Origin: Escherichia coli O127:H6 str. E2348/69
Lineage (GTDB): Bacteria; Pseudomonadota; Gammaproteobacteria; Enterobacterales; Enterobacteriaceae
DNA: 64,000 bases
NCBI RefSeq assembly: GCF_000026545.1
Contig: NC_011601.1
Strand: one strand, 5' to 3'
Part shown: positions 1 to 64,000 of the stretch, in pieces
Layout of the letters: every line of letters begins with the position of its first letter
Position numbering within the stretch: position 1 is the stretch's first letter
The notes under the pieces: model-generated
Database searches by the model: none
Told to the model about the DNA's origin: nothing
Seen by the model: the letters and a program-made list of their open reading frames with translations, nothing else
Program-made: the position numbers and the translations under genes

Positions 1-126
1 TTTTTACCCTGAAATTTCATGTTGCAGGGCGGCAGCAAAATGGAGTGTCCCCAGAAGCTTATATCAATAAGTCGCTGGGGGCCTAATTGCAGCTAACGGC
101 CTGCATCATGAAAAACGGCAGGTAAA

Positions 127-558
127 TTATTTGCCGCGCACCAAAGGCAAGTTTTCGCCAGCCCAGCCAGCGACGCCTTCTTTCAGTACGAATACTTGCG
201 CAAAACCAGCTTTCGTCAGCGCGTTTGCAGGCTCCTGGCACTGCATGCCAGAACCATCTACCACGATAACCGGTTTGTCTTTGTGCTTCTCAAGCTCACC
301 AACATTGTTGGCTTTGATTTCGCTCGGCAACAGGTTGATAGAACCTGCGATATGGCCTTTACGGAAGTCATCACGCTGACGTAAATCCACAACCACAGCG
401 TCTTCTTTGTTGATCAGACGCGTAGCTTCACCACGAGTAATCACCTTCACTTTCGAGGTCAGGCTCTTAAACGTAGTCACAAGAACCGCCACCAGTAACG
501 CGATCCAGGCGATACTCAGTATGGGATGACGGCCAACAAATTGCATAATTTCTTGCAT
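127..558 (-). CDS. yibN: Rhodanese-domain inner membrane protein YibN
   Basis: ORF 127..570 trimmed to the internal Met (MQEIMQF...), 143 aa; recognised YibN sequence; synteny upstream of gpmI. Confidence 0.85.
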
Positions 559-802
559 GGGGGGTAACAACTCCCGACGTAGTGATTAAAAAAACCAGGA
601 AAGGAGTATACCTGCGCAGTGCGGCAAATACAGCCAGCGCGTTAACTGGAATGCAATTTTGCGGGGCGCTACGAAAAAAAAGCGTAAATCTGGCATCTGC
701 TTGCCGCGAGCGGTCGTATATTTTGATCTTCAGGGGCTATTTTATCGATTCAGCTGTAGTAAAATTACGCAAATTTTGACTCTTGAGTATGAGGTTGTCG
801 CA

Positions 803-2347
803 ATGTCGGTTTCTAAAAAACCTATGGTACTGGTGATTCTGGATGGCTATGGCTATCGCGAAGAACAGCAGGATAACGCCATTTTTAGTGCTAAAACCCC
901 GGTAATGGATGCACTGTGGGCCAATCGTCCGCATACCCTGATCGACGCTTCCGGTTTGGAAGTCGGTCTGCCTGACCGTCAGATGGGTAACTCCGAAGTA
1001 GGCCACGTTAACCTGGGTGCCGGCCGCATCGTGTATCAGGACCTGACTCGTCTGGACGTTGAAATCAAAGATCGCGCTTTCTTTGCTAATCCGGTGTTGA
1101 CTGGTGCAGTAGATAAAGCGAAAAACGCAGGCAAAGCAGTACACATTATGGGTCTGCTCTCCGCAGGTGGTGTACACAGCCACGAAGATCACATCATGGC
1201 GATGGTAGAACTGGCAGCTGAACGCGGCGCAGAAAAAATCTACCTACACGCATTCCTTGACGGTCGCGACACTCCGCCGCGCAGTGCTGAATCCTCGCTG
1301 AAAAAATTCGAAGAGAAATTTACCGCGCTGGGTAAAGGCCGCGTAGCGTCCATCATTGGTCGTTACTACGCGATGGACCGCGATAACCGTTGGGATCGCG
1401 TTGAAAAAGCTTATGACCTGCTGACTCTGGCGCAAGGTGAGTTCCAGGCCGATACCGCCGTTGCCGGTTTGCAGGCTGCTTATGCTCGCGACGAAAACGA
1501 CGAGTTCGTGAAAGCGACCGTTATTCGTGCAGAAGGTCAGCCAGATGCGGCAATGGAAGACGGCGATGCACTGATTTTCATGAACTTCCGTGCTGACCGC
1601 GCGCGTGAAATCACTCGTGCATTCGTAAATGCCGATTTTGACGGCTTCGCGCGTAAGAAAGTGGTTAACGTCGATTTCGTGATGCTGACCGAATACGCTG
1701 CCGACATCAAAACCGCAGTGGCTTACCCACCCGCTTCCCTGGTTAACACCTTCGGCGAATGGATGGCGAAAAACGACAAAACTCAGCTGCGTATTTCCGA
1801 AACCGAAAAATATGCCCACGTTACTTTCTTCTTCAACGGTGGCGTAGAAGAGTCGTTCAAAGGCGAAGATCGCATTCTGATCAACTCACCGAAAGTGGCT
1901 ACCTACGATCTGCAACCGGAAATGAGCTCCGCAGAGCTGACCGAAAAACTGGTTGCGGCAATCAAGAGCGGCAAATACGACACCATTATTTGTAACTATC
2001 CGAACGGCGACATGGTAGGTCACACCGGAGTGATGGAAGCGGCGGTTAAAGCGGTTGAAGCGCTGGATCACTGCGTGGAAGAAGTCGCGAAAGCGGTTGA
2101 GTCCGTGGGTGGACAACTGCTGATCACCGCTGACCACGGTAACGCTGAACAGATGCGCGATCCGGCAACGGGTCAGGCACACACAGCACACACCAACCTG
2201 CCAGTTCCGCTGATTTACGTTGGTGATAAGAACGTGAAAGCGGTTGAAGGCGGCAAACTTTCTGACATCGCGCCGACCATGTTGTCGCTGATGGGTATGG
2301 AAATCCCGCAAGAGATGACTGGTAAGCCGCTGTTCATCGTGGAATAA
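803..2347 (+). CDS. gpmI: 2,3-bisphosphoglycerate-independent phosphoglycerate mutase
   Basis: ORF 659..2347 trimmed to ATG at 803 ([19 protein letters not shown]...), 514 aa; recognised iPGM sequence. Confidence 0.93.
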
Positions 2348-2380
2348 TCCCTCCCCATGAGGGGAAAGGCGATTAATACC

Positions 2381-3640
2381 ATGACACGGGCCGTGAAACC
2401 GCGCAGGTTTGCAATCAGGCCCATCATCTACGCCAGCGTTCTGAGCGCTGGCGTATTGTTGTGCGCCTTTTCCGCCCACGCGGATGAGCGTGACCAACTC
2501 AAATCCATTCAGGCCGATATCGCCGCGAAAGAGCGCGCGGTACGCCAAAAGCAACAACAACGCGCAAGCCTGCTCGCACAATTGAAAAAGCAGGAAGAAG
2601 CGATCTCTGAAGCCACTCGCAAACTGCGCGAAACGCAAAATACGCTCAATCAACTGAATAAACAGATTGATGAGATGAACGCGTCGATTGCCAAACTGGA
2701 GCAGCAAAAAGCCGCCCAGGAGCGCAGCCTCGCCGCGCAACTGGATGCCGCGTTTCGTCAGGGTGAACATACCGGTATTCAGCTGATTCTCAGCGGTGAA
2801 GAAAGCCAGCGTGGGCAGCGGTTACAGGCTTATTTCGGCTATCTCAACCAGGCGCGACAAGAAACCATTGCTCAGTTGAAACAAACGCGTGAAGAAGTCG
2901 CTATGCAGCGTGCCGAACTGGAAGAGAAACAAAGCGAGCAACAAACGCTTTTATATGAGCAGCGCGCCCAACAGGCGAAGCTGACCCAGGCGTTGAGCGA
3001 GCGTAAAAAGACGCTGGCAGGGCTGGAGTCTTCCATCCAGCAAGGTCAGCAACAGTTGAGCGAGCTGCGCGCCAACGAATCCCGCCTGCGTAACAGCATT
3101 GCCCGTGCGGAAGCTGCGGCGAAAGCGCGTGCTGAACGTGAAGCCCGCGAAGCCCAGGCGGTTCGCGACCGCCAGAAAGAAGCGACGCGCAAAGGCACCA
3201 CCTACAAGCCGACCGAAAGCGAAAAATCGCTGATGTCCCGTACCGGTGGTCTGGGCGCACCGCGCGGTCAGGCATTCTGGCCAGTTCGCGGGCCGACGCT
3301 GCATCGCTATGGCGAACAGCTACAGGGTGAATTACGCTGGAAAGGGATGGTGATTGGTGCCTCTGAAGGTACTGAAGTTAAAGCGATTGCCGACGGCCGG
3401 GTGATTCTGGCTGACTGGCTGCAAGGCTACGGTCTGGTGGTGGTGGTTGAGCATGGTAAAGGCGACATGAGTCTTTACGGCTATAATCAGAGCGCACTGG
3501 TGAGCGTTGGTTCGCAGGTTCGCGCGGGCCAGCCAATTGCACTGGTGGGCAGCAGTGGCGGTCAGGGTCGGCCTTCACTCTATTTCGAAATTCGCCGCCA
3601 GGGTCAGGCGGTCAATCCACAGCCGTGGTTGGGAAGATAA
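2381..3640 (+). CDS. envC: Murein hydrolase activator EnvC (coiled-coil plus LytM domain)
   Basis: ORF 2357..3640; signal peptide, long Q/A/E-rich coiled coil, C-terminal LytM-like domain; start trimmed to MTRAVKPRRF. Confidence 0.88.
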   Translation: MTRAVKPRRFAIRPIIYASVLSAGVLLCAFSAHADERDQLKSIQADIAAKERAVRQKQQQRASLLAQLKKQEEAISEATRKLRETQNTLNQLNKQIDEMNASIAKLEQQKAAQERSLAAQLDAAFRQGEHTGIQLILSGEESQRGQRLQAYFGYLNQARQETIAQLKQTREEVAMQRAELEEKQSEQQTLLYEQRAQQAKLTQALSERKKTLAGLESSIQQGQQQLSELRANESRLRNSIARAEAAAKARAEREAREAQAVRDRQKEATRKGTTYKPTESEKSLMSRTGGLGAPRGQAFWPVRGPTLHRYGEQLQGELRWKGMVIGASEGTEVKAIADGRVILADWLQGYGLVVVVEHGKGDMSLYGYNQSALVSVGSQVRAGQPIALVGSSGGQGRPSLYFEIRRQGQAVNPQPWLGR

Positions 3641-3643
3641 GTT

Positions 3644-4603
3644 TTGTTTCCATTTCGTCGTAACGTTCTTGCATTTGCCGCTCTGTTGGCGCTCTCCTCC
3701 CCCGTAATTGCTGGCAAACTTGCCATCGTCATTGATGATTTTGGGTATCGCCCGCACAACGAAAACCAGGTGCTGGCGATGCCTTCCGCTATCTCCGTTG
3801 CGGTATTACCCGATTCACCACACGCCAGAGAGATGGCGACCAAAGCACATAACAGCGGTCACGAAGTGTTGATTCATCTACCGATGGCACCACTGAGTAA
3901 ACAGCCGCTGGAGAAAAATACGCTACGCCCGGAGATGAGCAGCGACGAAATTGAGCGCATTATTCGTAGTGCGGTCAATAACGTGCCCTATGCCGTGGGG
4001 ATCAATAACCACATGGGCAGCAAGATGACCTCTAACCTGTTTGGTATGCAGAAAGTGATGCAGGCGCTGGAGCGTTACAATCTTTACTTCCTCGACAGCG
4101 TAACCATCGGTAATACCCAGGCGATGCGCGCCGCGCAAGGCACTGGCGTGAAGGTGATCAAACGGAAGGTGTTCCTCGACGATTCGCAGAACGAAGCGGA
4201 CATCCGTGTGCAATTTAATCGCGCAATTGATCTGGCGCGTCGCAACGGTTCAACCATTGCCATTGGGCATCCTCACCCTTCAACGGTACGCGTGCTACAA
4301 CAGATGGTTTATAACCTGCCGCCAGACATTACGCTGGTGAAAGCCAGCAGCTTGTTGAATGAACCGCAGGTTGATACGTCTACACCGCCGAAAAACACTG
4401 TGCCCGACACACCGCGTAATCCATTCCGTGGCGTGAAGCTGTGCAAACCGAAGAAGCCGCTGGAACCTGTTTATGCTAATCGCTTCTTTGAAGTATTAAG
4501 CGAAAGCATCAGCCAGAGCACGCTGATCGTTTACTTCCAGCATCAGTGGCAAGGCTGGGGCAAACAGCCCGAAGCGGCAAAACTTAACGCTAGCGCAAAT
4601 TAA
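3644..4603 (+). CDS. yibQ: Divergent polysaccharide deacetylase family protein YibQ
   Basis: 319-aa ORF directly downstream of envC with signal peptide; synteny. Confidence 0.82.
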   Translation: MFPFRRNVLAFAALLALSSPVIAGKLAIVIDDFGYRPHNENQVLAMPSAISVAVLPDSPHAREMATKAHNSGHEVLIHLPMAPLSKQPLEKNTLRPEMSSDEIERIIRSAVNNVPYAVGINNHMGSKMTSNLFGMQKVMQALERYNLYFLDSVTIGNTQAMRAAQGTGVKVIKRKVFLDDSQNEADIRVQFNRAIDLARRNGSTIAIGHPHPSTVRVLQQMVYNLPPDITLVKASSLLNEPQVDTSTPPKNTVPDTPRNPFRGVKLCKPKKPLEPVYANRFFEVLSESISQSTLIVYFQHQWQGWGKQPEAAKLNASAN

Positions 4604-5624
4604 AGGCGCTACGCGTAATGCGATGGTGCGACCGCGTTTTGTCGCGCCATTGCCATAAGCGGAAAGACCACAGTAACGCCTGGTAACCCACCTTCACGCT
4701 GCGCACATTAGTAATCAGGCGCTTATACATACCGGAAGTAAATATCTCAGCAATCATCCGTTGGCGGGTAATAATATCCGGCTCTTTGCGCACCGCATGG
4801 CAAACACGCAATGCTTCGTAAGTTATTTGCTGATGAAATTCCGGATAAATCGTAATTTTGTCGGCATAATTTCGATTTAATTTCTCCAGCAGGCGGGTAA
4901 TCTTAATATAGTGACGTTGATAATTAAGGTTTTTATTCCCTTGTCTATGCAACCGACTCACTGACGTATTATGCAGATAATATTTATATAATGATTGCTC
5001 GGTATATCGCGCACGCAGCGCGTTAAACATAAATTCTGTTGTCCAGACAATATCCTGATGATGTAATCCGGCAATAAATTTAATGTTATTTTTAACAATA
5101 ACATCGCGGCGATAAACCCCCATCCAGACCACGTGTGTCCAACGGCGGGAAGAAAGCCCCATCCGCAGCCAGTCCGGACCGGTTAATACACCGGTTGAGC
5201 GAAGGCGATCGGTAGGGATGGATTGCCAGGTTTCACCCGTTTCACGAAAACACCAATCAGCGTTGCACTGCGCCACGTCGAGGTCGTCCTCTAACGCCAT
5301 GGTCATCAGCGTTTCGTACATGGTGGGATAGACCTCATCGTCAGCATCGACAAAAGCGACATATTTTCCCGTTGCTACTTCAATCCCACGATTACGCGCC
5401 ACCGATGCGCCAGCATTCGCCTGATGCAACAAACGAACGTGCGGATAGTTTTCTGCGTAATGCTTTGCTATTTCAACAGAATTATCCGTTGAACCATCGT
5501 TAATAATAATGATTTCCAGAGCAGTCCATGTTTGCGTAATTAAAGATTCCATACAAGTGCGGAAATCATCGCCCGCATTATATAACGGAATAATAACACT
5601 AAGTTTATTGGTGCTGTTCATCAT
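4590..5624 (-). CDS. waaH: Family 2 glycosyltransferase WaaH (YibD)
   Basis: 344-aa ORF; N-terminal GT2 signature (LSVIIPLYNAGDDF ... FVDADDEV); synteny. Confidence 0.85.
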   Translation of the reverse strand: MMNSTNKLSVIIPLYNAGDDFRTCMESLITQTWTALEIIIINDGSTDNSVEIAKHYAENYPHVRLLHQANAGASVARNRGIEVATGKYVAFVDADDEVYPTMYETLMTMALEDDLDVAQCNADWCFRETGETWQSIPTDRLRSTGVLTGPDWLRMGLSSRRWTHVVWMGVYRRDVIVKNNIKFIAGLHHQDIVWTTEFMFNALRARYTEQSLYKYYLHNTSVSRLHRQGNKNLNYQRHYIKITRLLEKLNRNYADKITIYPEFHQQITYEALRVCHAVRKEPDIITRQRMIAEIFTSGMYKRLITNVRSVKVGYQALLWSFRLWQWRDKTRSHHRITRSAFNLR

Positions 5625-5831
5625 AAATTACCGACGACCTCTGAAGTTATCCTGACGTTTTACAGGCTTTGTATTAAGAAACTATTAAGCCTGTGAGATA
5701 TTATTTTTACCGGTGAGAGAGTCACTTCAGGGTAGAGAGATAATGAGAGCAGCTATATAAGAGATCAGCGCAATTACGAACTCTTGATTACACTGACAGG
5801 ATTTTACATATTTAACGGATTATCCTCAGGC

Positions 5832-5853
5832 AAAAGGGCTGGAATACCAGCCC
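5832..5853 (-). terminator. Putative intrinsic terminator downstream of tdh
   Basis: Hairpin GGGCTGG-AATA-CCAGCCC 10 nt past the tdh stop, with an A-run on the plus strand giving a U-tract on the minus-strand transcript. Confidence 0.5.
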
Positions 5854-5862
5854 TTGTTCGTG

Positions 5863-6888
5863 TTAATCCCAGCTCAGAATAACTTTCCCGGACTGGCCCG
5901 AACGCATAGCGTCAAAGCCCTTCTGGAAATCATCGATAGAGAAACGATGGGTAATGATCGGCGAGAGATCGAGGCCAGACTGAATCAGCGCCGCCATCTT
6001 GTACCAGGTTTCAAACATCTCACGACCGTAAATACCTTTAATGAACAAGCCTTTAAAGATTACTTTGGTCCAGTCGATAGACATATCGGACGGTGGAATA
6101 CCCAGCATCGCAATACGACCACCGTGGTTCATGGTGTCGAGCATGGTACGAAACGCTGGCGGCGCACCGGACATTTCCAGACCGACATCAAAGCCTTCGG
6201 TCATGCCCAGTTCTGTCATCACATCATTAAGGTTTTCTTTAGCGACGTTAACCGCACGGGTGATACCCATTTTGCGTGCCAGCTCAAGGCGGTATTCGTT
6301 AACATCAGTGATCACCACATTGCGTGCACCAACGTGTTTCGCCACCGCCGCAGCCATAATACCTATCGGACCTGCACCAGAGACCAGCACATCCTCGCCA
6401 ACCAGATCGAACGACAGCGCGGTATGCACAGCGTTACCGAAGGGATCAAAAATGGAAGCCAGGTCGTCGGAGATATTGTCCGGGATTTTGAAGGCGTTGA
6501 ACGCCGGAATCACCAGATACTCGGCAAAGCAGCCCGGACGGTTAACACCGACGCCGATCGTGTTGCGGCACAGATGGGTACGACCGCCACGACAGTTGCG
6601 ACAGTGACCGCAGGTGATATGGCCTTCGCCAGAAACGCGATCGCCAATCTTGAAGCCTTTCACTTCCTGACCAATACCTACCACTTCACCGACATATTCA
6701 TGGCCCACGACCATCGGCACCGGGATGGTTTTTTGCGACCACTCATCCCAGTTATAGATGTGAACGTCAGTCCCGCAGATGGCTGTTTTACGGATTTTAA
6801 TCAGCAGATCGTTATGCCCGAGTTCCGGTACAGGAACGTCAGTCATCCAGATGCCCTCTTCCGCTTTCAGTTTGGATAACGCTTTCAT
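5863..6888 (-). CDS. tdh: L-threonine 3-dehydrogenase
   Basis: 341-aa ORF; zinc-dependent alcohol dehydrogenase family motifs ([13 protein letters not shown]); recognised Tdh sequence. Confidence 0.95.
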
Positions 6889-6897
6889 CTCACACCC

Positions 6898-8094
6898 TCA
6901 GGCGATAACGCCCAGTTGTTTACCAATACGCGTGAATGCTTCTACTGCACGCGTAATTTGCTCAGGGGTATGCGCCGCAGACATCTGGGTACGAATACGC
7001 GCCTGACCTTTAGGAACGACCGGATAGAAGAAACCGGTGACGTAAATGCCCTCTTTTTGCAGCTCACGGGCAAATTTCTGCGCCACTACCGCATCGCCAA
7101 GCATGACGGGAATAATGGCGTGATCGGCTCCCGCCAGGGTAAAGCCCGCCGCCGACATTTGCTCACGGAACTGACGCGCGTTCGCCCACAGACGGTCACG
7201 CAGCTCGCTACCCGCTTCAACCATCTCCAGCACTTTGATGGACGCGGCGACAATCGCCGGTGCCAACGAGTTGGAGAACAGGTACGGACGAGAACGCTGG
7301 CGCAGCCACTCAACCACTTCTTTGCGCGCCGCCGTGTAGCCGCCAGAAGCGCCACCCAGCGCTTTACCGAGCGTGCCGGTGATAATATCGACCCGGCCCA
7401 TCACATCGCAGTATTCATGGGAACCACGACCGTTTTCACCGACAAAACCGACCGCGTGGGAGTCGTCTACCATCACCAGGGCATCGTATTTATCTGCGAG
7501 ATCGCAAACACCTTTCAGGTTGGCAATCACGCCGTCCATCGAGAACACACCATCGGTGGCAATCAGCACATGACGCGCACCGGCTTCACGCGCTTCTTTC
7601 AGACGTGCTTCCAGCTCCTGCATATCGTTGTTGGCATAACGATAGCGTTTAGCTTTGCACAGACGCACACCATCAATAATAGACGCGTGGTTCAGTGCGT
7701 CGGAGATAATGGCGTCTTCCGCGCCTAACAGCGTTTCGAACAGGCCACCGTTAGCATCAAAGCAGGAAGAGTAGAGAATGGCATCTTCCATCCCCAGGAA
7801 GGCCGCCAGTTTTTGTTCAAGCTCTTTATGGCTGTCCTGAGTGCCGCAAATAAAACGCACCGAAGCCATGCCGAAACCGTGAGAATCCATTCCCGCCTTT
7901 GCCGCCGCAATCAGATCCGGATGATTCGCCAGTCCGAGATAGTTGTTGGCACAAAAGTTAATGACGTGGCTTCCATCAGCCACAGTGATATCTGCTTGCT
8001 GCGCAGACGTAATAATGCGCTCTTCTTTAAACAACCCTTCCGCCCGTGCGGTTTCCAGATCGTTGGTTAACTGCTGATAAAATTCTCCACGCAT
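6898..8094 (-). CDS. kbl: 2-amino-3-ketobutyrate CoA ligase (glycine C-acetyltransferase)
   Basis: 398-aa ORF 9 bp upstream of tdh in the same orientation; PLP-dependent aminotransferase class II pattern; recognised Kbl. Confidence 0.95.
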
Positions 8095-8307
8095 TGCGAT
8101 TCTCCAGACAGGGCAAATTCCAGCACATATTACCCAAACTTATAGGTCGCGACGAGATGACGCGTTAACACTTCTGCAAAATTCAGGATAAATAACGTCC
8201 AGCCCCCTCACTTTTGGTGAATGGCTGAAGCCAACGTCATGTAGTGATATGATAGAAGTATTCGTGTCTGAGATTGTCTCTGACTCCATAATTCGAAGGT
8301 TACAGTT

Positions 8308-9240
8308 ATGATCATCGTTACCGGCGGCGCGGGCTTTATCGGCAGCAACATCGTTAAGGCCCTGAATGATAAAGGCATCACCGATATTCTGGTGGTGGAC
8401 AACCTGAAAGACGGCACCAAGTTTGTGAACCTGGTGGATCTGAATATCGCGGACTATATGGATAAGGAAGACTTCCTGATCCAGATTATGGCTGGCGAAG
8501 AGTTCGGCGATGTCGAAGCGATTTTCCACGAAGGCGCATGCTCTTCCACCACCGAGTGGGATGGCAAGTATATGATGGATAACAACTATCAATACTCCAA
8601 AGAGCTGCTGCACTACTGCCTGGAGCGCGAAATCCCGTTCCTGTATGCATCTTCCGCAGCCACTTACGGCGGACGCACCTCCGACTTTATTGAATCCCGT
8701 GAATACGAAAAACCGCTGAACGTCTACGGTTATTCGAAGTTCCTGTTTGATGAATATGTTCGCCAAATCCTGCCAGAAGCAAACTCACAGATTGTTGGCT
8801 TCCGCTATTTCAACGTTTATGGGCCGCGTGAAGGCCATAAAGGCAGCATGGCGAGCGTCGCTTTCCATCTCAACACCCAGCTTAATAACGGTGAATCACC
8901 GAAGCTGTTCGAAGGTAGCGAGAACTTTAAACGCGACTTCGTCTATGTGGGCGACGTGGCAGATGTAAACCTGTGGTTCCTGGAAAATGGCGTTTCCGGC
9001 ATCTTCAACCTCGGTACTGGTCGTGCGGAATCCTTCCAGGCTGTAGCAGATGCTACGCTTGCTTATCACAAGAAAGGCCAAATCGAATACATTCCGTTCC
9101 CGGATAAACTGAAAGGCCGCTACCAGGCATTCACGCAGGCAGATCTGACGAATCTGCGCGCGGCGGGTTACGATAAACCGTTCAAAACCGTTGCCGAAGG
9201 TGTAACGGAATACATGGCTTGGCTGAATCGTGACGCATAA
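8308..9240 (+). CDS. hldD: ADP-L-glycero-D-manno-heptose 6-epimerase
   Basis: 310-aa ORF; N-terminal Rossmann GGAGFIGS; recognised HldD/RfaD sequence. Confidence 0.95.
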
Positions 9241-9249
9241 GAGCTCTGC

Positions 9250-10296
9250 ATGAAAATACTGGTGATCGGCCCGTCTTGGGTTGGCGACATGATGATGTCG
9301 CAAAGTCTCTATCGCACGCTCCAGGCGCGCTATCCCCAGGCGATAATCGACGTGATGGCACCGGCCTGGTGCCGTCCGTTATTATCGCGGATGCCGGAAG
9401 TTAACGAAGCCATCCCTATGCCCCTCGGTCACGGGGCGCTGGAAATCGGCGAACGCCGCAAGCTGGGTCATAGTCTGCGCGAAAAACGCTACGACCGTGC
9501 CTACGTCTTACCCAACTCCTTCAAATCCGCGTTAGTGCCTTTCTTCGCGGGGATCCCTCATCGCACCGGCTGGCGCGGTGAAATGCGCTACGGTTTACTC
9601 AACGATGTGCGCGTGCTCGATAAAGAAGCCTGGCCGCTAATGGTGGAACGCTATGTTGCGCTGGCCTATGACAAAGGCGTAATGCGTACCGCACAAGATC
9701 TACCAAAACCGCTGTTATGGCCGCAGTTGCAGGTGAGCGAAGGTGAAAAATCATATACCTGTAATCAATTTTCGCTTTCATCAGAACGTCCGATGATTGG
9801 TTTTTGCCCGGGGGCGGAGTTTGGTCCGGCAAAACGCTGGCCACACTACCACTATGCTGAGCTGGCAAAGCAGCTGATTGATGAAGGTTATCAGGTGGTT
9901 CTGTTTGGCTCGGCGAAAGATCATGAAGCGGGCAATGAGATTCTTGCCGCTTTGAATACCGAGCAGCAGGCATGGTGCCGGAACCTGGCGGGGGAAACAC
10001 AGCTTGATCAAGCAGTTATCCTGATTGCAGCCTGTAAAGCCATTGTCACTAACGATTCTGGCCTGATGCACGTTGCGGCGGCGCTCAATCGTCCGCTGGT
10101 TGCCCTGTATGGTCCGAGTAGCCCGGACTTCACACCGCCGCTATCCCATAAAGCGCGTGTGATCCGCCTGATTACCGGCTATCACAAAGTGCGTAAAGGT
10201 GACGCTGCGGAGGGTTATCACCAGAGCTTGATCGACATTACTCCCCAGCGCGTACTGGAAGAACTCAACGCGCTATTGTTACAAGAGGAAGCCTGA
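9250..10296 (+). CDS. waaF: LPS heptosyltransferase II
   Basis: 348-aa ORF; GT9 heptosyltransferase; recognised WaaF. Confidence 0.95.
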   Translation: MKILVIGPSWVGDMMMSQSLYRTLQARYPQAIIDVMAPAWCRPLLSRMPEVNEAIPMPLGHGALEIGERRKLGHSLREKRYDRAYVLPNSFKSALVPFFAGIPHRTGWRGEMRYGLLNDVRVLDKEAWPLMVERYVALAYDKGVMRTAQDLPKPLLWPQLQVSEGEKSYTCNQFSLSSERPMIGFCPGAEFGPAKRWPHYHYAELAKQLIDEGYQVVLFGSAKDHEAGNEILAALNTEQQAWCRNLAGETQLDQAVILIAACKAIVTNDSGLMHVAAALNRPLVALYGPSSPDFTPPLSHKARVIRLITGYHKVRKGDAAEGYHQSLIDITPQRVLEELNALLLQEEA

Positions 10297-10299
10297 CGG

Positions 10300-11259
10300 A
10301 TGCGGGTTTTGATCGTTAAAACATCGTCGATGGGCGATGTTCTCCATACGTTGCCCGCACTCACTGATGCCCAGCAGGCAATCCCGGGGATTAAGTTTGA
10401 CTGGGTGGTGGAAGAAGGGTTCGCACAGATTCCTTCCTGGCACGCCGCCGTTGAGCGAGTTATTCCTGTGGCAATACGTCGCTGGCGTAAAGCCTGGTTC
10501 TCGGCCCCCATAAAAGCTGAACGGAAAGCGTTTCGTGAAGCGCTACAAGCAGAGAACTATGACGCAATTATCGACGCTCAGGGGCTGGTAAAAAGCGCGG
10601 CGCTGGTGACGCGTCTGGCGCATGGCGTAAAGCATGGAATGGACTGGCAAACCGCTCGCGAACCTTTAGCCAGCCTGTTTTACAATCGTAAGCATCATAT
10701 TGCAAAACAGCAGCACGCCGTAGAACGCACCCGCGAACTGTTTGCCAAAAGTCTGGGCTATAGCAAACCGCAAACCCAGGGCGATTATGCTATCGCACAG
10801 CATTTCCTGACGAACCTGCCTACAGATGCTGGCGAATATGCCGTATTTCTTCATGCAACAACCCGAGATGATAAACACTGGCCGGAAGAACACTGGCGAG
10901 AATTGATTGGTTTACTGGCTGATTCAGGAATACGGATTAAACTTCCGTGGGGCGCGCCGCATGAGGAAGAACGGGCGAAACGACTGGCGGAAGGATTTGC
11001 TTATGTTGAAGTATTGCCGAAGATGAGTCTGGAAGGCGTTGCCCGCGTACTGGCCGGGGCTAAATTTGTAGTGTCGGTGGATACGGGGTTAAGCCATTTA
11101 ACGGCGGCACTGGATAGACCCAATATCACGGTTTATGGACCTACCGATCCGGGATTAATTGGTGGGTATGGGAAGAATCAGATGGTTTGTAGGGCTCCGG
11201 ATAAAGATCTTGCTCATCTGGCTGCAGAAACAGTATTTAAAAAAATCAATCCTGATTAA
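10300..11259 (+). CDS. waaC: LPS heptosyltransferase I
   Basis: 319-aa ORF; GT9; recognised WaaC. Confidence 0.95.
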   Translation: MRVLIVKTSSMGDVLHTLPALTDAQQAIPGIKFDWVVEEGFAQIPSWHAAVERVIPVAIRRWRKAWFSAPIKAERKAFREALQAENYDAIIDAQGLVKSAALVTRLAHGVKHGMDWQTAREPLASLFYNRKHHIAKQQHAVERTRELFAKSLGYSKPQTQGDYAIAQHFLTNLPTDAGEYAVFLHATTRDDKHWPEEHWRELIGLLADSGIRIKLPWGAPHEEERAKRLAEGFAYVEVLPKMSLEGVARVLAGAKFVVSVDTGLSHLTAALDRPNITVYGPTDPGLIGGYGKNQMVCRAPDKDLAHLAAETVFKKINPD

Positions 11260-11292
11260 CACGTTCTATATTATTAAGATGGTGGAGAAGCA

Positions 11293-12510
11293 ATGTTAAC
11301 AGCCTCGCTGGCGCTGCGTAATAAAGAGAATTGGAAACCATACTGGAATAGAGTGTTGGTATTCCTTTTTATTGCGACCTTTTTCCTTGATGGTATTACC
11401 CGTTATAAACATATCATATCTGTACTAATGATTATTACGGTAATTTATCAAGTTTTCCGTGCTCCAGGGACATTCAAAGAGCTCTACAAAAATAATCTTT
11501 TTTATAGTGTCTTGGCTCTGTCACTCATTCTTTTATATGCCACTTTCATATCACCAGATCTGAAAATAAGTTTTAAAGAATTCAGTAACACGGTGCTAAA
11601 AGGATTTTTGGCATATAGTTTACTTATACCCGTATTATTAAAAGATGAAGATAATGAAAGCATCGGTAAAGTTGTACTATACTCATTAGTTACCGGGCTT
11701 GGGTTACGTTGTCTTGTTGAAATTATTTCTTATATTCAGGATTATAATAAAGGAATAATGCCATTTTCGACCTATGAACATCGTAGTATTTCCGACTCAA
11801 TGGTGTTTCTATTTCCAGCATTATTAAACCTTTGGCTTATCAAGAAAACCTCTTATAAAATAATATTCATAATTTTTAGCGCAGTTTTCTTGTTTCTGCT
11901 ATTAGGAACGCTCTCTCGTGGTGCATGGCTGGCAGTATTCATAGTGACTCTACTATGGTTAATCTTAAATCGTCAGTGGAAATTATTGATGCTGACCTCT
12001 ATCGTTATTTCTGTTGCAGCAACTTGCGTATTTACCTTTAAAGGTGATCATACCGATGAAGATAGGCTTATTTATAAACTTCAACAGACCGACAGTTCTT
12101 ATCGCTATACCAATGGTACACAAGGTACAGCATGGACATTAATTATGGAGAACCCGCTTAAGGGATATGGCTATGGCGATGATATTTACCATGCAATATA
12201 CAATAAGCGTGTCGTAGATTTTCCATCATGGACTTTCAGACAATCCATTGGACCACACAACATTATTTTATCAATTTGGTTTGCAGCAGGTTTAGCTGGG
12301 CTACTCGCTTTACTTTATCTGTATGGCTCTATTATCAAAGAAACAGCTAACGCAACATTTAAAAAAGTGGTGGTCACTCCTTATAATGGTCAATTACTGC
12401 TATTTTTAACTCTTGTTGGTTTTTATATTATCCGAGGTAATTTCGAGGAAGTTGATCTCAAACCAATTGGCTTGATTGTTGGTTTGCTGTTAGCTATGCG
12501 GAATAAATAA
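11293..12510 (+). CDS. waaL: O-antigen ligase
   Basis: 405-aa polytopic membrane protein in an AT-rich segment; position after waaC. Confidence 0.85.
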   Translation: MLTASLALRNKENWKPYWNRVLVFLFIATFFLDGITRYKHIISVLMIITVIYQVFRAPGTFKELYKNNLFYSVLALSLILLYATFISPDLKISFKEFSNTVLKGFLAYSLLIPVLLKDEDNESIGKVVLYSLVTGLGLRCLVEIISYIQDYNKGIMPFSTYEHRSISDSMVFLFPALLNLWLIKKTSYKIIFIIFSAVFLFLLLGTLSRGAWLAVFIVTLLWLILNRQWKLLMLTSIVISVAATCVFTFKGDHTDEDRLIYKLQQTDSSYRYTNGTQGTAWTLIMENPLKGYGYGDDIYHAIYNKRVVDFPSWTFRQSIGPHNIILSIWFAAGLAGLLALLYLYGSIIKETANATFKKVVVTPYNGQLLLFLTLVGFYIIRGNFEEVDLKPIGLIVGLLLAMRNK

Positions 12511-12515
12511 AAAAA

Positions 12516-12544
12516 AGCCTGCCTGACATTGAGTTCAGGCAGGC
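12516..12544. terminator. Bidirectional intrinsic terminator between convergent waaL and waaU
   Basis: 11-bp perfect stem AGCCTGCCTGA / TCAGGCAGGCT with an A-run upstream. Confidence 0.6.
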
Positions 12545-12563
12545 TCTTCAAATCAAATAATTT

Positions 12564-13706
12564 TTAACCAAACCAGTCTTGCATTTGTGCCTCAAAACAC
12601 TGAGTTACATGTTCCCAGCTATATTTTGAAAAAACGAATTTCTGGGCATTTTCGGCAATTTGTGCTTTATTACTGTCTGCTAAGACCCGGTTGATATCAG
12701 AGAGAATGCTTTCAGACGTCATAGGTTCTGCAAGGTGATATCCTGTTATTCCTTCCAGAACAAACTCGTTTATCCCACCTTTTTGACTTGCAAGAACAGG
12801 TTTACCAGCCGCCATCGCTTCAACTGCTACCATGCAAAAAGCTTCTTCTACCTGGGAAGGAACAACAACTAAATCTGCTAAGCGGTAATATTTATGCATC
12901 TGCTCCGGTGGCTGCCCACCCGCCATAATACATTGCGCGCCAATAGCTTTCGCTTCATCCAGAACCTTATTCTGATATTCAGCTTTTTCACCTTTTTTAC
13001 TGGCAAAAGGATCACCAACAATAACCAATTTAAGATTGTCTCGATCCTTACACAGCTTATTGAAAGCATCCATAAGCATCAGACAGCCTTTATCTGGCGA
13101 TATCCTTCCTGCAAATAATAACACCGTATCATTCGCATCTATGTTAAATTTCTTCCTTAAATTTTCAGTATTATCATGTGAATACGATTCAGAGCAAAAA
13201 CCATTAGGCACAATAGCGATATCTGCATCAGGCATTTTTTCCGAATAGAAATCGAACAGAAACTGGCTAGGAACAATTATCTTTGCATTTTTGTCTAACT
13301 GCCCTGGTTCAAAAGCATTGTGAAGGTGCATGACTAGCTGCGCTTGAGGGCTTCTGCCACGAATCTGTTTATACAGCTTCATACTATTGTGGATAACAAT
13401 AACTGAGTCTTTCGGATCAGCATTTTTAGGTTGAGTATTTAAAATGCGCTGAGAATACGGCACAGGATCAAGTCGAGTCCACTTTTGGAAAAGTCGTTTA
13501 TAGACTCGACTAAAACCAATGTAGTGAATATCACAATTATCATTTACTTTTGTGTAGATAGGGTAGCCGTCGTTTCGAATACATGCGATAGTTGCTGGAA
13601 TCGAAAGTCTTTTGGCGACCTGATAAATCCATGTTTCAACCGCTGCAGCTCCTTTTGGCGGTATAGAAAATATTGGTGTGACGGTAAATATTATCTTTTT
13701 AATCAT
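12564..13706 (-). CDS. waaU: LPS core glycosyltransferase (GT4 family), WaaU/WaaK-like
   Basis: 380-aa ORF with GT4 C-terminal motif (EAFCMVAVEAMAAGKPVL); position in waa cluster; exact start uncertain. Confidence 0.72.
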   Translation of the reverse strand: MIKKIIFTVTPIFSIPPKGAAAVETWIYQVAKRLSIPATIACIRNDGYPIYTKVNDNCDIHYIGFSRVYKRLFQKWTRLDPVPYSQRILNTQPKNADPKDSVIVIHNSMKLYKQIRGRSPQAQLVMHLHNAFEPGQLDKNAKIIVPSQFLFDFYSEKMPDADIAIVPNGFCSESYSHDNTENLRKKFNIDANDTVLLFAGRISPDKGCLMLMDAFNKLCKDRDNLKLVIVGDPFASKKGEKAEYQNKVLDEAKAIGAQCIMAGGQPPEQMHKYYRLADLVVVPSQVEEAFCMVAVEAMAAGKPVLASQKGGINEFVLEGITGYHLAEPMTSESILSDINRVLADSNKAQIAENAQKFVFSKYSWEHVTQCFEAQMQDWFG

Positions 13707-13793
13707 TATTAGCCAACTCCAATATTTTGATAATACGAAATAAAGACATAGAAAATACTAGATTATTTTTTAGCAAACCCAAGATTATAAAAT

Positions 13794-14567
13794 TTATGAC
13801 AGTTCCATAAATGGAATGATATCATATTGAATTGCTGTATCATCCGACAAATTATAAATATTAATATCATCTACATTATCACGCATAAAACGGAAAAATG
13901 GCAAGATTTTGAATAAATCCTTACTCAATTCCGAGGGCATGGGATTATTATTTTCGTCATAGACACGAGAGCAGTTACCCGTTAAATCAAGACCAGAACA
14001 AATAATCCGTGCATACTTAAGTGAATATGCTATTTGAATTGCAGCGAAGGCAATAGTATGGCATGAGCAATAACCAAGACTAATGTCCTTGCAAAATCCA
14101 ACCAGACGACCTTTTTTAGACAACGGTACAGAGATCAGCAGTTCTTTGTGAATCTGGCTCAAAATATTAAATTTAATCTTCTTTATCAAACCGCCTTTTT
14201 CTCGGCGGTAAAAAGATCGTAATACGAGGCAGTTCTGGAGGATATAAAGTTTGTCTTCTTTGGAAGCGTGTTCATAAACGTCAACGTTTACTATGGTATA
14301 ACGACTTCTCTGGCTAAATTTATAAAAATCATCACGACGCTGATGTAAAAAGCGGACATCTGTAAGTACATATATAAAAGGAACGATATTATGACTTAAC
14401 AAATATTGCGCAGAACCATTGACAGCAATAATATCCTTTGTTCGTAATGCTGACAAAGGTGTTTTTTGCGATGTAGGGCCAGAAAGAAAAATAATAACAT
14501 CATCAGATGTTTTATTTTCAATCAGGTTTTCAACATCTTTTTTGTCAATGTATCTAATATTCTTCAT
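13794..14567 (-). CDS. waaZ: LPS core biosynthesis protein WaaZ
   Basis: 257-aa ORF in the AT-rich central waa block; position between waaU and waaY. Confidence 0.72.
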   Translation of the reverse strand: MKNIRYIDKKDVENLIENKTSDDVIIFLSGPTSQKTPLSALRTKDIIAVNGSAQYLLSHNIVPFIYVLTDVRFLHQRRDDFYKFSQRSRYTIVNVDVYEHASKEDKLYILQNCLVLRSFYRREKGGLIKKIKFNILSQIHKELLISVPLSKKGRLVGFCKDISLGYCSCHTIAFAAIQIAYSLKYARIICSGLDLTGNCSRVYDENNNPMPSELSKDLFKILPFFRFMRDNVDDINIYNLSDDTAIQYDIIPFMELS

Positions 14568-14640
14568 GATAAACCTGTGAAATAAATAACTCCGTTTAAA
14601 ACTGTCCTGGTGAAGACATGTAATTGTGGGTATTTCTATT

Positions 14641-15339
14641 TTAGCGCGCTGGTTTCCCTTTCAAACGCCGCATAAAATTGCGCATTTTTTTACGATATAC
14701 TAAAAGATAATAGCCTAGATCTTTAATCTCATTTTTAATACCGTAATGACGCTCTAAGTCAATACGATCTTTCGCTTTACGCTGCGCTGAAGCACGTTTT
14801 CCGGAGAGATCAATAATTCGAACCTCACCATTTTTTATAATGAAGTTACCACGATGGGGGTCGCCAGAAACCATGCCATGTTGATGTAAGGAATTAATTG
14901 ATTGCTGAATTTTATTTTTTAGCACATCATCAATATCAGGTATATCACACAACTCTATGCCATCAATATACTCGATGATCATGATATAAGTATGGACAAA
15001 TCGTAAGGTTTTCCGTTCAGCTAATAAATAAAAATCATTGAGTGTATTTAACCCTTCATTTCTTACTTTTTGGGTTTGCTCAAAAAGGCGTTCGTAATAA
15101 TCACCTTTTAACAGAGACTTAAAGAAACGCTCGTTACGCTTAACTTTCGGAGAAAAAACCTTAAGAATCAATTTACCGTAATCGGTATCAATAAGCATAA
15201 CTTTTGTATCATCAATAGAACGAAAAACCTTGATGATATTTATATTATAAGACAAGAAGTCATTTAATACATTGAGATAGTTTGAATTGTTTTCATCGGT
15301 AAAAACAACCAAGTCTTTGATCTTGCTCTTCTGAATCAT
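14641..15339 (-). CDS. waaY: LPS core heptose(II) kinase WaaY
   Basis: 232-aa ORF with kinase-like motifs (HGMVSGDPHRGNFI); position. Confidence 0.8.
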   Translation of the reverse strand: MIQKSKIKDLVVFTDENNSNYLNVLNDFLSYNINIIKVFRSIDDTKVMLIDTDYGKLILKVFSPKVKRNERFFKSLLKGDYYERLFEQTQKVRNEGLNTLNDFYLLAERKTLRFVHTYIMIIEYIDGIELCDIPDIDDVLKNKIQQSINSLHQHGMVSGDPHRGNFIIKNGEVRIIDLSGKRASAQRKAKDRIDLERHYGIKNEIKDLGYYLLVYRKKMRNFMRRLKGKPAR

Positions 15340-15356
15340 AATAAACCAGTTAAATG

Positions 15357-16373
15357 TTATTTAGGGTAATATTTTCGGCAAAGATAACAGACTCCTGCTA
15401 TAATTCCTGAGATATATTTATGCTGTACTAAAAGATGTTTATATCTTTTTTTAAATTCAATAATTGATTTTGCATCTCGTGGAGAGTCATCTTTCCATGG
15501 TGAATTTTCTAAAGCTATTTTATAGTATTTTACCGATGGATAAATTGCCCATTTGTGCCACGGTTTAGTTGCACCTGTATAGTGAATAAGCAGAGTACTT
15601 TCTGTAATCAGCTTTTTATAGTTTTGATGTGTTTTGTCTTTTAATTCACTTTTAATTGTATAAATTGTATTATATCCACGAGGCAAAAATATTGTCATCC
15701 CTTTCAGTAAGACATTCATAACATCCTGATCAGGGTATTTATACACATTATCTTTACTCATAAGAATAGACAACGCTTTTTCTGTTAGTTTTGCGTTAGC
15801 CCATTTTTTTAAATCTAAATAAACGACACCAGAATTAAAGTACTGCCCAAGTAATTCAGGATCAGACAACCTGGATGCCGCCTTTTCCTGCATTGGGTCA
15901 ACATCTTTAACAACAGCTGCAACCGCTCCGTTTAAATCCAGATGCAATAGTTGGCTAATATCGCCTTTACAAACAACATCTGCATCAAGATAAAGCAAAC
16001 GATCAAGTGTTAAACCCAATAATTGAAATGCAAATAAACGGAAGTACATTGCTCTTGACCAGACCTGTGTACAAGGCAAGCACTGGAGCTTATCAGTGTT
16101 AATTCTATATAATGTGATTCTTAATTGGTATTGCTCTGCAAGCTTTGCAACTTTTTGAAAAAAAGCATCATTATAAACATCAGCAATAATATAAAAATCA
16201 AGATTAATATGTCGATTATTTAGGACAATTGATGTAATGGAAACACCTACACCATCAAGATAATTAGCATCGACACCATAGGCAACATTTAAACATTCAG
16301 AAGTATTTATATTACCCAGCCGAAAATCCCAGGCTTTAACTTTATCTATCTCTATGGCAGAAAATGAGTCCAC
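15357..16373 (-). CDS. waaJ: GT8 LPS alpha-1,2-glucosyltransferase (WaaJ/WaaR)
   Basis: 338-aa GT8 family ORF (DxD-type YLDAD motif); position. Confidence 0.8.
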   Translation of the reverse strand: MDSFSAIEIDKVKAWDFRLGNINTSECLNVAYGVDANYLDGVGVSITSIVLNNRHINLDFYIIADVYNDAFFQKVAKLAEQYQLRITLYRINTDKLQCLPCTQVWSRAMYFRLFAFQLLGLTLDRLLYLDADVVCKGDISQLLHLDLNGAVAAVVKDVDPMQEKAASRLSDPELLGQYFNSGVVYLDLKKWANAKLTEKALSILMSKDNVYKYPDQDVMNVLLKGMTIFLPRGYNTIYTIKSELKDKTHQNYKKLITESTLLIHYTGATKPWHKWAIYPSVKYYKIALENSPWKDDSPRDAKSIIEFKKRYKHLLVQHKYISGIIAGVCYLCRKYYPK

Positions 16374-16412
16374 AATGCTACCCTTATATCATTACTTTAT
16401 TGTTTCTCAGTT

Positions 16413-17432
16413 TTAATGCTTTATCTTTTCAATAAAATAAAAAAGATAGTTGCTAAATCCTTTTAGATATCTATGTTTTTTAAGCATATGTTTTGCGCTA
16501 TATCTTAATTGATTGCTATTGTTCGGTTTCAGCAACGCCGTATTCTTCCATGGCGAAGCATTTTTTGCCTCCATAAAGGCTTGTGATACAGGATAATCCC
16601 AGGCCCAATCATGCCAGGGCTTGGTTGGCCCGATATAATGGATAAAAATAGTATTGTTGGTTACTGGGTTTATAAAGCTTTCTTTTAGTTGATAATTTAA
16701 GCTAAACTGGGTGTTATATTTAATATCAGCGAAAATAAGTTTATCTGCCAGCAACATATTTAATACATCCTGATCAGGATGTGTTATTTTTTTGATTATT
16801 CCTGGCTCATTTAGCATTGCAATGGCTCGTGCAGAAACCTGCTGAGCCGCCCATTTGGCAGTATTAATCAATAAAAAACCGGAGTTAAAGTAACCTTTAG
16901 CAATTCCCGCAACACCTAACGAATGGGCGCGTTTTTCCCACCAGTCAGCTTGTCCTTCTGTAACAACCATTGCGACTTTATCGTCAGGAAATGAGAATTT
17001 AATTAGTGGCTCAATAGTCCCCTGACAAATGATATCTGCATCCAGATAAAGGACTTTAGCCACCTTACTAATAAAGTAATCAGCAATAACAAAACGAAAA
17101 TATATTGCATGGGTCCAGTTCTTTGTGCTAGGCAATGAGCGCAGTCGATCACCATTAATCAGATATATTTTAATTCTGGTTTTATACTGTAATGCCAGGG
17201 CATCAAAATACTTACGATCATTATCACAAAAATAATCAGTAAAAATGTGGAAACACAACCGACTTCCTTCATTATACTTTAATATTGAAGCAATCGAAAT
17301 TCCGCAACCAAATAGAAAGTTTTTGTCAGTTCCATAAGCGATGTCCAGACAAAGATTTTCTGTTTCTACTTTATGATTATAATCAATAACTGAATTTAGA
17401 TACTCAGTTTCCTGGAAAAATACCTGCTGCAT
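16413..17432 (-). CDS. waaO: GT8 LPS alpha-1,3-glucosyltransferase (WaaO/WaaI)
   Basis: 339-aa GT8 family ORF, paralogous to the adjacent waaJ; position. Confidence 0.8.
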   Translation of the reverse strand: MQQVFFQETEYLNSVIDYNHKVETENLCLDIAYGTDKNFLFGCGISIASILKYNEGSRLCFHIFTDYFCDNDRKYFDALALQYKTRIKIYLINGDRLRSLPSTKNWTHAIYFRFVIADYFISKVAKVLYLDADIICQGTIEPLIKFSFPDDKVAMVVTEGQADWWEKRAHSLGVAGIAKGYFNSGFLLINTAKWAAQQVSARAIAMLNEPGIIKKITHPDQDVLNMLLADKLIFADIKYNTQFSLNYQLKESFINPVTNNTIFIHYIGPTKPWHDWAWDYPVSQAFMEAKNASPWKNTALLKPNNSNQLRYSAKHMLKKHRYLKGFSNYLFYFIEKIKH

Positions 17433-18511
17433 TATTTCCTCCGGGAAATAGCAGAAATAATTATATTATGTAATCTATCATAATACTTAGATTGATAAAA
17501 CTTATCGATCGACGCAGGAATTTTTTCATGTTCGATATGAATTTCACCTGCTATATATTTATTTAGAAGAGTAACAAAACCAGCAATATCTCCCGGTTGA
17601 TACAAATGGCCATTGACATCAGGTTGAATAATGTCACCAGGACCGGAGACACAATCGGCACTGATACACGGAATCCCCCATGACATTGATTCAAGTAAGG
17701 TCATTGGAAAACCTTCAAAAGATGAGGTTAATAACAATGCACTGACTTTCTTAATATCCTGACGCACTACCTCCCATGGATGTTTTTGCCAACCATGCCA
17801 GACAATTCGATTATCAATCTTCAATTCTCTACCATATGCCTGGCATTTTTCAAAATCAGAACCATCACCCAGTACATGGAGTTTCCAGTCACCTTGCGCT
17901 TGTGATAAACCATCAAGCAGGTCTTTAACCCTCTTCTGGCCCTCGAATTTCATACGCCCAACATAAATGAACGTTGCCGTTTCACCTTCCTCAGGCCCAG
18001 GAATGACTGTGTCTTTAGCTTCGACTGGATTAAAAATAACATTTATCGTCGATTCTGGTACACCCCGATTAATCATTTGCTGTTTAATGCCAGAGCTGAT
18101 GGCTAAATGATAGTCTGCACAGGTGATATATTCAGCATGTTTTTTGTGATCTAAAGAAAAATGCGGCCATGAAAATACTGGCACATCAATTCCTGATTTT
18201 TTACGTGCTTTGGCCGCATACAAACACGAGATAACGTCAATACAAATAACAACATCTGGCTGATAATCTTGAAGCCATTTGCTTAAAGCATGAATATGTT
18301 TCGCCCGACGCAAAAAACCTAAGCGAATATTGGAAAATGAACACGAGTACTTAATACCTTCCAGCCATCCCTTATCCATTTTATCATTACGACAAAAGAA
18401 AAACATTTCACTATAGATATGTTGTTGCCTGAAGGTAGTAATAACATCACGAATGACCGTTTCCATGCCGCCAAATCCAGAAACAGCTTCGCCGATAAAT
18501 GCTATTTTCAT
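17432..18511 (-). CDS. waaB: LPS alpha-1,6-galactosyltransferase WaaB
   Basis: ORF 17432..18541 trimmed to MKIAFIGEA (359 aa); GT4 family. Confidence 0.85.
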   Translation of the reverse strand: MKIAFIGEAVSGFGGMETVIRDVITTFRQQHIYSEMFFFCRNDKMDKGWLEGIKYSCSFSNIRLGFLRRAKHIHALSKWLQDYQPDVVICIDVISCLYAAKARKKSGIDVPVFSWPHFSLDHKKHAEYITCADYHLAISSGIKQQMINRGVPESTINVIFNPVEAKDTVIPGPEEGETATFIYVGRMKFEGQKRVKDLLDGLSQAQGDWKLHVLGDGSDFEKCQAYGRELKIDNRIVWHGWQKHPWEVVRQDIKKVSALLLTSSFEGFPMTLLESMSWGIPCISADCVSGPGDIIQPDVNGHLYQPGDIAGFVTLLNKYIAGEIHIEHEKIPASIDKFYQSKYYDRLHNIIISAISRRK

Positions 18512-18554
18512 TGAAACTCTCATTAATTGAGTAAAACTCACTGTTTTAACGGTT

Positions 18555-19490
18555 TTATTTTTCTATAAAATCATAAACAATTGTTGACATCATTTTATCA
18601 GGGCTGAATTTATATAAACTATCATAATCCATTGGTTTAACAGATGAATTAATAAAATACTCTAACTTATCCCAATCATCATGACCTATTATAAAAAAGC
18701 GAGACTCACTATAGATTTCCGAACCAAGTACATTTATATTATTAGTAATTAATTTTTTATTGAAAAATAGTGCCTCAAGTATACGAAGAGTCCAGCCAGA
18801 TTGGTTTTCTTTAGTTATATCAACAATTATATTAGCATTTAATGTTCTTCTAATATTCTCTTCATACGGTATTTGTTTTTCAATCAAATACTTTGAAGTC
18901 GGAGATGATGTTTTATCTTTGACAACATTAAAATCTAACTTACATCCTAGTGTTGTTAATCTATCGGCTAATTCATTAATTATTTGAAGACGTCCTTTAT
19001 CACGACCAAGAAAAAAACATATTGGCTGACTGTTATTTTTGTCAGATAAACTATAATTTCTAATTTCATCCATTCCTATAGGAAAAAATTGTTCTATTGC
19101 CTTGATCTTTTCATTCCCTATAAATCTATGCTCAAAATCATAGATAATATCAAAATAATTAGTGTTATCAAAAATAAAATTTTCACTGACAGTATTTCTT
19201 AGAAGTAATACTTTATGACAATTAATATTTTTTAATATTTGCTTGTTAATATTTTTATTAATGACACTGTCATTAAATATAATGATATCATCCTTTTTTA
19301 CAGCATTTAGGTGATGTTTGATAAATAATCGTCCCAACCATGCATTATCCATCCCTAATTTCGAAATTTTCTTATTAACCCAGTTGTATTTTTTTGGTGT
19401 TGTTATATTTTTTATCTTGTGCTTTTTTTTCAAGTACTGGATCATTTTTAATTCATAATCTGCAACCCAGTTTATAAAATAAATAGTCAT
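18555..19490 (-). CDS. waaS: LPS core biosynthesis protein WaaS
   Basis: 311-aa AT-rich ORF between waaB and waaP; K-12-type core marker gene. Confidence 0.72.
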
Positions 19491-19526
19491 AATGAAGTTA
19501 GTTCCAGTACATACTGATTAATATTT

Positions 19527-20324
19527 TTATAATCCTTTGCGTTGTGTTCGCTCTTTAATATGCTCGGCCTTAACACTTGCCATGTTCAATAAATTCCGTT
19601 CAAAAGATAATATCTCACGTAAAGGCATCCCAAAATAAACCTTCATAAATCGCCAGATATCTCTCTGCGTCAGCCCAATATTCATTGATGAAAAATACAA
19701 ACCAATCAAATCTTTATCCCGCCAACGACGCGGTACTTTTGCACGTATCTGCGCCCGGTGCAGGTCAATTACTGAAATTTTTAACTCCTCTTCCTTACCG
19801 GAAAAAGGCAAATGCAGCAGGAAATGACAGATATAACAGTCACGGTGGTTAATGCCCGCAGCATGCATATCGCGCACCATCGTCGCTACACGCTTAATAA
19901 GCATACGCTTTACGCGAACATCTGGTGGGTTGGTTGCCCAGTCAGCACAGTAATCCTCCAGACTAATGGTTGGTGTCAGATCTTCGGTAATAATAAACGA
20001 GGTTCTGGTCAGCGGATTAATACCTTTTTCGCCAAATGCCACCCCATACATAGTATCAACGCCGACATCCCGCAGTCGATGAATCGCATTCCATTCGCGG
20101 TCTGCGCCTAATACTGGCATCCGCAATGAGAGTAAATTTTTGATTATCTCTTTCAGGGTCGTGCCGCGATGCCATTTGAGAAAATAGCTTTTGCCCGCCA
20201 TTTCAAAGCGCAGAGTACGGCGAGTTTCCAGTTCACGAAATACCTCACCCTGCAAAGTTTTAACTTCCTCAAAAGGATCTTTTCCGCGCCATAACGTGGC
20301 AAACGGCTCTTTAAGTTCAACCAT
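19527..20324 (-). CDS. waaP: LPS core heptose(I) kinase WaaP
   Basis: ORF 19527..20333 trimmed to MVELKEPF (265 aa); kinase motifs ([15 protein letters not shown]); recognised WaaP. Confidence 0.9.
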
Positions 20325-21441
20325 CCAGACCACCCGTTATGATATCCGCCGCTTTTTCTGGCAGACTGTATAAATCTTGTGTATCAGCATAATGTCGCGC
20401 ATTTTCCGCCCAGGCCTGGCGCAATGAAAATTGCGTTAACGCTTTGCGTAAAATCTCATTCAATGTTTCCTGGCGGAATGGCTCAGCAATAGCCTCGCCG
20501 CAATTGGCGTCGACAATATAATGCGCATAGCCACAAACGGCTGTTGTTAGTACCGGTAATCCTGCAGTAATCGCTTCCAGCAGCACAATTCCCGCCGCTT
20601 CCTGGTAGGCAGGATGCAGTAATAAATCCGCCGCCGCCATTAATTCCGAGACATCGTTGCGCCCCGAGAAGAAGTGAACATTACTGCGCACGCCGCGTTT
20701 TTCTGCCAGCGCCTCAAATTTTCGCGGTTTATCCTGCCCAACAACATATAGTAATGTGTTGTGGCGCAGCGAATCCGGTAACGAAGCAAGTGCTTCAATG
20801 GAACGATCGACACCTTTACGCGTGAAGTCTGAACCGACCTGCAACAATAAATATTGTTGTTCGGTTATTCCATTCTTCTTACGGAAGATTTCACGGCTAT
20901 TCGCTGGTTGCTGGCTATATTTACGATCAGGATAAATCCCCGGAGGCAGAATATGAAAACGCTCCGCTTCAGTCTGATAATGTTTCTGGAAATCGGCGAT
21001 TTGCTTATCTGTCAGCATCAGCAGCTGTGCCGGCTTGCCCTGTTCGAAGGTTGCCCGCTCAAAGGCGGCATAATGGCGATAACGTGACGTCAGGCGATAG
21101 AAAAAGCCTTTCTCCTGCGCTACTTTCTCGGCATAACAAACATCAGCGGCATAATAAACGTCCAGCCCCGGCATTTTATTAAATCCAACGACTCTATCGA
21201 CGGGGTGTTCACGTAAATGTTTTTGCACCCAGGCAAAATATTCCGCATTGCGCCCGTGATTGGTATGCGATTTAACCGGCACTTTGATCAGTTCAAATAC
21301 ATCAGGGCATTCGCCTTCCCACGACTGGGTATAAACCCGAACATGATGACCTCGGGCGGCGACTGTCTGAGCAATACGCATAAAATCGCGCTGCAAACCG
21401 CCAAAGGGAAAATATTTATATAAACAAAAAGCAACGATCAT
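20317..21441 (-). CDS. waaG: LPS glucosyltransferase I WaaG
   Basis: 374-aa GT4 ORF; recognised WaaG. Confidence 0.95.
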
Positions 21442-22496
21442 AACGACGTACCTGTCGTGGAAGAGGGAAGTAATTTATCGACAGCTGCAATGACATCTGC
21501 CGCCGGAATAACCGAAAGATACATCTCATTTCGGTCACGCTGATCGCGCGTTGGCATTTCCCGGTAATCTCCCGCCCAGAATTGAATCATGTTATTTGAC
21601 CAGGGACGCCAGAAAATATGGTCCGTCGCACCAAACAGCGATATCAGCGGCGTATTAACTGCAGCGGCAATATGCGCCGGTGCGGAATCAACGCCAATAA
21701 ACAGCTGCGCATGATCGATTAACGCACCAAGTTCCGGGAAGGTCACCTTTCCGGCCAGCGCCGTTACTGGTGGCGTCTGGCATCCCTGCGCAATTTCATT
21801 GACGCAGGCCAGATCGTCTTTATCTGGGCCGGACGTCAGAACGACTTCATAACCACGAGCATGTAAGGCATCAATCACAGCGGAAAACTTGGCGTTGTCC
21901 CAGCATTTGAAGATTTGCCGCGCCGTAGGTTGGATAACCACATAATTTTGTCCAACACCAGCGTGATCAAGTTCGCGACGCATACGTTTCCAGCTTGCAG
22001 GCGGGTAACTCATGGTTGTCTGCTTCACCAACGATTCAAGTCCCAATGGCGTCAGCACGGATAAGTTACTTTCCACCACATTTCCACCCTGCAACGGCAC
22101 CAAATGAGTGAAACTATTACGCCAAAAAGCAGACTGCCGATGATGATAATCCTGGGAAATTTTCACACGGGCATTTAATAAGCGAACCAGTATAGCAACC
22201 ATCCATTGATCGGTAAGATTAACGATAAGGTCATACTTATTGGCACGTAATACCTTGATGAGATGAAAAAAGTTGGCAATTTTTTCTGAGGCTTTTGCTT
22301 TTTTATTTTTTATGCCGTAGAGCGCGTTAATCTCTGGATTTTCAGACAGGATCGGGATGGTGTCCTGATAAAGCAGCACATCGATTTTTGCGTCAGGGTA
22401 ATTTTTTTTCAGCGAACTAATGACGGGAGTAGTTAATAACATATCCCCATGAAAACGCATCTTAATGAGCAAAATTCTTCGAAATGGCTTATCCAC
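21438..22496 (-). CDS. waaQ: LPS heptosyltransferase III WaaQ
   Basis: 352-aa GT9 ORF; first gene of the waaQ operon. Confidence 0.9.
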   Translation of the reverse strand: MDKPFRRILLIKMRFHGDMLLTTPVISSLKKNYPDAKIDVLLYQDTIPILSENPEINALYGIKNKKAKASEKIANFFHLIKVLRANKYDLIVNLTDQWMVAILVRLLNARVKISQDYHHRQSAFWRNSFTHLVPLQGGNVVESNLSVLTPLGLESLVKQTTMSYPPASWKRMRRELDHAGVGQNYVVIQPTARQIFKCWDNAKFSAVIDALHARGYEVVLTSGPDKDDLACVNEIAQGCQTPPVTALAGKVTFPELGALIDHAQLFIGVDSAPAHIAAAVNTPLISLFGATDHIFWRPWSNNMIQFWAGDYREMPTRDQRDRNEMYLSVIPAADVIAAVDKLLPSSTTGTSL

Positions 22497-22545
22497 AAGT
22501 AACTCTTTTTGTTGAGATTATCCGATTAAGGTGAAGCAGAAAAAG

Positions 22546-22557
22546 CACGCTACCGCC
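22546..22557 (-). promoter_or_regulatory. ops element (RfaH recruitment site) in the waaQ leader
   Basis: Plus strand reads CACGCTACCGCC, so the non-template strand of the waaQ transcript reads GGCGGTAGCGTG, ~50 nt upstream of the waaQ start. Confidence 0.8.
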
Positions 22558-22909
22558 CCAGGCTCAACAGCTACCTGAATACTGATACCGCACTGATATT
22601 GACGCGCTAGTGTATCACTTCTTTCGCGGCAATCCGACCCGAATGATTTTTAAGCACATTGTTGATTTTCAATAAAGAAATCAATCAAATAAAATCATTA
22701 GCAACCATATTCTTTTTACTGTTGCTCTGCGATTCCTTCCTGCACGTACTGCAGAAATCAATGAATCGCATAAAAATACAAAAAAAGTATAGATGTTCAG
22801 CAAGAATTGGCGGGTAAATTGCTATTTAAGTCAAAAACGGGAAAAGTAATGGTAAAGCCACAGCTAAATACATAGAATCCCCAGCACATCCATAAGTCAG
22901 CTATTTACT

Positions 22910-24674
<1,765 letters not shown>

Positions 24675-24712
24675 CGTTTATGCCGGATGGTATGCCATCC
24701 GGCGCGCATCAA

Positions 24713-25522
24713 TTACTTCTGGCACTGCCGACAATAAAACGTTGCCCGCTGCGCATGTTTAGTCGCCACAATCGGCGTACCGCACACCCGACACGGCTCA
24801 CCTTTTCGCCCGTAAACCTGCAATTCCTGAGCGAAATAGCCCGGTTTACCATCACTTTGCAGAAAATCTTTCAGCGTTGTACCGCCCTGCTCAATCGAAC
24901 GCAGCAACACCGCTTTAATCACCCGAGCTAACAATTCACACTCCGCCAGCGACAGTGATGACGCCAGCCGATCCGGATGGATCCCCGCCGCAAACAGCGA
25001 TTCGCTGGCATAGATATTCCCTACGCCTACCACCAGCTTGTTATCCATCAGCCACGGTTTAATCGCCGTTTTTTTCTTCGCGCACTTCTGATGCAGGTAC
25101 TCACCGTTGAAATCGTCACTAAGCGGCTCCGGTCCAAGATGGGCCAGCACGTTGTGCCCTTCCAGCTCTTTGGTCCATAGCCAGGCACCAAAGCGGCGCG
25201 GATCGGTGTAGCGCAGCACTTTGCCGTTGCTCATCACCAAATCCACATGGTCATGCTTTTCAGGGGGAAGTTCTTCTGGAAGGATGCGCAGGCTGCCAGA
25301 CATCCCCAAATGAATGATAATCCAGCCCTCAGGCAGCTCCAGCAGCAGATATTTAGCCCGGCGCTGCACGCTAAGCACTGGTTGGTCGCTTAAACGGTAG
25401 ATCTCTTCTGAAACCGGCCAGCGCAAGCGTCCGTTGCGCACCACCGCATGAAGAATGGTTGCACCAACGAGATGCGGTTCTATGCCGCGACGGCTGGTTT
25501 CAACTTCGGGTAATTCAGGCAT
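24713..25522 (-). CDS. mutM: Formamidopyrimidine-DNA glycosylase
   Basis: 269-aa ORF starting MPELPEVE; C-terminal zinc finger CRVCGTPI...CRQCQ. Confidence 0.95.
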
Positions 25523-25572
25523 AGCATCTCCAGGAATGAACAGATGCAGTCAATATGGGGGCAAGCAGATAA

Positions 25573-25603
25573 CAAAAAACCCCGCCGGGGCGAGGTTTTT
25601 TGT
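25573..25603 (-). terminator. Putative intrinsic terminator of rpmB-rpmG
   Basis: GC-rich hairpin (CCCCGCCGGGG) followed by a T/U-run on the minus-strand transcript, just downstream of rpmG. Confidence 0.5.
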
Positions 25604-25619
25604 TACATCAAAGCGAGAA

Positions 25620-25790
<171 letters not shown>

Positions 25791-25807
25791 TTATTTCCTC
25801 TAAGTAC

Positions 25808-26065
<258 letters not shown>

Positions 26066-26260
26066 TTAGCTCGAGCTTCGTATGGGGTATTGGCGCCTCG
26101 TCAGGCTTTACAGCCCGGTCATCGCAGTTCTATGTGAACTCTCGATTGCCAGGCCCAAATGCCAAACCCGAGATTCTCAAAGGTGGCGTAGTATACGCTG
26201 ACTCAGCGATGTGCTCAAGTCCCGAACAGACAAAGATCCCGAAGGATCGCGCATAGCGGG

Positions 26261-26935
26261 TTAAATCCAGCCGCGTTCGGCAAAAGAAACATACTCTCCA
26301 CGCCCAATCACGATATGGTCGAGCACGCGTAAATCCATGAACTGACAACTCTTTATTATCCGTTCAGTAATGAGTTTATCCGCTTTACTGGGTTCAGCAC
26401 AACCCGAAGGGTGATTATGCGCAAGGATCAGCGCCGAGGCGTTTATTTTTATCGCTTCGCGGATAATTTCCCGAGGATGGACTTCAACATGGTTTAGCGT
26501 GCCGGAAAAAAGACGGCTATGCGTTATAACTCTGTGTTGGGAGTCGAGAAAGATCACCATAAAGATCTCCCGCTCCTCGCCCGTGAGCTGGCTTTGTAAA
26601 AATTCCCTCGTCATCTCCGGGCTGAGTAAAGGGCTTTCTTCACGCATCCGTACGTTGTAGTAACGCCGCGCCAGTTCGGCAATCCCCTTTAACTGGGCGA
26701 ATTTCGCCACGCCAATTCCATGAACGCCACTAAATTGCTCATATTCAGAGGTTAACAAGCCATAAAGAGAGCCGAAATTCTCCAGCATCTCTTTTGCCAG
26801 GGTTAATACATCTTTACCGCGCGTTCCGGTACGCAGAAATAGCGCCAGCAGCTCGACATCCGTTAAGGCGCTAATACCAAACTTCAGCATTTTTTCGCGC
26901 GGCATCAACAGCTGTGCATTGTTTTTCACCTTCAC
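26261..26935 (-). CDS. yicR: UPF0758 / RadC-like JAMM protein YicR
   Basis: 224-aa ORF with JAMM-like HNHPSG motif; synteny. Confidence 0.88.
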
Positions 26936-27100
26936 CTCCTTTGTGGTGCTCGCATCCTGTCATAGCCGTTCCTTTAAATCGACGGCCAGTTTTCAATCCT
27001 GGAAAGCGCCTCGCAAAGTGAATCTCAGGTGAAGGCACGACAACAAAAGTATTGTGATAAAATCGCCAACTTCTGGTGTCACCCAACAGGAAAAATCATC

Positions 27101-28321
27101 ATGAGCCTGGCCGGTAAAAAAATCGTTCTCGGCGTTAGCGGCGGTATTGCTGCCTATAAAACCCCTGAACTGGTGCGTCGTTTGCGCGATCGCGGGGCCG
27201 ATGTCCGCGTAGCCATGACCGAAGCGGCAAAAGCCTTTATCACCCCACTTAGCTTGCAGGCGGTTTCTGGTTATCCCGTTTCCGACAGTCTGCTGGACCC
27301 GGCAGCCGAAGCCGCTATGGGCCATATTGAGCTGGGAAAATGGGCTGATTTAGTGATTCTCGCCCCTGCCACGGCAGATTTAATTGCCCGTGTTGCAGCC
27401 GGAATGGCGAATGACCTGGTATCGACGATTTGTCTGGCTACACCTGCGCCTGTAGCCGTGCTCCCCGCCATGAACCAGCAGATGTACCGTGCCGCTGCCA
27501 CGCAGCATAATTTAGAGGTGCTTGCCTCGCGTGGTTTGCTCATCTGGGGGCCAGACAGCGGCAGTCAGGCTTGTGGTGATATCGGCCCAGGGCGAATGCT
27601 CGATCCGTTAACCATTGTGGATATGGCGGTAGCGCATTTTTCGCCCGTCAACGACCTGAAACATCTGAACATTATGATTACCGCCGGTCCGACGCGTGAA
27701 CCGCTCGATCCCGTGCGTTATATCTCTAATCACAGCTCCGGCAAGATGGGTTTTGCTATCGCCGCCGCCGCAGCCCGTCGTGGCGCGAACGTCACGCTGG
27801 TATCAGGTCCGGTTTCACTACCGACGCCACCGTTTGTTAACCGTGTTGATGTGATGACCGCGCTGGAAATGGAAGCCGCCGTGAATGCTTCTGTACAGCA
27901 GCAAAATATTTTTATCGGTTGCGCCGCCGTGGCGGATTATCGCGCAGCTACCGTGGCCCCAGAAAAAATCAAAAAGCAGGCCACGCAGGGTGATGAATTA
28001 ACAATAAAAATGGTTAAAAACCCCGATATCGTCGCAGGCGTTGCCGCACTAAAAGACCATCGACCCTACGTCGTTGGATTTGCCGCCGAAACAAATAATG
28101 TGGAAGAATACGCCCGGCAAAAACGTATCCGTAAAAACCTTGATCTGATCTGCGCGAACGATGTTTCCCAGCCAACTCAAGGATTTAACAGCGACAACAA
28201 CGCATTACACCTTTTCTGGCAGGACGGAGATAAAGTCTTACCGCTTGAGCGCAAAGAGCTCCTTGGCCAATTATTACTCGACGAGATCGTGACCCGTTAT
28301 GATGAAAAAAATCGACGTTAA
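27101..28321 (+). CDS. dfp: Bifunctional phosphopantothenoylcysteine decarboxylase / synthetase
   Basis: ORF 27029..28321 trimmed to ATG 27101 ([20 protein letters not shown]), 406 aa. Confidence 0.95.
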
Positions 28322-28757
28322 GATTCTGGACCCGCGCGTTGGGAAGGAATTTCCGCTCCCGACTTATGCCACCTCTGGCTCTGCCGGACTTGACCTGCGT
28401 GCCTGTCTCGACGACGCCGTAGAACTGGCTCCGGGTGACACTACGCTAGTTCCGACCGGGCTGGCGATTCATATTGCCGATCCTTCACTGGCGGCAATGA
28501 TGCTGCCGCGCTCCGGATTGGGACATAAGCACGGTATCGTGCTTGGTAACCTGGTAGGATTGATCGATTCTGACTATCAGGGCCAGTTGATGATTTCCGT
28601 GTGGAACCGTGGTCAGGACAGCTTCACCATTCAACCTGGCGAACGCATCGCCCAGATGATTTTTGTTCCGGTAGTACAGGCTGAATTTAATCTGGTGGAA
28701 GATTTCGACGCCACCGACCGCGGTGAAGGCGGCTTTGGTCACTCTGGTCGTCAGTAA
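28299..28757 (+). CDS. dut: dUTP diphosphatase
   Basis: 152-aa [18 protein letters not shown]...; overlaps the dfp 3' end. Confidence 0.95.
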
Positions 28758-28863
28758 CACATACGCATCCGAATAACGTCATAACATAGCCGCAAACATT
28801 TCGTTTGCGGTCATAGCGTGGGTGCCGCCTGGCAAGTGCTTATTTTCAGGGGTATTTTGTAAC

Positions 28864-29460
28864 ATGGCAGAAAAACAAACTGCGAAAAGGAACCGTCGCG
28901 AGGAAATACTTCAGTCTCTGGCGCTGATGCTGGAATCCAGCGATGGAAGCCAACGTATCACGACGGCAAAACTGGCCGCCTCTGTCGGCGTTTCCGAAGC
29001 GGCACTGTATCGCCACTTCCCCAGTAAGACCCGCATGTTCGATAGCCTGATTGAGTTTATCGAAGATAGCCTGATTACTCGCATCAATCTGATTCTGAAA
29101 GATGAGAAGGACACCACAGCGCGCCTGCGTCTGATCGTGTTGTTGCTCCTCGGTTTTGGTGAGCGTAATCCTGGCCTGACTCGCATCCTCACTGGTCATG
29201 CGCTAATGTTCGAACAGGATCGTCTGCAAGGGCGCATCAACCAGCTGTTCGAGCGTATTGAAGCGCAGTTGCGTCAGGTATTGCGTGAAAAGAGAATGCG
29301 TGAGGGTGAAGGTTACACCACCGATGAAACCCTGCTGGCAAGCCAGTTGCTGGCATTTTGTGAAGGTATGCTGTCACGATTTGTCCGCAGCGAGTTTAAA
29401 TACCGCCCGACGGATGATTTTGACGCCCGCTGGCCGCTAATTGCCGCACAGTTGCAGTAA
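28864..29460 (+). CDS. slmA: Nucleoid occlusion factor SlmA (TetR family)
   Basis: ORF 28822..29460 trimmed to ATG 28864 ([16 protein letters not shown]...), 198 aa. Confidence 0.93.
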
Positions 29461-29503
29461 TTCTCCCAAACGTTCAGGCAGAAACGTCTGCCTGACGCTT
29501 TTC

Positions 29504-30463
29504 TTACCATACCACCAGCATTCGCTTTACACCCTCCCTCGCCTGTTTAAAACCCTCATCCTCAGGATTGATTTGCAATAACCAGTTTATTCTTCCCTGC
29601 AAAGCATAAAGATACGCCGTTGCCTGTGCATGAAGATCGCCAGAAGAATCAAGCTCACCACGACGACTAAGATGCGAAATGACGCCATATTTTTGGCACA
29701 AATGTACTTCCTGACGCAGTGCCCTCCGCACTTCGCGGGCGAGTTGTGGTTTGTGATTAACAACAATCCCGGTTACTTGCTGGCGCTTACAGGCCGCGAC
29801 CAGGCAGCTTTTGCGTTGATTGAGGTTCAGGCCCAGCTCCGCTAACAATCCGCACACTTTATTTTTAACCAGGCGGGCATTGAAGTGACCGGAAAAGGTC
29901 ATGTCATCGCAGTAGCGGGTGTAGGTAATTCCCCGAGCCTGACACCATTCCCCTATGCGCTCATCAAAACGGCACATCACAAGATTGGAAATGGCAGGCG
30001 AAGTTGGTGCCCCCTGCGGTAACGCGTCGTTATAGCAACAAAGCCAGGTCAGCATGCTTACCACATTGCGTGGCAACTGGGCCTGGCGAAACACACGCCA
30101 GACCTGTAACCAGCTAATGCTATCGAAAAAGTTTTCGATATCGAGTTTCAGGATCTGCGGCTGTTGGCAGTGAGGCTGCGCATTGCTGACGATTGGGCAA
30201 CCCGGCCGGTAGGCGGTAGCAAAAGGGGAAAGAGGGAATTGTGAAAGGACGTTCTTAAGAATGTTGCGCTGTACGGTTTTGAGCAAGTAATTAGGGGCTA
30301 ACACCACCCGCTGACCGCCGTGACGCTTAGAAAGAATAATCCGTCGGTAATGGCGTGCGGCATGATTACTGAGCGCATACAGCCGCTGTATTTCTTTATC
30401 GGCGCTCCAGCCCGGCGAGCCGAACAAATCAAGCGCCAGAAGGGTTATCCGGGTAGCATCCAT
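29504..30463 (-). CDS. Retron-type reverse transcriptase
   Basis: 319 aa from ATG (ORF track gives 323 aa from an upstream GTG); RT motifs YCDDMTFSG (YxDD) and QGAPTSPAISNL; retron-typical VTG motif (QVTGIVVN); between slmA and pyrE, where K-12 has only a short intergenic palindrome. Confidence 0.85.
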   Translation of the reverse strand: MDATRITLLALDLFGSPGWSADKEIQRLYALSNHAARHYRRIILSKRHGGQRVVLAPNYLLKTVQRNILKNVLSQFPLSPFATAYRPGCPIVSNAQPHCQQPQILKLDIENFFDSISWLQVWRVFRQAQLPRNVVSMLTWLCCYNDALPQGAPTSPAISNLVMCRFDERIGEWCQARGITYTRYCDDMTFSGHFNARLVKNKVCGLLAELGLNLNQRKSCLVAACKRQQVTGIVVNHKPQLAREVRRALRQEVHLCQKYGVISHLSRRGELDSSGDLHAQATAYLYALQGRINWLLQINPEDEGFKQAREGVKRMLVVW

Positions 30464-30469
30464 TCCACT

Positions 30470-30755
30470 CTCCACATCACGGCGACCAAAAGAGGCACCA
30501 ACAGCGGCAATACCCTCAAACTATCCCGAAGGCGCGTAACTGTACTGAGCGCGTCAGCGCGACGTACGCGAAGCGTACTTAAGTACAATGGAGCGACTTT
30601 GGGTATCTGGACAAACTACTGGCGTTAAGTCGGCGACTCGCCGACCCTCCCGGCACAAAAGGCCGGAAACGCTATTGCCACTGCTGGCGAAAGCAGATTA
30701 ACACGATATCTTAAACCGCATCACGCTGCGCACAGTAAAAACCTGCGCAGCGCAT
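30470..30755 (-). ncRNA. Putative retron msr/msd template RNA (boundaries approximate)
   Basis: ~290 bp non-coding region directly upstream of the RT on the same strand, dense in perfect hairpins/palindromes (GTACGCGAAGCGTAC, GTCGGCGACTCGCCGAC, CGCTGCGCA...TGCGCAGCG). Confidence 0.5.
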
Positions 30756-30759
30756 ATTT

Positions 30760-31401
30760 TTAAACGCCGAACTCTTCGCGATAGGCCTTAACCGCCGCCA
30801 GATGTTCCGCCATTTCCGGCTTCTCTTCAAGGTAAGCAATCAGGTCTTTCAGGGTGATGATAGAGATCACTTTGCAGTTGTAATCACGCTCAACTTCCTG
30901 AATCGCCGAAATCTCGCCGCGCCCGCGCTCCTGACGATCGAGCGAAATCAATACGCCAGCAAGCGTCGCGCCATTGGCCTGAATAATTTCCATCGACTCG
31001 CGAATCGCCGTTCCGGCGGTGATCACATCATCCACCAGCATTACGCGTCCTTGTAATGCGCTACCGACCAGATTGCCGCCTTCACCGTGATCTTTTGCTT
31101 CTTTGCGGTTAAAGCAGTACGGCAGGTCCAGGTCATGATGCTCCGCCAGCGCTACAGCGGTAGTAGTGGCAATTGGGATCCCTTTGTAAGCAGGGCCAAA
31201 CAGCAGATCGAACTCAATGCCGGAATCCACTAACGCTTCAGCGTAAAAACGGCCTAACAGTGCCAGATCGCGCCCGGTATTAAACAGCCCGGCGTTGAAG
31301 AAATAGGGGCTTTTGCGCCCGGACTTCAGCGTAAACTCGCCAAACTTTAACACCTGCTTGCTAAGCGCAAATTCAATAAACTGGCGCTGATATGGTTTCA
31401 T
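30760..31401 (-). CDS. pyrE: Orotate phosphoribosyltransferase
   Basis: ORF 30760..31416 trimmed to [11 protein letters not shown] (213 aa); PRPP-binding motif [13 protein letters not shown]. Confidence 0.95.
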
Positions 31402-31466
31402 GCCTTCGCTCCTCATCTTACTTTTCTACAGACAAAAAAAAGGCGACTCATCAGTCGCCTTAAAAA

Positions 31467-32183
31467 TCAGTTTGCCAGCGCCGCCTTCTGCGTCGCTACA
31501 ATGGATTCGATTCCCCCTCGGGCCAGCGCCAACAAGGTGAGTAGCTCTTCATGGGTAAACGGCTCGCCTTCTGCCGTTCCCTGAACTTCAATGATGCGCC
31601 CGTCTTCGGTCATCACCACGTTCATGTCCGTTTCAGCGGCAGAGTCTTCAACGTATTCCAGATCGCAAACCGCTTCGCCGTTCACAATACCAACAGAAAC
31701 CGCGGCTACCATCCCTTTCATCGGGTTGGTTTTCAGCTTGCCATTTTCAACCAGTTTATTCAGGGCATCGGCCAGTGCAACACAAGCACCGGTAATCGAA
31801 GCGGTACGCGTGCCACCATCAGCCTGAAGCACGTCGCAGTCCAGCGTAATGGTGAACTCACCCAGCGCTTTCAAATCTACTGCCGCGCGAAGAGCACGGG
31901 CGATCAGACGCTGGATTTCCATTGTGCGTCCCCCCTGCTTACCTTTCGCCGCTTCACGGGCATTACGGGTATGAGTAGAACGCGGCAGCATACCGTATTC
32001 TGCGGTGATCCAGCCCTGGCCCTGACCTTTCAGGAAGCGCGGCACGCCTTCTTCAATAGAGGCGGTACACAACACTTTGGTATCGCCAAATTCGACCAGC
32101 ACCGAGCCTTCTGCATGTTTTGTATAGTTACGAGTCAGGGTAACGGGACGCACCTGATTATTGCTACGGCCTGCTGGACGCAT
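31467..32183 (-). CDS. rph: Ribonuclease PH (full length)
   Basis: ORF 31467..32207 trimmed to [15 protein letters not shown] (238 aa); C-terminus intact. Confidence 0.95.
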
Positions 32184-32309
32184 ATTGAAATCTCCGGCTT
32201 GAAACAAATGTGGCTGCGCATTATACGGACTTCCGGCGGTTATTCCTATCCTGACAAGGCATCGATGGCTATAATCCTTCCACCTCTCCTTTTATAAACA
32301 GGAACGTCT

Positions 32310-33173
32310 ATGATCCGCAGTATGACCGCCTACGCCCGGCGTGAAATCAAGGGTGAATGGGGGAGCGCAACCTGGGAAATGCGCTCGGTAAACCAGCGTT
32401 ATCTGGAAACTTACTTTCGTCTGCCGGAGCAGTTCCGTAGCCTTGAACCTGTCGTTCGTGAGCGTATTCGTTCTCGCCTGACGCGCGGTAAAGTGGAATG
32501 TACCCTGCGCTATGAGCCCGATGTCAGCGCGCAAGGTGAGCTGATCCTCAACGAAAAACTGGCTAAACAGCTGGTAACTGCCGCGAACTGGGTAAAAATG
32601 CAGAGTGACGAAGGGGAAATCAACCCGGTTGATATTCTCCGCTGGCCAGGCGTGATGGCGGCCCAGGAACAGGATCTCGACGCGATTGCCGCTGAAATTC
32701 TCGCGGCGCTGGATGGTACGCTGGACGACTTTATCATCGCGCGCGAAACCGAAGGTCAGGCGCTGAAAGCATTGATCGAGCAGCGTCTGGAAGGCGTGAC
32801 CGCCGAAGTGGTCAAAGTCCGCGCCCACATGCCGGAAATCCTGCAATGGCAGCGTGAGCGTCTGGTGGCTAAGCTGGAAGACGCCCAGGTGCAACTGGAA
32901 AACAACCGTCTGGAGCAGGAGTTGGTTCTGCTGGCACAACGAATTGACGTTGCCGAAGAGTTGGACCGCCTCGAAGCGCATGTTAAAGAGACCTACAACA
33001 TTCTGAAGAAAAAAGAAGCCGTTGGTCGTCGTCTGGACTTTATGATGCAGGAGTTCAACCGCGAGTCGAACACCCTGGCCTCGAAGTCTATCAATGCCGA
33101 AGTGACTAACTCCGCCATTGAGCTGAAAGTGTTGATCGAGCAGATGCGCGAGCAGATTCAGAATATTGAATGA
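32310..33173 (+). CDS. yicC: YicC family stress-induced protein
   Basis: 287-aa ORF; synteny with rph. Confidence 0.9.
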   Translation: MIRSMTAYARREIKGEWGSATWEMRSVNQRYLETYFRLPEQFRSLEPVVRERIRSRLTRGKVECTLRYEPDVSAQGELILNEKLAKQLVTAANWVKMQSDEGEINPVDILRWPGVMAAQEQDLDAIAAEILAALDGTLDDFIIARETEGQALKALIEQRLEGVTAEVVKVRAHMPEILQWQRERLVAKLEDAQVQLENNRLEQELVLLAQRIDVAEELDRLEAHVKETYNILKKKEAVGRRLDFMMQEFNRESNTLASKSINAEVTNSAIELKVLIEQMREQIQNIE

Positions 33174-33212
33174 TTTTGCATGCTGTCGCATGAAATTGCA
33201 AAAATCCATCAT

Positions 33213-33237
33213 AGCCCGCATTTTGCGGGCTTTTTTA
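33213..33237 (+). terminator. Intrinsic terminator of yicC
   Basis: Hairpin AGCCCGC-ATTTT-GCGGGCT followed by a T-run, 40 nt past the yicC stop. Confidence 0.65.
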
Positions 33238-33281
33238 TTTTCATACTGTCGCATATGATTGCATAGCATCGCGCAAAACAT

Positions 33282-33300
33282 TTGTACCCAAGACTGTACC
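33282..33300. repeat. attL core (left copy of the 19-bp direct repeat)
   Basis: TTGTACCCAAGACTGTACC, identical to 44406..44424; 61 bp upstream of the integrase start. Confidence 0.75.
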
Positions 33301-33360
33301 TTTAATAATTTATCCAATTCATTTTGGGTACAAAATGATAGTCAATATTCAGGTGAAACT

Positions 33361-34620
33361 ATGGCAAAGCTGACAGATATCCAAATCAAGTCATGGATTA
33401 AGGCAGGAGAACGCTTCGAGGGGCGCTCTGACGGCAACGGGCTATACCTTCGCTATCGAGTGGGGGATAAAGTGCCTGTATGGCGTTTTCGATATCAGTT
33501 CGCTGGGAAATCACGGGTAATGCTTATTGGATCTTATAGCGAAATATCCCTTTCCAAAGCACGGGAAATAGCCAAGGAATTATCCGCACGTGTAGCCCTG
33601 GGCTTCGATGTCGCCGGGGAAAAGAAAGCGCGAAAAGCGGCTGCTATAGAAAAGATGGAGCGGGAGAAAAACGCGCTTCGCGTGTCAGAGCTAGCAACCG
33701 AGTATTTCGAACGGCAGATTTTGGGACGCTGGAAACATCCCGATCTTCTGCGCCGGAGAATCGATAAGGATATCAACCCACATATTGGCAACATGAAGAT
33801 AGAGGACGTAAAACCCCGTCATATTGATGCGATGCTACAGAGCGTTGTTGATCGTGGCGCTCCAACCGTAGCTAATGACGTTCTGCGCTGGACTAAACGC
33901 ATATTCGATTATGCTATCAAGCGTCATGCACTGGAATTAAACCCAGCTGGAGCATTTGATCTGTCAGACGCTGGCGGGCAGGAAAGTAGCCGTATGCGCT
34001 GGCTGACCCGTGAAGAACTTATACGTTTTTTCCAAGCTATGCGCACTGCAAAAGGATTCAGCCGCGAGAACGAGCTGACCATGAAGCTAATCCTCTGCCT
34101 GTGTTGTCGCAAAATGGAGCTGTGCGGTGCTCAGTGGGATGAATTCGACCTTGATGAAGCAGTGTGGCATCTACCAGCAGAACGCGTTAAAAACGGCGAC
34201 GCTATTGATATACCACTACCTCCACCTGCGGTTGGTTGGTTGAGAGAGCTTCGCACTATCGCGGGCAGTGGGAGTAAATGGGTTCTCCCCGCGCGGAAGA
34301 TGCAACACCGCATGATTCCCCACATTCAGGAAAGCACACTCCCAGTGGCGCTGGCAAAAGTACGCCGCGAAATGCCAGAAGTACCAAACTTCACAATTCA
34401 CGATTTCAGGCGTACCGCCCGCACCCATTTAGCGGCGTTGGGTGTCGATCCCGTAGTCGCAGAACGTTGCCTGAATCACCGCATTAAAGGCGTTGAGGGT
34501 ATCTACAACCGCCACCAGTACTTTGAAGAACGACGGGCAGCCCTGGAACTGTGGGCGGGGCTTCTGGTTTCGCTTGAACGAGGGGAAAACTACAATGTTA
34601 TTCCTTTATCTAAAATATAA
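33361..34620 (+). CDS. int: Tyrosine-type site-specific integrase (P4-like)
   Basis: ORF 33259..34620 trimmed to MAKLTDIQIKSW (419 aa); catalytic region HDFRRTARTHL and C-terminal Tyr region (GIYNRHQY). Confidence 0.9.
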   Translation: MAKLTDIQIKSWIKAGERFEGRSDGNGLYLRYRVGDKVPVWRFRYQFAGKSRVMLIGSYSEISLSKAREIAKELSARVALGFDVAGEKKARKAAAIEKMEREKNALRVSELATEYFERQILGRWKHPDLLRRRIDKDINPHIGNMKIEDVKPRHIDAMLQSVVDRGAPTVANDVLRWTKRIFDYAIKRHALELNPAGAFDLSDAGGQESSRMRWLTREELIRFFQAMRTAKGFSRENELTMKLILCLCCRKMELCGAQWDEFDLDEAVWHLPAERVKNGDAIDIPLPPPAVGWLRELRTIAGSGSKWVLPARKMQHRMIPHIQESTLPVALAKVRREMPEVPNFTIHDFRRTARTHLAALGVDPVVAERCLNHRIKGVEGIYNRHQYFEERRAALELWAGLLVSLERGENYNVIPLSKI

Positions 34621-34636
34621 AAGTTTTGTTTGAAGG

Positions 34637-34739
34637 TATTCACCCTATTCACCTTTTTAATTAACTTCATGATTTTAAATAATAAAAAAGGGTGAATACT
34701 TACAGTAAAACTAATCACCTTAGTATTCACCTGTTCACC
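34637..34739. repeat. Cluster of five TATTCACC/TGTTCACC 8-mers (putative recombinase arm-type or regulator sites)
   Basis: TATTCACC at 34637, 34646 and 34724; TGTTCACC at 34732; inverted copy GGTGAATA at 34691; directly downstream of int. Confidence 0.5.
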
Positions 34740-34817
34740 TTCTAAAGCTGCTGTGGCTGCTCCCCTTGCCCGAAAACACGCCAGCCACCAGCGTTAAAAA
34801 AAACTACAAAAATCATC

Positions 34818-34839
34818 ATCGTACAGATCTGTACGATGA
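34818..34839. promoter_or_regulatory. Perfect 22-bp palindrome, putative operator
   Basis: CATCGTACAGATCTGTACGATG in the non-coding region between int and the cargo operon. Confidence 0.4.
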
Positions 34840-35123
34840 CGCCAGCACTCACCCTACAAAACAACCTAACTTATTGATTTCAAAAGTAGAGAAAATCTGC
34901 TTTATGCCACTAGCTCGCACCCGTCCCCAAAAAGAAAAAGCCCGCGCTGGAGACGCACGGGCTTTTGGGTACCGATAACCATGTTTGGAATCAACTCATT
35001 GAGTTCTGACCTCAATTTGCATGTTATCACAAGAAAAACACATTGTAATAATTGCAACAACGAATATCATCATTGCATATAATGAAACATAAATATCCGA
35101 TAGAACATACTGAGGTCTGACCG

Positions 35124-35675
35124 ATGCAAGATATTACAAACATCGCAGTGACTGGCGAAGATGGCGTGGTGACGTATGCCGACGGCAGTAAAGAGGAGTT
35201 CCAGTGCAGCGGAACCGTTGCGACCATCATTGCAAGTCTTGCAACGACACTCGAGAAAGAACGCAAAATGCGCATCGCCACCGGCGACCGCCTGCGCCGC
35301 ATGTACACCCGCGACAGTGATATGATTTCCCGCGGTTTGAATGGCACGTCTGCTACTTCCACGGCACCGACAGCAATGAATGCTGAGTTCATGCGTCTGG
35401 TACGTGCCGTAGCGCCGAAATACGATTCAGCACTGCCCGACGCCGACCCGCGCATCGTTGCGCTCGATGTGCTGCGCTACGCCCCTGCTGAGGCGTTCAG
35501 CGCCGTACACCCTACCCCAATGTCAGAAATCCAGCTGGATCAGGCTATCGATATACTCGAGCAGGTTGGCGACTACATGAAAGCAAACAATATCGCTCCG
35601 AAAATAATTTCTACAGGAGACGCAATCCGCAGCATCAATGCTGACAACGCCACCTTCTGGGGCAAAAAACACTAA
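35124..35675 (+). CDS. Hypothetical protein (island cargo, operon gene 1)
   Basis: 183-aa ORF with no recognised domain; first of four co-directional, tightly spaced ORFs. Confidence 0.6.
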   Translation: MQDITNIAVTGEDGVVTYADGSKEEFQCSGTVATIIASLATTLEKERKMRIATGDRLRRMYTRDSDMISRGLNGTSATSTAPTAMNAEFMRLVRAVAPKYDSALPDADPRIVALDVLRYAPAEAFSAVHPTPMSEIQLDQAIDILEQVGDYMKANNIAPKIISTGDAIRSINADNATFWGKKH

Positions 35676-35688
35676 AGAGATATGAAGC

Positions 35689-35877
35689 ATGTCTATCTAT
35701 GACCCGAAATTAGCCGCAGGCAACCCACAGCGCGCCCACCGCCCAATGCTGACCCGTCAGGATCTTGAAACGGCAAAGGCACGCAATAACTTCGATCGCC
35801 AGAGTCGCAACCTGCAGCAACTCAACGAATCAAATGCACGGTTCTGGAGTGAACAGAATGAGAAAGCCAAACGTTAA
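35689..35877 (+). CDS. Hypothetical small protein (operon gene 2)
   Basis: 62-aa ORF 14 bp after gene 1. Confidence 0.45.
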   Translation: MSIYDPKLAAGNPQRAHRPMLTRQDLETAKARNNFDRQSRNLQQLNESNARFWSEQNEKAKR

Positions 35878-36034
35878 GCCGGTCCTGCTGTCCGCCGAGC
35901 AGATGCAGGCCATACGCAACATTCAGGAACGTGAACGCCAGCGCTCCAATCTCGGCGTCGCTCCCACCGTTCACCAGATTGCCCGCGGCCTCATGGCTAA
36001 GGCTCTGGCCTCACTGGCAAGCGAGGGCGCGTAA
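35858..36034 (+). CDS. Hypothetical small protein (operon gene 3; start uncertain)
   Basis: ORF track gives 35765..36034; trimmed to ATG 35858, which has GGAG 9 nt upstream; stop overlaps the next start (TAATG). Confidence 0.35.
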   Translation: MRKPNVKPVLLSAEQMQAIRNIQERERQRSNLGVAPTVHQIARGLMAKALASLASEGA

Positions 36035-36765
36035 TGGGCGCCATTCACCAGATATATGAGCAGGAAATGTTCTATAACTGGATAGGCGATGGTAAACGAT
36101 GTGTAGCATTCCACGAAGCGGGCCATGCAGTAGCCGCATGGCTTATTCGCTTAGATATGCAGGTTATCGCCATTATGGATGAATCCGGCTACGTTGCTGG
36201 CGAACATGTACATGAAGCCCAGTGTTTGGGCGTTGTTAAACACGGCATAATCCACAGCCACGATCTCAGGCGTTTGCGGGAGAGTAAATCTGGTGTAGTT
36301 GGGCACGATGGCAAAGTTATCCCTTTCATACGCTACTACGCGGAAGGTATAAAGCGCGATGCAACAAAGGCCGCTTTTGTAGCCCTCGCTGGACCAGTAA
36401 GCGAAGCCATTTACGAAAATAACGAAATTTTCAATATAAAGTATTCACTCCCTCACCGCTATGACATGGCTAACGTAAATGACATGCTCGATTTAATATG
36501 TGCCACGGATAAGCGAATTAACAGGAAGTTAATGCTTTCTAAACTTGTTGAAAAGACCAAATTCCTCATGACTCAATACTGGCCGGAAGTAGGAAAAATA
36601 GCGCATTTGCTTGAGCGGGATAACATTGTTAATGGCCGCGATGTTAGCTCGCTAATCGGCCTCAACGTCATTGACCGGGCAACGCCATTTTTGGTATCTG
36701 ACTTGAGCAGTACATTTGCTCATCTCCCGTACTCGTCCCTGCCTCCGAATGAATTAGCAACTTGA
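36034..36765 (+). CDS. FtsH-like (M41-type) zinc metallopeptidase-domain protein lacking ATPase and membrane modules
   Basis: 243 aa; HEAGH zinc-binding motif (AFHEAGHAVAAW) and downstream LAGPVSEAIY segment resembling the FtsH protease domain; no Walker motifs. Confidence 0.65.
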   Translation: MGAIHQIYEQEMFYNWIGDGKRCVAFHEAGHAVAAWLIRLDMQVIAIMDESGYVAGEHVHEAQCLGVVKHGIIHSHDLRRLRESKSGVVGHDGKVIPFIRYYAEGIKRDATKAAFVALAGPVSEAIYENNEIFNIKYSLPHRYDMANVNDMLDLICATDKRINRKLMLSKLVEKTKFLMTQYWPEVGKIAHLLERDNIVNGRDVSSLIGLNVIDRATPFLVSDLSSTFAHLPYSSLPPNELAT

Positions 36766-36776
36766 AGACAGTAAAG

Positions 36777-36803
36777 TAGCCATGCATTTAACACGCATGG
36801 CTA
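36777..36803. terminator. Hairpin between convergent cargo operons (putative bidirectional terminator)
   Basis: 9-bp perfect stem TAGCCATGC / GCATGGCTA with a 9-nt loop, between the stops at 36765 (+) and 36813 (-). Confidence 0.45.
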
Positions 36804-36812
36804 TGTGAACAT

Positions 36813-38036
36813 TTAAGAATTAGAGCGCTTAGGCGATCGCGTAAATTGCACTAAAGCCCCTTTATGATCGTTAGCCTGCACATCACGATGCTCAACCAAC
36901 ATAGATTTTAATTTTGCCAGATGCACAACAGCAGCCTTCTTGCCAGTCAGGTACCCCTCGGGCAAACCAGCAATCATTTCCACATCAATAGCAGATAAAC
37001 CTGCGAATGCAGCAAGCCGTTCAACTGAAATGATTCCAGACGATGCCAGCAATTCAATAGTACGTTTCAACAAACGTGGTTTTTCAGGCTCACGATAATC
37101 ATCTCCCGGCTCTGATTTCGCTCCCCAACGTGCTGAACGACGCTTATAAAGATTTTGTTTCTCTTCTTCCGTAATAATATGCAGCACATGTAAACGCATG
37201 ATACTTGCCGCAACGGAAATACCATAGCGTTGTTTAATTAAAAGCAAGCTATCTAATGTTACCGGGGTCCTAATTTCTTCGGCAAATGTCTCAGCAGGAA
37301 GCAGCAGTGCTCCCGCAAATTTATGAGCCTGACTTTCCTTCAGCTTATAACGTTCGGCTTCGAGTTCGTTGCCAACATAGCGGTGAAGGATCAGATGACC
37401 AATTTCGTGAGCAAGGTCAAATCTGCTACGAAAAGCATTACCTTTATCTGAAGAGAGGAGAACAAAAGGAACACCTAAAGTCTCACTCCAGGCAGAAAGC
37501 CCTTCAATCTGCGCAACGCCTGTTTCTTCTCTAATAACGATAATACCATTACTCTCTGCGGCTAAAGCAAGATCCGGTATTTCCTTTGTACCAAGATTCC
37601 AAAGAGCACGGCACTCATTAGCAGCGTCTTCAATATCTGCATCACTAATTTCATCAATGTTTGTAAAGCTACGACGCGGTAGTTTTAGCTCCGGCAGATC
37701 TACAAACTCAGTCAGCTTAGTAACTAACTCATTAGCCCAATGGATTCGAGTTTCTAACATTGCTCGTGCAGCTACATGAGCTGATGCATTGCTTCTGAAC
37801 AGAGGCTTTGACATCCCCTTCAACAGAGGGCGCGTAAACCATTCAGGTGTAACATTTACGACAGTGGCCAGACGTTCTAAAGCCTCAGACTCTGGAGCCT
37901 GTTGACCGGAACGCCATTTGCTAATGGTTGCTGGTGATACACCCACCATAGTAGCTAATTGAGTTTGTGATAGCCGCCGGGCGGCTAGTACCTGTGCTAA
38001 CCTGCCCGGTTGAAATTCGGCGACGCCTCGGCTCAT
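36813..38036 (-). CDS. Fused HTH-XRE / ImmA-IrrE-type (M78-like) zinc metallopeptidase protein
   Basis: 407 aa; N-terminal XRE helix-turn-helix (LSQTQLATMVGVSPATISKWRSG); central HExxH motif (LAHEIGHLILH); start overlaps the upstream gene stop by 4 bp. Confidence 0.8.
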   Translation of the reverse strand: MSRGVAEFQPGRLAQVLAARRLSQTQLATMVGVSPATISKWRSGQQAPESEALERLATVVNVTPEWFTRPLLKGMSKPLFRSNASAHVAARAMLETRIHWANELVTKLTEFVDLPELKLPRRSFTNIDEISDADIEDAANECRALWNLGTKEIPDLALAAESNGIIVIREETGVAQIEGLSAWSETLGVPFVLLSSDKGNAFRSRFDLAHEIGHLILHRYVGNELEAERYKLKESQAHKFAGALLLPAETFAEEIRTPVTLDSLLLIKQRYGISVAASIMRLHVLHIITEEEKQNLYKRRSARWGAKSEPGDDYREPEKPRLLKRTIELLASSGIISVERLAAFAGLSAIDVEMIAGLPEGYLTGKKAAVVHLAKLKSMLVEHRDVQANDHKGALVQFTRSPKRSNS

Positions 38037-38680
38037 ACATTATCTTCCTCGGTTCCATCTTTTCTGATAATGCCCCTTTTGAGCCCAGGGAATGCATTAT
38101 CTTCTTGGGACGGAACTACATCATATCGGGTTAAAAAAAGTTCAAGTGGCTCATGAAAAACCCAGCGCTTCCCATCAGAACTTGGTACAACAAGCTCTAT
38201 AGACATCGGAGCTTCAGGCTGAATCTGCAACGAACCGGAAAAACGGCATACTACGAACAGTGTAGCTTTTGGCACATCAGAACCATCGGAGAATAAATCC
38301 GGTTGCACCATTTTTTCCACAAACACGTTCTCAGAAATGAGTTCTTGCTTACGTTTGCTACGGAATAATCTCTTCCACTGGTTATCATTGTAGCTTTCAC
38401 GAACAATCGTGAATATACCACTATGGCCTTCTACAATACGGTTACCACGCAGCTTTCCAGGATTACAACCGTTGGCCTCAAACACCTCATAAATAGTTTC
38501 ATTCAGGTTTAAATGACGATCATAACCAAGCGCGGTCGATCTGTGATCTAGCTTCTTCTTTTGAGCATAATCGTAAGAACGCTTTGATGCCGCGTAAATC
38601 GCGTCAGAAAGGGCCATGAAGAGTTGTTTTGAAACATTCTGAACGATGAGATCTGCCACTTTGGATTTTTTCACGACCAT
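38033..38680 (-). CDS. Hypothetical protein, co-operonic with the HTH-peptidase gene
   Basis: 215-aa ORF; AGGAA just upstream of the ATG; no recognised domain. Confidence 0.65.
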   Translation of the reverse strand: MVVKKSKVADLIVQNVSKQLFMALSDAIYAASKRSYDYAQKKKLDHRSTALGYDRHLNLNETIYEVFEANGCNPGKLRGNRIVEGHSGIFTIVRESYNDNQWKRLFRSKRKQELISENVFVEKMVQPDLFSDGSDVPKATLFVVCRFSGSLQIQPEAPMSIELVVPSSDGKRWVFHEPLELFLTRYDVVPSQEDNAFPGLKRGIIRKDGTEEDNV

Positions 38681-39209
38681 TTCCTATCACTGTCACTGAT
38701 AGCCGTGATTTTATATCAGTATTTTTTCGTGTGTCCATAACGCAATCAATTATTTTTTCCTTTGTCAGCAAGAATTATATAAAAAGCACTATCATGACAG
38801 GATTTGGGCCACTAACCTTTCACAGACTCTTGAAGTCCTAGAAAAAAGCAATGGCACAAGGTGTCCTTGCCGGGAGAAAAATCATCTGGCTACCAGCAAC
38901 CTTATAGATTCCAGATCAACGTAATATCAAAGTAAAACGTCCATTTCCGGTACCATATTTGGTCATTACGACGGGGGAAACTTATACCCACTGCTGCCCC
39001 ATCGTCAGCGCCGACAGGGACCTATGCCGCAAGGTATAAGGCAAAATTGGCATTTTCGCTATTCCCCCTGCCCGTATTTTTTGGCTTACTGGAATTTCTC
39101 TATCTAACACAATGAACTTGAGGCTATTCCGACAGGGAGAAAAGCGATCTACGCCTGACCGCCTGCCTCAGCAATCATCCAGGCAAGTACGTGTGTAAGG
39201 CTAACGCGA

Positions 39210-39890
39210 ATGAGTGATTTTTATTCCCCTCTACCAAGCTATGATCTTGTCCGGGCAGCGGAGATGCTGACTGATAAGGGGGCAAATTGTACCGGTAACG
39301 ATTTATTGGAACTATGGAACCAAGGCGTTATCGAGTTGTGTTTTTCTCTGCCGGACTACATTGCTTGTGAAGATGTTAATTTTCCCGGGCATGGTCACAG
39401 CATTTTGTTATCCGTGGATCCGATTAGCTTCAACCTTTTCTGGCTAAATGTTGATTACCCACCGAACTTAAATGCTAACTTTTCTGTGAAAGAATATGGC
39501 TCAGATAGTGAATTCCATGAGCAGTCCCTATGGATACCAACAGAACCGCACTACAACACTCACCATGATAACGGGGAAGGGCTTTGCGAAGCGTTAAGGA
39601 ATACTTATGGCCGGGAAAATTTACGAATACCAGGTGTCGAATTGCAAAAGGTTTGGCGCTTTTTGATCGGTCAGCCTTATGAAAAAAAGCCAACGCCTGA
39701 GCGTATCACCGCTAAGCAATGCCGCTTTATCGTCGCATTACTCAGATCGTATAACCTGACTGACGATGATTTTAAGGGGAGCATTAGGGACCTGAGAATT
39801 AAGATATCTAACCGGATCCCTTCAATCGGTGATCCTGAAATCGATGATAATACCCTTACTGACTGGCTGAAGAAGGGAGGGGTTCGGTAG
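39210..39890 (+). CDS. Hypothetical protein (island cargo, orphan)
   Basis: 226-aa ORF with no recognised domain; divergent from the 38680 operon. Confidence 0.6.
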   Translation: MSDFYSPLPSYDLVRAAEMLTDKGANCTGNDLLELWNQGVIELCFSLPDYIACEDVNFPGHGHSILLSVDPISFNLFWLNVDYPPNLNANFSVKEYGSDSEFHEQSLWIPTEPHYNTHHDNGEGLCEALRNTYGRENLRIPGVELQKVWRFLIGQPYEKKPTPERITAKQCRFIVALLRSYNLTDDDFKGSIRDLRIKISNRIPSIGDPEIDDNTLTDWLKKGGVR

Positions 39891-39992
39891 CTGAGTTTTC
39901 ATAACTCCGATGAGTTTTCAATAACTCCCCCACCCGTAACCACCTACCCCGTAGCCTTGCGATTACCTTCTCACTCAATAGCAGGTAATCGC

Positions 39993-40205
39993 ATGAAATC
40001 GCAAACTTTCACCTTTCCTACCAATGGCAACGCACGAGCCAAACAAGTGGCGCACTATCTTGGAGTGCATATCAGCACCGTATGGCGCTATGCAAAACGT
40101 CCTGATTTTCCAAAACCCCACCAGTTAACCGACGGCGTGACCGTCTTTGACGCCGCAGCTATTCGCCAATGGAACAAGCAAAAAACCGGGGGTGAGAATG
40201 CTTAA
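39993..40205 (+). CDS. alpA: AlpA-family phage transcriptional regulator / excisionase-like protein
   Basis: ORF 39957..40205 trimmed to MKSQTFTF (70 aa); HTH segment AKQVAHYLGVHISTVWRYAKRPDFPKP typical of AlpA/Vis. Confidence 0.7.
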   Translation: MKSQTFTFPTNGNARAKQVAHYLGVHISTVWRYAKRPDFPKPHQLTDGVTVFDAAAIRQWNKQKTGGENA

Positions 40206-40259
40206 CGCGACCGTGAGCACACCCTGCACGACAGCCGTTCGATCTCCATTGTTGGCGGG

Positions 40260-40454
40260 TCAGGCTTTCGGCTCAATACCCAGCCGCTGGAGTTCTTTGC
40301 GCCCCAAGGTTTTCATCCAATTAGCTAAACTCATACCTGCATCTCGTGCGGCGGCCTCGAATTGCTCTTTCAATTCTGGGGCGATCCTCACTTGGAAAGC
40401 TGGTGCCTTTCCCCTGCCTTTGGGCTGTTTATCACGCTGTATTACTGTTGACAT
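40260..40454 (-). CDS. Putative ribbon-helix-helix DNA-binding protein
   Basis: ORF 40260..40547 trimmed to MSTVIQRD (64 aa); beta-strand plus two-helix pattern (FQVRIAPELKEQFEAAARDAGMSLANWM). Confidence 0.45.
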   Translation of the reverse strand: MSTVIQRDKQPKGRGKAPAFQVRIAPELKEQFEAAARDAGMSLANWMKTLGRKELQRLGIEPKA

Positions 40455-40588
40455 GTATGTACCTATTAAACTAAGATTCAAATCAATAGGTACGCACCTT
40501 AACATGTTAAGGTCAGAAAAGACAACGCCCCGTAGTGCTCGCAACACATACGGGGCGTCTAACCAACAACGTTACGGAGACTAACGCT

Positions 40589-40789
40589 ATGGCTAAGCCG
40601 CAGTGTACCCAAACTCACCCCAAATATCAGTATCGTTTTATGGCGCTCGATCGCGCTGACCGCCAGGCAAAACCCTGCAAAATCATTGTTGAGGCCACCA
40701 GCGAGCATGAAGCACGTAAGGTGTTGGCACCTCACTACATCCTGTCACTGTCCGCCGTTTTGCCAGTTCAGGAGGTGAGCCATGTTTAA
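40589..40789 (+). CDS. Hypothetical protein (replication-module operon)
   Basis: ORF 40535..40789 trimmed to ATG 40589, which follows GGAGA; 66 aa. Confidence 0.4.
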   Translation: MAKPQCTQTHPKYQYRFMALDRADRQAKPCKIIVEATSEHEARKVLAPHYILSLSAVLPVQEVSHV

Positions 40790-40976
40790 TGTCATTGTCA
40801 CGGTCACCTATCACTTTTCGGGAACGATCCGTCGTTTTGCTATTCCGGAACGTTTCAATAATCGTGAGCTCGCAGAGAAAGCGGCGCAGCAGTTAACCCA
40901 TACCAGCTATCTGGATGATGGAGTGAGCAGAATTGTGACCCACGCGGCGGAAGTAGTGGAGGTGCGCCATGTATGA
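40782..40976 (+). CDS. Hypothetical protein (replication-module operon)
   Basis: 64-aa ORF whose start overlaps the upstream stop. Confidence 0.4.
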   Translation: MFNVIVTVTYHFSGTIRRFAIPERFNNRELAEKAAQQLTHTSYLDDGVSRIVTHAAEVVEVRHV

Positions 40977-41157
40977 CGCCTACCTGAACCCAAAGGACGC
41001 ACTCCGTCCGATCGCCGTTGCACTCGAGGCTGCGCAGTTTATCGCGCTTGACCCGGAGAATACCGATTTAGCCCATGAGCTGATCGCCTGGGCACTTGAA
41101 ACAGCCGCGCGTGCCTCAGCTGCGCAACGTAACACCCCGGAGGTGGACAATGCTTAA
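40969..41157 (+). CDS. Hypothetical protein (replication-module operon)
   Basis: 62-aa ORF whose start overlaps the upstream stop. Confidence 0.4.
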   Translation: MYDAYLNPKDALRPIAVALEAAQFIALDPENTDLAHELIAWALETAARASAAQRNTPEVDNA

Positions 41158-41458
41158 TCTCAATACATGGAATCTTTTCACGCTGCCGCTGAACGGTGGC
41201 GCAGCTGAGACAGCGCCGGACGATCTGCGTCTGCTGGCCGCTGTGGGGGACGAGGCTCGCAACAACTACCTGCGCGGTGTAAGCGCCATCGGCAATCTGA
41301 TCTTCTGGGCATGTGATAACCCCAACTACACCGACCATCAAGCTGACCTGCCAGCGCTGGGCGCATTCCTGAAACATACCGCTGATATGGCGCGCGCTGC
41401 CGAATTCATGGCAGGACATCTGGACTCACTGGCTGACGGCAAAGAGGGAGGCAAATAA
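41150..41458 (+). CDS. Hypothetical protein (replication-module operon)
   Basis: ORF 41096..41458 trimmed to ATG 41150, which follows GGAGGTGG; 102 aa. Confidence 0.45.
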   Translation: MLNLNTWNLFTLPLNGGAAETAPDDLRLLAAVGDEARNNYLRGVSAIGNLIFWACDNPNYTDHQADLPALGAFLKHTADMARAAEFMAGHLDSLADGKEGGK

Positions 41459-41679
41459 TGCCACGCAAACATCGCTCATCAAGCAACCTGATCAAATTAA
41501 TGGAACGCCAGAAAGGTATAGGGCGCGACGATATCCAGATCGCAGATAATCGCCCTACATTCATGCCGTACGAGCCGAACGGAACCTACGCTACAAACCG
41601 CCATACCCGCCGTATGCTACGCAAGCTCCACGGCATCCAGGCAAAAAGAATGTGTGATCTGAAAGGAGGTCAGAAATGA
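41458..41679 (+). CDS. Hypothetical protein (replication-module operon)
   Basis: 73-aa ORF; stop overlaps the primase start. Confidence 0.45.
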   Translation: MPRKHRSSSNLIKLMERQKGIGRDDIQIADNRPTFMPYEPNGTYATNRHTRRMLRKLHGIQAKRMCDLKGGQK

Positions 41680-44090
41680 GTGGATTCGATCACCTGATGG
41701 AGCAGGGGCAGAAACGCACCCCTGCTCGTTTTACTGCAAATAGCTTTTCTGACCTGTGCAACGCTATTCTATCGCATCGTGTGCAAATTTCCATCACACA
41801 GGAAATGACGGATGAAGAACGGCGCAAAGAAAAGCAGAAACTGTACTGGTTCTCGGCAACTACCCAGCAGGACGGGCAGCGACGTAAACCCGAAAACATG
41901 GCACCGTGTGCTTTCGGTATGCTGGACATTGACGGCAGCACTCCCGGTGCAATCACAGCACTTGTACAGGTGTTCCGGCGATACTCAATGCTGGTGTACC
42001 AGACGGCCAGCTATACGACGGATGAACCTCGTCTGCGTATTGTGTGCGAGCTTTCCCGAGCGGTTGAATCTGACTACCGCCGAGCGACAGGCGAATCCAT
42101 AGAAACTTTGTTGATGCAGGAGGCTGGATTCTCATTCGCCAGCCTGGCGGATAAGAAAGCACGCTGGGAGAACGGCAGCGATTATGTTGTCTTTGACCGC
42201 AATGTATACGGCGCTCAAAGCTATTGCTACTGTCCACACACTGGAGCGAAAGCCCAGAATTACGCGGGCGCGGTAATCGACGTAGGGGCGTTACCGGAAC
42301 CCGCCCAGCCACCAGCGAAGGCGGCCAAAAGCAAGGCAAAGAAACAGCGCCAGCGTGACGCCGCGGCGGTAATAGATGCTGATTTTGACGATCTGAGCGC
42401 CGGACCGGATAACTTCCTTATCGCCGACCTGCGCAGCGCACTCTGGTTTCCCTCCATGCTGCAAAAGGCATGGGACAATGGGGCGTGGATTGAGCAGGGC
42501 TACCGCCTTGCATCTCTCAAAGGCACCGATTTTGAGGACGACGCGCGGCAACTGTGGGTCGAGTGGTCATTGACCGCAGCGGATGGCTGGCCTGATGAAG
42601 AACTTGATGAAGTCGCGGCACAACGCTGGAATGGTCTCGCCCCTGACAAAACCAGCTATAAAGCTATTTTTACTGATGCTCAGGCGCAGGGGTGGAATAA
42701 TCCGGGCAAATGGCGAGCAAAGGCCGCGTACATTGAGAAAATGGCCCCCAGCACACGCGGTGAACTGCTGGCGCAATATTACGGCAACGTATGCCTGAAA
42801 GCTGATGGCAACATGGTTTATCACTATACCGGGCAGGTGTGGGAGCACATCGCCGATGCCGAGTTGCGCCGCCAGCTTTCGCAGATTTTCAAAGATAACG
42901 GGGTCCCCTTTACACCGTACGAGGTTAAAAGCGCGATTGAGGCTATGGGAATGCTTCTGCCTTTAATGGGAGAAACTCCTCGTAACCTGATTGGCTTTGC
43001 CAACGGCGTTTATGATCTCGAGGCGCAGCGATTCCGCCCCCACTGCCCAGACGATTGGCTGACCAGCCATAACGGCGTTGAATACACGCAGCCGGTTAAA
43101 GGCGAAACCCTGAAAAACAATGCCCCAAACTTCTGGCGCTGGCTGCATCATTCCGCAGGGGGCGACTTCGACAAAATGGAGAGAATCAAAGCCGCTCTGT
43201 ATATGGTGCTGGCAAACCGCTACGACTGGCAACTGTTCATCGAGGTTACCGGTGCTGGTGGCAGTGGTAAAAGCGTGTTCACGGGTATTGCACGTATGCT
43301 GACGGGCGAACTACACGCCACCAGCGGCACAATGGAGGACATGGACACCGCGCGCGAACGCGCATCTTTTGTCGGCAAAAGCCTGATCACCCTACCCGAC
43401 CAAGCAACATATACGGGTTCCGGGCCGGGTATCAAGGCTATAACGGGCGGCGACGTGGTAAGGATCGACCCAAAGCACGAAAAGCCATTCCATACGGTTA
43501 TTCGCGCCGTTGTCATCGCAACAAACAACGAACCTATGCGTTTCACCGAACGACAAGGCGGGATATCGCGGCGCCGGGTTATTTTCCCGTTTAACCATGA
43601 AGTGCCGGAGGCGGAACGTGATCCCCATCTGCTCGATAAAATTAAAGCCGAACTGCCGGTAATCGTCCGTGGTCTGCTGATTGACTTCGAACAGCCAGGC
43701 AAAGCCAAATCGCTACTTATCGCGCAGCGTGATTCAGCGGAAGCGCTGCAGGTGAAGAACGATAACGACCCGATGTATGGCTTTTGCTCTTACCTGCTAG
43801 GTTTGCCGAATCCCGAGGGCATGTACATGGGCGATGGGCGCATGGCGCGAGAGCCACGCATCTACCTCTATCATGCTTATCTGGCCTATCTGGAAGCCTA
43901 CGGTTATCAGAGAACCCCCACCCTACCGAAGTTCAGCGGAGATTTACGGGACACGCTCAAAGCCTTTGGTATTACTCTGGACAGTAAAAAGAGTAAAAAG
44001 GGCAAAAGATATAACGTCAATTTGTCTGACAGGGCACAAGAATGGCTGGGAGAAGACGAACTCTCAGCTGTGCCCGACACATTGCAGTAA
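41676..44090 (+). CDS. P4 alpha-like primase-helicase
   Basis: 804 aa; Walker A GAGGSGKS in the C-terminal half (SF3/D5-type helicase); last gene of a translationally coupled operon. Confidence 0.85.
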   Translation: MSGFDHLMEQGQKRTPARFTANSFSDLCNAILSHRVQISITQEMTDEERRKEKQKLYWFSATTQQDGQRRKPENMAPCAFGMLDIDGSTPGAITALVQVFRRYSMLVYQTASYTTDEPRLRIVCELSRAVESDYRRATGESIETLLMQEAGFSFASLADKKARWENGSDYVVFDRNVYGAQSYCYCPHTGAKAQNYAGAVIDVGALPEPAQPPAKAAKSKAKKQRQRDAAAVIDADFDDLSAGPDNFLIADLRSALWFPSMLQKAWDNGAWIEQGYRLASLKGTDFEDDARQLWVEWSLTAADGWPDEELDEVAAQRWNGLAPDKTSYKAIFTDAQAQGWNNPGKWRAKAAYIEKMAPSTRGELLAQYYGNVCLKADGNMVYHYTGQVWEHIADAELRRQLSQIFKDNGVPFTPYEVKSAIEAMGMLLPLMGETPRNLIGFANGVYDLEAQRFRPHCPDDWLTSHNGVEYTQPVKGETLKNNAPNFWRWLHHSAGGDFDKMERIKAALYMVLANRYDWQLFIEVTGAGGSGKSVFTGIARMLTGELHATSGTMEDMDTARERASFVGKSLITLPDQATYTGSGPGIKAITGGDVVRIDPKHEKPFHTVIRAVVIATNNEPMRFTERQGGISRRRVIFPFNHEVPEAERDPHLLDKIKAELPVIVRGLLIDFEQPGKAKSLLIAQRDSAEALQVKNDNDPMYGFCSYLLGLPNPEGMYMGDGRMAREPRIYLYHAYLAYLEAYGYQRTPTLPKFSGDLRDTLKAFGITLDSKKSKKGKRYNVNLSDRAQEWLGEDELSAVPDTLQ

Positions 44091-44108
44091 CTTGTAAAAA
44101 ATCACCAA

Positions 44109-44133
44109 GAACCCCGTAAATCGGGGTTTTTGT
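44109..44133 (+). terminator. Intrinsic terminator after the primase gene
   Basis: Hairpin ACCCCG-TAAAT-CGGGGT followed by TTTTT, 20 nt past the stop. Confidence 0.6.
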
Positions 44134-44150
44134 CTATTTATTAGTCTGAA

Positions 44151-44255
44151 AGGGTGAACAGGTGCGCATACCTTAACAAAGCTGTTCACTCTAATAATTT
44201 TCTTTAATATCAGTACACTACCCGCAATAAGTGAACAGATGGACGGGGTGAACAC
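44151..44255. repeat. Cluster of GTGAACA motifs near the right island end
   Basis: GGTGAACA at 44153 and 44248, GTGAACAG at 44231, inverted copy TGTTCAC at 44183; related to the left-end TGTTCACC/TATTCACC cluster. Confidence 0.45.
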
Positions 44256-44405
44256 TTCACACCTATAGCGCGAAATATTTTAATATTTGCAGTTGAATTG
44301 CAATCCTTGAAAACAGAAACGCGTAGCAAAACGTAGAGTGCTGAAAAAATTTTGTTGGGGAGCAGTTCAAACTGCATGAGCAATTTTCAAGCACTCCTCT
44401 TTGTC

Positions 44406-44424
44406 TTGTACCCAAGACTGTACC
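44406..44424. repeat. attR core (right copy of the 19-bp direct repeat)
   Basis: TTGTACCCAAGACTGTACC, identical to 33282..33300. Confidence 0.75.
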
Positions 44425-44655
44425 CAATAGAAAAAATAGAAAATAAAAACTCAGCAATAGCAGCGATTGGTTACACTACTCAACATTCAGATTCAACTCG
44501 TAACGCCAATTCTTACTTTTCAGCCTTCACAAATGCCGCCCACTCAAACAGAGCGGCATTTTTCTTCCCCGCAACTTCAATTCTGTTTTGCGTGCCTGCT
44601 CCAGATTTTGCGATGTTTTTTTGCCCAGCGCAGTGAGAACGTGAGATACTCACAA

Positions 44656-44671
44656 CTGTATATAAACACAG
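44656..44671 (+). promoter_or_regulatory. LexA (SOS) box in the dinD promoter
   Basis: CTGTATATAAACACAG matches CTGT-N8-ACAG, ~45 bp upstream of dinD. Confidence 0.75.
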
Positions 44672-44716
44672 TTGTAGACTTACTTTCCTTGCAATCGATA
44701 TCACATGGAGTGGGCA

Positions 44717-45541
44717 ATGAACGAACATCATCAACCTTTTGAAGAGATAAAGCTGATTAATGCAAACGGAGCAGAACAATGGTCAGCAAGACAACTTGGG
44801 AAACTACTGGGTTATTCAGAGTATCGTCACTTTATACCTGTATTAACGCGCGCCAAAGAAGCTTGTCTGAATAGTGGTCACACAATTGATGACCATTTCG
44901 AGGAGATCCTCGATATGATCAAAATTGGCTCAAATGCCAAAAGAGCATTAAAAGACATCGTACTCTCCCGCTATGCCTGTTACCTGGTAGTACAAAACGG
45001 CGACCCTGCGAAACCGGTTATTGCGGCAGGGCAAACTTATTTTGCTATCCAGACCCGACGGCAGGAGCTGGCTGACGATGAAGCTTTCAGGCAACTTCGT
45101 GAAGACGAAAAGCGTCTTTTTCTGAGAAATGAGTTGAAAGAACATAACAAACAATTAGTTGAGGCAGCGCAGCAAGCTGGGGTAGCGACAGCTATCGATT
45201 TCGCCATATTTCAGAATCATGGTTACCGGGGGCTGTATGGTGGATTAGATCAGAAAGCCATCCATCAGCGGAAGGGGCTGAAAAAGAGTCAGAAGATCCT
45301 GGATCATATGGGTTCAACAGAACTGGCGGCTAATCTCTTTCGAGCTACCCAAACAGAAGAAAAACTCAAGCGGGATGGCGTGAATTCAAAACAGCAAGCT
45401 AACACCACACACTTTGACGTGGGTCGCAAGGTGAGGCAAACCATTCAGGAACTTGGCGGAACCATGCCTGAGGAGTTGCCGACCCCGCAGGTCAACATCA
45501 AGCAGTTGGAAAACAGTGTAAAAATTACAGAGAAGAAATAG
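44717..45541 (+). CDS. dinD: DNA damage-inducible protein D
   Basis: ORF 44705..45541 trimmed to MNEHHQPFEE (274 aa); LexA box upstream. Confidence 0.85.
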   Translation: MNEHHQPFEEIKLINANGAEQWSARQLGKLLGYSEYRHFIPVLTRAKEACLNSGHTIDDHFEEILDMIKIGSNAKRALKDIVLSRYACYLVVQNGDPAKPVIAAGQTYFAIQTRRQELADDEAFRQLREDEKRLFLRNELKEHNKQLVEAAQQAGVATAIDFAIFQNHGYRGLYGGLDQKAIHQRKGLKKSQKILDHMGSTELAANLFRATQTEEKLKRDGVNSKQQANTTHFDVGRKVRQTIQELGGTMPEELPTPQVNIKQLENSVKITEKK

Positions 45542-45832
45542 CAGAAACTAAAAACTCTTTTTGTTGATTGAGATACCCGATGCGTAAGCCAAAGTCCAGG
45601 TGCGGTGAACACAATGGCTAAACATTGCACCTTTCTTTTCCACCCCTCAATTTTAACCTATTTTTTCTTATGCATTCTCTCAGACAAGAAGTCAGAAGAA
45701 TGCATCTACGCTACAGAAAATAGCGATTTCACATAACTACAAGTTATCAATTTCCTCTCACCTTAAAAAATCTCAATCGTGACAATACGCACAAATCGCT
45801 ACCCTGCCAGACAGATTTTTAGGGAGAGAACC

Positions 45833-48224
<2,392 letters not shown>

Positions 48225-48225
48225 G

Positions 48226-48265
<40 letters not shown>

Positions 48266-48266
48266 T

Positions 48267-49013
<747 letters not shown>

Positions 49014-49067
49014 ACCTGATTTCAGTATCATGCCCAGTCATTTCTTCACCTGTGGAGCTTTTTAAGT

Positions 49068-49343
49068 ATGGCACGCGTAACTGTTCAGGACGCTGTAGAG
49101 AAAATTGGTAACCGTTTTGACCTGGTACTGGTCGCCGCGCGTCGCGCTCGTCAGATGCAGGTAGGCGGAAAGGATCCGCTGGTACCGGAAGAAAACGATA
49201 AAACCACTGTAATCGCGCTGCGCGAAATCGAAGAAGGTCTGATCAACAACCAGATCCTCGACGTTCGCGAACGCCAGGAACAGCAAGAGCAGGAAGCCGC
49301 TGAATTACAAGCCGTTACCGCTATTGCTGAAGGTCGTCGTTAA
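49068..49343 (+). CDS. rpoZ: RNA polymerase omega subunit
   Basis: 91-aa [24 protein letters not shown]... Confidence 0.95.
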
Positions 49344-49361
49344 TCACAAAGCGGGTCGCCC

Positions 49362-51470
49362 TTGTATCTGTTTGAAAGCCTGAATCAACTGATTCAAACC
49401 TACCTGCCGGAAGACCAAATCAAGCGTCTGCGGCAGGCGTATCTCGTTGCACGTGATGCTCACGAGGGGCAAACACGTTCAAGCGGTGAACCCTATATCA
49501 CGCACCCGGTGGCGGTTGCCTGCATTCTGGCCGAGATGAAACTCGACTATGAAACGCTTATGGCGGCGCTGCTGCATGACGTGATTGAAGATACTCCCGC
49601 CACCTACCAGGACATGGAACAGCTTTTTGGTAAAAGCGTCGCCGAGCTGGTAGAGGGGGTGTCGAAACTTGATAAACTCAAGTTCCGCGATAAGAAAGAG
49701 GCGCAGGCCGAAAACTTTCGCAAGATGATTATGGCGATGGTGCAGGATATCCGCGTCATCCTCATCAAACTTGCCGACCGTACCCACAACATGCGCACGC
49801 TGGGCTCACTTCGCCCGGACAAACGTCGCCGCATCGCACGTGAAACTCTCGAAATTTACAGCCCGCTGGCGCACCGTTTAGGTATCCACCACATTAAAAC
49901 CGAACTCGAAGAGCTGGGTTTTGAGGCGCTGTATCCCAACCGTTATCGCGTAATCAAAGAAGTGGTGAAAGCCGCGCGCGGCAACCGTAAAGAGATGATC
50001 CAGAAGATTCTTTCTGAAATCGAAGGGCGTTTGCAGGAAGCGGGAATACCGTGCCGCGTCAGTGGTCGCGAAAAGCATCTTTATTCGATTTACTGCAAAA
50101 TGGTGCTCAAAGAGCAGCGTTTTCACTCAATCATGGACATCTACGCTTTCCGCGTGATCGTCAATGATTCTGACACCTGTTATCGCGTGCTGGGCCAGAT
50201 GCACAGCCTGTACAAGCCGCGTCCGGGCCGCGTGAAAGACTATATCGCCATTCCAAAAGCGAACGGCTATCAGTCTTTGCACACCTCGATGATTGGCCCG
50301 CACGGCGTGCCGGTTGAGGTCCAGATCCGTACCGAAGATATGGATCAGATGGCGGAGATGGGTGTTGCCGCGCACTGGGCTTATAAAGAGCACGGCGAAA
50401 CCAGCACTACCGCGCAAATACGCGCCCAGCGCTGGATGCAAAGCCTGCTGGAGCTGCAACAGAGTGCCGGTAGCTCGTTTGAATTTATCGAGAGCGTTAA
50501 ATCCGATCTCTTCCCGGATGAGATTTACGTTTTCACACCAGAAGGGCGCATTGTCGAACTGCCTGCCGGTGCAACGCCCGTCGACTTCGCTTATGCGGTG
50601 CATACCGATATCGGTCATGCCTGCGTGGGCGCACGCGTCGACCGCCAGCCTTACCCGCTGTCGCAGCCGCTTACCAGCGGTCAAACCGTTGAAATTATTA
50701 CCGCACCGGGCGCTCGCCCGAATGCCGCGTGGCTGAACTTTGTCGTTAGCTCGAAAGCGCGCGCCAAAATTCGTCAATTGCTGAAAAACCTCAAGCGTGA
50801 TGATTCTGTAAGCCTGGGCCGTCGTCTGCTCAACCATGCGTTGGGTGGCAGCCGCAAGCTCAATGAAATCCCGCAGGAAAATATTCAGCGCGAGCTGGAC
50901 CGCATGAAGCTGGCAACGCTTGACGATCTGCTGGCTGAAATCGGCCTTGGTAACGCAATGAGCGTGGTGGTCGCGAAAAATCTGCAACATGGGGACGCCT
51001 CCATTCCACCGGCAACCCAAAGTCACGGACATCTGCCCATTAAAGGTGCCGATGGCGTGCTGATCACCTTTGCGAAATGCTGCCGCCCTATTCCTGGCGA
51101 CCCGATTATCGCCCACGTCAGCCCCGGTAAAGGTCTGGTGATCCACCATGAATCCTGCCGTAACATCCGTGGCTACCAGAAAGAGCCAGAGAAGTTTATG
51201 GCTGTGGAATGGGATAAAGAGACGGCGCAGGAGTTCATCACCGAAATCAAGGTGGAGATGTTCAATCATCAGGGTGCGCTGGCAAACCTGACGGCGGCAA
51301 TTAACACCACGACCTCGAATATTCAAAGTTTGAATACGGAAGAGAAAGATGGTCGCGTCTACAGCGCCTTTATTCGTCTGACCGCTCGTGACCGTGTGCA
51401 TCTGGCGAATATCATGCGCAAAATCCGCGTGATGCCAGACGTGATTAAAGTCACCCGAAACCGAAATTAA
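49362..51470 (+). CDS. spoT: Bifunctional (p)ppGpp synthetase / hydrolase SpoT
   Basis: 702-aa ORF; HD domain (HDVIEDT), RelA/SpoT synthetase, TGS and ACT regions. Confidence 0.95.
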   Translation: MYLFESLNQLIQTYLPEDQIKRLRQAYLVARDAHEGQTRSSGEPYITHPVAVACILAEMKLDYETLMAALLHDVIEDTPATYQDMEQLFGKSVAELVEGVSKLDKLKFRDKKEAQAENFRKMIMAMVQDIRVILIKLADRTHNMRTLGSLRPDKRRRIARETLEIYSPLAHRLGIHHIKTELEELGFEALYPNRYRVIKEVVKAARGNRKEMIQKILSEIEGRLQEAGIPCRVSGREKHLYSIYCKMVLKEQRFHSIMDIYAFRVIVNDSDTCYRVLGQMHSLYKPRPGRVKDYIAIPKANGYQSLHTSMIGPHGVPVEVQIRTEDMDQMAEMGVAAHWAYKEHGETSTTAQIRAQRWMQSLLELQQSAGSSFEFIESVKSDLFPDEIYVFTPEGRIVELPAGATPVDFAYAVHTDIGHACVGARVDRQPYPLSQPLTSGQTVEIITAPGARPNAAWLNFVVSSKARAKIRQLLKNLKRDDSVSLGRRLLNHALGGSRKLNEIPQENIQRELDRMKLATLDDLLAEIGLGNAMSVVVAKNLQHGDASIPPATQSHGHLPIKGADGVLITFAKCCRPIPGDPIIAHVSPGKGLVIHHESCRNIRGYQKEPEKFMAVEWDKETAQEFITEIKVEMFNHQGALANLTAAINTTTSNIQSLNTEEKDGRVYSAFIRLTARDRVHLANIMRKIRVMPDVIKVTRNRN

Positions 51471-51476
51471 TGTTTT

Positions 51477-52166
51477 ATGAACCCAACACGTTATGCACGC
51501 ATCTGCGAAATGCTCGCCAGGCGGCAGCCTGATCTGACCGTCTGCATGGAGCAGGTCCACAAACCTCATAACGTTTCTGCGATTATTCGTACCGCAGATG
51601 CCGTTGGCGTACATGAAGTTCATGCTGTCTGGCCTGGCAGCCGGATGCGCACCATGGCTTCGGCAGCTGCGGGTAGTAACAGCTGGGTACAGGTGAAAAC
51701 GCACCGCACCATTGGCGATGCCGTCGCTCATCTGAAAGGCCAGGGCATGCAGATTCTGACAACCCATCTTTCTGATAACGCTGTTGATTTCCGCGAAATT
51801 GATTACACTCGCCCGACCTGTATTTTGATGGGACAGGAGAAAACGGGCATCACGCAGGAAGCGTTGGCCCTGGCGGATCAGGATATCATCATTCCGATGA
51901 TCGGCATGGTGCAGTCGCTGAATGTTTCCGTTGCCTCAGCCCTCATTCTTTACGAAGCCCAGCGCCAGCGGCAAAATGCGGGCATGTACCTGCGTGAAAA
52001 CAGCATGTTGCCGGAAACCGAGCAACAACGCCTGCTGTTTGAAGGTGGCTATCCGGTGCTGGCGAAAGTCGCAAAACGCAAAGGTCTGCCCTACCCCCAC
52101 GTTAATCAGCAAGGCGAGATTGAAGCCGATGCTGACTGGTGGTCCACCATGCAGGCCGCAGGGTAA
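51477..52166 (+). CDS. trmH: tRNA (guanosine18-2'-O)-methyltransferase TrmH
   Basis: 229-aa SpoU-family methyltransferase ORF. Confidence 0.9.
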   Translation: MNPTRYARICEMLARRQPDLTVCMEQVHKPHNVSAIIRTADAVGVHEVHAVWPGSRMRTMASAAAGSNSWVQVKTHRTIGDAVAHLKGQGMQILTTHLSDNAVDFREIDYTRPTCILMGQEKTGITQEALALADQDIIIPMIGMVQSLNVSVASALILYEAQRQRQNAGMYLRENSMLPETEQQRLLFEGGYPVLAKVAKRKGLPYPHVNQQGEIEADADWWSTMQAAG

Positions 52167-52171
52167 GCGCG

Positions 52172-54253
52172 ATGAAAGGTCGCCTGTTAGATGCTGTCCC
52201 GCTCAGTTCCCTAACGGGCGTTGGCGCAGCGCTTAGTAACAAGCTGGCGAAAATCAACCTGCATACCGTACAGGATTTGCTCTTACACCTTCCTCTGCGC
52301 TACGAAGATCGCACACATCTCTACCCCATCGGTGAACTACTGCCGGGTGTTTATGCCACGGTGGAAGGCGAAGTGCTGAACTGCAATATCTCCTTCGGCA
52401 GTCGGCGGATGATGACCTGCCAGATCAGCGACGGTTCCGGCATTCTCACTATGCGCTTTTTCAACTTCAATGCGGCAATGAAAAATAGCCTGGCGACAGG
52501 CCGCCGCGTGCTGGCCTATGGCGAAGCAAAGCGCGGCAAATATGGTGCGGAGATGATCCACCCGGAATACCGCGTACAGGGCGATCTCAGCACGCCAGAG
52601 TTACAGGAAACGCTCACACCGGTTTATCCAACTACGGAAGGCGTAAAGCAGGCTACGCTGCGTAAATTAACCGACCAGGCGCTGGATCTGCTCGACACAT
52701 GCGCCATTGAAGAACTCCTGCCGCCGGAACTGTCACAAGGAATGATGACGCTACCGGAAGCGTTGCGCACTTTGCACCGCCCGCCGCCGACGCTACAGCT
52801 TAGCGATCTCGAAACCGGGCAGCATCCGGCACAACGCCGTCTGATTCTGGAAGAACTACTGGCGCACAACCTCAGCATGTTGGCGTTACGTGCCGGTGCA
52901 CAACGTTTTCATGCTCAGCCGCTGAGCGCCAATGACGCGCTGAAAAATAAACTCCTCGCCGCCTTACCGTTCAAGCCAACGGGCGCACAGGCACGCGTAG
53001 TGGCGGAGATCGAGCGCGATATGGCGCTGGATGTGCCGATGATGCGCCTGGTGCAGGGCGATGTAGGTTCCGGTAAAACGCTGGTCGCCGCCCTCGCCGC
53101 GTTGCGTGCGGTTGCCCACGGCAAACAGGTGGCCCTGATGGCACCAACCGAATTACTCGCCGAGCAGCACGCCAATAACTTCCGTAACTGGTTTGCACCA
53201 CTCGGTATCGAAGTAGGCTGGCTCGCCGGAAAACAGAAAGGTAAAGCACGACTGGCTCAGCAAGAAGCCATCGCCAGCGGTCAGGTGCAGATGATTGTTG
53301 GTACGCACGCCATTTTCCAGGAACAGGTGCAGTTTAACGGCCTGGCGCTGGTGATTATCGACGAACAGCATCGTTTTGGCGTGCATCAGCGTCTGGCGTT
53401 ATGGGAGAAAGGTCAGCAGCAGGGCTTCCATCCGCATCAGTTGATCATGACCGCCACGCCCATCCCCCGCACGCTGGCGATGACTGCGTATGCCGATCTC
53501 GATACCTCGGTGATAGATGAGCTGCCACCAGGCCGCACGCCAGTGACTACGGTCGCTATTCCTGATACCCGCCGTATCGATATCATTGACCGCGTGCGCC
53601 ACGCCTGTATGACTGAAGGGCGTCAGGCGTACTGGGTTTGTACGTTGATTGAAGAGTCGGAATTACTGGAAGCGCAGGCGGCGGAAGCGACCTGGGAAGA
53701 GTTGAAACTGGCGCTACCAGAGTTGAATGTTGGCCTGGTACACGGACGGATGAAACCCGCAGAGAAACAGGCGGTGATGACATCGTTTAAACAAGGCGAG
53801 CTACACCTGCTGGTTGCCACTACTGTCATTGAAGTCGGTGTTGATGTACCCAATGCCAGTCTGATGATTATCGAAAACCCGGAGCGTCTGGGTCTGGCGC
53901 AGTTGCACCAGTTACGTGGCCGCGTGGGCCGTGGCGCGGTGGCTTCTCACTGCGTGCTGCTCTACAAAACGCCGCTCTCCAAAACCGCGCAAATCCGCCT
54001 GCAGGTACTACGCGACAGCAACGATGGTTTTGTGATTGCACAGAAAGATCTGGAAATTCGCGGCCCTGGCGAATTGTTAGGTACACGTCAGACGGGTAAT
54101 GCTGAATTTAAAGTGGCGGATTTACTGCGCGATCAGGCGATGATCCCGGAAGTTCAGCGCCTGGCGCGACATATTCACGAACGTTACCCACAACAGGCAA
54201 AAGCCCTGATAGAACGCTGGATGCCGGAAACGGAACGTTACTCGAATGCGTAA
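52172..54253 (+). CDS. recG: ATP-dependent DNA helicase RecG
   Basis: ORF 52139..54253 trimmed to MKGRLLDAVPLSS (693 aa); Walker A GDVGSGKT and DEQH motif. Confidence 0.95.
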   Translation: MKGRLLDAVPLSSLTGVGAALSNKLAKINLHTVQDLLLHLPLRYEDRTHLYPIGELLPGVYATVEGEVLNCNISFGSRRMMTCQISDGSGILTMRFFNFNAAMKNSLATGRRVLAYGEAKRGKYGAEMIHPEYRVQGDLSTPELQETLTPVYPTTEGVKQATLRKLTDQALDLLDTCAIEELLPPELSQGMMTLPEALRTLHRPPPTLQLSDLETGQHPAQRRLILEELLAHNLSMLALRAGAQRFHAQPLSANDALKNKLLAALPFKPTGAQARVVAEIERDMALDVPMMRLVQGDVGSGKTLVAALAALRAVAHGKQVALMAPTELLAEQHANNFRNWFAPLGIEVGWLAGKQKGKARLAQQEAIASGQVQMIVGTHAIFQEQVQFNGLALVIIDEQHRFGVHQRLALWEKGQQQGFHPHQLIMTATPIPRTLAMTAYADLDTSVIDELPPGRTPVTTVAIPDTRRIDIIDRVRHACMTEGRQAYWVCTLIEESELLEAQAAEATWEELKLALPELNVGLVHGRMKPAEKQAVMTSFKQGELHLLVATTVIEVGVDVPNASLMIIENPERLGLAQLHQLRGRVGRGAVASHCVLLYKTPLSKTAQIRLQVLRDSNDGFVIAQKDLEIRGPGELLGTRQTGNAEFKVADLLRDQAMIPEVQRLARHIHERYPQQAKALIERWMPETERYSNA

Positions 54254-54286
54254 AAAGCGGCGGTGAGAAGACCGCCGCTTCATCGG

Positions 54287-55492
54287 TTAACCGGCAAAAA
54301 TCGGCAACATCAAATACAGCTTAATCACCAGCGCATTGACGATATCGATAAAGAACGCACCGACCATCGGCACGACCAGGAACGCCATGTGCGACGGGCC
54401 AAAGCGTTCAGTGATCGCCTGCATGTTGGCGATTGCTGTTGGCGTTGCACCGAGGCCAAAACCACAGTGACCCGCAGCCAGCACTGCCGCATCGTAGTTT
54501 TTGCCCATCATGCGCCAGGTAACGAAGATGGCATACAACGCCATGAAGATGGTCTGTACCACCAGAATCGCCAGCATCGGCAACGCCAGCGAAGCCAGCT
54601 CCCACAGTTTCAGCCCCATCAGCGCCATCGCCAGGAACAACGACAGGCTTACGTTACCCAGCACGGATACCGCACGCTCAAAGACGCGGTAAAAGCCCAT
54701 CATTGACAGACCGTTGCTCAGAATCACGCCAACAAATAGTACACAGACGAAGGTCGGTAGTTCAAAAGCAGTACCAGCCAAAAGTTGCGCAACAATTTTC
54801 CCCACCGTCAGGCAGATAGCAATCAGCGCGATAGTTTCAATCAGCACCAGCGAGGTGATCATGCGGCCCACATCCGGCTTTTCGAACGCCGTCGGAACTT
54901 CCTGGTCATCCGGAATACCGTTCGGTGTGGTGGAGTGTTTCACCAGATAGCGCGCCACCGGACCGCCAATCAAGCCGCCCAGCACCAAACCGAACGTTGC
55001 ACAGGCCATCGCCACTTCTGTCGCGTTGGTGAAACCATAACGTTCAATGAACAATTTACTCCATGCAGCACCCGTACCGTGACCGCCGGAAAGCGTAATA
55101 GAACCGGCCAGCAGCCCCATCAGCGGATCAAGCCCTAACAGGCTAGCCATACCAATGCCAATGGCATTTTGCATCACCAACAGGCCAACAACCACAATCA
55201 GGAAAACCCCCACCACACGCCCACCAGCTCGCAGACTGGCAAGGTTGGCGTTCAGGCCAATGGTGGCGAAGAAAGCCAGCATCAACGGATCGCGCAGGGA
55301 CATATCAAAGTTGACTTCCCAGCCCATGCTTTTTTTCAGTATCAGCAGCGCCAGCGCCACTAATAAACCACCCGCAACAGGTTCCGGTATGGTGTATTTT
55401 TTCAAAAAGGAGACGGAATGGACCAACTTGCGCCCGAGCAGCAACGTCAGCGTTGCGGCAACAAGCGTTGCTAAAGTATCGAGATGAAACAT
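54287..55492 (-). CDS. gltS: Sodium/glutamate symporter
   Basis: 401-aa polytopic membrane protein; recognised GltS. Confidence 0.9.
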   Translation of the reverse strand: MFHLDTLATLVAATLTLLLGRKLVHSVSFLKKYTIPEPVAGGLLVALALLILKKSMGWEVNFDMSLRDPLMLAFFATIGLNANLASLRAGGRVVGVFLIVVVGLLVMQNAIGIGMASLLGLDPLMGLLAGSITLSGGHGTGAAWSKLFIERYGFTNATEVAMACATFGLVLGGLIGGPVARYLVKHSTTPNGIPDDQEVPTAFEKPDVGRMITSLVLIETIALIAICLTVGKIVAQLLAGTAFELPTFVCVLFVGVILSNGLSMMGFYRVFERAVSVLGNVSLSLFLAMALMGLKLWELASLALPMLAILVVQTIFMALYAIFVTWRMMGKNYDAAVLAAGHCGFGLGATPTAIANMQAITERFGPSHMAFLVVPMVGAFFIDIVNALVIKLYLMLPIFAG

Positions 55493-55762
55493 AGTTACTC
55501 CTTTGTGTCCGCATCACTCTTTCATACTCGTCATACTTCATCGCGCATTTGCAGTAAGGCGAAATATGACGAGTATCGAGTCATGCTTTCCTGGTTCGAA
55601 TTCTTAGCTGAAACTAGAAAAATGGCATGGATTTTAAGCAGAAAACAACTAAAAGTTATATAAAAAAGTACATTTATCTCATTTAAATATTTAGATGAGG
55701 ATGTGGCAAACGTTTGCTTTTCTCTTTCGGTCAGCTAAAATGCCCGCTTTGCTACCACGGGA

Positions 55763-57163
55763 TTGTTTTCGATGTCTGTTTCCACCCTCGAGTCAGAAAA
55801 TGCGCAACCGGTTGCGCAGACTCAAAACAGCGAACTGATTTACCGTCTTGAAGATCGTCCGCCGCTTCCTCAAACCCTGTTTGCCGCCTGTCAGCATTTG
55901 CTGGCGATGTTCGTTGCGGTGATCACGCCAGCGCTATTAATCTGCCAGGCGCTGGGTTTACCGGCACAAGACACGCAACACATTATTAGTATGTCGCTGT
56001 TTGCCTCCGGTGTGGCATCGATTATTCAAATTAAGGCCTGGGGTCCGGTTGGCTCCGGGTTGTTGTCTATTCAGGGCACCAGCTTCAACTTTGTTGCTCC
56101 GCTGATTATGGGCGGCACAGCGCTGAAGACCGGTGGTGCTGATGTTCCTACCATGATGGCAGCTTTGTTCGGCACGTTGATGCTGGCAAGTTGTACCGAG
56201 ATGGTGATCTCCCGCGTTCTGCATCTGGCGCGCCGCATTATTACGCCGCTGGTTTCTGGCGTTGTGGTGATGATTATCGGCCTGTCGCTAATTCAGGTTG
56301 GGCTGACCTCCATTGGCGGCGGTTACGCAGCCATGAGCGATAACACCTTCGGCGCACCGAAAAATCTGCTGCTGGCAGGCGTGGTCTTAGCCTTAATTAT
56401 CCTGCTTAACCGTCAACGTAACCCTTACTTACGCGTGGCCTCACTGGTGATTGCGATGGCGGCCGGATATGCGCTGGCGTGGTTTATGGGCATGTTGCCA
56501 GAAAGCAACGAACCGATGACACAAGAACTGATTATGGTGCCAACGCCGCTCTATTATGGTCTTGGCATTGAATGGAGTCTGCTGCTGCCGCTGATGCTGG
56601 TCTTTATGATCACTTCGCTGGAAACCATTGGCGATATCACGGCGACCTCTGACGTTTCCGAACAGCCAGTTTCCGGTCCGCTGTACATGAAACGTCTGAA
56701 AGGCGGCGTGCTGGCAAACGGCCTGAACTCGTTTGTCTCGGCGGTATTTAATACCTTCCCGAACTCCTGCTTCGGACAGAACAACGGGGTGATCCAGTTA
56801 ACCGGTGTTGCCAGCCGCTATGTCGGTTTTGTCGTCGCGCTGATGTTGATCGTGCTGGGTCTGTTCCCGGCAGTGAGCGGTTTTGTACAACACATTCCAG
56901 AACCGGTTCTGGGCGGCGCAACGCTTGTAATGTTTGGCACCATCGCCGCCTCCGGTGTGCGTATCGTTTCTCGTGAGCCGCTGAACCGCCGGGCGATTCT
57001 GATTATCGCGCTGTCGCTGGCGGTCGGTCTGGGCGTGTCTCAGCAGCCGCTGATTTTGCAGTTTGCTCCTGAATGGCTGAAAAACCTGCTCTCCTCCGGG
57101 ATTGCCGCGGGCGGTATTACTGCCATCGTGCTGAATCTGATTTTCCCACCAGAAAAACAGTAA
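55763..57163 (+). CDS. xanP: Xanthine permease (NCS2 family)
   Basis: 466-aa membrane transporter ORF; recognised XanP/YicE. Confidence 0.85.
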
Positions 57164-57283
57164 TTCACTGGCGGCGGTAAGATAATTACCGCCGCAGTCT
57201 CACCTCTTTCACCATTCCCGCCTTGAGGATTGCGCGTAAATCGTGCATAACTCCCTTATGTGCATTTCACGGGATGGAAGACC

Positions 57284-58993
57284 ATGAAATTTATTGGGAA
57301 GCTGCTTCTCTACATTCTCATCGCTCTGTTAGTGGTGATCGCTGGCCTCTATTTTCTTCTGCAAACTCGCTGGGGAGCAGAACATATCAGCGCATGGGTT
57401 TCCGAGAATAGCGACTATCATCTGGCCTTCGGGGCGATGGATCACCGTTTTTCCGCGCCATCTCATATCGTGCTGGAGAACGTCACGTTTGGCCGTGATG
57501 GCCAGCCCGCGACCCTGGTGGCAAAAAGTGTCGACATTGCGCTAAGCAGTCGGCAACTGACCGAACCACGCCATGTCGATACCATCCTGCTGGAAAACGG
57601 GACGCTGAATCTCACCGACCAGACCGCGCCGCTACCGTTCAAAGCCGATCGTCTGCAACTGCGTGATATGGCGTTTAATAGCCCGAATAGCGAATGGAAA
57701 CTGAGCGCGCAGCGGGTAAATGGCGGCGTGGTTCCGTGGTCACCAGAAGCCGGTAAAGTGCTGGGTACGAAGGCACAGATTCAGTTTAGTGCCGGATCGC
57801 TTTCGCTCAATGATGTTCCTGCCACCAATGTACTGATTGAAGGCAGTATTGATAACGATCGCGTTACGCTGACTAACCTGGGTGCCGACATCGCCCGCGG
57901 GACATTAACCGGAAACGCGCAGCGTAACGCTGACGGCAGCTGGCAAGTGGAAAACCTGCGCATGGCGGATATCCGTCTACAAAGCGAAAAATCGCTAACC
58001 GACTTCTTTGCACCATTACGCTCTGTCCCGTCGTTGCAGATTGGTCGCCTGGAAGTCATCGACGCTCGTTTGCAAGGTCCGGACTGGGCGGTGGCCGACC
58101 TCGATCTCAGCTTGCGCAACATGACCTTCAGTAAAGATGACTGGCAGACACAGGAAGGTAAACTGTCGATGAACGCCAGCGAGTTTATTTATGGCTCGCT
58201 GCATTTATTTGATCCGATTATAAACGCGGAATTTTCCCCGCAGGGCGTAGCACTGCGCCAGTTCACCAGCCGCTGGGAAGGGGGTATGGTCAGAACGTCA
58301 GGAAACTGGCAACGCGACGGGAAAACGCTGATCCTCGATGATGCGGCAATTGCCGGACTGGAATATACCTTGCCCAAAAACTGGCAACAGTTGTGGATGG
58401 AAACGACACCCGGTTGGTTAAACAGCCTGCAACTGAAGAGATTTAGCGCCAGCCGCAATCTGATCATTGATATCGACCCTGACTTCCCGTGGCAGCTCAC
58501 CGCGCTCGATGGTTACGGTGCCAATCTGACGCTGGTTACCGATCATAAATGGGGCGTCTGGAGTGGCTCGGCGAATCTGAATGCCGCCGCCGCAACGTTT
58601 AATCGTGTTGATGTCCGTCGTCCGTCGCTGGCGCTAACTGCCAACAGCAGCACGGTGAATATCAGCGAACTGAGTGCATTTACTGAAAAAGGCATTCTGG
58701 AAGCCACCGCCAGTGTTTCACAAACGCCACAACGTCAGACCCATATCAGCCTGAATGGACGCGGTGTGCCGGTGAATATTTTGCAACATTGGGGATGGCC
58801 TGAATTACCGTTGACTGGCGACGGCAATATTCAGCTTACCGCCAGTGGCGATCTTCAGGTCAATGTCCCGCTGAAACCTACGGTTAGCGGGCAATTGCAT
58901 GCCGTGAATGCCGCAAAGCAGCAAGTGACTCAAACCATGAATGCGGGCGTAGTTTCCAGTGGTGAAGTTACGTCGACGGAGCCGGTGCAGTAA
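57284..58993 (+). CDS. yicH: AsmA-family protein YicH
   Basis: ORF 57260..58993 trimmed to MKFIGKLLLYIL (569 aa); N-terminal TM anchor. Confidence 0.85.
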   Translation: MKFIGKLLLYILIALLVVIAGLYFLLQTRWGAEHISAWVSENSDYHLAFGAMDHRFSAPSHIVLENVTFGRDGQPATLVAKSVDIALSSRQLTEPRHVDTILLENGTLNLTDQTAPLPFKADRLQLRDMAFNSPNSEWKLSAQRVNGGVVPWSPEAGKVLGTKAQIQFSAGSLSLNDVPATNVLIEGSIDNDRVTLTNLGADIARGTLTGNAQRNADGSWQVENLRMADIRLQSEKSLTDFFAPLRSVPSLQIGRLEVIDARLQGPDWAVADLDLSLRNMTFSKDDWQTQEGKLSMNASEFIYGSLHLFDPIINAEFSPQGVALRQFTSRWEGGMVRTSGNWQRDGKTLILDDAAIAGLEYTLPKNWQQLWMETTPGWLNSLQLKRFSASRNLIIDIDPDFPWQLTALDGYGANLTLVTDHKWGVWSGSANLNAAAATFNRVDVRRPSLALTANSSTVNISELSAFTEKGILEATASVSQTPQRQTHISLNGRGVPVNILQHWGWPELPLTGDGNIQLTASGDLQVNVPLKPTVSGQLHAVNAAKQQVTQTMNAGVVSSGEVTSTEPVQ

Positions 58994-59036
58994 AAATAAG
59001 GACGCTAGCGGATATCAGCGCTAGCGTTCCCCGTTA

Positions 59037-59717
59037 TTAGCGCAAAATTCCATACTCACTGCACAATAACCATTTCACCGGTTCATCTTCTTCTATCGCC
59101 GGAAAACGTCCTCCCGGCTCAAGAAAATAATTATCGTGTTGGTCATCATTTACCATCGAGATTTCCCAGCCGAGAACAAACGCTTTTTCCGCCCAGAAGC
59201 GATGATACAGACGCGGCGGCAGGCAAATGCCCTGCCCCGGCTTTAGCACCAGCGTTTCACCAGGTTTCATGGTACGCCGCTGACCATCAACACTCACGGT
59301 AATGACTCGTTGATCATCACAGAGATTGGCTTCGTTGGCCCAGGCCAACTGCATGCATAAGTCTCCACCGCCCCGATTGAGGATATCTTCCATTTTGTGG
59401 GTGTGAAAATGCCAGGGAGTCTGCTGATCTTGTTGGATCTGCAACATTTTCTCAGCATACGGTTTTGGATATGCCGCCGACCCCAGCGCGCCGTTGCGCA
59501 TCGTTAGCAGTGTTAGTCCCGTTTGGTTGAAATCACCACGACCAAAATCGGTGATATCCCAACCGAGCTGTAAGTCGACCACTTCTTGCCAGTTATCCCG
59601 TTCCCGCTGCAGCCAGTCATCCACCGTAAAATAGGCGAACTCTGGCAAACAAACGCGGAAGGTCTGCGCAATGGCATGTGCTTTATCAATAACATAATTA
59701 ATTTGTGAACGTTTCAT
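59037..59717 (-). CDS. Cupin-superfamily sugar isomerase-like protein (frz-like cluster)
   Basis: ORF 59037..59756 trimmed to MKRSQINYV; cupin-like His/Glu pattern (WHFHTHKMED); last gene of the minus-strand cluster. Confidence 0.55.
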   Translation of the reverse strand: MKRSQINYVIDKAHAIAQTFRVCLPEFAYFTVDDWLQRERDNWQEVVDLQLGWDITDFGRGDFNQTGLTLLTMRNGALGSAAYPKPYAEKMLQIQQDQQTPWHFHTHKMEDILNRGGGDLCMQLAWANEANLCDDQRVITVSVDGQRRTMKPGETLVLKPGQGICLPPRLYHRFWAEKAFVLGWEISMVNDDQHDNYFLEPGGRFPAIEEDEPVKWLLCSEYGILR

Positions 59718-60630
59718 TGGCTTCTCCGTTGCGCATAGCAAGCCAGGCAGCGCCACGCATTCCGCTACTGTCGCCGTGCTGTGCTTTTACAATGGGAGTG
59801 GTGAATTGATCGGTGAAAACCAGTGGAGCGACTTCTGCGTTCAGATCGGTGATAAGCAGTTCCACATTCGAAAGCCCGCCGCCGATCACAATCACGCCAG
59901 GGTCAACAACGTTAACGATGGTTGCCAGCGTGCGGGCAAGCTGTTGGCGAAAACGTGCCACCTGCTGCATGGCACAAGCATCACCACGTTGTGCCAGGGT
60001 GACAATCGCCGCAGGAGTGAGCAAGTTACCAGTCATCTGTTGATAGCGTTCACTAAAACCGCTGCCGGAAACAAACGACTCCACGCAGTTGTGTTTGCCG
60101 CAATAGCAACTGACTGATGGACCATCTTCCTGCTCCGTATAGCCTGGCAACGTGATATGACCGCATTCGGCAGCATTTCCCCAGGCCCCTATAAACGGTC
60201 GTTGCTTGATGGCAATGCCACCGCCGCAGCCCGTACCAAGCGTAATACCAAATACCACGTCATAATCTTGCCCGGCACCGTCGCAAGCTTCTGATAGCGC
60301 GAAACAGTTACCATCATTGGCTATCACCACCGGTTGCCCAAGCAATTGCTGCAAATCAGCCTGTAACGCATGACCGTTAATCACCTGAATATTCGCGTTT
60401 TTAATCAGGCCAGTGAGTGGCGAGATACTGCCGGGTAAGGCGATCCCTGTCAGCATCGGTCGTTGAACGTCCCGCCTAATCTGCTCGATAAGCGCCACAA
60501 CGCATGAGACAAATTGTTGATATGTCGACTTTTGCGTCGGGCAGCGGTAACGGCGAATCTCCCAGCCATGCGCATCCATGACAACGGCGGCGATTTTGGT
60601 CCCACCAATATCCAACCCCAGATAGTGCAT
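59698..60630 (-). CDS. ROK-family sugar kinase (frz-like cluster)
   Basis: ORF 59698..60663 trimmed to MHYLGLDIGGTKIAAVV; ROK signature including the Cys-rich CYCGKHNC segment. Confidence 0.65.
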   Translation of the reverse strand: MHYLGLDIGGTKIAAVVMDAHGWEIRRYRCPTQKSTYQQFVSCVVALIEQIRRDVQRPMLTGIALPGSISPLTGLIKNANIQVINGHALQADLQQLLGQPVVIANDGNCFALSEACDGAGQDYDVVFGITLGTGCGGGIAIKQRPFIGAWGNAAECGHITLPGYTEQEDGPSVSCYCGKHNCVESFVSGSGFSERYQQMTGNLLTPAAIVTLAQRGDACAMQQVARFRQQLARTLATIVNVVDPGVIVIGGGLSNVELLITDLNAEVAPLVFTDQFTTPIVKAQHGDSSGMRGAAWLAMRNGEANETFTN

Positions 60631-60677
60631 ATCTCGTTCCTTGTTGCGTAAAAGGCGGGTCACCCCGCCCTTCTGGC

Positions 60678-61538
60678 TTAGTACAGTGATGCTTTACCGA
60701 ACGAACCGAACAGTTTCATTTTGTGGCGAATGACTTCCCGCGCCGCGTTAATCGCATCCGGATAGATGACGTTCGGGTCCCACCAGCTCTCTTTAGCGAG
60801 AATTTCACGCACTTTCTGGAAATAGGCGTATTTCATATCGCTGGAGATATTGATTTTGCCGACGCCGAGCGTAACTGATTCAGCAATCTCCGCGTCCGGG
60901 TTTGCCGAACCACCGTGTAGTACCAGCGGAATATCAATACGTCCGGCAATGTCGCGCAAAATGTCCATTTGCAGCTTCGGCTGCATCCCTTTAGGATAGA
61001 TGCCATGCGCTGTACCAATCGCCACAGCCAGTGTGTCAGCACCTGTACGAGCAATAAAATCGGCGGCCTGCGCCGGATCTGTGTAGGTCACTTGTGAAAC
61101 ACCACCTTCTACCGACGTTCCTGTTTGTCCGATGGTTCCCAGTTCACCCTCAACCGACACGCCAACCGCGTGAGCGAGGCGAACCACTTCTGCGGTCAGC
61201 GCCACGTTTTCTTCATACGGCAGCAGCGAACCGTCGATCATTACTGAGGTAAATCCGCAGCGAATCGCACGCAAAACATGCTCTACAGAGGCACCATGAT
61301 CGAGGTGCAGTACAAACGGGACCGGACTACGCTGGGTAATTTCGCGAACGTGAGCGAAAAAGGCATCGCCCACAAAATCATGTTCGCTGGGATGGATGGC
61401 AATAATCGCCGGAGTATTTGTCGCTTCTGCTTCATCCACGACTGCGCGAAGGAAACAGTTATCCGCCACATTAAATGCGCCAATGGCAAAGCCGTGCTGG
61501 CGGGTAGGTTGCAGTAATTCTTTCATCGAAACTAACAT
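60678..61538 (-). CDS. Class II ketose-bisphosphate aldolase family protein
   Basis: 286 aa; FBA-II/tagatose-bisphosphate aldolase motifs (HLDHG, LHGGSANP). Confidence 0.75.
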   Translation of the reverse strand: MLVSMKELLQPTRQHGFAIGAFNVADNCFLRAVVDEAEATNTPAIIAIHPSEHDFVGDAFFAHVREITQRSPVPFVLHLDHGASVEHVLRAIRCGFTSVMIDGSLLPYEENVALTAEVVRLAHAVGVSVEGELGTIGQTGTSVEGGVSQVTYTDPAQAADFIARTGADTLAVAIGTAHGIYPKGMQPKLQMDILRDIAGRIDIPLVLHGGSANPDAEIAESVTLGVGKINISSDMKYAYFQKVREILAKESWWDPNVIYPDAINAAREVIRHKMKLFGSFGKASLY

Positions 61539-61618
61539 GTTAAATCTCCAGTTTCAGCGTGTAGTCCGCCCTGCCGGTGCGTTATTGCACTGGCATAAAG
61601 GCCATGACAGAAAATGAA

Positions 61619-62470
61619 TCAGGCTTTGCCAATAGCGCCGCTCGCCTGTAAATACGGTGTAATCGCTTCTTCGAAGGCCAGTTCCATAGCTTTCAGCGCG
61701 TCCACCAGTTCAATGGATATATCGTGACAGAGGGTATGCAGGAGCGCGGATTTCCCCCGTTCAAAAATGGCCGCCCCCACGTTGATTTTTGCTACCCCCA
61801 GAGTCGTACAGAGCTGGAGCTGATCGAACGGCGTACCGCTACCGCCATGTAATGCCAGAGGCACGCTCGAGCAGTGGAAAATCTCCGCCAGACGCTGAAA
61901 ATCAATAGCAGGTACAACACCAGGCGCGTACATGCCGTGCGCCGTGCCTACCGAGACGGCCAGTAGATCAATGCCTGTCTGCGCGATAAACGGTTCCACA
62001 TCAGTGGGTTGCGTCATCAGGTCTGCATTGGCGGCCTGGTCGTAACGCGGCGCATCTGCCAGATGGCCCAGTTCGCCTTCCACGCAGAGCTGCGCGCTGG
62101 CGGCGAGTTCCACCACCGCCCTGGTCTGGCGCACGTTTTCCTCCAGGGGAAAAGCAGAAGCATCAATCATTAATCCGCTGAAACCAGCACGAAACGCCTG
62201 ACGAATACAGTCCGGATTTTTGCCATGATCAAGCGCCAGAGTGACCGGTACTGAGGCAGATTCCGCGAGCGTTTTAACCACTGCCGCCGCGACGGGTGCA
62301 GGAAAATGCGCCAGATGCCCCTGATAGAGATTGAGAATGATCGGAGCGCGATTCTTCTCCGCCACGCGGATAGCTGCGTGAGCACTTTCCAGATTCATAC
62401 AGTTGATCGCCAGCAAGGCGTAATGTTCATGCCAGGCTTTCATCACCATACTTTTCATATCGGCAAACAT
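61619..62470 (-). CDS. Class II ketose-bisphosphate aldolase family protein (second copy)
   Basis: 283 aa; paralogous to the adjacent aldolase (LDHG, LHGGSGTP). Confidence 0.7.
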   Translation of the reverse strand: MFADMKSMVMKAWHEHYALLAINCMNLESAHAAIRVAEKNRAPIILNLYQGHLAHFPAPVAAAVVKTLAESASVPVTLALDHGKNPDCIRQAFRAGFSGLMIDASAFPLEENVRQTRAVVELAASAQLCVEGELGHLADAPRYDQAANADLMTQPTDVEPFIAQTGIDLLAVSVGTAHGMYAPGVVPAIDFQRLAEIFHCSSVPLALHGGSGTPFDQLQLCTTLGVAKINVGAAIFERGKSALLHTLCHDISIELVDALKAMELAFEEAITPYLQASGAIGKA

Positions 62471-62481
62471 AGGGCCTCCGG

Positions 62482-63573
62482 TTATTCGAGGGTGAAAGTG
62501 ATCTCTTCATCTTTCAGCTTTTGATCGCTCAGTTCGTCAAACTCTTCGTCGCGTTCCGTTACCGGTTTCTTCCAGAGTGAAAGCATCACGCCACAAATCA
62601 CCGTGCCTATACCCAGCGCCAGGCAAAACAGCAGAGGATGGGTGAACAGAGGCACAACAAACATGCCGCCATGCGGAACCGGACTCTCCACGCCCCACAC
62701 CATGATTAAGCCGCCCGCGACCGCCGATGCCACCACACAAGATCCCACTACTCGCAGCAGGTCACGCGCGGCGATCGGAATGACTCCTTCAGTGATCATG
62801 CAGATCCCCATCGGAAACGCGGCTTTCAGCGCCTCGCGCTCCGCACGGGTGTATTTATGGCGTGTCAGTAAGAACGAAAGTGTGATGCCAAACGGAGGGA
62901 TGATTGAGCCGACAAATTTCACGGCTTCTGGTCCGTAGACGCCACTGACCAGCAAGCCATCGGAAAACAGCGACATGGTTTTGTTGACCGGACCACCGAA
63001 ATCGAAGGTTGCCATCGCGCCAAGTATGGCCCCCATCAGGAAGCGCGATCCGCCCTGCATCGACTCGAGCAAATGAATCAGTGCTTCTTGTAACCAGGCG
63101 ATGGGTTTACCAATCAGCGTCATCATTAACAGCCCACCGATAATGGTGCTTAATACCGGCAACACCATGATTGGCATGAGTCCTTGCATCGACTGCGGCA
63201 GGCGGATATAGCGTTTAAGTAGCAAAATGGTGTAGCCCACCAGGAAACCACCCAACATACCGCCAATAAATCCGGTATGGATTTGCCCGCAGAGAAAGCC
63301 GACAATCAGGCCTGGGGCAAATCCGGGACGATCGGCAATAGAATAGGCAATTGCCGCGCTAATCAGCGGCACAATCAGCCCCATTCCCCAGCCGCCAATC
63401 TGATTAAGCATCCACGGGATTGTTCCTGTTTTTTCACCAACATCTGTACCGCCAAGAACTTGCCCCAACGCAATACATATCCCGGCGGCCACAATAAGGG
63501 GTATCATCCACGAGATGCCGGTTAATAAATGTTTTTTAATTTCCTGTGAAACCGGAATTTTATTGTCTTTCAT
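62482..63573 (-). CDS. PTS fructose-family EIIC component
   Basis: 363-aa polytopic membrane ORF with PTS EIIC fructose-subfamily character. Confidence 0.8.
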   Translation of the reverse strand: MKDNKIPVSQEIKKHLLTGISWMIPLIVAAGICIALGQVLGGTDVGEKTGTIPWMLNQIGGWGMGLIVPLISAAIAYSIADRPGFAPGLIVGFLCGQIHTGFIGGMLGGFLVGYTILLLKRYIRLPQSMQGLMPIMVLPVLSTIIGGLLMMTLIGKPIAWLQEALIHLLESMQGGSRFLMGAILGAMATFDFGGPVNKTMSLFSDGLLVSGVYGPEAVKFVGSIIPPFGITLSFLLTRHKYTRAEREALKAAFPMGICMITEGVIPIAARDLLRVVGSCVVASAVAGGLIMVWGVESPVPHGGMFVVPLFTHPLLFCLALGIGTVICGVMLSLWKKPVTERDEEFDELSDQKLKDEEITFTLE

Positions 63574-63597
63574 ATTAAGATCCCTCCAGTATAAGGA

Positions 63598-63912
63598 TCA
63601 TTTGTTTCCCAGTGATTTTTCGACCTTTTCAAGAAATTGAACGGGCGATTTAATGACGATCTCTGTCTTTACTCGCACAATACGTTTATTGGTGAAGCGT
63701 TCTTCTCCTTTTATTTTCACATCTACAGCAAGAATCACGACGTCAGCAGCAGAGATATCTGCCGCCTGTAATTCATTTTCTGTACCAATGGTTCCCTGGG
63801 TTTCAACTTTAATGGTATGACCCAGAGCTTTTGCTCCTTTGATTAACTTTTCACGAGCAATATAGGTATGAGCAATACCCGCCGTACAGGCGGCAACACA
63901 GACAATATTCAT
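63598..63912 (-). CDS. PTS fructose-family EIIB component
   Basis: 104-aa ORF with the EIIB active-site cysteine context (VCVAACTAGIAHTYIA). Confidence 0.8.
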   Translation of the reverse strand: MNIVCVAACTAGIAHTYIAREKLIKGAKALGHTIKVETQGTIGTENELQAADISAADVVILAVDVKIKGEERFTNKRIVRVKTEIVIKSPVQFLEKVEKSLGNK

Positions 63913-64000
63913 GACATACTCCCTGTTATTTAGCAGACATCGGATTGTGCATACTGACTAAAGAGATCAATGATTTTTTGCGGACTCGTCTCAACTAACA

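Follow-up and report, generated by a model that had tools for sequence, protein, structure and literature searches.

A K-12/R2 hybrid configuration at the waa lipopolysaccharide core locus of Escherichia coli E2348/69

To judge from its sequence, the outer-core locus of E. coli E2348/69 is a K-12/R2 hybrid in which a 2.6-kb R2-like cassette is set within an otherwise K-12-like operon. The window, by which we mean the whole stretch of DNA analyzed, is identical to the E2348/69 record NZ_CP059840.2 (0 mismatches over 64,000 bp), and it is highly likely that the region corresponds to this O127:H6 EPEC strain's chromosomal waa (LPS core) locus in the configuration already published as a 'K-12/R2 hybrid' by Trofimova, Westerman & Jaschke (Microb Genom 2025; PMC13293308). 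Both E2348/69 assemblies (GCA_014117345.2 and GCA_000026545.1) appear in that work, its Table S15 includes the genome, and its Table S1 types the strain as 'K-12/R2', B2, ST15. The hybrid described there carries the K-12 set of genes, except that waaK (~90% nucleotide identity to R2) takes the place of waaU, together with an R2-like waaL and a waaS ~93% identical to that of K-12. The window represents the same genome, its identity figures agree, and we find no substantive difference. Apart from the corrected label, the findings are already known: the hybrid has been published, an AT-rich block is seen in every core type compared, and the htrL polymorphism is common. The label nevertheless matters. 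Core type influences which O-antigens can be ligated, the binding of phages and colicins, and the behavior of typing schemes, and this reference EPEC strain has a core of neither the K-12 nor the canonical R2 type, which typing tools that rely on exact matches fail to recognize.

The sequence identities, gene content, protein families, breakpoints, population frequencies and JUMPstart match given below come from the analysis itself. Population counts refer to 5,426 complete E. coli genomes. The comparison loci were those of K-12 (MG1655/ER3413), R2 (NCTC86, and also ECOR11) and the B2 K-12-type strain AR_0104. Canonical R2 here denotes mainstream RefSeq R2 loci such as NCTC86.

The cassette and its contents are as follows.

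11200..13835 (about), no strand: R2-like replacement cassette, 2.6 kb (BLAST breakpoints, junction alignments)
11293..12510, plus strand: waaL (405 aa), R2/Salmonella-class O-antigen ligase (NF012031, 661.6 bits; cut-off 277)
12512..12549, no strand: hairpin with a 15-bp stem and T run, between the convergent waaL and waaK (consensus scan only)
12564..13706, minus strand: waaK, GT4 UDP-GlcNAc:LPS alpha-1,2-N-acetylglucosaminyltransferase, 380 aa (NF012028, 720.3 bits; cut-off 618)

Homology to K-12 ends at ~11198 and restarts at ~13801-13835. The intervening cassette runs from the 3′ end of waaC through waaL, the putative terminator hairpin and waaK to the final ~13 codons of waaZ. Neither K-12 nor the B2 K-12-type strains have anything homologous to it, and it shows ~91% identity to the mainstream R2 cassette. 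The ~91% version occurs in 496 of the 5,426 genomes, and the allele of the window, at ≥99% identity, in only 4. WaaL shares 94% amino acid identity with the R2 WaaL of NCTC86 (91.7% for the gene); its similarity to the 419-aa K-12 WaaL is not significant (BLASTP E = 0.12), with no blastn match. WaaK likewise shares 91% amino acid identity with its NCTC86 counterpart (89.9% for the gene), and its similarity to K-12 WaaU, a GT9 protein, is not significant (BLASTP E = 0.031 over 39 aa), again with no blastn match. Neither waaL nor waaK has a nucleotide match in K-12 or AR_0104, and K-12 WaaL and WaaU do not match NF012031 or NF012028. The initial annotation had listed a 'waaU-like' gene, but the open reading frame at 12564-13706 is the GT4 waaK, unrelated to K-12 WaaU, and no waaU homologue is present among the open reading frames located at 11-23 kb in the window.

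One statement in the literature is at odds with these data. The Results of PMC13293308 describe the hybrid waaL as '100% identical to K-12 waaL'. This is contradicted both by the Discussion of the paper and by its Table S21, which has no waaL link, and it conflicts with the BLASTP result for the window.

The remaining genes of the locus, in the backbone and its flanks, are as follows.

8308..9240, plus strand: hldD (rfaD), ADP-glyceromanno-heptose 6-epimerase, at the head of the hldD-waaF-waaC-waaL operon (annotated so in the identical RefSeq record; 95.7% nucleotide identity to K-12)
9250..10296, plus strand: waaF, heptosyltransferase II (RefSeq annotation; per-gene nucleotide comparison)
10300..11259, plus strand: waaC, heptosyltransferase I (last ~60 nt, from about 11200, within the R2-like cassette)
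13794..14567, minus strand: waaZ, KdoIII transferase, 257 aa (NF007333, 538 bits; TIGR04437 profile positions 1-251 of 252)
14641..15339, minus strand: waaY, HepII kinase (NF007684, 396.5 bits; 97.9% nucleotide identity to K-12)
15357..16373, minus strand: waaR (rfaJ in RefSeq), alpha-1,2-glucosyltransferase, GT8 (96.7% to K-12)
16413..17432, minus strand: waaO, alpha-1,3 hexosyltransferase, GT8 (97.2% to K-12)
17432..18511, minus strand: waaB, alpha-1,6-galactosyltransferase (NF007396, 606.6 bits; 91.6% to K-12, 99.9% to AR_0104, a B2 strain)
18555..19490, minus strand: waaS, K-12-side marker between waaP and waaB (NF053598, 183.9 bits; 93.3% to K-12)
19527..20324, minus strand: waaP, HepI kinase (81.8% to K-12, 98.5% to AR_0104)
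20317..21441, minus strand: waaG, glucosyltransferase I (RefSeq annotation, nucleotide comparison)
21438..22496, minus strand: waaQ, heptosyltransferase III, at the head of the central operon (70.7% to K-12, 99.8% to AR_0104)
22546..22584, minus strand: JUMPstart element in the waaQ leader (Rfam RF01707, 55.2 bits against a gathering score of 35; E = 6.4e-10)
22910..24187, plus strand: waaA, Kdo transferase, GC-normal right flank (RefSeq annotation, nucleotide comparison, GC)

From waaZ through waaS, nucleotide identity to K-12 is 91.6-97.9%, and from waaO through waaQ identity to AR_0104 is 98.4-99.9%. As the initial annotation stated, waaS and waaZ are both present. waaZ is K-12-like apart from its R2-like 3′ end and encodes a protein 26 aa shorter than K-12 WaaZ, and waaS has no match in NCTC86. 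The name 'galactosyltransferase' for waaO comes from the NCBIfam model.

The central operon, on the minus strand, starts at a JUMPstart/ops leader and reads waaQ-G-P-S-B-O-R-Y-Z-K, convergent to the operon hldD-waaF-waaC-waaL. The shared hairpin at 12512-12549 is the point at which the waaL and waaK operons meet, and it is likely the terminator of both. The JUMPstart element with ops (GGCGGTAGnnTG) is located 50 nt upstream of the waaQ start, and the ops site GGCGGTAGCGTG occupies 22546-22557 within it. This leader suggests that expression of the central operon may depend on RfaH antitermination.

The outer-core block is AT-rich relative to its flanks, as had been proposed, with a GC content of 0.347 in 11260-19500 and 0.512 in the remaining window (hldD-waaC, 0.524; waaA-coaD, 0.535). 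All 16 of the 500-bp tiles within the block are at or below 0.42 GC, and the mean outside is 0.513 (Mann-Whitney p = 1.8e-10); the minimum-GC stretch of 8,241 bp in the window begins at 11401. Individual genes range from 0.26 in waaS, the most AT-rich of the block, up to 0.40 in waaK (GC3 0.21-0.33), and waaP, waaG and waaQ are in between at 0.45-0.48. The initial annotation took this composition to be consistent with a horizontal origin. The mosaic structure of the locus, its sharp breakpoints, the non-homologous cassette and two deep waaQGP haplotypes do fit recombination or horizontal transfer, but AT-richness alone neither dates nor proves such transfer.

It is quite possible, and we lean only slightly against it, that the AT-richness reflects selection or regulation acting on an ancient resident locus rather than recent horizontal acquisition, perhaps through low-expression codon usage and nucleoid-protein silencing that is relieved by RfaH. 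In each of the core types compared, the low GC (35%) spans the entire outer-core block, and it extends beyond the swapped cassette to genes common to all compared E. coli core variants. The JUMPstart/ops leader exists at the locus, and every genome examined has the block at one and the same place in the chromosome. However, the sharp homology breakpoints and the non-homologous cassette show repeated allele exchange, as do two waaQGP haplotypes that are ~77% identical between flanking genes at 98-99% identity. These two views are not mutually exclusive, and the low GC would fit a polysaccharide locus that has long been resident, undergoes recombination and relies on antitermination by RfaH for its expression.

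With regard to core type, the gene set carries markers of two parents. On the K-12 side, waaS is located between waaP and waaB, and orthologues of waaB, waaO, waaR, waaY and waaZ are present, although these five do not discriminate because they also occur in R2. On the R2 side, waaK is last in the central operon and WaaL is of the R2/Salmonella class. The R2 gene set is incomplete because the GT8 gene 'wabA' is absent between waaP and waaB, where waaS occupies the position. In silico typing is similarly mixed. The K12-F primer has no site (the best has 7 mismatches), and the published R2 waaK-waaZ pair matches inexactly (R2-F with 1 mismatch at 13613, R2-R with 3 at 14201) to give an R2-like product of ~609 bp, compared with the published 610 bp; NCTC86 matches both R2 primers with 0 mismatches. 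Because waaK and waaL are R2-class and the primer product is R2-like, the outer-core genes match one of the R1 to R4 types in part. The identities of waaK (89.9%) and waaL (91.7%) to NCTC86 and of waaS (93.3%) to K-12 are those of a K-12/R2 hybrid, an arrangement that in full occurs in 5 of the 5,426 genomes.

It might be argued that this is a plain canonical R2 core and that 'hybrid' is an artefact of naming. The locus has the R2-defining waaK and waaL, both with scores exceeding the curated cut-offs, the predicted terminal sugar and the ligase class are R2-like, and R2 itself was first described as a K-12/Salmonella hybrid, according to the title of reference 59 in PMC13293308. However, the mainstream R2 locus (~490 RefSeq genomes, e.g., NCTC86) has a GT8 gene in place of waaS, and these genomes are only 78-90% identical to the window over waaZ-waaG and 70.7% in waaQ. 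The window is instead 92-98% identical to K-12 from waaZ to waaS, the R2 primers match it inexactly, and its full arrangement is rare. We therefore consider a canonical R2 core highly improbable and reject it on the basis of waaS versus the GT8 gene and of backbone divergence. A literature search for the prototype R2 strain F632 together with waaS gave nothing. The original R2 paper is reportedly that of Heinrichs et al. 1998 (JBC 273:8849).

The initial annotation assigned a K-12-type core. Its claim of K-12 gene content holds for waaS, waaZ, waaB, waaO, waaR and waaY, which are 91.6-97.9% identical to K-12, and fails for waaU and the K-12 waaL. Roughly 1,000 genomes, AR_0104 and other B2 strains among them, do have a genuine K-12-type core (waaQGPSBORYZU plus K-12 waaL) on this backbone. 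In the window, however, both genes that define the type are replaced: waaU is missing with GT4 waaK in its place, and waaL is unrelated to K-12 waaL. Moreover, the K12-F primer lacks a site, and the published typing is K-12/R2 (PMC13293308). With nucleotide, protein, profile and primer evidence on waaU and waaL in agreement, we reject a pure K-12 type in this wild strain as next to impossible. An assembly artefact is more improbable still, since nothing was found in its favor, the 8,241 bp are identical in three independent O127:H6 assemblies, and L1PEag1, an unrelated strain, adds a fourth case at 99.6% identity.

The absence of htrL had been read as a further pointer to a natural isolate.

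8095..8307, no strand: kbl-hldD intergenic region without htrL/yibB, 213 bp

Alignment with K-12 agrees that the gene is missing: the end of kbl is at 8094 and the hldD start at 8308, and 61 bp (8199-8259) lie at the position of a 1,283-bp segment of K-12 (GC 0.36) that carries yibB. However, the contiguous kbl-hldD junction is found in 3,465 of 5,426 genomes (64%) and the htrL/yibB segment in 1,950. The absence of htrL is the majority allele of this spacer and is at most a sign that the strain is not K-12-like at this spot, and we reject it as a distinctive marker. Our literature search returned nothing useful on htrL polymorphism. The 100% identity to E2348/69 shows instead that the DNA belongs to a natural isolate, not to a laboratory strain of K-12; the window also contains an intact rph (238 aa), a gene for a retron-type RT and a frz-like cluster, as had been noted.

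The hybrid gene set permits a prediction of the core glycan. The cassette would supply WaaK, for a terminal alpha-1,2 GlcNAc branch, together with the matching R2/Salmonella-class ligase WaaL, and these would stand in for WaaU (HepIV transferase) and the K-12-class ligase. With the enzyme linkages predicted in this way, the outer core might be Glc-Glc-Glc(+Gal) with a GlcNAc cap, forming an R2-like acceptor onto which the R2-class WaaL would ligate the O127 antigen. We infer this glycan and its ligation because our literature search found no experimentally determined E2348/69 core structure. The substrate specificity of WaaK and WaaL is only assumed to be that of R2 because the cassette is ~9% diverged from mainstream R2. 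According to PMC13293308, modification by WaaS or WabA could set the hybrid apart from both parent types. Perhaps the cassette is even a third allele class, ~9% diverged and acquired from a donor lineage or species that has yet to be sampled, and with WaaS it yields a core glycoform unlike K-12 and R2. We regard this as unlikely, but if true, the core of the reference EPEC strain could have distinct properties as a phage receptor, toward serum and in ligase specificity.

Compared with known loci, the window resembles K-12 (MG1655/ER3413) in the order and orthologues of waaQ-G-P-S-B-O-R-Y-Z and in the flanks hldD-waaF-waaC and waaA-coaD. It differs in lacking K-12 waaU, waaL and htrL/yibB, in its shorter WaaZ, and in having waaQGP of another haplotype (70-82% nucleotide identity). 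With canonical R2 (NCTC86, ECOR11) it shares waaK and R2-class waaL at the same positions and in the same convergent layout. However, at the waaS position R2 has the GT8 gene 'wabA' (the NCTC86 copy is frameshifted), and the backbone genes are 10-17% diverged and the cassette ~9%. With B2 K-12-type strains such as AR_0104 the window shares 98.4-99.9% identity from waaO to coaD, the same waaQGP haplotype and a kbl-hldD junction that also lacks htrL; ST131 is likewise of the K-12 core type (PMC13293308). These strains differ in carrying waaU and K-12 waaL, and divergence reaches 3-5% in waaZ-waaY and 2-7% in kbl-waaF. This elevated divergence around the cassette suggests that in E2348/69 the replacement took in more sequence than the non-homologous 2.6 kb alone.

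Judged from its sequence, the locus carries an outer-core operon resembling that of K-12, in which the type-defining distal pair of genes has been exchanged for the R2 pair. The initial annotation had assigned a K-12-type core, and this label is wrong because waaU and the K-12-class waaL have been replaced by R2-class waaK and waaL. Gene content was established from open reading frames, searches against NCBIfam, and the RefSeq annotation available for an identical record (E2348/69, NZ_CP059840.2), of which the window is the reverse complement of positions 85054-149053, with 0 mismatches over 64,000 bp.

Genes of the waa locus (from open reading frames, NCBIfam and RefSeq; waaK from its match to NF012028)
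8308-9240, plus strand, hldD
9250-10296, plus strand, waaF
10300-11259, plus strand, waaC
11293-12510, plus strand, waaL
12564-13706, minus strand, waaK (last minus-strand gene)
13794-14567, minus strand, waaZ
14641-15339, minus strand, waaY
15357-16373, minus strand, waaR/rfaJ
16413-17432, minus strand, waaO
17432-18511, minus strand, waaB
18555-19490, minus strand, waaS
19527-20324, minus strand, waaP
20317-21441, minus strand, waaG
21438-22496, minus strand, waaQ

The gene at 12564-13706 had been described as waaU-like, but it proved to be waaK. Its product matches NF012028 (lipopolysaccharide N-acetylglucosaminyltransferase) with 720 bits (cut-off 618) and is 91% identical to its counterpart in the canonical R2-type strain NCTC86, and its similarity to K-12 WaaU, a family-9 glycosyltransferase, is not significant (E = 0.031 over 39 residues). 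Likewise, WaaL matches NF012031 (O-antigen ligase RfaL) with 661.6 bits and is 94% identical to the NCTC86 protein, and BLASTP detects no significant similarity to K-12 WaaL (E = 0.12). As controls, WaaL and WaaK of NCTC86 match these two models, whereas K-12 WaaL and WaaU match neither.

The limits of the exchange are sharply drawn. Homology to K-12 and to AR_0104, a phylogroup B2 strain with a K-12-type core, ends at ~11198-11200, within the final 60 nt of waaC, and restarts at ~13801-13835, within the final ~13 codons of waaZ. Among these two loci and the R2-type locus, only the last can be aligned to the intervening cassette (~11200-13835), where waaL and waaK are 91.7% and 89.9% identical in nucleotide sequence to those of NCTC86 and have no match in K-12 or AR_0104. 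Beyond it, nucleotide identity to K-12 is 94.7% for waaZ, 97.9% for waaY, 96.7% for waaR, 97.2% for waaO, 91.6% for waaB, and 93.3% for waaS. The same six genes are 95.9-99.9% identical to those of AR_0104; against NCTC86, the first five reach 85.7-89.7% and waaS has no match. Because the breakpoint falls in the 3′ end of waaZ, WaaZ is shorter (257 amino acids) than in K-12 (283) or NCTC86 (269). It nevertheless covers positions 1-251 of the 252-position TIGR04437 profile, and therefore is probably functional. In a 400-bp sliding comparison with AR_0104, divergence is at most 2% from ~15600 rightwards, 3-5% in waaZ-waaY, and 2-7% in kbl-waaF, a profile that suggests the replacement tract extended past the non-homologous 2.6 kb, perhaps from about kbl as far as waaY/waaR.

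The mosaic also takes in waaQGP (19527-22496), for which E. coli carries two deeply diverged haplotypes, ~77% identical to each other. Here identity is 81.8% (waaP), 80.1% (waaG), and 70.7% (waaQ) to K-12, and 80.3%, 78.4%, and 70.7%, respectively, to NCTC86, compared with 98.4-99.8% to AR_0104. The window carries the majority haplotype (at least 95% identity in 4,469 of 5,426 genomes), and the K-12 laboratory haplotype group comprises 955 genomes. In the adjoining waaA, identity is 98.7%.

The AT-rich block reported at 11260-19500 is real and far beyond chance. Its GC content is 0.347 versus 0.512 in the remaining window, with flanks of 0.524 (hldD-waaC) and 0.535 (waaA-coaD). All 500-bp tiles inside it are at or below 0.42, whereas those outside average 0.513 (sd 0.045; Mann-Whitney p = 1.8e-10), and the lowest-GC stretch of equal length (8,241 bp) in the window begins at 11401. 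Individual genes range from 0.26 (waaS, the lowest) to 0.40 (waaK), with GC3 of 0.21-0.33, and waaP, waaG, and waaQ are intermediate (0.45-0.48). This composition had been taken as consistent with horizontal origin. However, the AT-richness spans genes that the K-12-type and R2-type loci in the comparison share, and therefore may be old; by itself it is no more than suggestive. We consider stronger evidence of exchange to be the mosaic pattern, namely the sharp breakpoints, the non-homologous cassette, and the two waaQGP haplotypes within flanks that are 98-99% identical.

In-silico typing with the oligonucleotides of Trofimova et al. 2025 (PMC13293308) likewise failed to bear out a K-12 type. 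The K-12 forward primer, located in waaU, has no site in the window (closest candidate, 7 mismatches). Of the R2 pair, the forward primer falls at 13613 with 1 mismatch and the reverse primer at 14201 with 3; their distance of ~609 bp is R2-like, given the published product of 610 bp. K-12 and NCTC86 each match their own primers exactly.

Among 5,426 complete RefSeq E. coli genomes, a K-12-type backbone is present in ~1,000 (69% of the query matched at 95-99% identity) and an R2-class waaL-waaK cassette in 500. Only four of the latter carry the window's allele at 99% identity or more (three O127:H6 assemblies and L1PEag1), and the other 496 are ~91% identical to it. The full waaL-to-waaS arrangement occurs in five genomes, these four plus CUPF09 (91.2%). 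L1PEag1 (NZ_CP145513.1), the sole carrier of the allele outside O127:H6 (99.6-99.7% identity), has an operon interrupted by an ISAs1-family transposase. This insertion probably corresponds to the described variants with yhhI between waaZ and waaY (PMC13293308).

The suggestion of a natural isolate rather than a K-12 laboratory strain was correct. The 8,241-bp block matches NZ_CP059840.2 at 100%, and the sequence is that of E2348/69, the prototype enteropathogenic O127:H6 strain, recorded as a stool isolate from Taunton, UK. The intact rph, retron, and frz cluster noted initially all appear in the annotation, and the first of these is consistent with a non-K-12 background.

Features outside the waa locus
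28864-29460, slmA, adjoining the reverse-transcriptase gene
29504-30463, minus strand, reverse-transcriptase family gene (319 amino acids) between pyrE and slmA, the putative retron
30760-31401, pyrE, adjoining the reverse-transcriptase gene
31467-32183, minus strand, rph, intact (717 bp, 238 amino acids, no frameshift)
59037-64000, frz-like cluster: PTS fructose-type IIA/IIB/IIC, two aldolases, ROK-family protein, sugar isomerase

An Rfam scan found no msr/msd RNA family above the gathering threshold. Separately, an ~11.3-kb island (33361-44636) between yicC and dinD encodes, alongside numerous small hypothetical proteins, a tyrosine integrase, a DNA primase family protein, and an Icd-like cell-division inhibitor, and includes an Rfam int-alpA sRNA (39117-39184, plus strand). 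The island resembles a P4-like satellite element.

Alignment with K-12 confirmed that htrL (yibB) is missing between kbl and hldD: within this interval, 61 bp (8199-8259) take the place of a 1,283-bp segment of K-12 (GC 0.36, with yibB/htrL inside). As a pointer to strain origin, this absence carries little information because it is the commoner state in E. coli, with a contiguous junction in 3,465 of the 5,426 genomes, NCTC86 and AR_0104 included, and the K-12 segment in 1,950, among them both K-12 and O157:H7.

The waaQ leader carries a JUMPstart element with ops GGCGGTAGCGTG (22546-22584, minus strand; RF01707, 55.2 bits, gathering score 35), and a hairpin with a 15-bp stem and T run (12512-12549) separates the convergent waaL and waaK. 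From established waa knowledge and the descriptions of WaaK, WaaU, and WaaL in PMC13293308, it is reasonable to propose that the operon, being long and AT-rich, would be transcribed with the assistance of RfaH. WaaG, WaaO, and WaaR would assemble the three-glucose backbone and WaaB would add the galactose branch, while WaaP, WaaY, and WaaQ would modify the heptose region and WaaZ and WaaS would make inner-core variants. WaaK would then add the terminal alpha-1,2 GlcNAc, which the R2-class WaaL would require for ligation of the O127 antigen. A literature search found no core structure for E2348/69.

Overall, the initial observation is confirmed in part, and its interpretation is upheld in part. 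The K-12/R2 hybrid feature is real and is already published for this genome. PMC13293308 presents this gene order as a 'K-12/R2 hybrid' that had not been reported before, types E2348/69 as K-12/R2 (phylogroup B2, ST15), and reports O127, O19, and O58 among such hybrids. Its Table S21 lists waaL and waaK of E2348/69 without K-12 counterparts, in agreement with our sequence tests. A statement in its Results ('R2/K-12 hybrids') giving 100% identity between the waaL genes of the hybrid and of K-12 is contradicted by that table, by its Discussion, and by our BLASTP comparison. Mainstream R2 loci differ in carrying a GT8 glycosyltransferase gene, named 'wabA' in PMC13293308, at the site occupied by waaS in K-12 and in the window; in NCTC86 this gene (15889-16868 of its sequence) is frameshifted.

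Follow-up and report, generated by a model that had tools for sequence, protein, structure and literature searches.

Retron-Eco5 (Ec107), with which the element analysed here is identified, is located between pyrE and ttk/slmA, where it replaces a short palindrome, and its canonical allele makes msDNA and is induced by starvation (PMC6868368). Mestre et al. (2020) described the Ec107 branch as stand-alone and discussed both the fact that it is an orphan and its location near an orotate phosphoribosyltransferase (PMC7736814). The closest reverse transcriptase (RT) clade with effectors is that of the type III-A retrons, which comprise an RT, a PRTase-like protein and a winged-helix protein; their RTs and those of the Ec107 branch share a node of the RT tree (Mestre 2020, PMC7736814). 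The logic of msDNA synthesis is shared with Retron-Sen2 (St85) and Retron-Eco1 (Ec86), two tripartite toxin–antitoxin defence retrons that likewise combine a1/a2 repeats and a branching G with an RT in which the NAXXH and VTG motifs are present. However, the phenotypes of these two retrons are explained by a toxin encoded in cis (RcaT or an NDT-type effector), whereas the present element has none.

The same gene has previously been studied in the same strain. In E2348/69, deletion of E2348C_3890 was reported by Elfenbein et al. (2015) to cause loss of persistence in the mouse intestine, and the mutant was complemented in trans; the authors also stated that the retron of EPEC 'lacks an additional ORF' (PMC4569332). 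Their 'EPEC retron RT' is the RT described below, without any difference, but, in contrast to the present analysis, their paper neither uses the name Ec107 nor describes an msr-msd (PMC4569332). The O127:H6 serotype has been reported to produce msDNA (Lim et al. 1990, as cited in PMC4569332). In-host phenotypes of RT deletion (ΔRT) have been reported for both Retron-Sen2 and the EPEC retron. The ΔRT phenotypes in Salmonella were attributed entirely to the cis toxin RcaT by Bobonis et al. (10.1101/2020.06.22.160168), an explanation that is not directly transferable to EPEC because the cis toxin is absent. The EPEC mouse phenotype comes from a single study, which is older than this toxin–antitoxin reinterpretation in Salmonella (10.1101/2020.06.22.160168). 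Ec107 was omitted from the phage tests of Millman et al., and our literature search found neither a phage-protection test of Ec107 nor a follow-up on the EPEC retron phenotype.

The element, its site, the absence of an effector and the knockout of E2348C_3890 in E2348/69 are thus already published. New here are the status of the E2348/69 copy as a rare allele, the retention of the pyrE/slmA site in several lineages of the Enterobacteriaceae, the occurrence of the solo cassette with its RNA in more than one phylum, the partial conservation of the msd sequence and the purifying selection on the RT. Taken as a whole, the observations are best explained by a stand-alone Retron-Eco5 (Ec107) in the form of an E2348/69 allele, an identification that we regard as highly probable. 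The element occupies the same pyrE-ttk/slmA site as Retron-Eco5 (Herzer, Inouye and Inouye 1992, as cited in PMC6868368). The two also share the msr-msd-RT order without an extra ORF, a 319-aa YCDD RT and the same RNA architecture, and differ as allelic variants (~94% identity over 1299 bp).

Location and boundaries of the retron cassette

The window, i.e. the whole stretch of DNA that was analysed (64,000 nucleotides), is a 100% match to the chromosome of E. coli O127:H6 E2348/69. Comparison of the junctions with those of MG1655 delimited a cassette of 1299 bp (~1.3 kb), and the main features of the locus, apart from the RNA gene, are as follows.

28864-29460, plus strand: slmA, flanking gene
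29461-30759, minus strand: retron cassette, junctions compared with MG1655
29474-29495, plus strand: cassette-borne terminator hairpin, flanked by the stop codons of slmA and the RT gene
29504-30463, minus strand: retron RT, 319 aa plus stop, ATG at 30463 (RefSeq CDS)
30468-30473, minus strand: Shine-Dalgarno sequence GGAGAG, 4 nt ahead of the RT ATG (sequence reading and alignments)
30724-30752, minus strand: hairpin directly after the pyrE stop, cassette-borne
30760-31401, minus strand: pyrE, flanking gene

In K-12, which has no retron, the spacer between slmA and pyrE is a 36-bp palindrome, TATGACGCCGGATGACTTTTCATCCGGCGAGTTTCT, and comparison with the MG1655 junctions places the cassette in its stead; ~34 bp of the K-12 spacer have been replaced, allowing one ambiguous base per junction. 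The palindrome of K-12 is a short palindromic terminator. The junctions agree with the published Ec107 site (PMC6868368). An earlier note on this DNA, made from the sequence alone, had placed a retron on the minus strand between slmA and pyrE, at the position of Ec107 and between two housekeeping genes. The coordinates and the empty site of K-12 bear out this placement, and the MG1655 junctions and the published description (PMC6868368) confirm that the position is that of Ec107. As for the neighbours, the amino acid sequence of PyrE is 100% identical to that of K-12 PyrE, SlmA differs at one residue, and neither protein matches any of the PADLOC models, including that of the retron type III PRTase. 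Neither gene has co-evolved with the retron as a partner; both are ordinary housekeeping genes.

The pyrE-proximal hairpin (30724-30752) is probably a weak terminator, since no T-run lies behind it, and some read-through from rph-pyrE, and thus co-transcription, is therefore possible. The structure of this hairpin is kept, with compensatory changes, in all pyrE-linked relatives.

Reverse transcriptase

The RT gene (E2348C_3890 / H4J01_RS00650 / WP_000340177.1) is part of a longer minus-strand ORF with a GTG start (29504-30475, 323 aa), and the GGAG core of its Shine-Dalgarno sequence is kept in the aligned Enterobacteriaceae and L. grimontii sequences. The protein contains NAQPH (residues 94-98), YCDD(M) (residues 184-187) and VTG (residues 230-232), i.e. 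the NAXXH, YXDD and VTG motifs of the retron clade of RTs, and matches the Pfam domain RVT_1 (1.2e-21). The best PADLOC match was RT_Ec107-like (E 6.5e-131, 434 bits), with coverage of both the whole protein and the whole model; the runner-up was RT_III-A (312 bits; RT_III-A models ranged from 1e-93 to 5e-63), and the best 25 matches were retron RT models throughout. With the NCBIfam model retron_St85_RT, the score was 229.8, under the cut-off of 235. By its PADLOC scores, the RT belongs with Ec107 rather than with any other type of retron. The motifs, Pfam and PADLOC are thus in line with the initial description of a 319-aa RT with YCDDM and VTG motifs on the minus strand. No extra or effector domain fused to the 319-aa protein was found with PADLOC and Pfam.

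All 14 RT genes compared are intact, and dN/dS was 0.08-0.41 wherever dS could be estimated, a result that holds even where dS is saturated. Such values point to an RT that is kept by purifying selection.

The msr-msd RNA gene

The non-coding stretch from the RT start to the pyrE stop (30464-30759, 296 bp) folds as RNA at -90.4 kcal/mol (z = -4.73), and none of 200 shuffled sequences was as stable. The fold has the standard retron layout, with a 17-bp a1/a2 closing stem, two msr hairpins and a long msd hairpin, and the following elements were assigned.

30493-30692, minus strand: msr-msd ncRNA gene, ~200 nt, full-length covariance-model match
30673-30689, minus strand: a1 arm, helix 1 (15-nt core at 30673-30687; 17 bp in the consensus fold)
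30672, minus strand: predicted branching (priming) G, in the AAUAG/C motif directly 3' of a1
30648-30668, minus strand: msr hairpin 1, helix 3
30627-30647, minus strand: msr hairpin 2, GGGUCGGCG-AGU-CGCCGACUU, helix 4
30513-30619, minus strand: predicted msd, template for the ~107-nt msDNA; its stem comprises helices 5-8
30496-30512, minus strand: a2 arm (core at 30498-30512), pairs with a1

The start of the msd was derived from the base 5' of a2, and its 3' end and the 107-nt length were assumed from the name Ec107 and the common allele. The predicted msDNA corresponds to the plus-strand sequence of 30513-30619, the DNA stem-loop of which folds at -20.8 kcal/mol (z = -2.6).

Covariation was assessed in an alignment of nine RNA sequences, which included E. 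coli alleles, three other Enterobacteriaceae lineages, two Leminorella sequences and Pragia. In total, 95.8% of the cells were paired, and 24 of the 59 pairs showed compensatory changes, compared with 2-4 in controls in which the pairing partners were slid by 1-3 columns. Compensatory changes were present in 9 of the 17 pairs of the closing stem (helix 1) and in 4 of the 6 pairs of msr hairpin 1 (helix 3). On four of five measures, none of 500 shuffles reached the observed value, and the count of further pair types was reached by 7 of 500. A wider alignment yielded 32 compensatory pairs out of 59, although that alignment was fitted to the model structure and its counts therefore lean towards the structure. 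The RNA structure is strongly supported by covariation.

A covariance model (R1) was built from these Enterobacterales sequences, and the RNA of the window, which belongs to the training set, scored 220.9 bits. Full-length matches to R1 were also found upstream of solo RTs outside the training set, in Bariatricus (73.8 bits), a Robinsoniella-type lineage (60.1 bits) and Neisseria sp. (52.7 bits), and a search of the empty K-12 locus returned no match. Because no retron family was matched in an Rfam search of positions 28500-32500, the RNA was called from our own covariance model and from covariation. The weak Rfam matches in this region, a RyhB-like one at 31434-31479 (a terminator-like hairpin just upstream of pyrE) and a meaningless lncRNA one, were rejected. 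The earlier note had described ~290 bp of palindrome-rich msr/msd DNA upstream of the RT, in good agreement with the 296 bp, the fold z of -4.73 and the covariation found here. Both the msr/msd fold and the a1/a2 inverted repeat, on which that reading was said to depend, are present, and the covariance-model search that had been proposed as a check gave a full-length match for the window sequence as a member of the training set.

Several parts of the RNA are conserved at the sequence level. The AAUAGC context of G30672 is invariant in all nine aligned sequences and is kept in Neisseria and Lachnospiraceae as well. The rule for the position of the priming G is established retron biology, and G30672 is predicted to be the priming guanosine. 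The core of msr hairpin 2, GCGAGUCG, is kept across phyla. The msd sequence is generally taken to be variable among retrons; in this group, parts of it (GUAC...GCAC-loop-GUGC...GUAC) are shared from E. coli to Lachnospiraceae.

Putative promoter and proposed route of msDNA synthesis

A short promoter-like motif was recognized upstream of the RNA gene in the alignments.

30695-30703, minus strand: candidate extended -10 element, TGTTAATCT, 5 nt ahead of the a1 arm (30689)

An equivalent TGnTAnnnT sequence is found ahead of a1 in the majority of the aligned relatives, irrespective of the genomic site, and in Pragia only with a shifted TG; a sigma-70 consensus scan upstream of msr called no promoter. 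From this pattern, we infer an extended -10-like promoter carried by the cassette itself. The transcript would start just upstream of a1, from this promoter and possibly also by rph-pyrE read-through; in the RNA, as the fold and the covariation show, a1 is paired to a2. By analogy with other retrons, the RT would then bind the two msr hairpins, prime on the 2'-OH of G30672 and copy the msd leftwards from 30513, which would generate a branched msDNA of ~107 nt upon removal of the template by RNase H.

Alleles in E. coli

Of 5426 complete E. coli genomes, 381 (7%) contain the whole 1299-bp cassette, always as a single chromosomal copy, and all 10 copies examined with their locus, in genomes and metagenome contigs, lie between slmA and pyrE. 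The exact E2348/69 allele was found in three genome records, all of them O127:H6, and alleles 95-99% identical to it were found in 12 genomes. In contrast to these, 366 of the 381 positive genomes carry an allele that is ~94% identical to that of the window over 1299 bp. The published Ec107 ncRNA sequence was compared through two primer fragments only; both match the common allele exactly, whereas the window differs from them at 2 of 24 and 3 of 23 positions. The E2348/69 copy is thus a rare Ec107 allele. Its RT shares 93.7% amino acid identity with that of the common allele (dS ~0.19), and ~11 substitutions distinguish the msr-msd regions of the two, several of which, at the base of the msd stem, shift the pairing register.

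Related solo cassettes in other bacteria

RTs that are 87, 72 and 69% identical to that of E2348/69 are found at the same pyrE/slmA site and in the same orientation in other Enterobacteriaceae, the 69% pair being Pseudocitrobacter and a metagenomic relative. Four RT lineages, which share only 69-87% identity with the window RT, have retained this position immediately downstream of pyrE. More distant relatives reside in other housekeeping intergenic regions, and the same RNA gene is located upstream of the RT in all of them.

Leminorella: RT identity 60%, site cyaY / cyaA
Pragia: RT identity 52%, site CdaR-type regulator / galactarate-dehydratase-type gene (garD)
P0087 (metagenomic host): RT identity 51%, site DUF4160 / RraA-like
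Robinsoniella-type (two lineages, 79% mutually identical, same site): RT identity ~50%, site FtsX / acyltransferase
Neisseria sp.: RT identity 49%, site autotransporter gene / 76-aa ORF
Bariatricus: RT identity 49%, site short-chain dehydrogenase / MazG

Of the seven distinct contexts, four have the cassette flanked by convergent genes, and in six the RT and the gene upstream of it point in the same direction. Leminorella, Pragia, Neisseria and Lachnospiraceae (Firmicutes) all carry solo cassettes with this RNA.

The site shared among Enterobacteriaceae, the occurrence of the RNA in Firmicutes and the purifying selection on the RT speak for a stable, selected stand-alone state rather than a chance result of recent loss. 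The cassette itself is upheld by selection and is no decaying remnant. If the retron were instead a non-functional relic that lost its effector and persists because it is harmless, the absence of an effector and the presence of the cassette in only 7% of the complete E. coli genomes would be readily explained, as would the suggestion of Mestre et al. that the orphan branch 'lost the associated protein' (PMC7736814). Such a relic is very improbable, however, given that the RT ORFs are all intact with dN/dS of 0.08-0.41 even with saturated dS, that RNA pairing has been kept through compensatory changes across families and phyla and that lineages with RT identities as low as 69% still have the cassette at the same site. 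The msDNA synthesis and the starvation-induced expression of the canonical allele (PMC6868368) and the reported knockout phenotype (PMC4569332) also argue against it.

Search for an effector

No accessory or effector ORF was found in or beside the cassette. The ORF survey, PADLOC and the comparison with K-12 all uphold the statement of the earlier note that an adjacent effector gene is missing. A 102-aa antisense ORF (30320-30628, plus strand) and a 71-aa ORF occur in E. coli alleles only; because both are absent from the relatives with 72 and 69% RT identity, they were rejected as hidden effectors. Elsewhere in the window, there are LPS-core genes and further housekeeping genes, and a P4-like island is flanked by yicC and dinD. 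The sole defence genes in the 64-kb window are those of a self-contained Rosmer pair (RmrT/RmrA) on this island, which was rejected as an effector source: the pair is its recognizable cargo, and its other ORFs had no matches. In the seven distinct genomic contexts of the relatives, no known retron effector was detected. MazG, encoded directly downstream of the Bariatricus RT, and the small ORFs adjoining the Neisseria and P0087 RTs had no meaningful PADLOC match, with a marginal match to WH_III-A (E 0.0014) for the 76-aa ORF of Neisseria, which is on the opposite strand. The element therefore differs from tripartite toxin–antitoxin retrons (types I-XIII), in which an effector is encoded in cis or fused to the RT.

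Unlike in type III-A retrons, no gene for a PRTase-like or winged-helix effector adjoins the RT, and the sole nearby PRTase is the housekeeping PyrE. It is conceivable that the element is a type III-like retron that uses this enzyme, encoded directly upstream on the same strand, as its effector: PRTase-like proteins are the partners of the sister RT clade, the site downstream of pyrE is retained in the four RT lineages with 69-87% identity, and co-transcription is possible through the hairpin lacking a T-run. Nevertheless, such a role for PyrE is highly implausible. The PyrE of retron-free K-12 is 100% identical, the protein matches no PADLOC model (retron type III PRTase included), and relatives with the same ncRNA adjoin cyaY/cyaA, garD, FtsX and other genes but not pyrE. 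Moreover, a PRTase association was recorded for just 2 of the 59 RTs of the Ec107 branch (PMC7736814).

Function of the stand-alone retron

The earlier note had left three options, i.e. that the effector was lost, is encoded elsewhere, or that the retron acts in a different manner, and these are the options listed by Mestre et al. (2020; PMC7736814). An effector encoded elsewhere would make the element a split tripartite toxin–antitoxin system, in which a toxin acting in trans is held in check by the RT-msDNA, as RcaT is in Retron-Sen2, and the gut phenotype would then reflect toxin release. This arrangement would accommodate the Salmonella ΔRT phenotypes that derive wholly from RcaT (10.1101/2020.06.22.160168) and the EPEC ΔRT phenotype in spite of the lack of a cis effector (PMC4569332), and 'unknown protein effectors in trans' were raised by Mestre et al. 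(PMC7736814). It appears rather unlikely, because homologues of the known retron-associated proteins are missing from most genomes that harbour an orphan retron (PMC7736814), retron effectors are otherwise tightly linked to the RT and co-evolve with it, and the 64-kb window offers no candidate, the Rosmer pair being self-contained.

We favour a working stand-alone unit over a split system, a PyrE effector or a relic. Since the cassette is selected and has no cis effector, the functional unit is most likely the RT-msDNA complex, which would act directly or via a host factor encoded elsewhere, and not via a co-inherited neighbour. The conservation of msd sequence, the occupation of one site across genera and the gut phenotype of the ΔRT mutant are all compatible with a vertically kept, cross-phylum class of retrons that has no co-inherited toxin. 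As a tentative possibility, the RT-msDNA of this class might work through a conserved housekeeping partner or serve as a regulatory or decoy nucleic acid.

The residual value of this locus lies in the question of what a toxin-less retron does. Strain E2348/69 is well suited to this question, as a phenotype has been described for the ΔRT mutant, a 1.6-kb clone that complements it exists and the Salmonella toxin–antitoxin model does not directly apply in the absence of a cis toxin. The published primers could be placed on the window: the knockout primer of Elfenbein et al. is an exact match to 30434-30473, and their cloning primers match 30811-30831 and 29244-29263 exactly (PMC4569332). The complementing clone (29244-30831) thus contains the cassette and only the 3' ends of slmA and pyrE in addition. 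The GC content determined here is 51.77%, compared with the 51.8% reported by Elfenbein et al. (2015; PMC4569332).

Partial conservation and apparent mosaicism of the msd

The top of the msd (window positions 30540-30590; columns 158-212 of the retron ncRNA alignment A4) is partly conserved in sequence: E. coli shares with Lachnospiraceae and Neisseria a GUAC/GUAC helix and a hairpin of the form GCAC-loop-GUGC. These parts are kept where RT identity to the window RT is only ~50%. Conservation of this kind suggests that the sequence or shape of the msDNA is read by something. The basal part of the msd stem (30513-30530 and 30598-30612; ncRNA alignment A1) looks mosaic among the E. coli alleles, with CAGAU/GUUUG in E2348/69 versus CCAU/AUGG in the common allele. 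Features of both alleles occur together in strains R32_14_1F and EC42405, suggesting that the alleles have recombined.

Insertion sites and neighbouring genes in relatives

Robinsoniella-type contigs (loci L014/L015 and L024) carry two solo RTs (retron RTs without an adjacent effector), sharing 79% identity with one another, in the same FtsX/acyltransferase intergenic site, a second example of long-term fidelity to one site. The RT gene and the housekeeping gene convergent with it (slmA or cyaA) overlap by 4 nt at their 3' ends in Pseudocitrobacter, its metagenomic relative, and Leminorella, with zero spacer between the two genes.

Overlaps of RT and convergent housekeeping genes
L009, 5957-5960
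L013, 6957-6960
L010, 6969-6972

Two ORFs adjoin more distant solo RTs.

ORFs adjoining distant solo RTs
L016, 7106-7336, minus strand: 76-aa ORF downstream of the Neisseria RT, on the strand opposite to it
L017/L018, 7005-7442, plus strand: Bariatricus MazG-family gene, beginning 5 bp past the RT stop codon on the same strand

The Neisseria ORF gave marginal PADLOC matches to WH_III-A, the winged-helix partner of type III-A retrons (E = 0.0014), and to LmuC (E = 0.00093). This ORF may be what is left of such a partner, or the match may be due to chance. The MazG-family gene had no PADLOC match and was seen beside the RT in Bariatricus only, among the relatives examined.

Published primers and the region upstream of pyrE

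In the supplement of the study that deleted the window RT gene E2348C_3890 (Elfenbein 2015, PMC4569332), the reverse knockout primer (29495-29535) is missing 3 nt (CAC) that the genome sequence contains, a discrepancy that may stem from text extraction or typing; the forward knockout primer and both cloning primers match the window exactly. A weak RyhB-like Rfam match (31434-31479, minus strand; 24.5 bits, below the gathering score) lies on a GC-rich hairpin with a U-run (GGCGACUGAUGAGUCGCCUUUUUUUU), just upstream of pyrE. Rather than an sRNA, this hairpin most likely represents the rph-pyrE attenuator/terminator.

P4-like island

The window also contains a P4-like satellite island, whose cargo includes the Rosmer anti-phage pair RmrA and RmrT.

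Features of the island
33259-44700: entire island, between yicC and dinD
33361-34620, plus strand: integrase
36813-38036, minus strand: RmrA (PADLOC, 3.5e-125)
38033-38680, minus strand: RmrT (PADLOC, 8.1e-16)
41676-44090, plus strand: primase

An Icd-like gene and HTH genes are also present, and three cargo ORFs (35124-35675, 36034-36765, and 39210-39890) had no match in PADLOC or PHROG. An integrase gene likewise adjoins yicC in L005 and L006, two loci with RTs of 87% identity to the window RT.

Follow-up and report, generated by a model that had tools for sequence, protein, structure and literature searches.

Phased repeat units in the attL arm of a yicC-targeting phage satellite of Escherichia coli as candidate AlpA excision-factor arrays around an island-borne terminator

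INTRODUCTION

Directly downstream of yicC in E. coli E2348/69, two imperfect 20-bp repeats stand on either side of a terminator hairpin, at the edge of one ~11.3-kb island that extends between the yicC stop codon (33173) and 44496. Do these repeats belong to the chromosome or to the island, and which protein would use them? All positions given herein refer to the window, by which we mean the whole stretch of 64,000 nucleotides that was analyzed. A sequence-only reading had offered two options, these being either ancestral regulatory repeats of the yicC-dinD spacer or sites used in island integration. Our answer, to which we give a probability of roughly 0.6, is that the repeats are parts of phased units predicted to be AlpA-type excision-factor arrays, as in attL of KplE1, which bracket an island-supplied terminator in the int-proximal arm of attL.

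RESULTS

Seven phased units in two blocks

The two 20-mers, TGCTGTCGCATGAAATTGCA at 33181-33200 and TACTGTCGCATATGATTGCA at 33244-33263, are located where the sequence-only reading had placed them, with the identity of 17/20 given there being corrected to 16/20 upon recounting (mismatches at positions 2, 12, 13 and 14); when taken as 33175-33200 against 33238-33263, the match lengthens to 21/26. The similarity of the 20-mers exceeds chance: of 1000 dinucleotide-shuffled versions of the yicC-int spacer (187 nt), 11 reached 16/20 and none reached 21/26. The shorter TGnnnTTGCA-like units that had been noticed nearby were confirmed as well (TGATTTTGCA at 33171-33180, TGAAATTGCA at 33191-33200 and TGATTGCA at 33256-33263). 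Both 20-mers together make up four of seven short units, i.e. 10-mers with a YGCA end that follow each other at one helical turn, with GCA ends in the window at 33180, 33190, 33200, 33253, 33263 and 33275. These seven units split into two blocks, having the terminator hairpin between them (Table 1). A search for TYGCA-N5-6-TYGCA gave five matches in the 64-kb window compared to 0.9 expected, all five of which lie within the island. All seven units are int-proximal, and one pair is found on the other arm, ~200 bp from the core.

Table 1. Features of the yicC-targeting island and its junctions, in window coordinates
Feature	Position	Strand	Basis or remark
yicC (YicC/YloC endoribonuclease)	32310..33173	+	ORF and annotation; last ~10-20 nt and TGA stop island-supplied
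att core of attL, CAGATTCAGAATATTGAATGA	33153..33173	.	attL compared with attB (K-12) and intact attR of O45:H2 FWSEC0003
Left block, three phased units (TTTTGCA, TGCTGTCGCA, TGAAATTGCA)	33174..33200	+	holds the first 20-mer
Predicted island-borne intrinsic terminator, AGCCCGCA-TTT-TGCGGGCT and T-run	33213..33241	+	fold, conservation
Right block, four phased units (TTTATTTTCA, TACTGTCGCA, TATGATTGCA, TAGCATCGCGCA)	33234..33275	+	holds the second 20-mer
Putative doubled arm-type site (TTGTACCCAA GA CTGTACCTTT, 12-bp period)	33282..33303	+	left copy of the 19-bp direct repeat
Putative inverted arm-type site copy, TTGGGTACAAA, 26 nt ahead of the int ATG	33324..33334	-	11/11 complementary; kept in relatives
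Tyrosine integrase (Int) with arm DNA-binding domain	33361..34620	+	Pfam Arm-DNA-bind_3, Phage_int_M, Phage_integrase; annotation
Extra double unit over the alpA start codon, ATCGCATGAAATCGCA	39988..40003	+	14/16 compared with left-block GTCGCATGAAATTGCA
alpA-like gene, 70 aa, candidate binder of the phased units	39993..40205	+	Pfam Phage_AlpA 29.9 bits, cut-off 21
Further phased pair in the attR-side arm, TTGCAGTTGAATTGCA	44287..44302	+	one of only five TYGCA-N5-6-TYGCA matches in 64 kb
attR-side putative doubled arm-type site, TTGTACCCAAGACTGTACCCAA; core ~80 bp to the right	44406..44427	+	
Damaged attR core, ATTCAGATTCAA	44485..44496	.	12 bp (GAACATTGAATA) missing compared with intact O45:H2 attR
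Native yicC terminator (ATGCCGC...GCGGCAT and T-run)	44533..44564	+	same sequence directly follows yicC in K-12

The island and its predicted crossover within yicC

Judged by annotation and Pfam matches, the island is a P4/PICI-like phage satellite, having at its size of ~11.3 kb an int, an alpA and a primase gene together with a dedicated att site but no virion genes; the primase matches Pfam D5_N/Pox_D5/DUF5906. The island is missing from K-12 and ~5,400 other E. coli genomes, and in 5,407 island-free E. coli genomes the homology ends at the yicC stop codon. In K-12, CTCGTAACGCC... follows directly 3' of that codon, and the same sequence is found at 44497 in the window. Using blastn with 11-base words, the 127 bp past the stop (33174-33300) matched 17 of 5,426 E. 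coli genomes, all of them carriers of this island. Comparison with island-free genomes, as the sequence-only reading had itself proposed, thus found the repeats to be absent there and present only with the island. The option that they are native regulatory elements of the yicC-dinD spacer, in favor of which we found nothing and which had their position beside yicC as its sole basis, is refuted by their absence from the K-12 spacer and from all other E. coli genomes searched that lack the island, and it retains next to no probability. The other option, i.e. sites used in island integration, receives indirect support from the conservation of the array in the int-proximal attL arm of ~70 related islands.

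An identity block common to attL, attR and attB, CAGATTCAGAA, occupies 33153-33163 inside yicC, and in the att core an ATTCA/TGAAT inverted pair surrounds GAATAT. Nucleotides 855, 858 and 863 of yicC (33164, 33167 and 33172 in the window) show the base typical of the island in four host backgrounds that are unrelated to each other, and attR of O45:H2 FWSEC0003, which is intact, reads ...CATTCAGATTCAGAACATTGAATAA|CTCGTAACG. From these two observations the predicted crossover is placed at 33153-33163, in the last yicC codons, where we also infer the exact cleavage positions at the core. The island is integrated into these last codons by site-specific recombination. Both repeats and the supposed yicC terminator therefore lie inside the island, in the int-proximal arm of attL, and not just outside attL as had been believed. 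The 20-mers occur in neither attR nor attB, which sets them apart from an att core.

Two other origins were considered for the inserted flank. Co-transfer by homologous recombination as the source of the divergent yicC 3' end was rejected, because only nucleotides 855, 858 and 863 are island-linked, in the four backgrounds. A nested remnant or landing pad, as prompted by the presence of a 19-bp repeat well inside the inserted DNA, was ruled out since no 'empty' site with the 127-bp or 121-bp flanks but without the island exists among the E. coli genomes searched.

A predicted replacement terminator

A hairpin with a T-run does lie between the 20-mers, as had been stated, but it is not the native terminator of yicC and it stands within the inserted DNA. 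Its stem (33213-33231) comprises 8 pairs, 6 of which are G-C, closed by a 3-nt loop and followed by TTTTTTATTTT, at 40 nt past the yicC stop, and it thereby shows the features of an intrinsic (Rho-independent) terminator, with a G+C-rich stem-loop and T-run on the same strand downstream of yicC. The hairpin with its T-run is present at the equivalent place in nearly all related islands and absent from island-free genomes, and it is predicted to be a replacement terminator brought by the island. As such it would stand in for the displaced native yicC terminator, which the island has pushed 11.3 kb from yicC, and it may keep transcripts that run on from yicC out of int and the attL complex. RNA folding of 33165-33280 gave this hairpin as the only stable element, with no other structure (z = -1.2), and in an Rfam scan all matches were sub-threshold and centered on the terminator, the best being Trp_leader at 26 bits compared to a gathering score of 41. 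A sigma-70 promoter scan of 32900-33700 found none, and the int promoter was therefore not located.

Putative arm-type sites covary with the integrase

The integrase of the window had no match above 33% identity when used as query against a phage collection. The 19-bp direct repeat at 33282 and 44406, which the sequence-only reading had probably taken for att, is a putative pair of Int arm-type sites and not the crossover, and its doubled GTGTAC motif would presumably be bound by the arm domain of Int. Equivalent attR-side pairs exist in CFS3246 and C311, each with the flavor of its own lineage. When the flavor of the GTGTAC arm site was compared with the N-segment class of the Int arm domain, 56 of 56 cases fell on the diagonal; for the variants LRYRVGDKVPVW and LCFPEKYNAPFW at Int residues ~28-41, the predicted arm-site partners are GTGTACCCAA and GTGTACATAC. 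No such covariation was seen for the phased units, the flavor of which did not follow the Int N-segment class, and this comparison sets the phased units apart from the arm-type sites of Int.

A common layout in related islands

One common layout was found in ~70 related yicC-targeting islands of gamma- and beta-proteobacteria, in the order of core, three units with 10-bp phasing, terminator hairpin, four units, doubled GTGTAC and int. Integrases of 46-85% identity, encoded 165-245 bp downstream of yicC, were present in 527 further E. coli genomes and at loci of ~70 other species, and a member of this yicC-site island family occurs in ~10% of complete E. coli genomes. Among 62 distinct related loci, the CA ends of the left block were found at +7, +17 and +27 past the yicC stop in 76%, 77% and 85%, respectively; those of the right block, determined for 59 distinct loci, were found at -39, -29, -19 and -9 ahead of the arm-site pair in 71%, 92%, 92% and 86%. 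The similarity between left and right block was higher than in 95% of shuffles for 46 of the 62 loci, with the sequence of the unit varying by lineage. The units and the hairpin are shown to be island-borne, and their layout keeps a fixed register throughout the clade.

The units display several features of arrays bound by a recombination directionality factor (RDF), being direct repeats about one helical turn apart with clade-wide 10-bp CA phasing, located on a single att arm, where they follow the core and precede the arm-type sites, in an element that also encodes a candidate cognate small winged-helix RDF (the 70-aa Phage_AlpA protein). RDF sites are described as direct repeats with a spacing of one helix turn (PMC7498355).

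It could be argued that the units bind no island protein, with phased CA/TG steps giving bendable DNA or forming IHF, Fis or HU sites that aid looping of the arm. In line with this, the strongest conserved feature is merely a CA per 10 bp, lineages with very different AlpA nearly all share the last unit (AAAGCGCAT), and IHF sites are reported for the regions that regulate int in P4 and PAI I536 (PMC7286903). However, blocks within a lineage match over 13-17 nt beyond the CA (16/17 for lineage L008 and 15/17 for the window), the flavor changes wholesale between lineages within one host species, E. coli, and no unit fits the IHF consensus WATCAANNNNTTR when the sequence is read by eye. We consider a role for host proteins or bending alone to be improbable.

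A second possibility is that the arrays are a transcription switch, with a protein flanking the hairpin setting the read-through from yicC to int by anti-termination or as a roadblock, rather than determining recombination geometry. This is difficult to reconcile with the 10-bp phasing and the fixed register to core and arm sites, which point to assembly at the DNA level, and with the sigma-70 scan, in which no promoter adjoins the left block. An intrinsic terminator is bracketed by both blocks in every lineage, the int of ICEKp1 is driven by the promoter of the host gene through attenuating stem-loops (PMC13023037) and AlpA of P. aeruginosa is a processive antiterminator (PMC7969949; PMC9371919), all of which would suit such a switch. 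The Pseudomonas AlpA is nevertheless a much larger, eight-helix protein that loads at a promoter-proximal sigma-dependent pause via a single 6-bp element (PMC9371919), whereas AlpA of the window, at 70 aa, is essentially just a DNA-binding fold. We find it very improbable that switching of transcription would be the function of the arrays.

AlpA as candidate binder

AlpA of the window, in addition to its Pfam match, weakly matches PDB 8c3t, an 'AlpA family phage regulatory protein'. Of the 77 island loci that were scanned, 46 have a homolog with an hmmsearch score above 40; there are also islands with clear unit arrays and no AlpA match in the available DNA (e.g. L010, L026, L036 and L037), some of which may be accounted for by short contigs and Met-only ORF calling.

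The double unit over the alpA start codon is a fifth copy of the double unit, and it had the top double-unit score on either strand from +100 to +12.5 kb relative to the int start (empirical p = 0.001). For 16 of 39 lineages, own-lineage units near alpA had a score among the highest 5%, using a matrix of low information and with a background that is mostly coding. More YGCA units had been expected upstream of alpA, where GAGTTTTCA(A)TAACTCC was instead found twice, at ~39891-39930. The YGCA pair at alpA is positioned on the start codon itself.

Unit flavors group with AlpA clusters, with YGCA being shared by the window and the Erwinia lineage L017, and ACTCC by L006, L016 and L018, while AlpA cluster 5 has TATCA..GACGCA units irrespective of Int class. 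The distinctive flavors fit AlpA clusters 8 and 6, several clusters have TCA, and shared ancestry confounds this comparison; as many AlpA clusters have units ending in TCA, the signal for specificity comes mainly from a few flavors (YGCA, ACTCC and CCC). In a matrix regression, unit similarity was best predicted by AlpA identity (beta 0.45, p = 0.001), with kinship confounding all predictors, followed by the Int N-segment (beta 0.25, p = 0.004) and with the catalytic part of Int at 0, for loci that are not independent.

The significant contribution of the Int N-segment bears on yet another interpretation, namely that the units are a second class of Int sites, used by its arm or core-binding domain, with no role for AlpA. 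The location of the units in the att arm, in a register fixed to core and arm sites, is compatible with that, and for the doubled motif of helper-embedded PICIs (HE-PICIs) the choice between Int and AlpA was left open by Tommasini et al. (PMC10111431). Against it, the Int arm domain already has its perfectly covarying partner in GTGTAC, one and the same Int N-segment class occurs with differing units (the CxP class with ACTCC, TATCA or GTCTCA), lineages L008 and L009 have the same units in spite of a different Int N-segment and arm-site flavor, and an Int-only model would not account for the copy of the units that lies on the start codon of alpA. A second class of Int sites seems unlikely to us on these grounds. 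Most likely, the array would serve for docking of the small excision protein of the island itself, AlpA, beside int. Excision of CP4So needs AlpA (PMC5148205), as does that of EcCICFT073 (PMC6092414).

DISCUSSION

In the mechanism that we propose, the units would be cooperative sites for the small winged-helix AlpA of the island, acting as its RDF. With AlpA occupying one face of the DNA, the arm would be bent in such a way that Int at the GTGTAC arm sites could reach the core during excision. Binding of AlpA would probably also dampen the expression of int and alpA; in EcCICFT073 the activity of Pint was unchanged by AlpA (PMC6092414), and RdfS was found to bind both attP and its own promoter (PMC11963761).

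A wider scheme, which we find rather unlikely to hold as a whole, joins two independently exchangeable arm codes with an AlpA array round the terminator and an AlpA filament in a triple role, for the yicC clade and apparently P4. If true, a segment of the Int arm domain would specify the GTGTACnnnn flavor as a first code and AlpA the flavor of the phased 10-mers as a second, and one AlpA filament would at once assemble the excisive complex, gate host-gene read-through into int and shut off alpA, which would be a state-dependent switch undescribed for satellites.

No new kind of system is revealed here. The analysis corrects the boundaries of the island in the window, with the junction being placed inside yicC, the 'yicC terminator' being predicted as island-made and the 19-bp repeat as a pair of arm sites. 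From the comparison of the family, candidate binders can be assigned, in a concrete and testable form, to the att sites of these widespread satellites. The doubled arm motif, for which the question of the binder had not been decided in HE-PICIs, shows perfect covariation with a short part of the arm domain of Int, and the phased units point to AlpA. The specificity of arm sites and the control of excision thereby become directly testable in PICI/P4-type elements.

The closest known arrangement of RDF sites is that of KplE1 (CPS-53), in the attL of which TorI binds cooperatively at five sites. These form two blocks between the core and P' arm sites that overlap PintS (PMC2951348; PMC3509656). 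As in the layout proposed for the window, the core lies in a host-gene 3' end, followed by RDF blocks, arm-type sites and an outward int, each RDF site has a short conserved part and the integrase has an arm-binding domain; the arm-type sites overlap the int promoter region and int reads away from the junction (PMC2951348). The cooperative binding of TorI in KplE1 has been experimentally demonstrated (PMC2951348), whereas we infer its counterpart in the window. KplE1 furthermore targets the tRNA gene argW and not a protein gene such as yicC, has five sites (2+3) compared to the seven of the window (3+4), and no hairpin terminator has been described between its blocks (PMC2951348).

Phage P4 resembles the window in having a doubled 12-bp 'attP arm sequence repeat' in both arms of attP (Pierson and Kahn 1987, NC_001609) and an inverted arm repeat over the int start (NC_001609). 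It is also like the island in its size and in encoding an alpha-type primase and a protein of the AlpA family (Vis). TCC units with 10-bp phasing, in two blocks of four, lie between its core and the int-side pair. It differs in its target, leuX, in its unit, TCC, and in having a weak hairpin between the blocks, compared to yicC, YGCA and a terminator in the window, and P4 Int was absent among the phage-collection matches listed for the Int of the window, all of which had at most 33% identity. Vis is said, in work of Cali and colleagues from 2004, to bind the part of the P4 attP that reaches from the core to the int side.

HE-PICIs, which are like the island in type with Int, AlpA and primase, have a doubled attP motif of 12-bp period, tgTGTATTGCantgTGTATTGCa, at ~81 bp upstream and ~132 bp downstream of the attP centre (PMC10111431). 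The GTGTAC pairs of the window match this spacing, at ~80 bp on one side and on the other at ~112 bp from the stop, i.e. ~125-130 bp from the core centre, and it is to these arm sites, not to the 20-mers, that the HE-PICI motif corresponds. Tommasini, Mageeney and Williams (2023) called the motif unique to HE-PICIs and left its binder open, and no phased units were described between core and motif (PMC10111431). PICIs at yicC receive no more than a passing mention, in the HE-PICI preprint.

ICEKp1, finally, is an ICE at tRNA-Asn for which no phased repeat arrays have been described, unlike the window, and in which stem-loops attenuate a functional int transcript driven by the host promoter (PMC13023037). 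As in the island studied here, the terminator of the host gene is displaced in ICEKp1, and a stem-loop or terminator separates int from the host gene (Liu et al. 2026, PMC13023037).

Repeats and hairpin at the yicC end

Both imperfect 20-mers of the yicC–int spacer were located where the sequence-only reading had put them, with an identity of 16/20 rather than the claimed 17/20, thus one base off, and the match could be lengthened to 21/26. In dinucleotide-preserving shuffles of the 187-nt spacer, 16/20 was reached in 11 of 1000 and 21/26 in none, and the repeat is therefore real and unlikely to have arisen by chance. A hairpin indeed lies between the 20-mers (8-bp stem with 6 G-C pairs, 3-nt loop, T-run), but it is island-borne and not the native yicC terminator that it had been taken for. 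It was the sole structure found upon RNA folding of the repeat region, and an Rfam search of the repeat and hairpin region gave no family at threshold.

Coordinates of features in the window
Feature	Position	Strand
Reverse transcriptase family protein gene	29504-30463	-
Identity block of the core	33153-33163	
Core dyad, ATTCA and TGAAT flanking GAATAT	33153-33171 (33156-33160; 33167-33171)	
Island-type T	33164	
20-mers	33181-33200; 33244-33263	
Extended 26-nt match	33175-33200; 33238-33263	
Hairpin	33213-33241	
19-bp direct repeat	33282; 44406 (starts)	
Inverted copy of arm motif	33324-33334	
Tandem direct repeat	~39891-39930	
Inverted repeat	~39960-39992	
TYGCA-N5-6-TYGCA, three	attL arm	+
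TYGCA-N5-6-TYGCA, over alpA ATG	39989	+
TYGCA-N5-6-TYGCA, attR arm	44287	+
GTGAACA(G/C) copies	44154; 44182 (inverted); 44231; 44248	
Right-hand core, with deletion	44485-44496	
K-12 post-yicC sequence	44497 (start)	
Native yicC terminator	44533-44564	

Integration of the island and its junctions

The source strain E. coli E2348/69 matched at 100%, and 5424 E. coli genomes matched the query 32950-33450, all except 17 of them losing the match at the yicC stop codon. In K-12, CTCGTAACGCC... follows directly 3' of that stop, ahead of the native terminator, and in the window this sequence begins only at the far end of the island. The same 17 genomes, which span very different lineages (O127:H6, O55:H7, O45:H2 and others), were the only ones with the 127 bp that follow the stop and the 121 bp preceding 44500. 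Absent from K-12 and found only in these 17 carriers, the repeats are not a native chromosomal element, which refutes the proposal of ancestral repeats of the yicC–dinD spacer. The inserted DNA is an ≈11.3-kb P4/PICI-like satellite, with genes for an integrase (Int), an Icd-like protein, a 70-aa Phage_AlpA protein and a D5/P4-type primase; PICIs with yicC as integration site were already mentioned in a preprint (10.1101/2022.07.18.500453).

Comparing four carriers with K-12, we found the island-type base at yicC positions 855, 858 and 863 (CAGAAtATtGAATgA) in each background, and yicC of strain A34 was K-12-like from 454 to the gene end apart from such positions. Because of these bases, together with the intact right junction of O45:H2 (...CATTCAGATTCAGAACATTGAATAA joined to CTCGTAACG), the sequences place attB at the yicC end, with CAGATTCAGAA as identity block, and indicate that the last yicC codons and stop are supplied by the island. 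With the junction there, the repeats and hairpin, previously placed just outside attL, lie inside the island, in the int-side arm of attL. The island-type T falls within the presumed overlap region, where attP and attB would therefore differ by one base, and the ATTCA/TGAAT dyad offers plausible candidate core-type Int sites.

The right-hand core of E2348/69 has lost 12 bp, as in A34, which probably locks its island in place; the loss is 2 bp in DEC5B, ~31 bp reaching into the spacer in C311, and none in O45:H2. These deletions resemble the PICI 'damage' of displaced target-gene fragments (Tommasini et al., PMC10111431). It was also seen that the deletions in the window, in the related locus L003 (27283 region) and in C311 (L014, upstream of dinD) share one start base, just after the core ATTCA, while differing in length.

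A layout common to related islands

The integrase gene was detected at 66–73% DNA identity in 527 further E. coli genomes, at yicC in seven of seven sampled, and a one-genome-per-species scan gave 79 related loci from Enterobacterales, Aeromonas, Chromobacterium/Vogesella, Rhodocyclales and Methylococcales. A yicC homolog preceded int in 68 of these loci, at a distance of 165–245 bp in 65 of the 68. Every lineage had the same layout: the last yicC codons, three short units, an A-run, hairpin and T-run, four units, a doubled (G)TGTACnnnn, an inverted motif copy and int. Among 62 distinct loci, units ended in CA at +7, +17 and +27 past the yicC stop in 76%, 77% and 85% (background ~5%), and among 59 loci at -39, -29, -19 and -9 ahead of the arm motif in 71%, 92%, 92% and 86%, with a stop-to-motif distance of 112 ± 3.7 bp. 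P4 attP is built likewise, having TCC units at 32, 42, 52, 60 and 95, 105, 115, 125 after the core region.

The likeness of the sequences on either side of the hairpin, as first noticed in the window, held in 46 of 62 loci (5% level), although with lineage-dependent units: YGCA in the window and Erwinia endophytica (L017), ACTCC in L006, L016 and L018, GCTATCA..GACGCA in many Enterobacterales, and GTCTCA, TTTCA or CCC in other lineages. The left block of L017 is unlike that of the window save for the phased YGCA ends, a phylogenetic footprint. Two contigs labeled 'Chryseobacterium sp. 18061' and 'MAG: Flavobacterium psychrophilum' (L025, L037) carried a YicC 92–100% identical to that of E. coli and an enterobacterial-type island, probably by contamination or mis-binning in those assemblies.

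Arm motif and units probably follow different proteins

The 19-bp direct repeat TTGTACCCAAGACTGTACC, found ~110 bp and ~80 bp inside the two junctions, is the doubled motif with a 12-bp period. The P4 record annotates an equal layout as 'attP arm sequence repeat', with a doubled pair per arm and a further, inverted copy overlapping the start of int, and in helper-embedded PICIs a doubled motif occurs at about -81 and +132 bp, its binder left open (Tommasini et al., PMC10111431). The motif flavour tracked a stretch of 12 residues in the arm-binding domain of Int with no off-diagonal locus: LR(Y/F/H)RxxDxxPxW with GTGTACCCAA-like motifs (24 loci), xC(F/Y)PxxYxxPFW with GTGTAC(A/T)TA (14 loci) and x(S/C)YRxxYxxP(V/I)W with GTGTACACCT-like motifs (18 loci). 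Locus L009, its Int 91% identical to that of L008, has another stretch and another flavour, yet retains the units of L008 and a similar AlpA. In matrix regression over 39 loci, the Int segment best predicted arm-motif similarity (beta 0.32, p = 0.001). The full-length integrase match of L066, L069 and L070 (Dechloromonas, Propionivibrio) is preceded by a second encoded arm-domain-like sequence (MEKLTDELIAEWIE...GGGLYLGF...; locus positions ~5950-6390), in the DNA that separates the arm sites from the int start placed by tblastn.

The phased units did not track Int class and instead grouped with AlpA-like protein clusters. In the same regression, AlpA identity was the strongest predictor of unit similarity (beta 0.45, p = 0.001), the Int segment was a weaker one (beta 0.25, p = 0.004), and the catalytic part of Int had no predictive value; being confounded by common descent, these covariation tests of units and arm motif are supportive, not decisive. 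The pattern counts against the units being a second class of Int sites, and long lineage-specific matches speak against merely bendable DNA or host-factor sites, so that both readings are disfavoured.

An independent pointer to AlpA as unit binder comes from the alpA start itself. Across the 64-kb window, TYGCA-N5-6-TYGCA had five matches against 0.9 expected, all on the plus strand and within the island, and the match over the alpA ATG (ATCGCATGAAATCGCA) agreed at 14/16 with the left block. When each lineage was scored by a matrix from its own units, a double unit in the 75-nt interval spanning the alpA start ranked in the top 5% of same-locus windows in 16 of 39 lineages. Recombination directionality factors binding both an att arm and their own gene include RdfS (PMC11963761) and TorI and Vis (PMC2951348). 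Two further repeats were observed here. A tandem GAGTTTTCA(A)TAACTCC (x2), ~65–100 nt upstream of alpA, may serve as an operator at which a helper-phage or host factor turns alpA on; despite an AlpA identity of just 33%, a similar GAGTTTTCTAATAATTCC precedes alpA in CFS3246 (L008). The inverted repeat GCGATTACC ... GGTAATCGC directly 5' of the ATG could, in the mRNA, block access to the ribosome-binding region.

Proposed function of the units

The units and hairpin are island-borne and conserved, and the units are phased and distinct from the Int arm sites. By comparison of sequences, the repeats appear to be an uncharacterised instance of a known element, the accessory-protein arrays in a P4-type attachment-site arm, and comparative evidence supports the earlier suggestion of sites used in island integration. 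We infer that AlpA would bind the seven units cooperatively on one helix face, the two blocks being spaced 53 bp, about five turns. The arm so bent would let Int held at GTGTAC reach the core for excision, and AlpA may also damp int and alpA expression. KplE1 attL is similarly arranged, its five TorI sites forming two blocks beyond which P' sites overlie PintS (PMC2951348), and excision of CP4So (PMC5148205) and EcCICFT073 (PMC6092414) requires AlpA-family proteins. The hairpin would stand in for the displaced host terminator, insulating int, comparable to ICEKp1 (PMC13023037). As an added role, a transcription switch at this terminator is possible, although the Pseudomonas antiterminator AlpA is much larger and loads at a promoter pause (PMC9371919). 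The clade-wide regularity of the unit arrays merits a specialist bench test.

Other features of the window

Four GTGAACA(G/C) copies 3' of the primase gene and its terminator (44154-44255) look iteron-like and may mark a replication origin or packaging site. Between slmA and pyrE, E2348/69 carries a 'reverse transcriptase family protein' gene not present there in K-12, DEC5B or O45:H2, which may be a retron or other small insertion.

Follow-up and report, generated by a model that had tools for sequence, protein, structure and literature searches.

Predicted arm-type integrase sites before the integrase gene of a yicC-inserted, P4-like island in Escherichia coli E2348/69

Arm-type sites of the lambda and P4 kind serve a bivalent integrase that bridges the arms and the core of an attachment site, and this bridging sets the geometry of the integrative versus the excisive complex. 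In P4, whose record (NC_001609) annotates 12-bp "attP arm sequence repeats" in the layout of Pierson and Kahn, the elements read in the direction of int are a repeat pair at 4174-4151, the core at 4097-4078, a second pair at 3965-3942 and an inverted copy at 3926-3915 that lies over the int start. P4 Int represses Pint by binding DNA near the start site, and Vis also lowers Int, while in KplE1 both IntS and TorI repress PintS through P′ arm sites, of which P′1 overlaps the -10 element (PMC2951348). Experiments on related islands have established that they attach at the 3′ end of yicC (PMC5704250, PMC8409611, PMC8978831). The elements reported to target it are Vibrio MGIs, Shewanella islands (with att sites sequenced after excision), SGI1-like elements and E. 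coli PICIs, and a preprint describes an unusual "attB drift" with non-overlapping identity blocks at yicC.

We analyzed a 64,000-nucleotide stretch of E. coli O127:H6 strain E2348/69 (contig NC_011601.1), here called the window, which contains what sequence comparison identifies as a P4-like element of ~11.3 kb in the last ~21 bp of yicC. With a probability of roughly 0.8, we interpret the arms of an inverted repeat just before its integrase gene as arm-type binding sites for the island's own integrase. The features on which this interpretation draws are as follows.

32310..33173, plus strand: yicC (YicC/YloC endoribonuclease); its last ~21 bp are the predicted attachment site, and the island supplies the codons to the right of the crossover
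33154..33160, plus strand: candidate overlap region AGATTCA of attL, from junction comparison
33161..33171, plus strand: candidate core-type half-site C′, GAATATTGAAT, assigned by eye from junction alignments
33175..33263, plus strand: proximal P′ arm, island-borne and missing in K-12
33281..33292, plus strand: predicted arm-type site P′1, TTTGTACCCAAG, the left arm of the repeat; overlaps a weak candidate -35 element, TTGTAC
33293..33304, plus strand: predicted arm-type site P′2, ACTGTACCTTTA, a direct copy 12 bp after P′1
33323..33334, minus strand: predicted inverted arm-type site P′3, reverse complement TTTGTACCCAAA, matching P′1 at 11/12 positions; the right arm of the repeat
33340..33352, plus strand: pre-Shine-Dalgarno element AGTCAATATTCAG, a copy of the candidate core-type half-site
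33361..34620, plus strand: int, tyrosine integrase with N-terminal Arm-DNA-bind_3 (DUF4102) at residues 4-90
39993..40205, plus strand: AlpA/Vis-like small HTH protein, candidate recombination directionality factor (RDF)
44405..44428, plus strand: predicted far-arm tandem pair P1, CTTGTACCCAAG, and P2, ACTGTACCCAAT; second copy of the "19-bp core"
44478..44495, plus strand: attR core, comprising candidate half-site C, ACTCAACATTC (44478-44488), and the candidate overlap AGATTCA (44489-44495)

The 11.1-kb segment between the two site pairs encodes the integrase, an AlpA-like HTH protein, an Icd-like protein and a P4-family primase. Its cargo includes a two-gene RmrA/RmrT-like pair at 36813-38680 on the minus strand (an RmrA-like protein of 407 aa with HTH_3 and Peptidase_M78 domains, and an RmrT-like protein of 215 aa), which is a toxin-antitoxin or defence-type module in the satellite's variable region. 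The ATG of the alpA-like gene is also the end point of a perfect 11-nt inverted repeat at 39958-39993, GCGATTACCT(N14)AGGTAATCGC, which could be an operator or an RBS-sequestering hairpin. The int stop is closely followed by another inverted repeat, GGTATTCACCC ... GGGTGAATACT (34636-34700), with a second TATTCACC copy alongside. Two near-matches to the arm-site motif, namely GTGTACCCAA at 40603-40612 in the Icd-like gene region (found in the same sequence context at related locus L029) and the inverted GTGTAACCAA at 44467-44476 beside the C half-site at attR (missing from L062), could be chance occurrences or additional weak sites. Elsewhere in the window, between slmA and pyrE, a gene on the minus strand at 29504-30475 encodes a reverse transcriptase that matches the PADLOC retron RT_Ec107-like model (E = 6.5e-131); it is strain-variable, being missing in L004 and L061, for example.

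Sequence of the repeat and position of the recombination core

The earlier note had described a 10-nt inverted repeat close to the int start, with an internal TGTACC direct repeat, and all of these are present: TTTGTACCCA at 33281-33290 faces TGGGTACAAA at 33325-33334, the TGTACC copies stand 12 bp apart (33283-33288 and 33295-33300), and the right arm ends 26 nt before the int ATG at 33361, upstream of which the Shine-Dalgarno sequence AGGTGA occupies 33351-33356. The exact 10-mer is confined to these two places in the 64 kb. Perfect complementarity reaches 11 nt (TTTGTACCCAA at 33281-33291 with TTGGGTACAAA at 33324-33334), so that the arms enclose 32 nt. In the window, 8 distinct places carry a perfect inverted repeat of 11 nt or more whose loop does not exceed 60 nt, against ~1.1 per dinucleotide shuffle, and a lone repeat of this length is therefore unremarkable; the case that it is not random comes from related loci, about 40 of which conserve the same position together with compensating changes. 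That the repeat is a chance product of AT-rich intergenic DNA, where about one perfect 11-nt inverted repeat (loop up to 60 nt) would be expected per shuffled 64 kb, is thus vanishingly improbable, given that its position and the compensating changes are kept across several orders.

A longer repeat had been assigned to the core itself. The 19-bp perfect direct repeat at 33282-33300 and 44406-44424 bounds the 11.1 kb containing int, and the earlier note placed the inverted repeat astride it as core-type integrase sites at attL. Such a core has in its favor a perfect repeat around an int-containing segment; the identity block at the yicC end is far shorter, at 8 bp. Yet K-12 lacks the 19-mer and ~200 bp around it, and the junction in the window lies ~120 bp further left, inside yicC; the attL core is therefore not straddled by the repeat. 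K-12 and strain EC42405 pass straight from the yicC stop into CTCGTAACG (CTCGTAACGCC, found in the window from 44497 on), and ~33172-44496 of the window is extra DNA relative to K-12; the 19-mer copies thus carry insert-specific flanks of ~110 bp on the left (33172-33281) and 72 bp on the right (44425-44496). The K-12 yicC-dinD spacer, in which the earlier note had proposed to look for an ancestral inverted copy, contains neither arm nor the 19-mer, and on this point the note stands. The empty site predicted from excision at the 19-mer has no match among ~5,424-5,426 complete E. coli genomes, the best matches to that query reaching 73% coverage in two pieces.

Other islands at the same position agree with a junction inside yicC. 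An integrase gene adjoins yicC in ~180 E. coli genomes (17 at >98% identity and ~163 at ~75%), and the three island types, whose integrases are 75-76% identical over aligned DNA, differ in the sequence that runs from the yicC stop to the site pair; the divergent islands at L004 and L005 have cargo entirely different from that of the window island. Since this flank varies with island type, it is island DNA. At L004, attR reads ...AAACATTCAGATTC-AACATCGAATAA|CTCGTAACG and retains the original K-12 yicC end (AACATCGAATAA|CTCG) 80-100 bp outside its site pair, while attL has a different, island-supplied yicC terminus (AACGTGGAATAA), which puts the crossover in the last ~21 bp of yicC. Spacing points the same way, as the arms of the inverted repeat are 32 bp apart where 6-8 bp is expected of core-type sites, the two copies within the 19-mer are direct rather than inverted, and each arm also carries the motif as a direct tandem pair; the equivalent pairs of P4 lie well away from its known tRNA core. 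A crossover core at the 19-bp repeat with core-type Int half-sites around it is accordingly very unlikely. What survives of the earlier proposal is that the sites are integrase-related and lie just upstream of int, with autoregulation of int as a plausible role; their assignment to the core type is excluded by spacing and position.

The identity block common to attL and attR of the window is the 8-bp CAGATTCA (33153-33160 and 44488-44495), and junction comparison favors AGATTCA within it (33154-33160 and 44489-44495) as the candidate overlap region. For the exact crossover base, CAGATTC(A) and the following AAYRTYG block were weighed; attR gaps of 2-15 bp follow AGATTCA. The flanking sequences, ACTCAACATTC (44478-44488) and GAATATTGAAT (33161-33171), form an imperfect 11-bp inverted repeat (9/11) around the 7-bp AGATTCA, and ACTCAACATTC-AGATTCA-GAATATTGAAT is a candidate core of canonical tyrosine-recombinase shape, from which we assign half-sites C and C′. 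On the arm-site model, attP would read ...ACTCAACATTCAGATTCAGAATATTGAATGATTTTGC..., and a tandem junction in Buttiauxella (L012), where another P′ arm comes after the same P-side core, amounts to an attP sequence. A free attP form gave no match in viral_contigs, which was scanned with the predicted attP core and with the 19-mer.

The attR cores that we examined equal the expected C-AGATTCA-B′ minus a gap that begins right after CAGATTCA. The gap is 2 bp in L004 (~27715-27745), 4 bp in L009 (~20735-20760), 7 bp in L061 (~25690-25705), 12 bp in the window (44488-44500) and in L062, and ~15 bp in L018 (12481-12500). As aligned, these gaps are not what simple conservative exchange predicts; their common left breakpoint suggests a link with the position of cleavage, and hence scars associated with Int cleavage. 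In the window, the 12-bp gap relative to the K-12 attB means that the B′ half is missing at attR, and the E2348/69 island may for that reason be excision-defective or locked in place. Two further loci hold remains of other insertions, with L012 showing an attR-type core and then another P′ arm without int (13546-13790), and L025 an attR-like pair and yicC-end copy only 2.2 kb after the int start (12150-12340). Successive islands appear to have left their remains at the yicC site.

Arm sites and integrase signatures across related loci

A search with the Int protein gave 54 loci, from Escherichia, Erwinia, Xenorhabdus and Aeromonas to Dechloromonas, Aromatoleum and Methylococcales. In 40 of them, int is preceded by a yicC homologue whose end lies 167-238 bp away (mostly 184-194 bp), which marks a yicC-specific integrase family. 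Nearly all of 41 loci share a common plan in the 110 bp before int, in which two direct sites 12 bp apart are followed after 15-30 bp by one or two inverted copies, with the ATG ~25-35 bp further on. An AGCGCA-containing conserved block also stands just upstream of P′1 in most relatives, and in the window a 26-nt direct repeat (33175-33200 and 33238-33263, 81% identical) flanks a terminator-like hairpin at 33213-33231; both the block and the direct repeat could be sites for accessory proteins such as IHF or an RDF.

The center of the arm site, GTAC, is invariant apart from a few loci with GTGCAC or GTAAC, and the variable 3′ part changes by lineage, always in the inverted copies too. Direct and inverted forms pair as GTACCCAA/TTGGGTAC, GTACACCT/AGGTGTAC, GTGCACCC/GGGTGCAC, GTACATA/TATGTAC, GTACTTA/TAAGTAC, GTACCAA/TTGGTAC and GTAACCA/TGGTTAC. 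Within a locus, the longest stretch shared exactly by direct and inverted copies is 10.1 nt on average, compared with 6.9 nt across loci and 5.3 nt in shuffles. Where the retrieved DNA reaches the far end of the island, a tandem pair of the matching type stands there, usually 60-85 bp before a yicC-end remnant; this was so in 14/35 loci against 2/35 controls. The scan took a wrong 22-mer in the window and in a few loci whose spacing is 11 or 13 bp, and those entries are uninformative. With the motif on both arms, the region becomes a five-site system in which the reported inverted repeat is P′1 against P′3, and the "19-bp core" is, as we read the alignment, the near-identity of P′1-P′2 to P1-P2.

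The island Int matches PF13356 (Arm-DNA-bind_3) at residues 4-90 (E = 5.7e-19), followed by central and catalytic domains, and its N-domain is related to the solved arm-binding domains of HPI/HAI7 (PDB 3JU0 and 3JTZ); the family is regarded as an arm-binding domain (PMC8138268). We aligned 38 integrases, including 36 with classified sites. Across these 36 proteins, residues 29-46, which we take to be the DNA-facing beta-hairpin, fall into classes that match the site classes with no exception. By residues 31/33/36, the classes are as follows.

R-R-D, within L-R-[YFH]-R-x-x-D: ...CCCA-type sites (...GTACCCA), 12/12 loci; the window Int (R31/R33/D36) belongs here, with site TTGTACCCAA
C-P-Y, within C-[FY]-P-x-x-Y-x-x-P-F: GTAC[AT]TA, 11/11 loci; the counterpart site is GTGTACATA
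[CS]-R-Y, within [SC]-Y-R-x-x-Y: ...ACCT, as GTACACCT or GTACCCCT
[CS]-R-[FM], within [SC]-Y-R-K-x-[FM]: ...CCAA, as GTACCAA

Site class does not simply follow phylogeny, because the window Int is 85% identical to those of L004, L008 and L010 outside the N-domain but only 39% identical in residues 29-46, with another site class, whereas against L034 the values are 64% and 78%, with the same site class. At least four separate clusters of integrases that are 80-88% identical in residues 100-419 hold two or three site classes. The region coding for the N-domain lies only ~30-150 bp from the P′ sites, and part of this co-variation could be linkage; the far-arm pairs, ~10 kb away, switch too, which argues against linkage as the whole explanation. 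As the far-arm pairs switch and the signature tracks the site class, we provisionally assign the sites to the Int N-domain.

The main competing candidate among the island's proteins is the AlpA/Vis-like excisionase, which would bind these sites in place of Int and control the direction of excision together with int expression. An AlpA-family gene is indeed present in the island, RDFs often bind tandem direct repeats, and P4 Vis and KplE1 TorI repress int expression (PMC2951348). The sites, however, lie on both arms and in both orientations rather than on one arm as expected for an RDF, they correspond to the annotated Int arm repeats of P4, and they track the Int N-domain signature through at least four independent switches; moreover, the 2.2-kb L025 remnant, which has int and no room for alpA, retains them. 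We consider binding by the excisionase unlikely.

Taking Int as the reader of the sites, residues 31/33/36 could constitute a recognition code for DUF4102 arm-binding domains, one repeatedly swapped among integrases that share the yicC target. Swapped arm specificity may keep islands that compete for, or are tandemly stacked at, one attB from excising each other. The comparative set amounts to a natural experiment on DUF4102 arm-site recognition, with four site classes, matching signatures and at least four switches.

The int leader and possible autoregulation

In the intasome model that we propose, the far-arm sites P1/P2 would lie ~50-60 bp from the core C-AGATTCA-C′, which in turn would be ~110-120 bp from P′1/P′2; 18 bp would then separate P′1/P′2 from the inverted P′3, and 26 bp P′3 from the int ATG. 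The Int N-terminal domain would bind the arm sites and the core-binding and catalytic domains the yicC core, and bridging of arms and core by Int would build both the integrative and the excisive intasome.

This layout bears on expression of int, which is transcribed away from attL. The yicC stop (33173), the hairpin at 33213-33231, predicted by a terminator scan now to end yicC transcription, and the int ATG (33361) are all on the plus strand. With int pointing away from attL and a terminator standing between it and yicC, the int promoter must be located in the P′ arm, within or beside the P′1-P′3 group. The scan found terminator-like sites only there (33213-33231, at attL) and at 44106-44132, near attR. 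A consensus scan of 33100-33500 gave no sigma-70 promoter, nor was one found at attR. The best candidate found by hand, TTGTAC at 33282-33287 and AATAAT at 33304-33309 with a 16-bp spacer, is weak (8/12 positions); it would put P′1 on the -35 element, P′2 in the spacer and P′3 at about +8 to +19. A relaxed hexamer search of 34 loci revealed no consistently placed promoter, a -10-like hexamer ending near -51 in 12 of the 34 and different candidates appearing in the others. The earlier placement of the repeat "in the int promoter" is thus plausible by position and unproven. With P′1-P′3 all in the last 80 bp before int, Int probably represses int when the island is integrated, and by analogy with P4 and KplE1 we lean slightly toward negative autoregulation.

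The repeat might instead work by base pairing, as an attenuator or terminator hairpin in the int-leader RNA or as a cruciform, with no part for protein sites. The RNA from 33276-33340 does fold at -15.9 kcal/mol (z = -3.4 against shuffles). Its 32-nt loop and the absence of a T-run after it, though, depart from the GC-rich stem, short loop and T-run of an intrinsic terminator, and pairing cannot account for the direct copies P′2, P1 and P2, nor for relatives in which the inverted copies number one or two at variable spacing. The left arm is probably upstream of any int transcription start, and read-through from yicC runs into the terminator at 33213-33231. A hairpin is accordingly extremely unlikely, and we retain the reading of the arms as Int sites.

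Five bp after P′3, immediately before and overlapping the int Shine-Dalgarno sequence, lies AGTCAATATTCAG (33340-33352), a half-site copy together with the first overlap bases. It matches the reverse complement of C′ at 10/11 positions and ACTCAACATTCAG (44478-44490) at 11/13, and no other leader block is as well conserved in the nine closest loci; more distant ones lack it. Pairing of the yicC 3′ end with the int leader RNA was considered as a source of this similarity; the pairing is lost in L004 and L022, and a shared protein-recognition consensus therefore fits better. The element may be an extra core-type Int site on the int RBS, and one Int might clamp P′3 through its N-domain and the AGTCAATATTCAG half-site through its core-binding domain, creating a bivalent operator. 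The natural code with specificity swapping and the bivalent operator on the int RBS are speculative readings, and we think them rather doubtful.

Comparison with known systems

Because the longest direct repeat is not the att core, island boundaries called from the longest terminal repeat are off by ~80-130 bp at both ends, and arm sites are then wrongly labelled as core; the island in fact ends at the yicC 3′ end on one side and in the DNA just before CTCGTAACG on the other. The useful products of this work are corrected island boundaries and comparative data on arm-site specificity.

Lambda Int, with its P1, P2 and P′1-P′3 sites (PMC2951348), resembles the island system in having a bivalent integrase with sites on both arms in mixed orientation, but the N-domain family and the site sequences are unrelated, and lambda int is not transcribed from within attL. 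KplE1 (CPS-53) is closer in that its int is transcribed away from attL with P′ sites upstream of the gene (PMC2951348); it differs in integrase clade, RDF family and target (argW), and its promoter and sites have been mapped experimentally, whereas those of the island are predicted. The yicC-specific elements MGIVflInd1, GISpuPO1 and IEEcoMOD1 and the E. coli yicC PICIs share the target and the placement of int beside attL, the two features on which the likeness rests in the parts of the sources consulted, and those parts contain no description of arm sites for the integrases of yicC-specific islands or PICIs. The "attB drift" reported in the preprint may relate to the long identity between arm pairs and to ragged attR cores.

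P4 provides the fullest match. The order of elements is the same, with gaps of 53, 112 and 15 bp in P4 and 49-60, 109-120 and 18 bp in the island, and both have an arm-binding N-domain, a tandem 12-bp pair in each arm and an inverted copy near the int start. The island also shares with the P4 family a primase, an Icd-like gene and an AlpA/Vis-like gene; a cursory look recognised none of the sid, psu and delta genes in it. Differences lie in the site sequence (TTGTACCCAA in the island versus TTGGGGGCAYA in P4), in the target (the 3′ end of the protein gene yicC versus a tRNA-Leu gene) and in the inverted copy, which as P′3 ends 26 bp before the ATG in the island and lies over the start in P4. 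Unlike those of P4, the two pairs of the island are nearly identical (19/19 nt) and so mimic an att core. Overall, the attachment region of the E2348/69 island is, as predicted from its sequence, an instance of the P4-type arm-site architecture, which is already well known.

Follow-up and report, generated by a model that had tools for sequence, protein, structure and literature searches.

Two groups of satellites are the closest described counterparts of the locus analyzed here. P4-like satellites are defined by seven core components in SatelliteFinder (PMC10085698), and the origins of Gram-negative PICIs are defined by sets of iterons on both sides of an AT-rich region downstream of pri (Fillol-Salom et al. 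2018). For the reference Gram-negative PICI EcCIRM13514, which lies between yicC and dinD, the att core has been published as GAGCAGATTCAA (Fillol-Salom et al. 2018, PMC6092414 Table S1). Later, 15 or more reference PICIs have been remapped to tRNA genes (preprint, Mageeney and colleagues). In helper-embedded PICIs (HE-PICIs), attP carries a doubled motif with a 12-bp period at -81 and +132 bp from the crossover, a feature reported as unique to this group (Mageeney et al. 2023, PMC10111431).

Here we describe an island of Escherichia coli O127:H6 str. E2348/69 that is contained in a 64-kb stretch of the chromosome (hereafter, the window). The first-pass annotation of this stretch recognized an 11.1-kb island with a P4-like backbone, bounded by a perfect 19-bp direct repeat and inserted at an intergenic attB. 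Our analysis supports the horizontal acquisition of an int/alpA/primase island that lies between yicC and dinD, at a non-tRNA site. We consider it probable that the segment, which extends over 11.3 kb, represents a mobile island of the PICI/P4 satellite superfamily, integrated in the 3' end of yicC and carrying the RosmerTA system. Both this kind of island and the yicC site are already known, and the E2348/69 type is a further member of the PICI/P4-type family. None of the results overturns current views; rather, they provide a corrected map of the island in a prototype EPEC strain, including its true ends, its target, and its att architecture.

Extent of the island and its target in yicC

Comparison with K-12 and ~4,900 other E. 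coli genomes with an empty site delineated the DNA absent from K-12 as positions 33161-44495 of the window (11,335 bp), which exceeds the repeat-bounded segment by 121 bp on the left and 71 bp on the right. In K-12, the dinD upstream region directly follows the yicC stop codon, as the first-pass annotation assumed, and the K-12 sequence resumes in E2348/69 at position 44496. Thus, an insertion at a non-tRNA site that is unoccupied in K-12 had been correctly recognized, but its extent, given as 33282-44424, was underestimated. The alignment with empty-site strains that had been proposed for locating attB maps it to the 3' end of yicC, where the 19-mer is missing.

Both junctions share the 8-mer CAGATTCA in all four of the island types examined at yicC. 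In E2348/69, the attL core (33153..33160, + strand) lies within the yicC codons for Gln-Ile-Gln, and the attR core (44488..44495, + strand) directly abuts sequence of the K-12 type, almost all of the displaced 3' fragment of yicC having been deleted there. The same 8-mer is contained in GAGCAGATTCAA, the att core of EcCIRM13514. Among island-bearing strains, SNP density shifts exactly at the CAGATTCA junctions, within the last yicC codons. Relative to two other carriers, L004 and L005, the last dense left-flank SNP is located at 33137; the left flank is 96.1% identical vs. 99.6% just inside the island, and the right flank is 91% identical vs. 99.0-99.5% for the island end. In L009 and L011, the yicC 3' end is duplicated at attR, where CAGATTCA-ACATCGAATAA is kept. 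Across the different islands, the displaced fragment has lost 2 to 12 bp. Because of this shortening, and because the identity block spans only 8 bp, sequence alone does not pinpoint the crossover.

The island provides a new end for the gene that it enters. The last yicC codons, Asn-Ile-Glu and stop, are replaced by an island-supplied version (33161..33173, + strand) in which, relative to K-12 GAACATCGAATAA, the codon changes are synonymous and the stop is TGA, and a terminator scan identified an island-supplied intrinsic terminator for yicC at 33213..33240 (+ strand). Each island type brings its own version of the replacement codons and has its own hairpin at the terminator position. Given that the junctions fall at CAGATTCA in the last yicC codons, the target is the 3' end of the yicC coding sequence, rebuilt by the island, and not the intergenic attB originally proposed. 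The E2348/69 island type is present in 17 of the 5,426 complete E. coli genomes, and a related integrase gene directly follows yicC in 522 of them.

Backbone genes and candidate replication origin

HMM matches and coordinates bear out the originally described content of the repeat-bounded segment, namely, int, cargo genes, alpA, an operon of overlapping small ORFs, and a primase-helicase gene. The backbone genes are all on the + strand, with rmrA, rmrT, and the gene for a ribbon-helix-helix (RHH) protein on the - strand. The 419-aa tyrosine integrase (33361..34620, + strand; PHROG 1 integrase, 3.7e-66) has an arm-binding N-terminal domain and matches the Pfam domains Arm-DNA-bind_3, Phage_int_M, and Phage_integrase. 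It shares 78-82% amino acid identity with the integrases of other yicC islands, including that of EcCIRM13514 (78%), and, judged by its sequence, belongs to the PICI clade. An int-alpA RNA motif (Rfam RF02996; 39117..39184, + strand) scores 39.4 bits against a gathering score of 35.8. In related yicC islands, this RNA lies directly 3' of the int stop codon, whereas here and in L004 it is displaced by cargo. It is followed by a variable orphan ORF of 226 aa (39210..39890, + strand) with no family match in PHROGs, PADLOC, or NCBIfam, no domains, and only 12 clusters among 5.8 billion proteins; unrelated ORFs take its place in L004 and other islands. Next comes alpA (39993..40205, + strand), a member of the excisionase/transcriptional activator family (Pfam Phage_AlpA, 6.9e-7) that also matches PHROG 66, excisionase and transcriptional regulator. 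The 64-aa RHH protein (40260..40454, - strand; PHROG 228 Arc-like repressor, 1.2e-5) is a candidate repressor encoded divergently from the replication operon, and a promoter-like site on the + strand (40448-40477) overlaps the 5' end of its gene.

The replication operon starts with a gene for an Icd-like protein (40589..40789, + strand; NCBIfam phage_ICD_like, 5.3e-18) that is akin to the C-terminus of the P4 eta/'cI ORF', with 45% identity. It continues with four small overlapping ORFs of 64, 62, 102, and 73 aa (40782..41679, + strand), placed like P4 epsilon/orf151/orf106, and ends with the primase-helicase gene. The coordinates of these six ORFs (40589-44090) overlap by 1-8 nt, which is consistent with translational coupling of the operon. 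Among the four small ORFs, only that of 102 aa matches a PHROG (PHROG 6805, unknown function), and none has an NCBIfam family or similarity to P4 epsilon.

The 804-aa primase-helicase (41676..44090, + strand; Pfam D5_N, DUF5906, and Pox_D5) belongs to the P4 family. Its residues 314-791 are 44% identical to residues 294-768 of P4 alpha, with residues 696-791 matching the solved P4 origin-binding domain (PDB 1KA8; 6.4e-16), and its helicase part is 48% identical to that of EcCIRM13514. Homology to P4 alpha does not extend to the N-terminal 310 aa; residues 14-351 share 32% identity with APSE phage P3. A terminator of the replication operon (44106..44132, + strand; terminator scan) precedes a candidate replication origin (44152..44254), which consists of four GTGAACA/TGTTCAC(C) iterons arranged as two pairs around an AT-rich stretch and occupies the position of P4 crr. 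TGTTCACC is the octamer annotated in P4 as the 'ori type 1 repeat'.

Several of the traits by which Gram-negative PICIs are recognized (Fillol-Salom et al. 2018) are found in the island: its size of 11,335 bp falls within their range of ~8-15 kb, the gene order begins at the left end with int, the att site is the one occupied by EcCIRM13514, alpA is present (by Pfam match, with a predicted regulatory role), pri-rep is followed by a candidate origin with two iteron sets, and the island ORFs yield no PHROG match to structural or lysis genes. The backbone is nearer to Gram-negative PICIs than to P4 proper. The original description of the backbone as P4-like holds insofar as it is related to P4 through alpha and the origin-binding domain.

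Cargo genes

Cargo is inserted in a slot that extends from int to the int-alpA RNA and is occupied here by 4.5 kb of DNA and, in L004 and L005, by a different Rosmer-like pair. Within it, a four-gene operon (35124..36765, + strand) encodes proteins of 183, 62, 58, and 243 aa, the last of which contains an FtsH-type HEAGH peptidase M41-like domain (weak Pfam Peptidase_M41 match, 1.5e-3; PDB match to AFG3L2 at 3e-4). The first three proteins could not be assigned to any family in PHROGs, PADLOC, or NCBIfam. By sequence, the 183-aa protein matches neither RppC nor anything else in the PDB; its AlphaFold model is poor (pLDDT 66, pTM 0.41), and a Foldseek search of the PDB with this model yielded nothing below E = 0.5. 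The same operon is found in the 3' accessory zone of tRNA-Gly elements with a PICI-type architecture. Its location varies accordingly, being int-proximal in E2348/69.

The second cargo module comprises rmrA (36813..38036, - strand), encoding the 407-aa RosmerTA antitoxin, and rmrT (38033..38680, - strand), encoding the 215-aa toxin. The two genes are adjacent and overlap by 4 nt, forming the gene pair that characterizes RosmerTA systems. As in the PADLOC-DB v2 model of RosmerTA, RmrA is full length (PADLOC RmrA, 3.5e-125) and combines an XRE-type HTH (Pfam HTH_3) with an M78/ImmA-IrrE peptidase domain (Pfam Peptidase_M78), whereas the match of RmrT to its profile, although covering positions 4-220 of 221, is only moderate (8.1e-16). 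With RosmerTA and the four-gene operon, the island mainly carries cargo, as already suggested by the first-pass annotation, and what it now chiefly offers the host is probably defense against phages. RosmerTA and the peptidase operon are now placed in a defined slot and are amenable to phage-defense testing.

Late, packaging, and immunity functions

In agreement with the initial inspection, which recognized no Psu, Delta, or Sid homologs, PHROGs HMMs detected none of these proteins, nor Epsilon, among the island ORFs, and six-frame tblastn searches gave E values of 0.3 or higher for P4 Sid, Delta, and Psu and 1.2 or higher for Epsilon. The SatelliteFinder model of P4-like satellites requires at least five of the seven components int, psu, delta, sid, alpA, epsilon, and alpha; int, alpA, and alpha are present in the island, and psu, delta, sid, and epsilon are absent. 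The strict P4-like label, therefore, does not fit the E2348/69 yicC island, which in SatelliteFinder terms has three of the five PICI core components, that is, 'Type C'. The 19-nt P2/P4 cos end has no match in the island when up to five mismatches are allowed, nor does the P4 cos region match by blastn; candidate lambda cosN sites with one or two mismatches lie inside coding sequence and were taken as chance matches. C4 and isrK RNAs were not found in the island at E values up to 1, with both being detected in P4, L009, and L010. Rfam matches to the Trp and Leu leaders were dismissed, being below the gathering scores, with the first corresponding to the yicC terminator. When the whole island was compared to 50,697 phage records, DNA similarity was confined to the P4 alpha gene, and the region from the origin to att resembled none of these records. 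Because no Rpp, TerS, capsid, or cos function is recognizable in the island and phage DNA similarity is limited to alpha, its behavior as a satellite is putative.

Two readings of this reduced gene content can be considered. It is conceivable, albeit unlikely, either that the island is a functional 'minimal' satellite, induced by a helper, replicated, and transferred by means of the conserved small-ORF operon without any recognizable capsid-, terminase-, or cos-directed function, or that the four-gene peptidase operon is a new anti-phage or helper-interference module. Alternatively, the island might be a stranded remnant, a former PICI that lost its late/packaging zone and was fixed as a defense island, spreading only through homologous recombination of its flanks. 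The E2348/69 island has nothing between the origin and attR, an interval in which relatives, ahead of the P arm, carry SSB, ProQ/FinO, PerC, capsid, or ejection genes. This gap and the lack of cos, Rpp, and TerS, together with the rarity of the type, would fit such a fate. So would the failure to see the island excised: searches of IMG/VR yielded neither the 19-mer, nor the predicted attP junction, nor any copy of the island, and metagenome contigs contained no excised copy. However, all backbone genes are intact and ~99% identical across strains whose flanks differ by 4-9%, the origin and both att arms are intact at the sequence level, and exchange in the cargo slot is ongoing. Moreover, the divergence shift at the att core points to separate events of site-specific integration and not to flank recombination. 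Taken together, these observations render the remnant scenario improbable.

The 19-bp repeat and the putative integrase arm sites

The repeat on which the original boundaries were based is real: the window contains two exact copies of TTGTACCCAAGACTGTACC (33282-33300 and 44406-44424) and no third one even when two mismatches are allowed, with no matches in shuffled sequence. The 19-mer is itself a doubled motif, TGTAC-N7-TGTAC, with a period of 12. The left copy (33282..33300, + strand) represents the putative doubled arm-type motif in P' and starts at +126.5 bp relative to the center of the core, and the right copy extends to a putative P-arm motif that consists of two TGTACCCAA units with the same period (44406..44427, + strand) and starts at -84.5 bp. 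An inverted half-site, TTGGGTACAA (33325..33334, - strand), read directly from the sequence, is located between the doubled motif and the int start codon. This geometry is shared by four yicC island types, in which TGTAC-N7-TGTAC starts at -84.5/-85.5 and +126.5/+127.5 bp from the core center; the three other types each have their own version of the motif, with offsets equal within 1 bp. The inverted GTACA is found at +171.5 or +172.5 bp in all yicC island types compared, and the DNA between the arm motifs is unrelated among the four types. Most likely, the 19-bp 'end repeats' are integrase arm-binding sites and not the recombination site.

The interpretation implied by the first-pass annotation, that the repeats are attL and attR derived from an intergenic 19-bp attB between yicC and dinD, with the island spanning exactly 33282-44424, has the attraction of a perfect repeat that is unique in the window, encloses all the island genes, and resembles the direct repeats usually left at island ends by site-specific integration. 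Nevertheless, K-12 and other empty sites lack not only the 19-mer but also the 108 bp and 72 bp outside the repeat. A search of the 5,426 complete E. coli genomes with a chimeric 199-bp query revealed no empty site with the 19-mer; 17 genomes have the 19-mer flanks, and the island splits them in all 17. Among GTDB species representatives, the 19-mer has only three matches (Nostoc, Rhizobium, and an acidobacterial MAG), all taken as chance and none an empty site, and its nine matches in metagenome contigs comprise eight chance occurrences and one integrated E. coli copy with other cargo. The stretches outside the 19-mer co-vary with the integrase type, SNP density shifts at the yicC core rather than at the repeat, and the spacing between the doubled motif and CAGATTCA is constant across four island types. 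That the repeats are attL and attR is therefore highly improbable. More generally, a perfect direct repeat near the ends of an island can represent paired integrase arm sites rather than the crossover, and several published PICI 'att cores' that are doubled motifs seem to fall into the same trap.

Barely credible is the suggestion that the island is an integrative mobilizable element moved by conjugation rather than a phage satellite: although the Vibrio elements MGIVchMoz6, MGIVchUSA1, MGIVflInd1, and MGIVmi1 all insert at the yicC 3' end and the 64-aa RHH protein weakly resembles the oriT-binding TraJ (E 7e-5) and MobA (2e-3), both of these matches are far below curated cut-offs and RHH proteins are also common as repressors, in line with the Arc-like PHROG match, no relaxase or other mobilization protein was found among the island ORFs with PHROGs, NCBIfam, Pfam, or PADLOC, and the integrase, alpA, the Icd-like gene, and the primase cluster with PICIs and P4.

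Proposed mechanism and comparison with known satellites

The boundaries, att geometry, homologies, and distribution of the yicC island, all directly observed, suggest how it could integrate, excise, replicate, and move. The arm-binding tyrosine integrase would recombine the attP crossover CAGATTCA with the same sequence in the Gln-Ile-Gln codons of yicC, binding the doubled arm-type motif that occurs once in each arm (P and P') and the inverted half-site before int, a layout like that of P4 attP. yicC would be kept intact, with the P' arm supplying the Asn-Ile-Glu-stop codons and the terminator. The predicted attP is ...ACTCAACATT-CAGATTCA-GAATATTGAATGATTTTGC..., and the restored site would read yicC...GAGCAGATTCA-ACTCGTAACGCC. 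AlpA would trigger excision and induction, and the primase-helicase would bind the TGTTCAC(C) iterons just 3' of its own gene via its P4-type origin-binding domain. Transfer, if phage-mediated, would involve an unknown helper and mechanism.

The closest known relatives are the yicC PICIs, including EcCIRM13514 (E. coli O145:H28 RM13514) and CfCIP10159, which share the target and core with the E2348/69 island. Like it, they are ~11-12 kb long, have no structural or lysis genes, carry the doubled TGTAC motif at -85/+127 bp, bring their own yicC terminator, and encode int at the left end, followed by alpA, the Icd-like gene, and the primase upstream of the origin. Unlike EcCIRM13514, which has SSB, ProQ/FinO, and PerC genes after the origin, the E2348/69 island is devoid of a late/accessory zone. 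It also differs from yicC PICIs in lacking Bro/Ant/Rha genes, in the half-site TGTACC instead of TGTACA, in the longer primase with a different N-terminal domain, and in the 4.5 kb of cargo, with genes on the minus strand among it, that separates int from the int-alpA RNA. In the position of the C4/isrK immunity RNAs of P4 and of the yicC islands L009 and L010, it has the RHH gene instead. Classical Gram-negative PICIs are unidirectional, whereas the layout of this island is not purely so.

With P4, the island shares the arm-binding integrase and attP geometry, a helicase and an origin-binding domain of the alpha type, iterons of the TGTTCACC type that lie, at the crr position, between alpha and att, an Icd/eta-like ORF, and a defense cargo slot adjoining int. 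In the P4 annotation, the arms carry repeats made of 12-mers in tandem, at -86.5 and +122.5 bp, and an inverted copy occupies +161.5 to +172.5 bp, at the int start. In contrast to P4, the island lacks psu, delta, sid, epsilon, a P2-type cos, the CI (C4) RNA, and seqA (isrK), the N-terminal domain of its primase is unrelated, its integrase is 26% identical to P4 Int, and its target is a protein-coding rather than a tRNA gene.

As in HE-PICIs, a tandem motif flanks the crossover, with one copy per side, both in the same orientation and at fixed distances (-84.5/+126.5 bp in E2348/69), but the motif is TGTATTGC in HE-PICIs and TGTAC(C/A) in the yicC clade. Thus, the yicC clade has its own motif analogous to that of HE-PICIs, and the doubled-arm-motif geometry of P4 and HE-PICIs is now extended to the clade of yicC integrases.

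Boundaries and target of the island

The window is 100% identical to the corresponding part of the chromosome of enteropathogenic E. coli O127:H6 E2348/69. A first-pass annotation of the sequence alone had taken a 19-bp direct repeat as attL and attR of an island integrated in an intergenic attB between yicC and dinD. The repeat (TTGTACCCAAGACTGTACC) is indeed perfect and present in exactly two copies in the window, at 33282-33300 and 44406-44424, flanking the island genes, with no third copy in the window at up to 2 mismatches (shuffled sequence gives 0), and the gene content between the copies is as originally listed, with all genes annotated as intact by RefSeq. Its assignment as the att site was not borne out by comparison with other genomes. 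As also stated in that annotation, the dinD upstream region directly follows yicC in E. coli K-12, and this chromosome contains neither the 19-mer, nor the 108 bp separating yicC from the left copy, nor the 72 bp beyond the right copy. The uninterrupted 108 + 19 + 72 bp, used as an empty-attB query against 5,426 complete E. coli genomes, matched 17, all of them split in two by the island. The exact 19-mer had only three matches among 100,044 species-representative genomes, in unrelated taxa and taken as chance, none in IMG/VR, and only chance matches or one integrated E. coli copy in metagenome contigs. Thus, no empty site was found by these searches, indicating that the stretches outside the repeat always move with the island.

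In the K-12 alignment, the yicC stop codon is followed at once by CTCGTAACGCC, which in the window begins at 44496, not at 44425. Three further island types, L009, L010, and L011 (the reference PICI EcCIRM13514), occupy the same locus and encode integrases 78-82% identical to that of the window island, and all four types share the layout of both ends. At the left end, yicC runs to ...GAG CAGATTCA, followed by island-specific last codons and stop, an island-specific terminator hairpin, a tandem motif, and int, and at the right end, the P-arm sequence of each type (the attP arm at the right end of the island) is followed by a second CAGATTCA and K-12-type DNA. In the window, this identity block is present at both junctions, at 33153-33160 and 44488-44495, and it is contained in the att core GAGCAGATTCAA published for EcCIRM13514 at 'yicC-dinD' (Fillol-Salom et al. 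2018; PMC6092414 Table S1). Compared with two other carriers of the same island type, the left flank is 96.1-96.3% identical over 1.5 kb outside the core, the dense flank SNPs end at 33137, and identity just inside the left core is 99.6-99.7%; on the right side, identity is 99.0-99.5% in the island end and 91% in the flank. The K-12 alignment, the shared layout, and this break in divergence together define 33161-44495 (11,335 bp) as the mobile unit, and the target is the 3' coding end of yicC rather than an intergenic site.

The last yicC codons are swapped for synonymous ones from the island (Asn-Ile-Glu-stop), and a terminator scan placed an island-supplied yicC terminator at 33213-33240; such codon replacement with a supplied terminator is usual for integrases whose targets are gene 3' ends. 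L009 and L011 still carry the displaced original 3' end of yicC, as ACATCGAATAA after the right-hand CAGATTCA; in the window, this fragment is almost wholly deleted. This variable shortening agrees with the remark of Mageeney et al. that the displaced target fragment is damaged by PICIs but not by prophages; the same authors observed attB 'drift' among yicC PICIs. A RefSeq hypothetical protein of 86 aa (44376-44636, plus strand) spans the P-arm motif and the attR core, extends into the dinD upstream region, has no family match, and is probably a spurious call. The dinD region is unusually divergent among the carriers (91% identity), with dinD itself being intact in E2348/69, truncated in L010, and annotated as a pseudogene, with an internal stop or a frameshift, in L011 and in the same-type carriers L004 and L005.

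The island type was identified in 17 of the 5,426 complete genomes, and a related integrase directly after yicC in 522. Backbones are near-identical between chromosomes with 4-9% divergence in the flanks, and the location of the divergence break at the core argues for recent independent site-specific acquisitions, which suggest an element that is mobile or was so until recently. Public data (IMG/VR, metagenome contigs) yielded no excised form.

Probable arm-type sites

The 19-mer is itself a doubled motif of period 12 (TGTACCCAAGAC, then TGTACC), and its right copy extends into a perfect second TGTACCCAA. Relative to the midpoint of CAGATTCA, the start of the tandem TGTAC-N7-TGTAC lies at -84.5 bp in the P arm and +126.5 bp in the P' arm (left-end side, towards int), with an inverted half-site at +171.5 bp, just ahead of the int start. 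The same arrangement is found in L009, L010, and L011, at -85.5 and at +126.5 or +127.5, inverted at +171.5 or +172.5. The half-site in these is TGTACA, and unrelated DNA separates motif from core. Across the 64-kb window, the tandem pattern is confined to the two arm positions. In the annotated attP of P4, tandem 12-bp arm repeats similarly start at -86.5 and +122.5 bp from the core centre, and an inverted copy overlaps the int start, comparable to the inverted half-site described here. Helper-embedded PICIs contain a doubled motif of 12-bp period at -81 and +132 bp from the crossover, and binding of this motif by integrase arm domains has been suggested (PMC10111431); the window integrase has an Arm-DNA-bind_3 domain (Pfam). 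From the fixed geometry, these two precedents, and the domain, we conclude that the 19-bp repeat most plausibly represents a pair of attP arm-type sites, presumably bound by Int and parted by integration, rather than the crossover site.

Several 'att site cores' in PMC6092414 Table S1 are tandem doubled motifs as well (TTTGTAGTTATACGTTTGTAGTTATACGG, CGGTGTAGTTAATGGTGTAGTTAATT, TTTGGTAACACGTTTAGTAACAC) and look like arm-type rather than crossover sites; in a preprint by Mageeney and colleagues, at least 15 reference PICIs were remapped to tRNA genes. Directly after the P-arm doubled motif, an A-rich tandem AATAGAAAA AATAGAAAA (44426-44443) is a possible site of bending or accessory-factor binding.

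Backbone

The element mixes PICI-type and P4-type parts. The integrase (33361-34620) belongs to the PICI clade, and 39993-40205 encodes an AlpA-family protein (Pfam Phage_AlpA, 6.9e-7). The int-alpA RNA (RF02996) was detected at 39117-39184 (Rfam, 39.4 bits; gathering score 35.8). In L009 and L010, this RNA starts 7-9 nt past the int stop (60-62 bits), whereas here it lies 4.5 kb away from int, indicating that cargo was inserted between the two; downstream of it, a variable orphan ORF (226 aa) precedes alpA. P4, L009, and L010 carry C4/isrK immunity RNAs, whereas the window island has neither (none in Rfam at E up to 1). In the corresponding position, there is a divergent 64-aa ribbon-helix-helix gene (Arc-like, PHROGs), and a promoter-like site for the rightward operon overlaps its 5' end, from which we infer a candidate repressor switch.

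The Icd-like protein shares 45% identity with the C-terminal end of the P4 'cI/eta' ORF, and between its gene and the primase, four small ORFs overlap their neighbours by 1-8 nt. Over residues 314-791, the P4-family primase (804 aa; 41676-44090) shares 44% identity with P4 alpha and 48% with its EcCIRM13514 counterpart, and residues 696-791 match the P4 origin-binding domain of known structure (PDB 1KA8; E = 6.4e-16), whereas residues 14-351 resemble APSE phage P3 instead (32% identity). After the replication-operon terminator (44106-44132), four GTGAACA/TGTTCAC(C) copies form two pairs around an AT-rich stretch (44152-44254); TGTTCACC is the P4 type-1 iteron, and the position of this candidate origin agrees with P4 crr and with the PICI origin layout. 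Only the P arm follows, with the late/accessory zone being absent, whereas relatives carry SSB, ProQ/FinO, PerC, Mor, ejection proteins, or a full capsid module after the origin. Right-hand modules differ widely among islands at the yicC site: L009 (31155-31350; E. coli JNEC-KY203) has two tRNA genes with PerC and Mor, and L010 (30874-36042; E. coli CV839-06) has P22-like ejection proteins and DUF2824, much like the EcCIMP1-type elements that phage Kapi1 mobilises.

Cargo and defence genes

Two minus-strand genes, rmrA (407 aa; PADLOC RmrA, 3.5e-125, full length; HTH_3 and Peptidase_M78) and rmrT (215 aa; PADLOC RmrT, 8.1e-16), together appear to constitute a RosmerTA anti-phage toxin-antitoxin system. 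In other carriers of the same backbone, the slot is occupied by another Rosmer-like pair, 27% identical, together with an additional gene, and a metagenomic copy of the island has yet other content, a pattern that suggests a defence hotspot. The int-proximal operon, conserved within the island type, encodes proteins of 183, 62, 58, and 243 aa, the last of which contains a HEAGH motif and matches AFG3L2 and, weakly, Peptidase_M41; no PADLOC model matches the operon. It is also found in the 3' accessory zone of tRNA-Gly int-alpA-primase-PerC elements, which have PICI architecture, at 90-100% protein identity, and its occurrence in two kinds of elements suggests a mobile module.

The slmA-pyrE interval, approximately 3 kb from the island, encodes a 319-aa reverse transcriptase (29504-30463, minus strand) that matches PADLOC RT_Ec107-like (6.2e-131), indicative of a retron Ec107-type defence locus, with no Rfam msr/msd match there at the gathering threshold. 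In L010, this gene is found at the corresponding position, and the pyrE-ttk(slmA) intergenic site is where retron Ec107 was described.

Relationship to known satellites

The initial reading was partly right: the element is an inserted, P4-related, satellite-type island that lacks capsid-redirecting genes and carries mainly cargo. Psu, Delta, and Sid are absent by PHROGs profiles and six-frame tblastn with P4 proteins, as is Epsilon. Beyond alpha, the island has no similarity to phage records, and neither a P2/P4 or lambda cos site nor, by sequence, an Rpp-like protein was found in it. Three of the seven SatelliteFinder P4 core components are present, compared with at least five in the reported types, which, given the absence of P4 cos and CI RNA, indicates that the element is not a member of the P4-like satellites. 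The yicC site, its core, and the island family have already been described. The site, int, alpA, pri-ori, size, and lack of structural genes are those of Gram-negative PICIs, but the packaging/interference module is absent and transcription is not strictly unidirectional. The element fits SatelliteFinder's ambiguous 'Type C', of which more than 6,000 have been reported. One 'Type C' element, EcCIMP1, has no recognisable packaging genes, yet its mobilisation by a helper phage has been shown experimentally, so that missing modules do not prove immobility.
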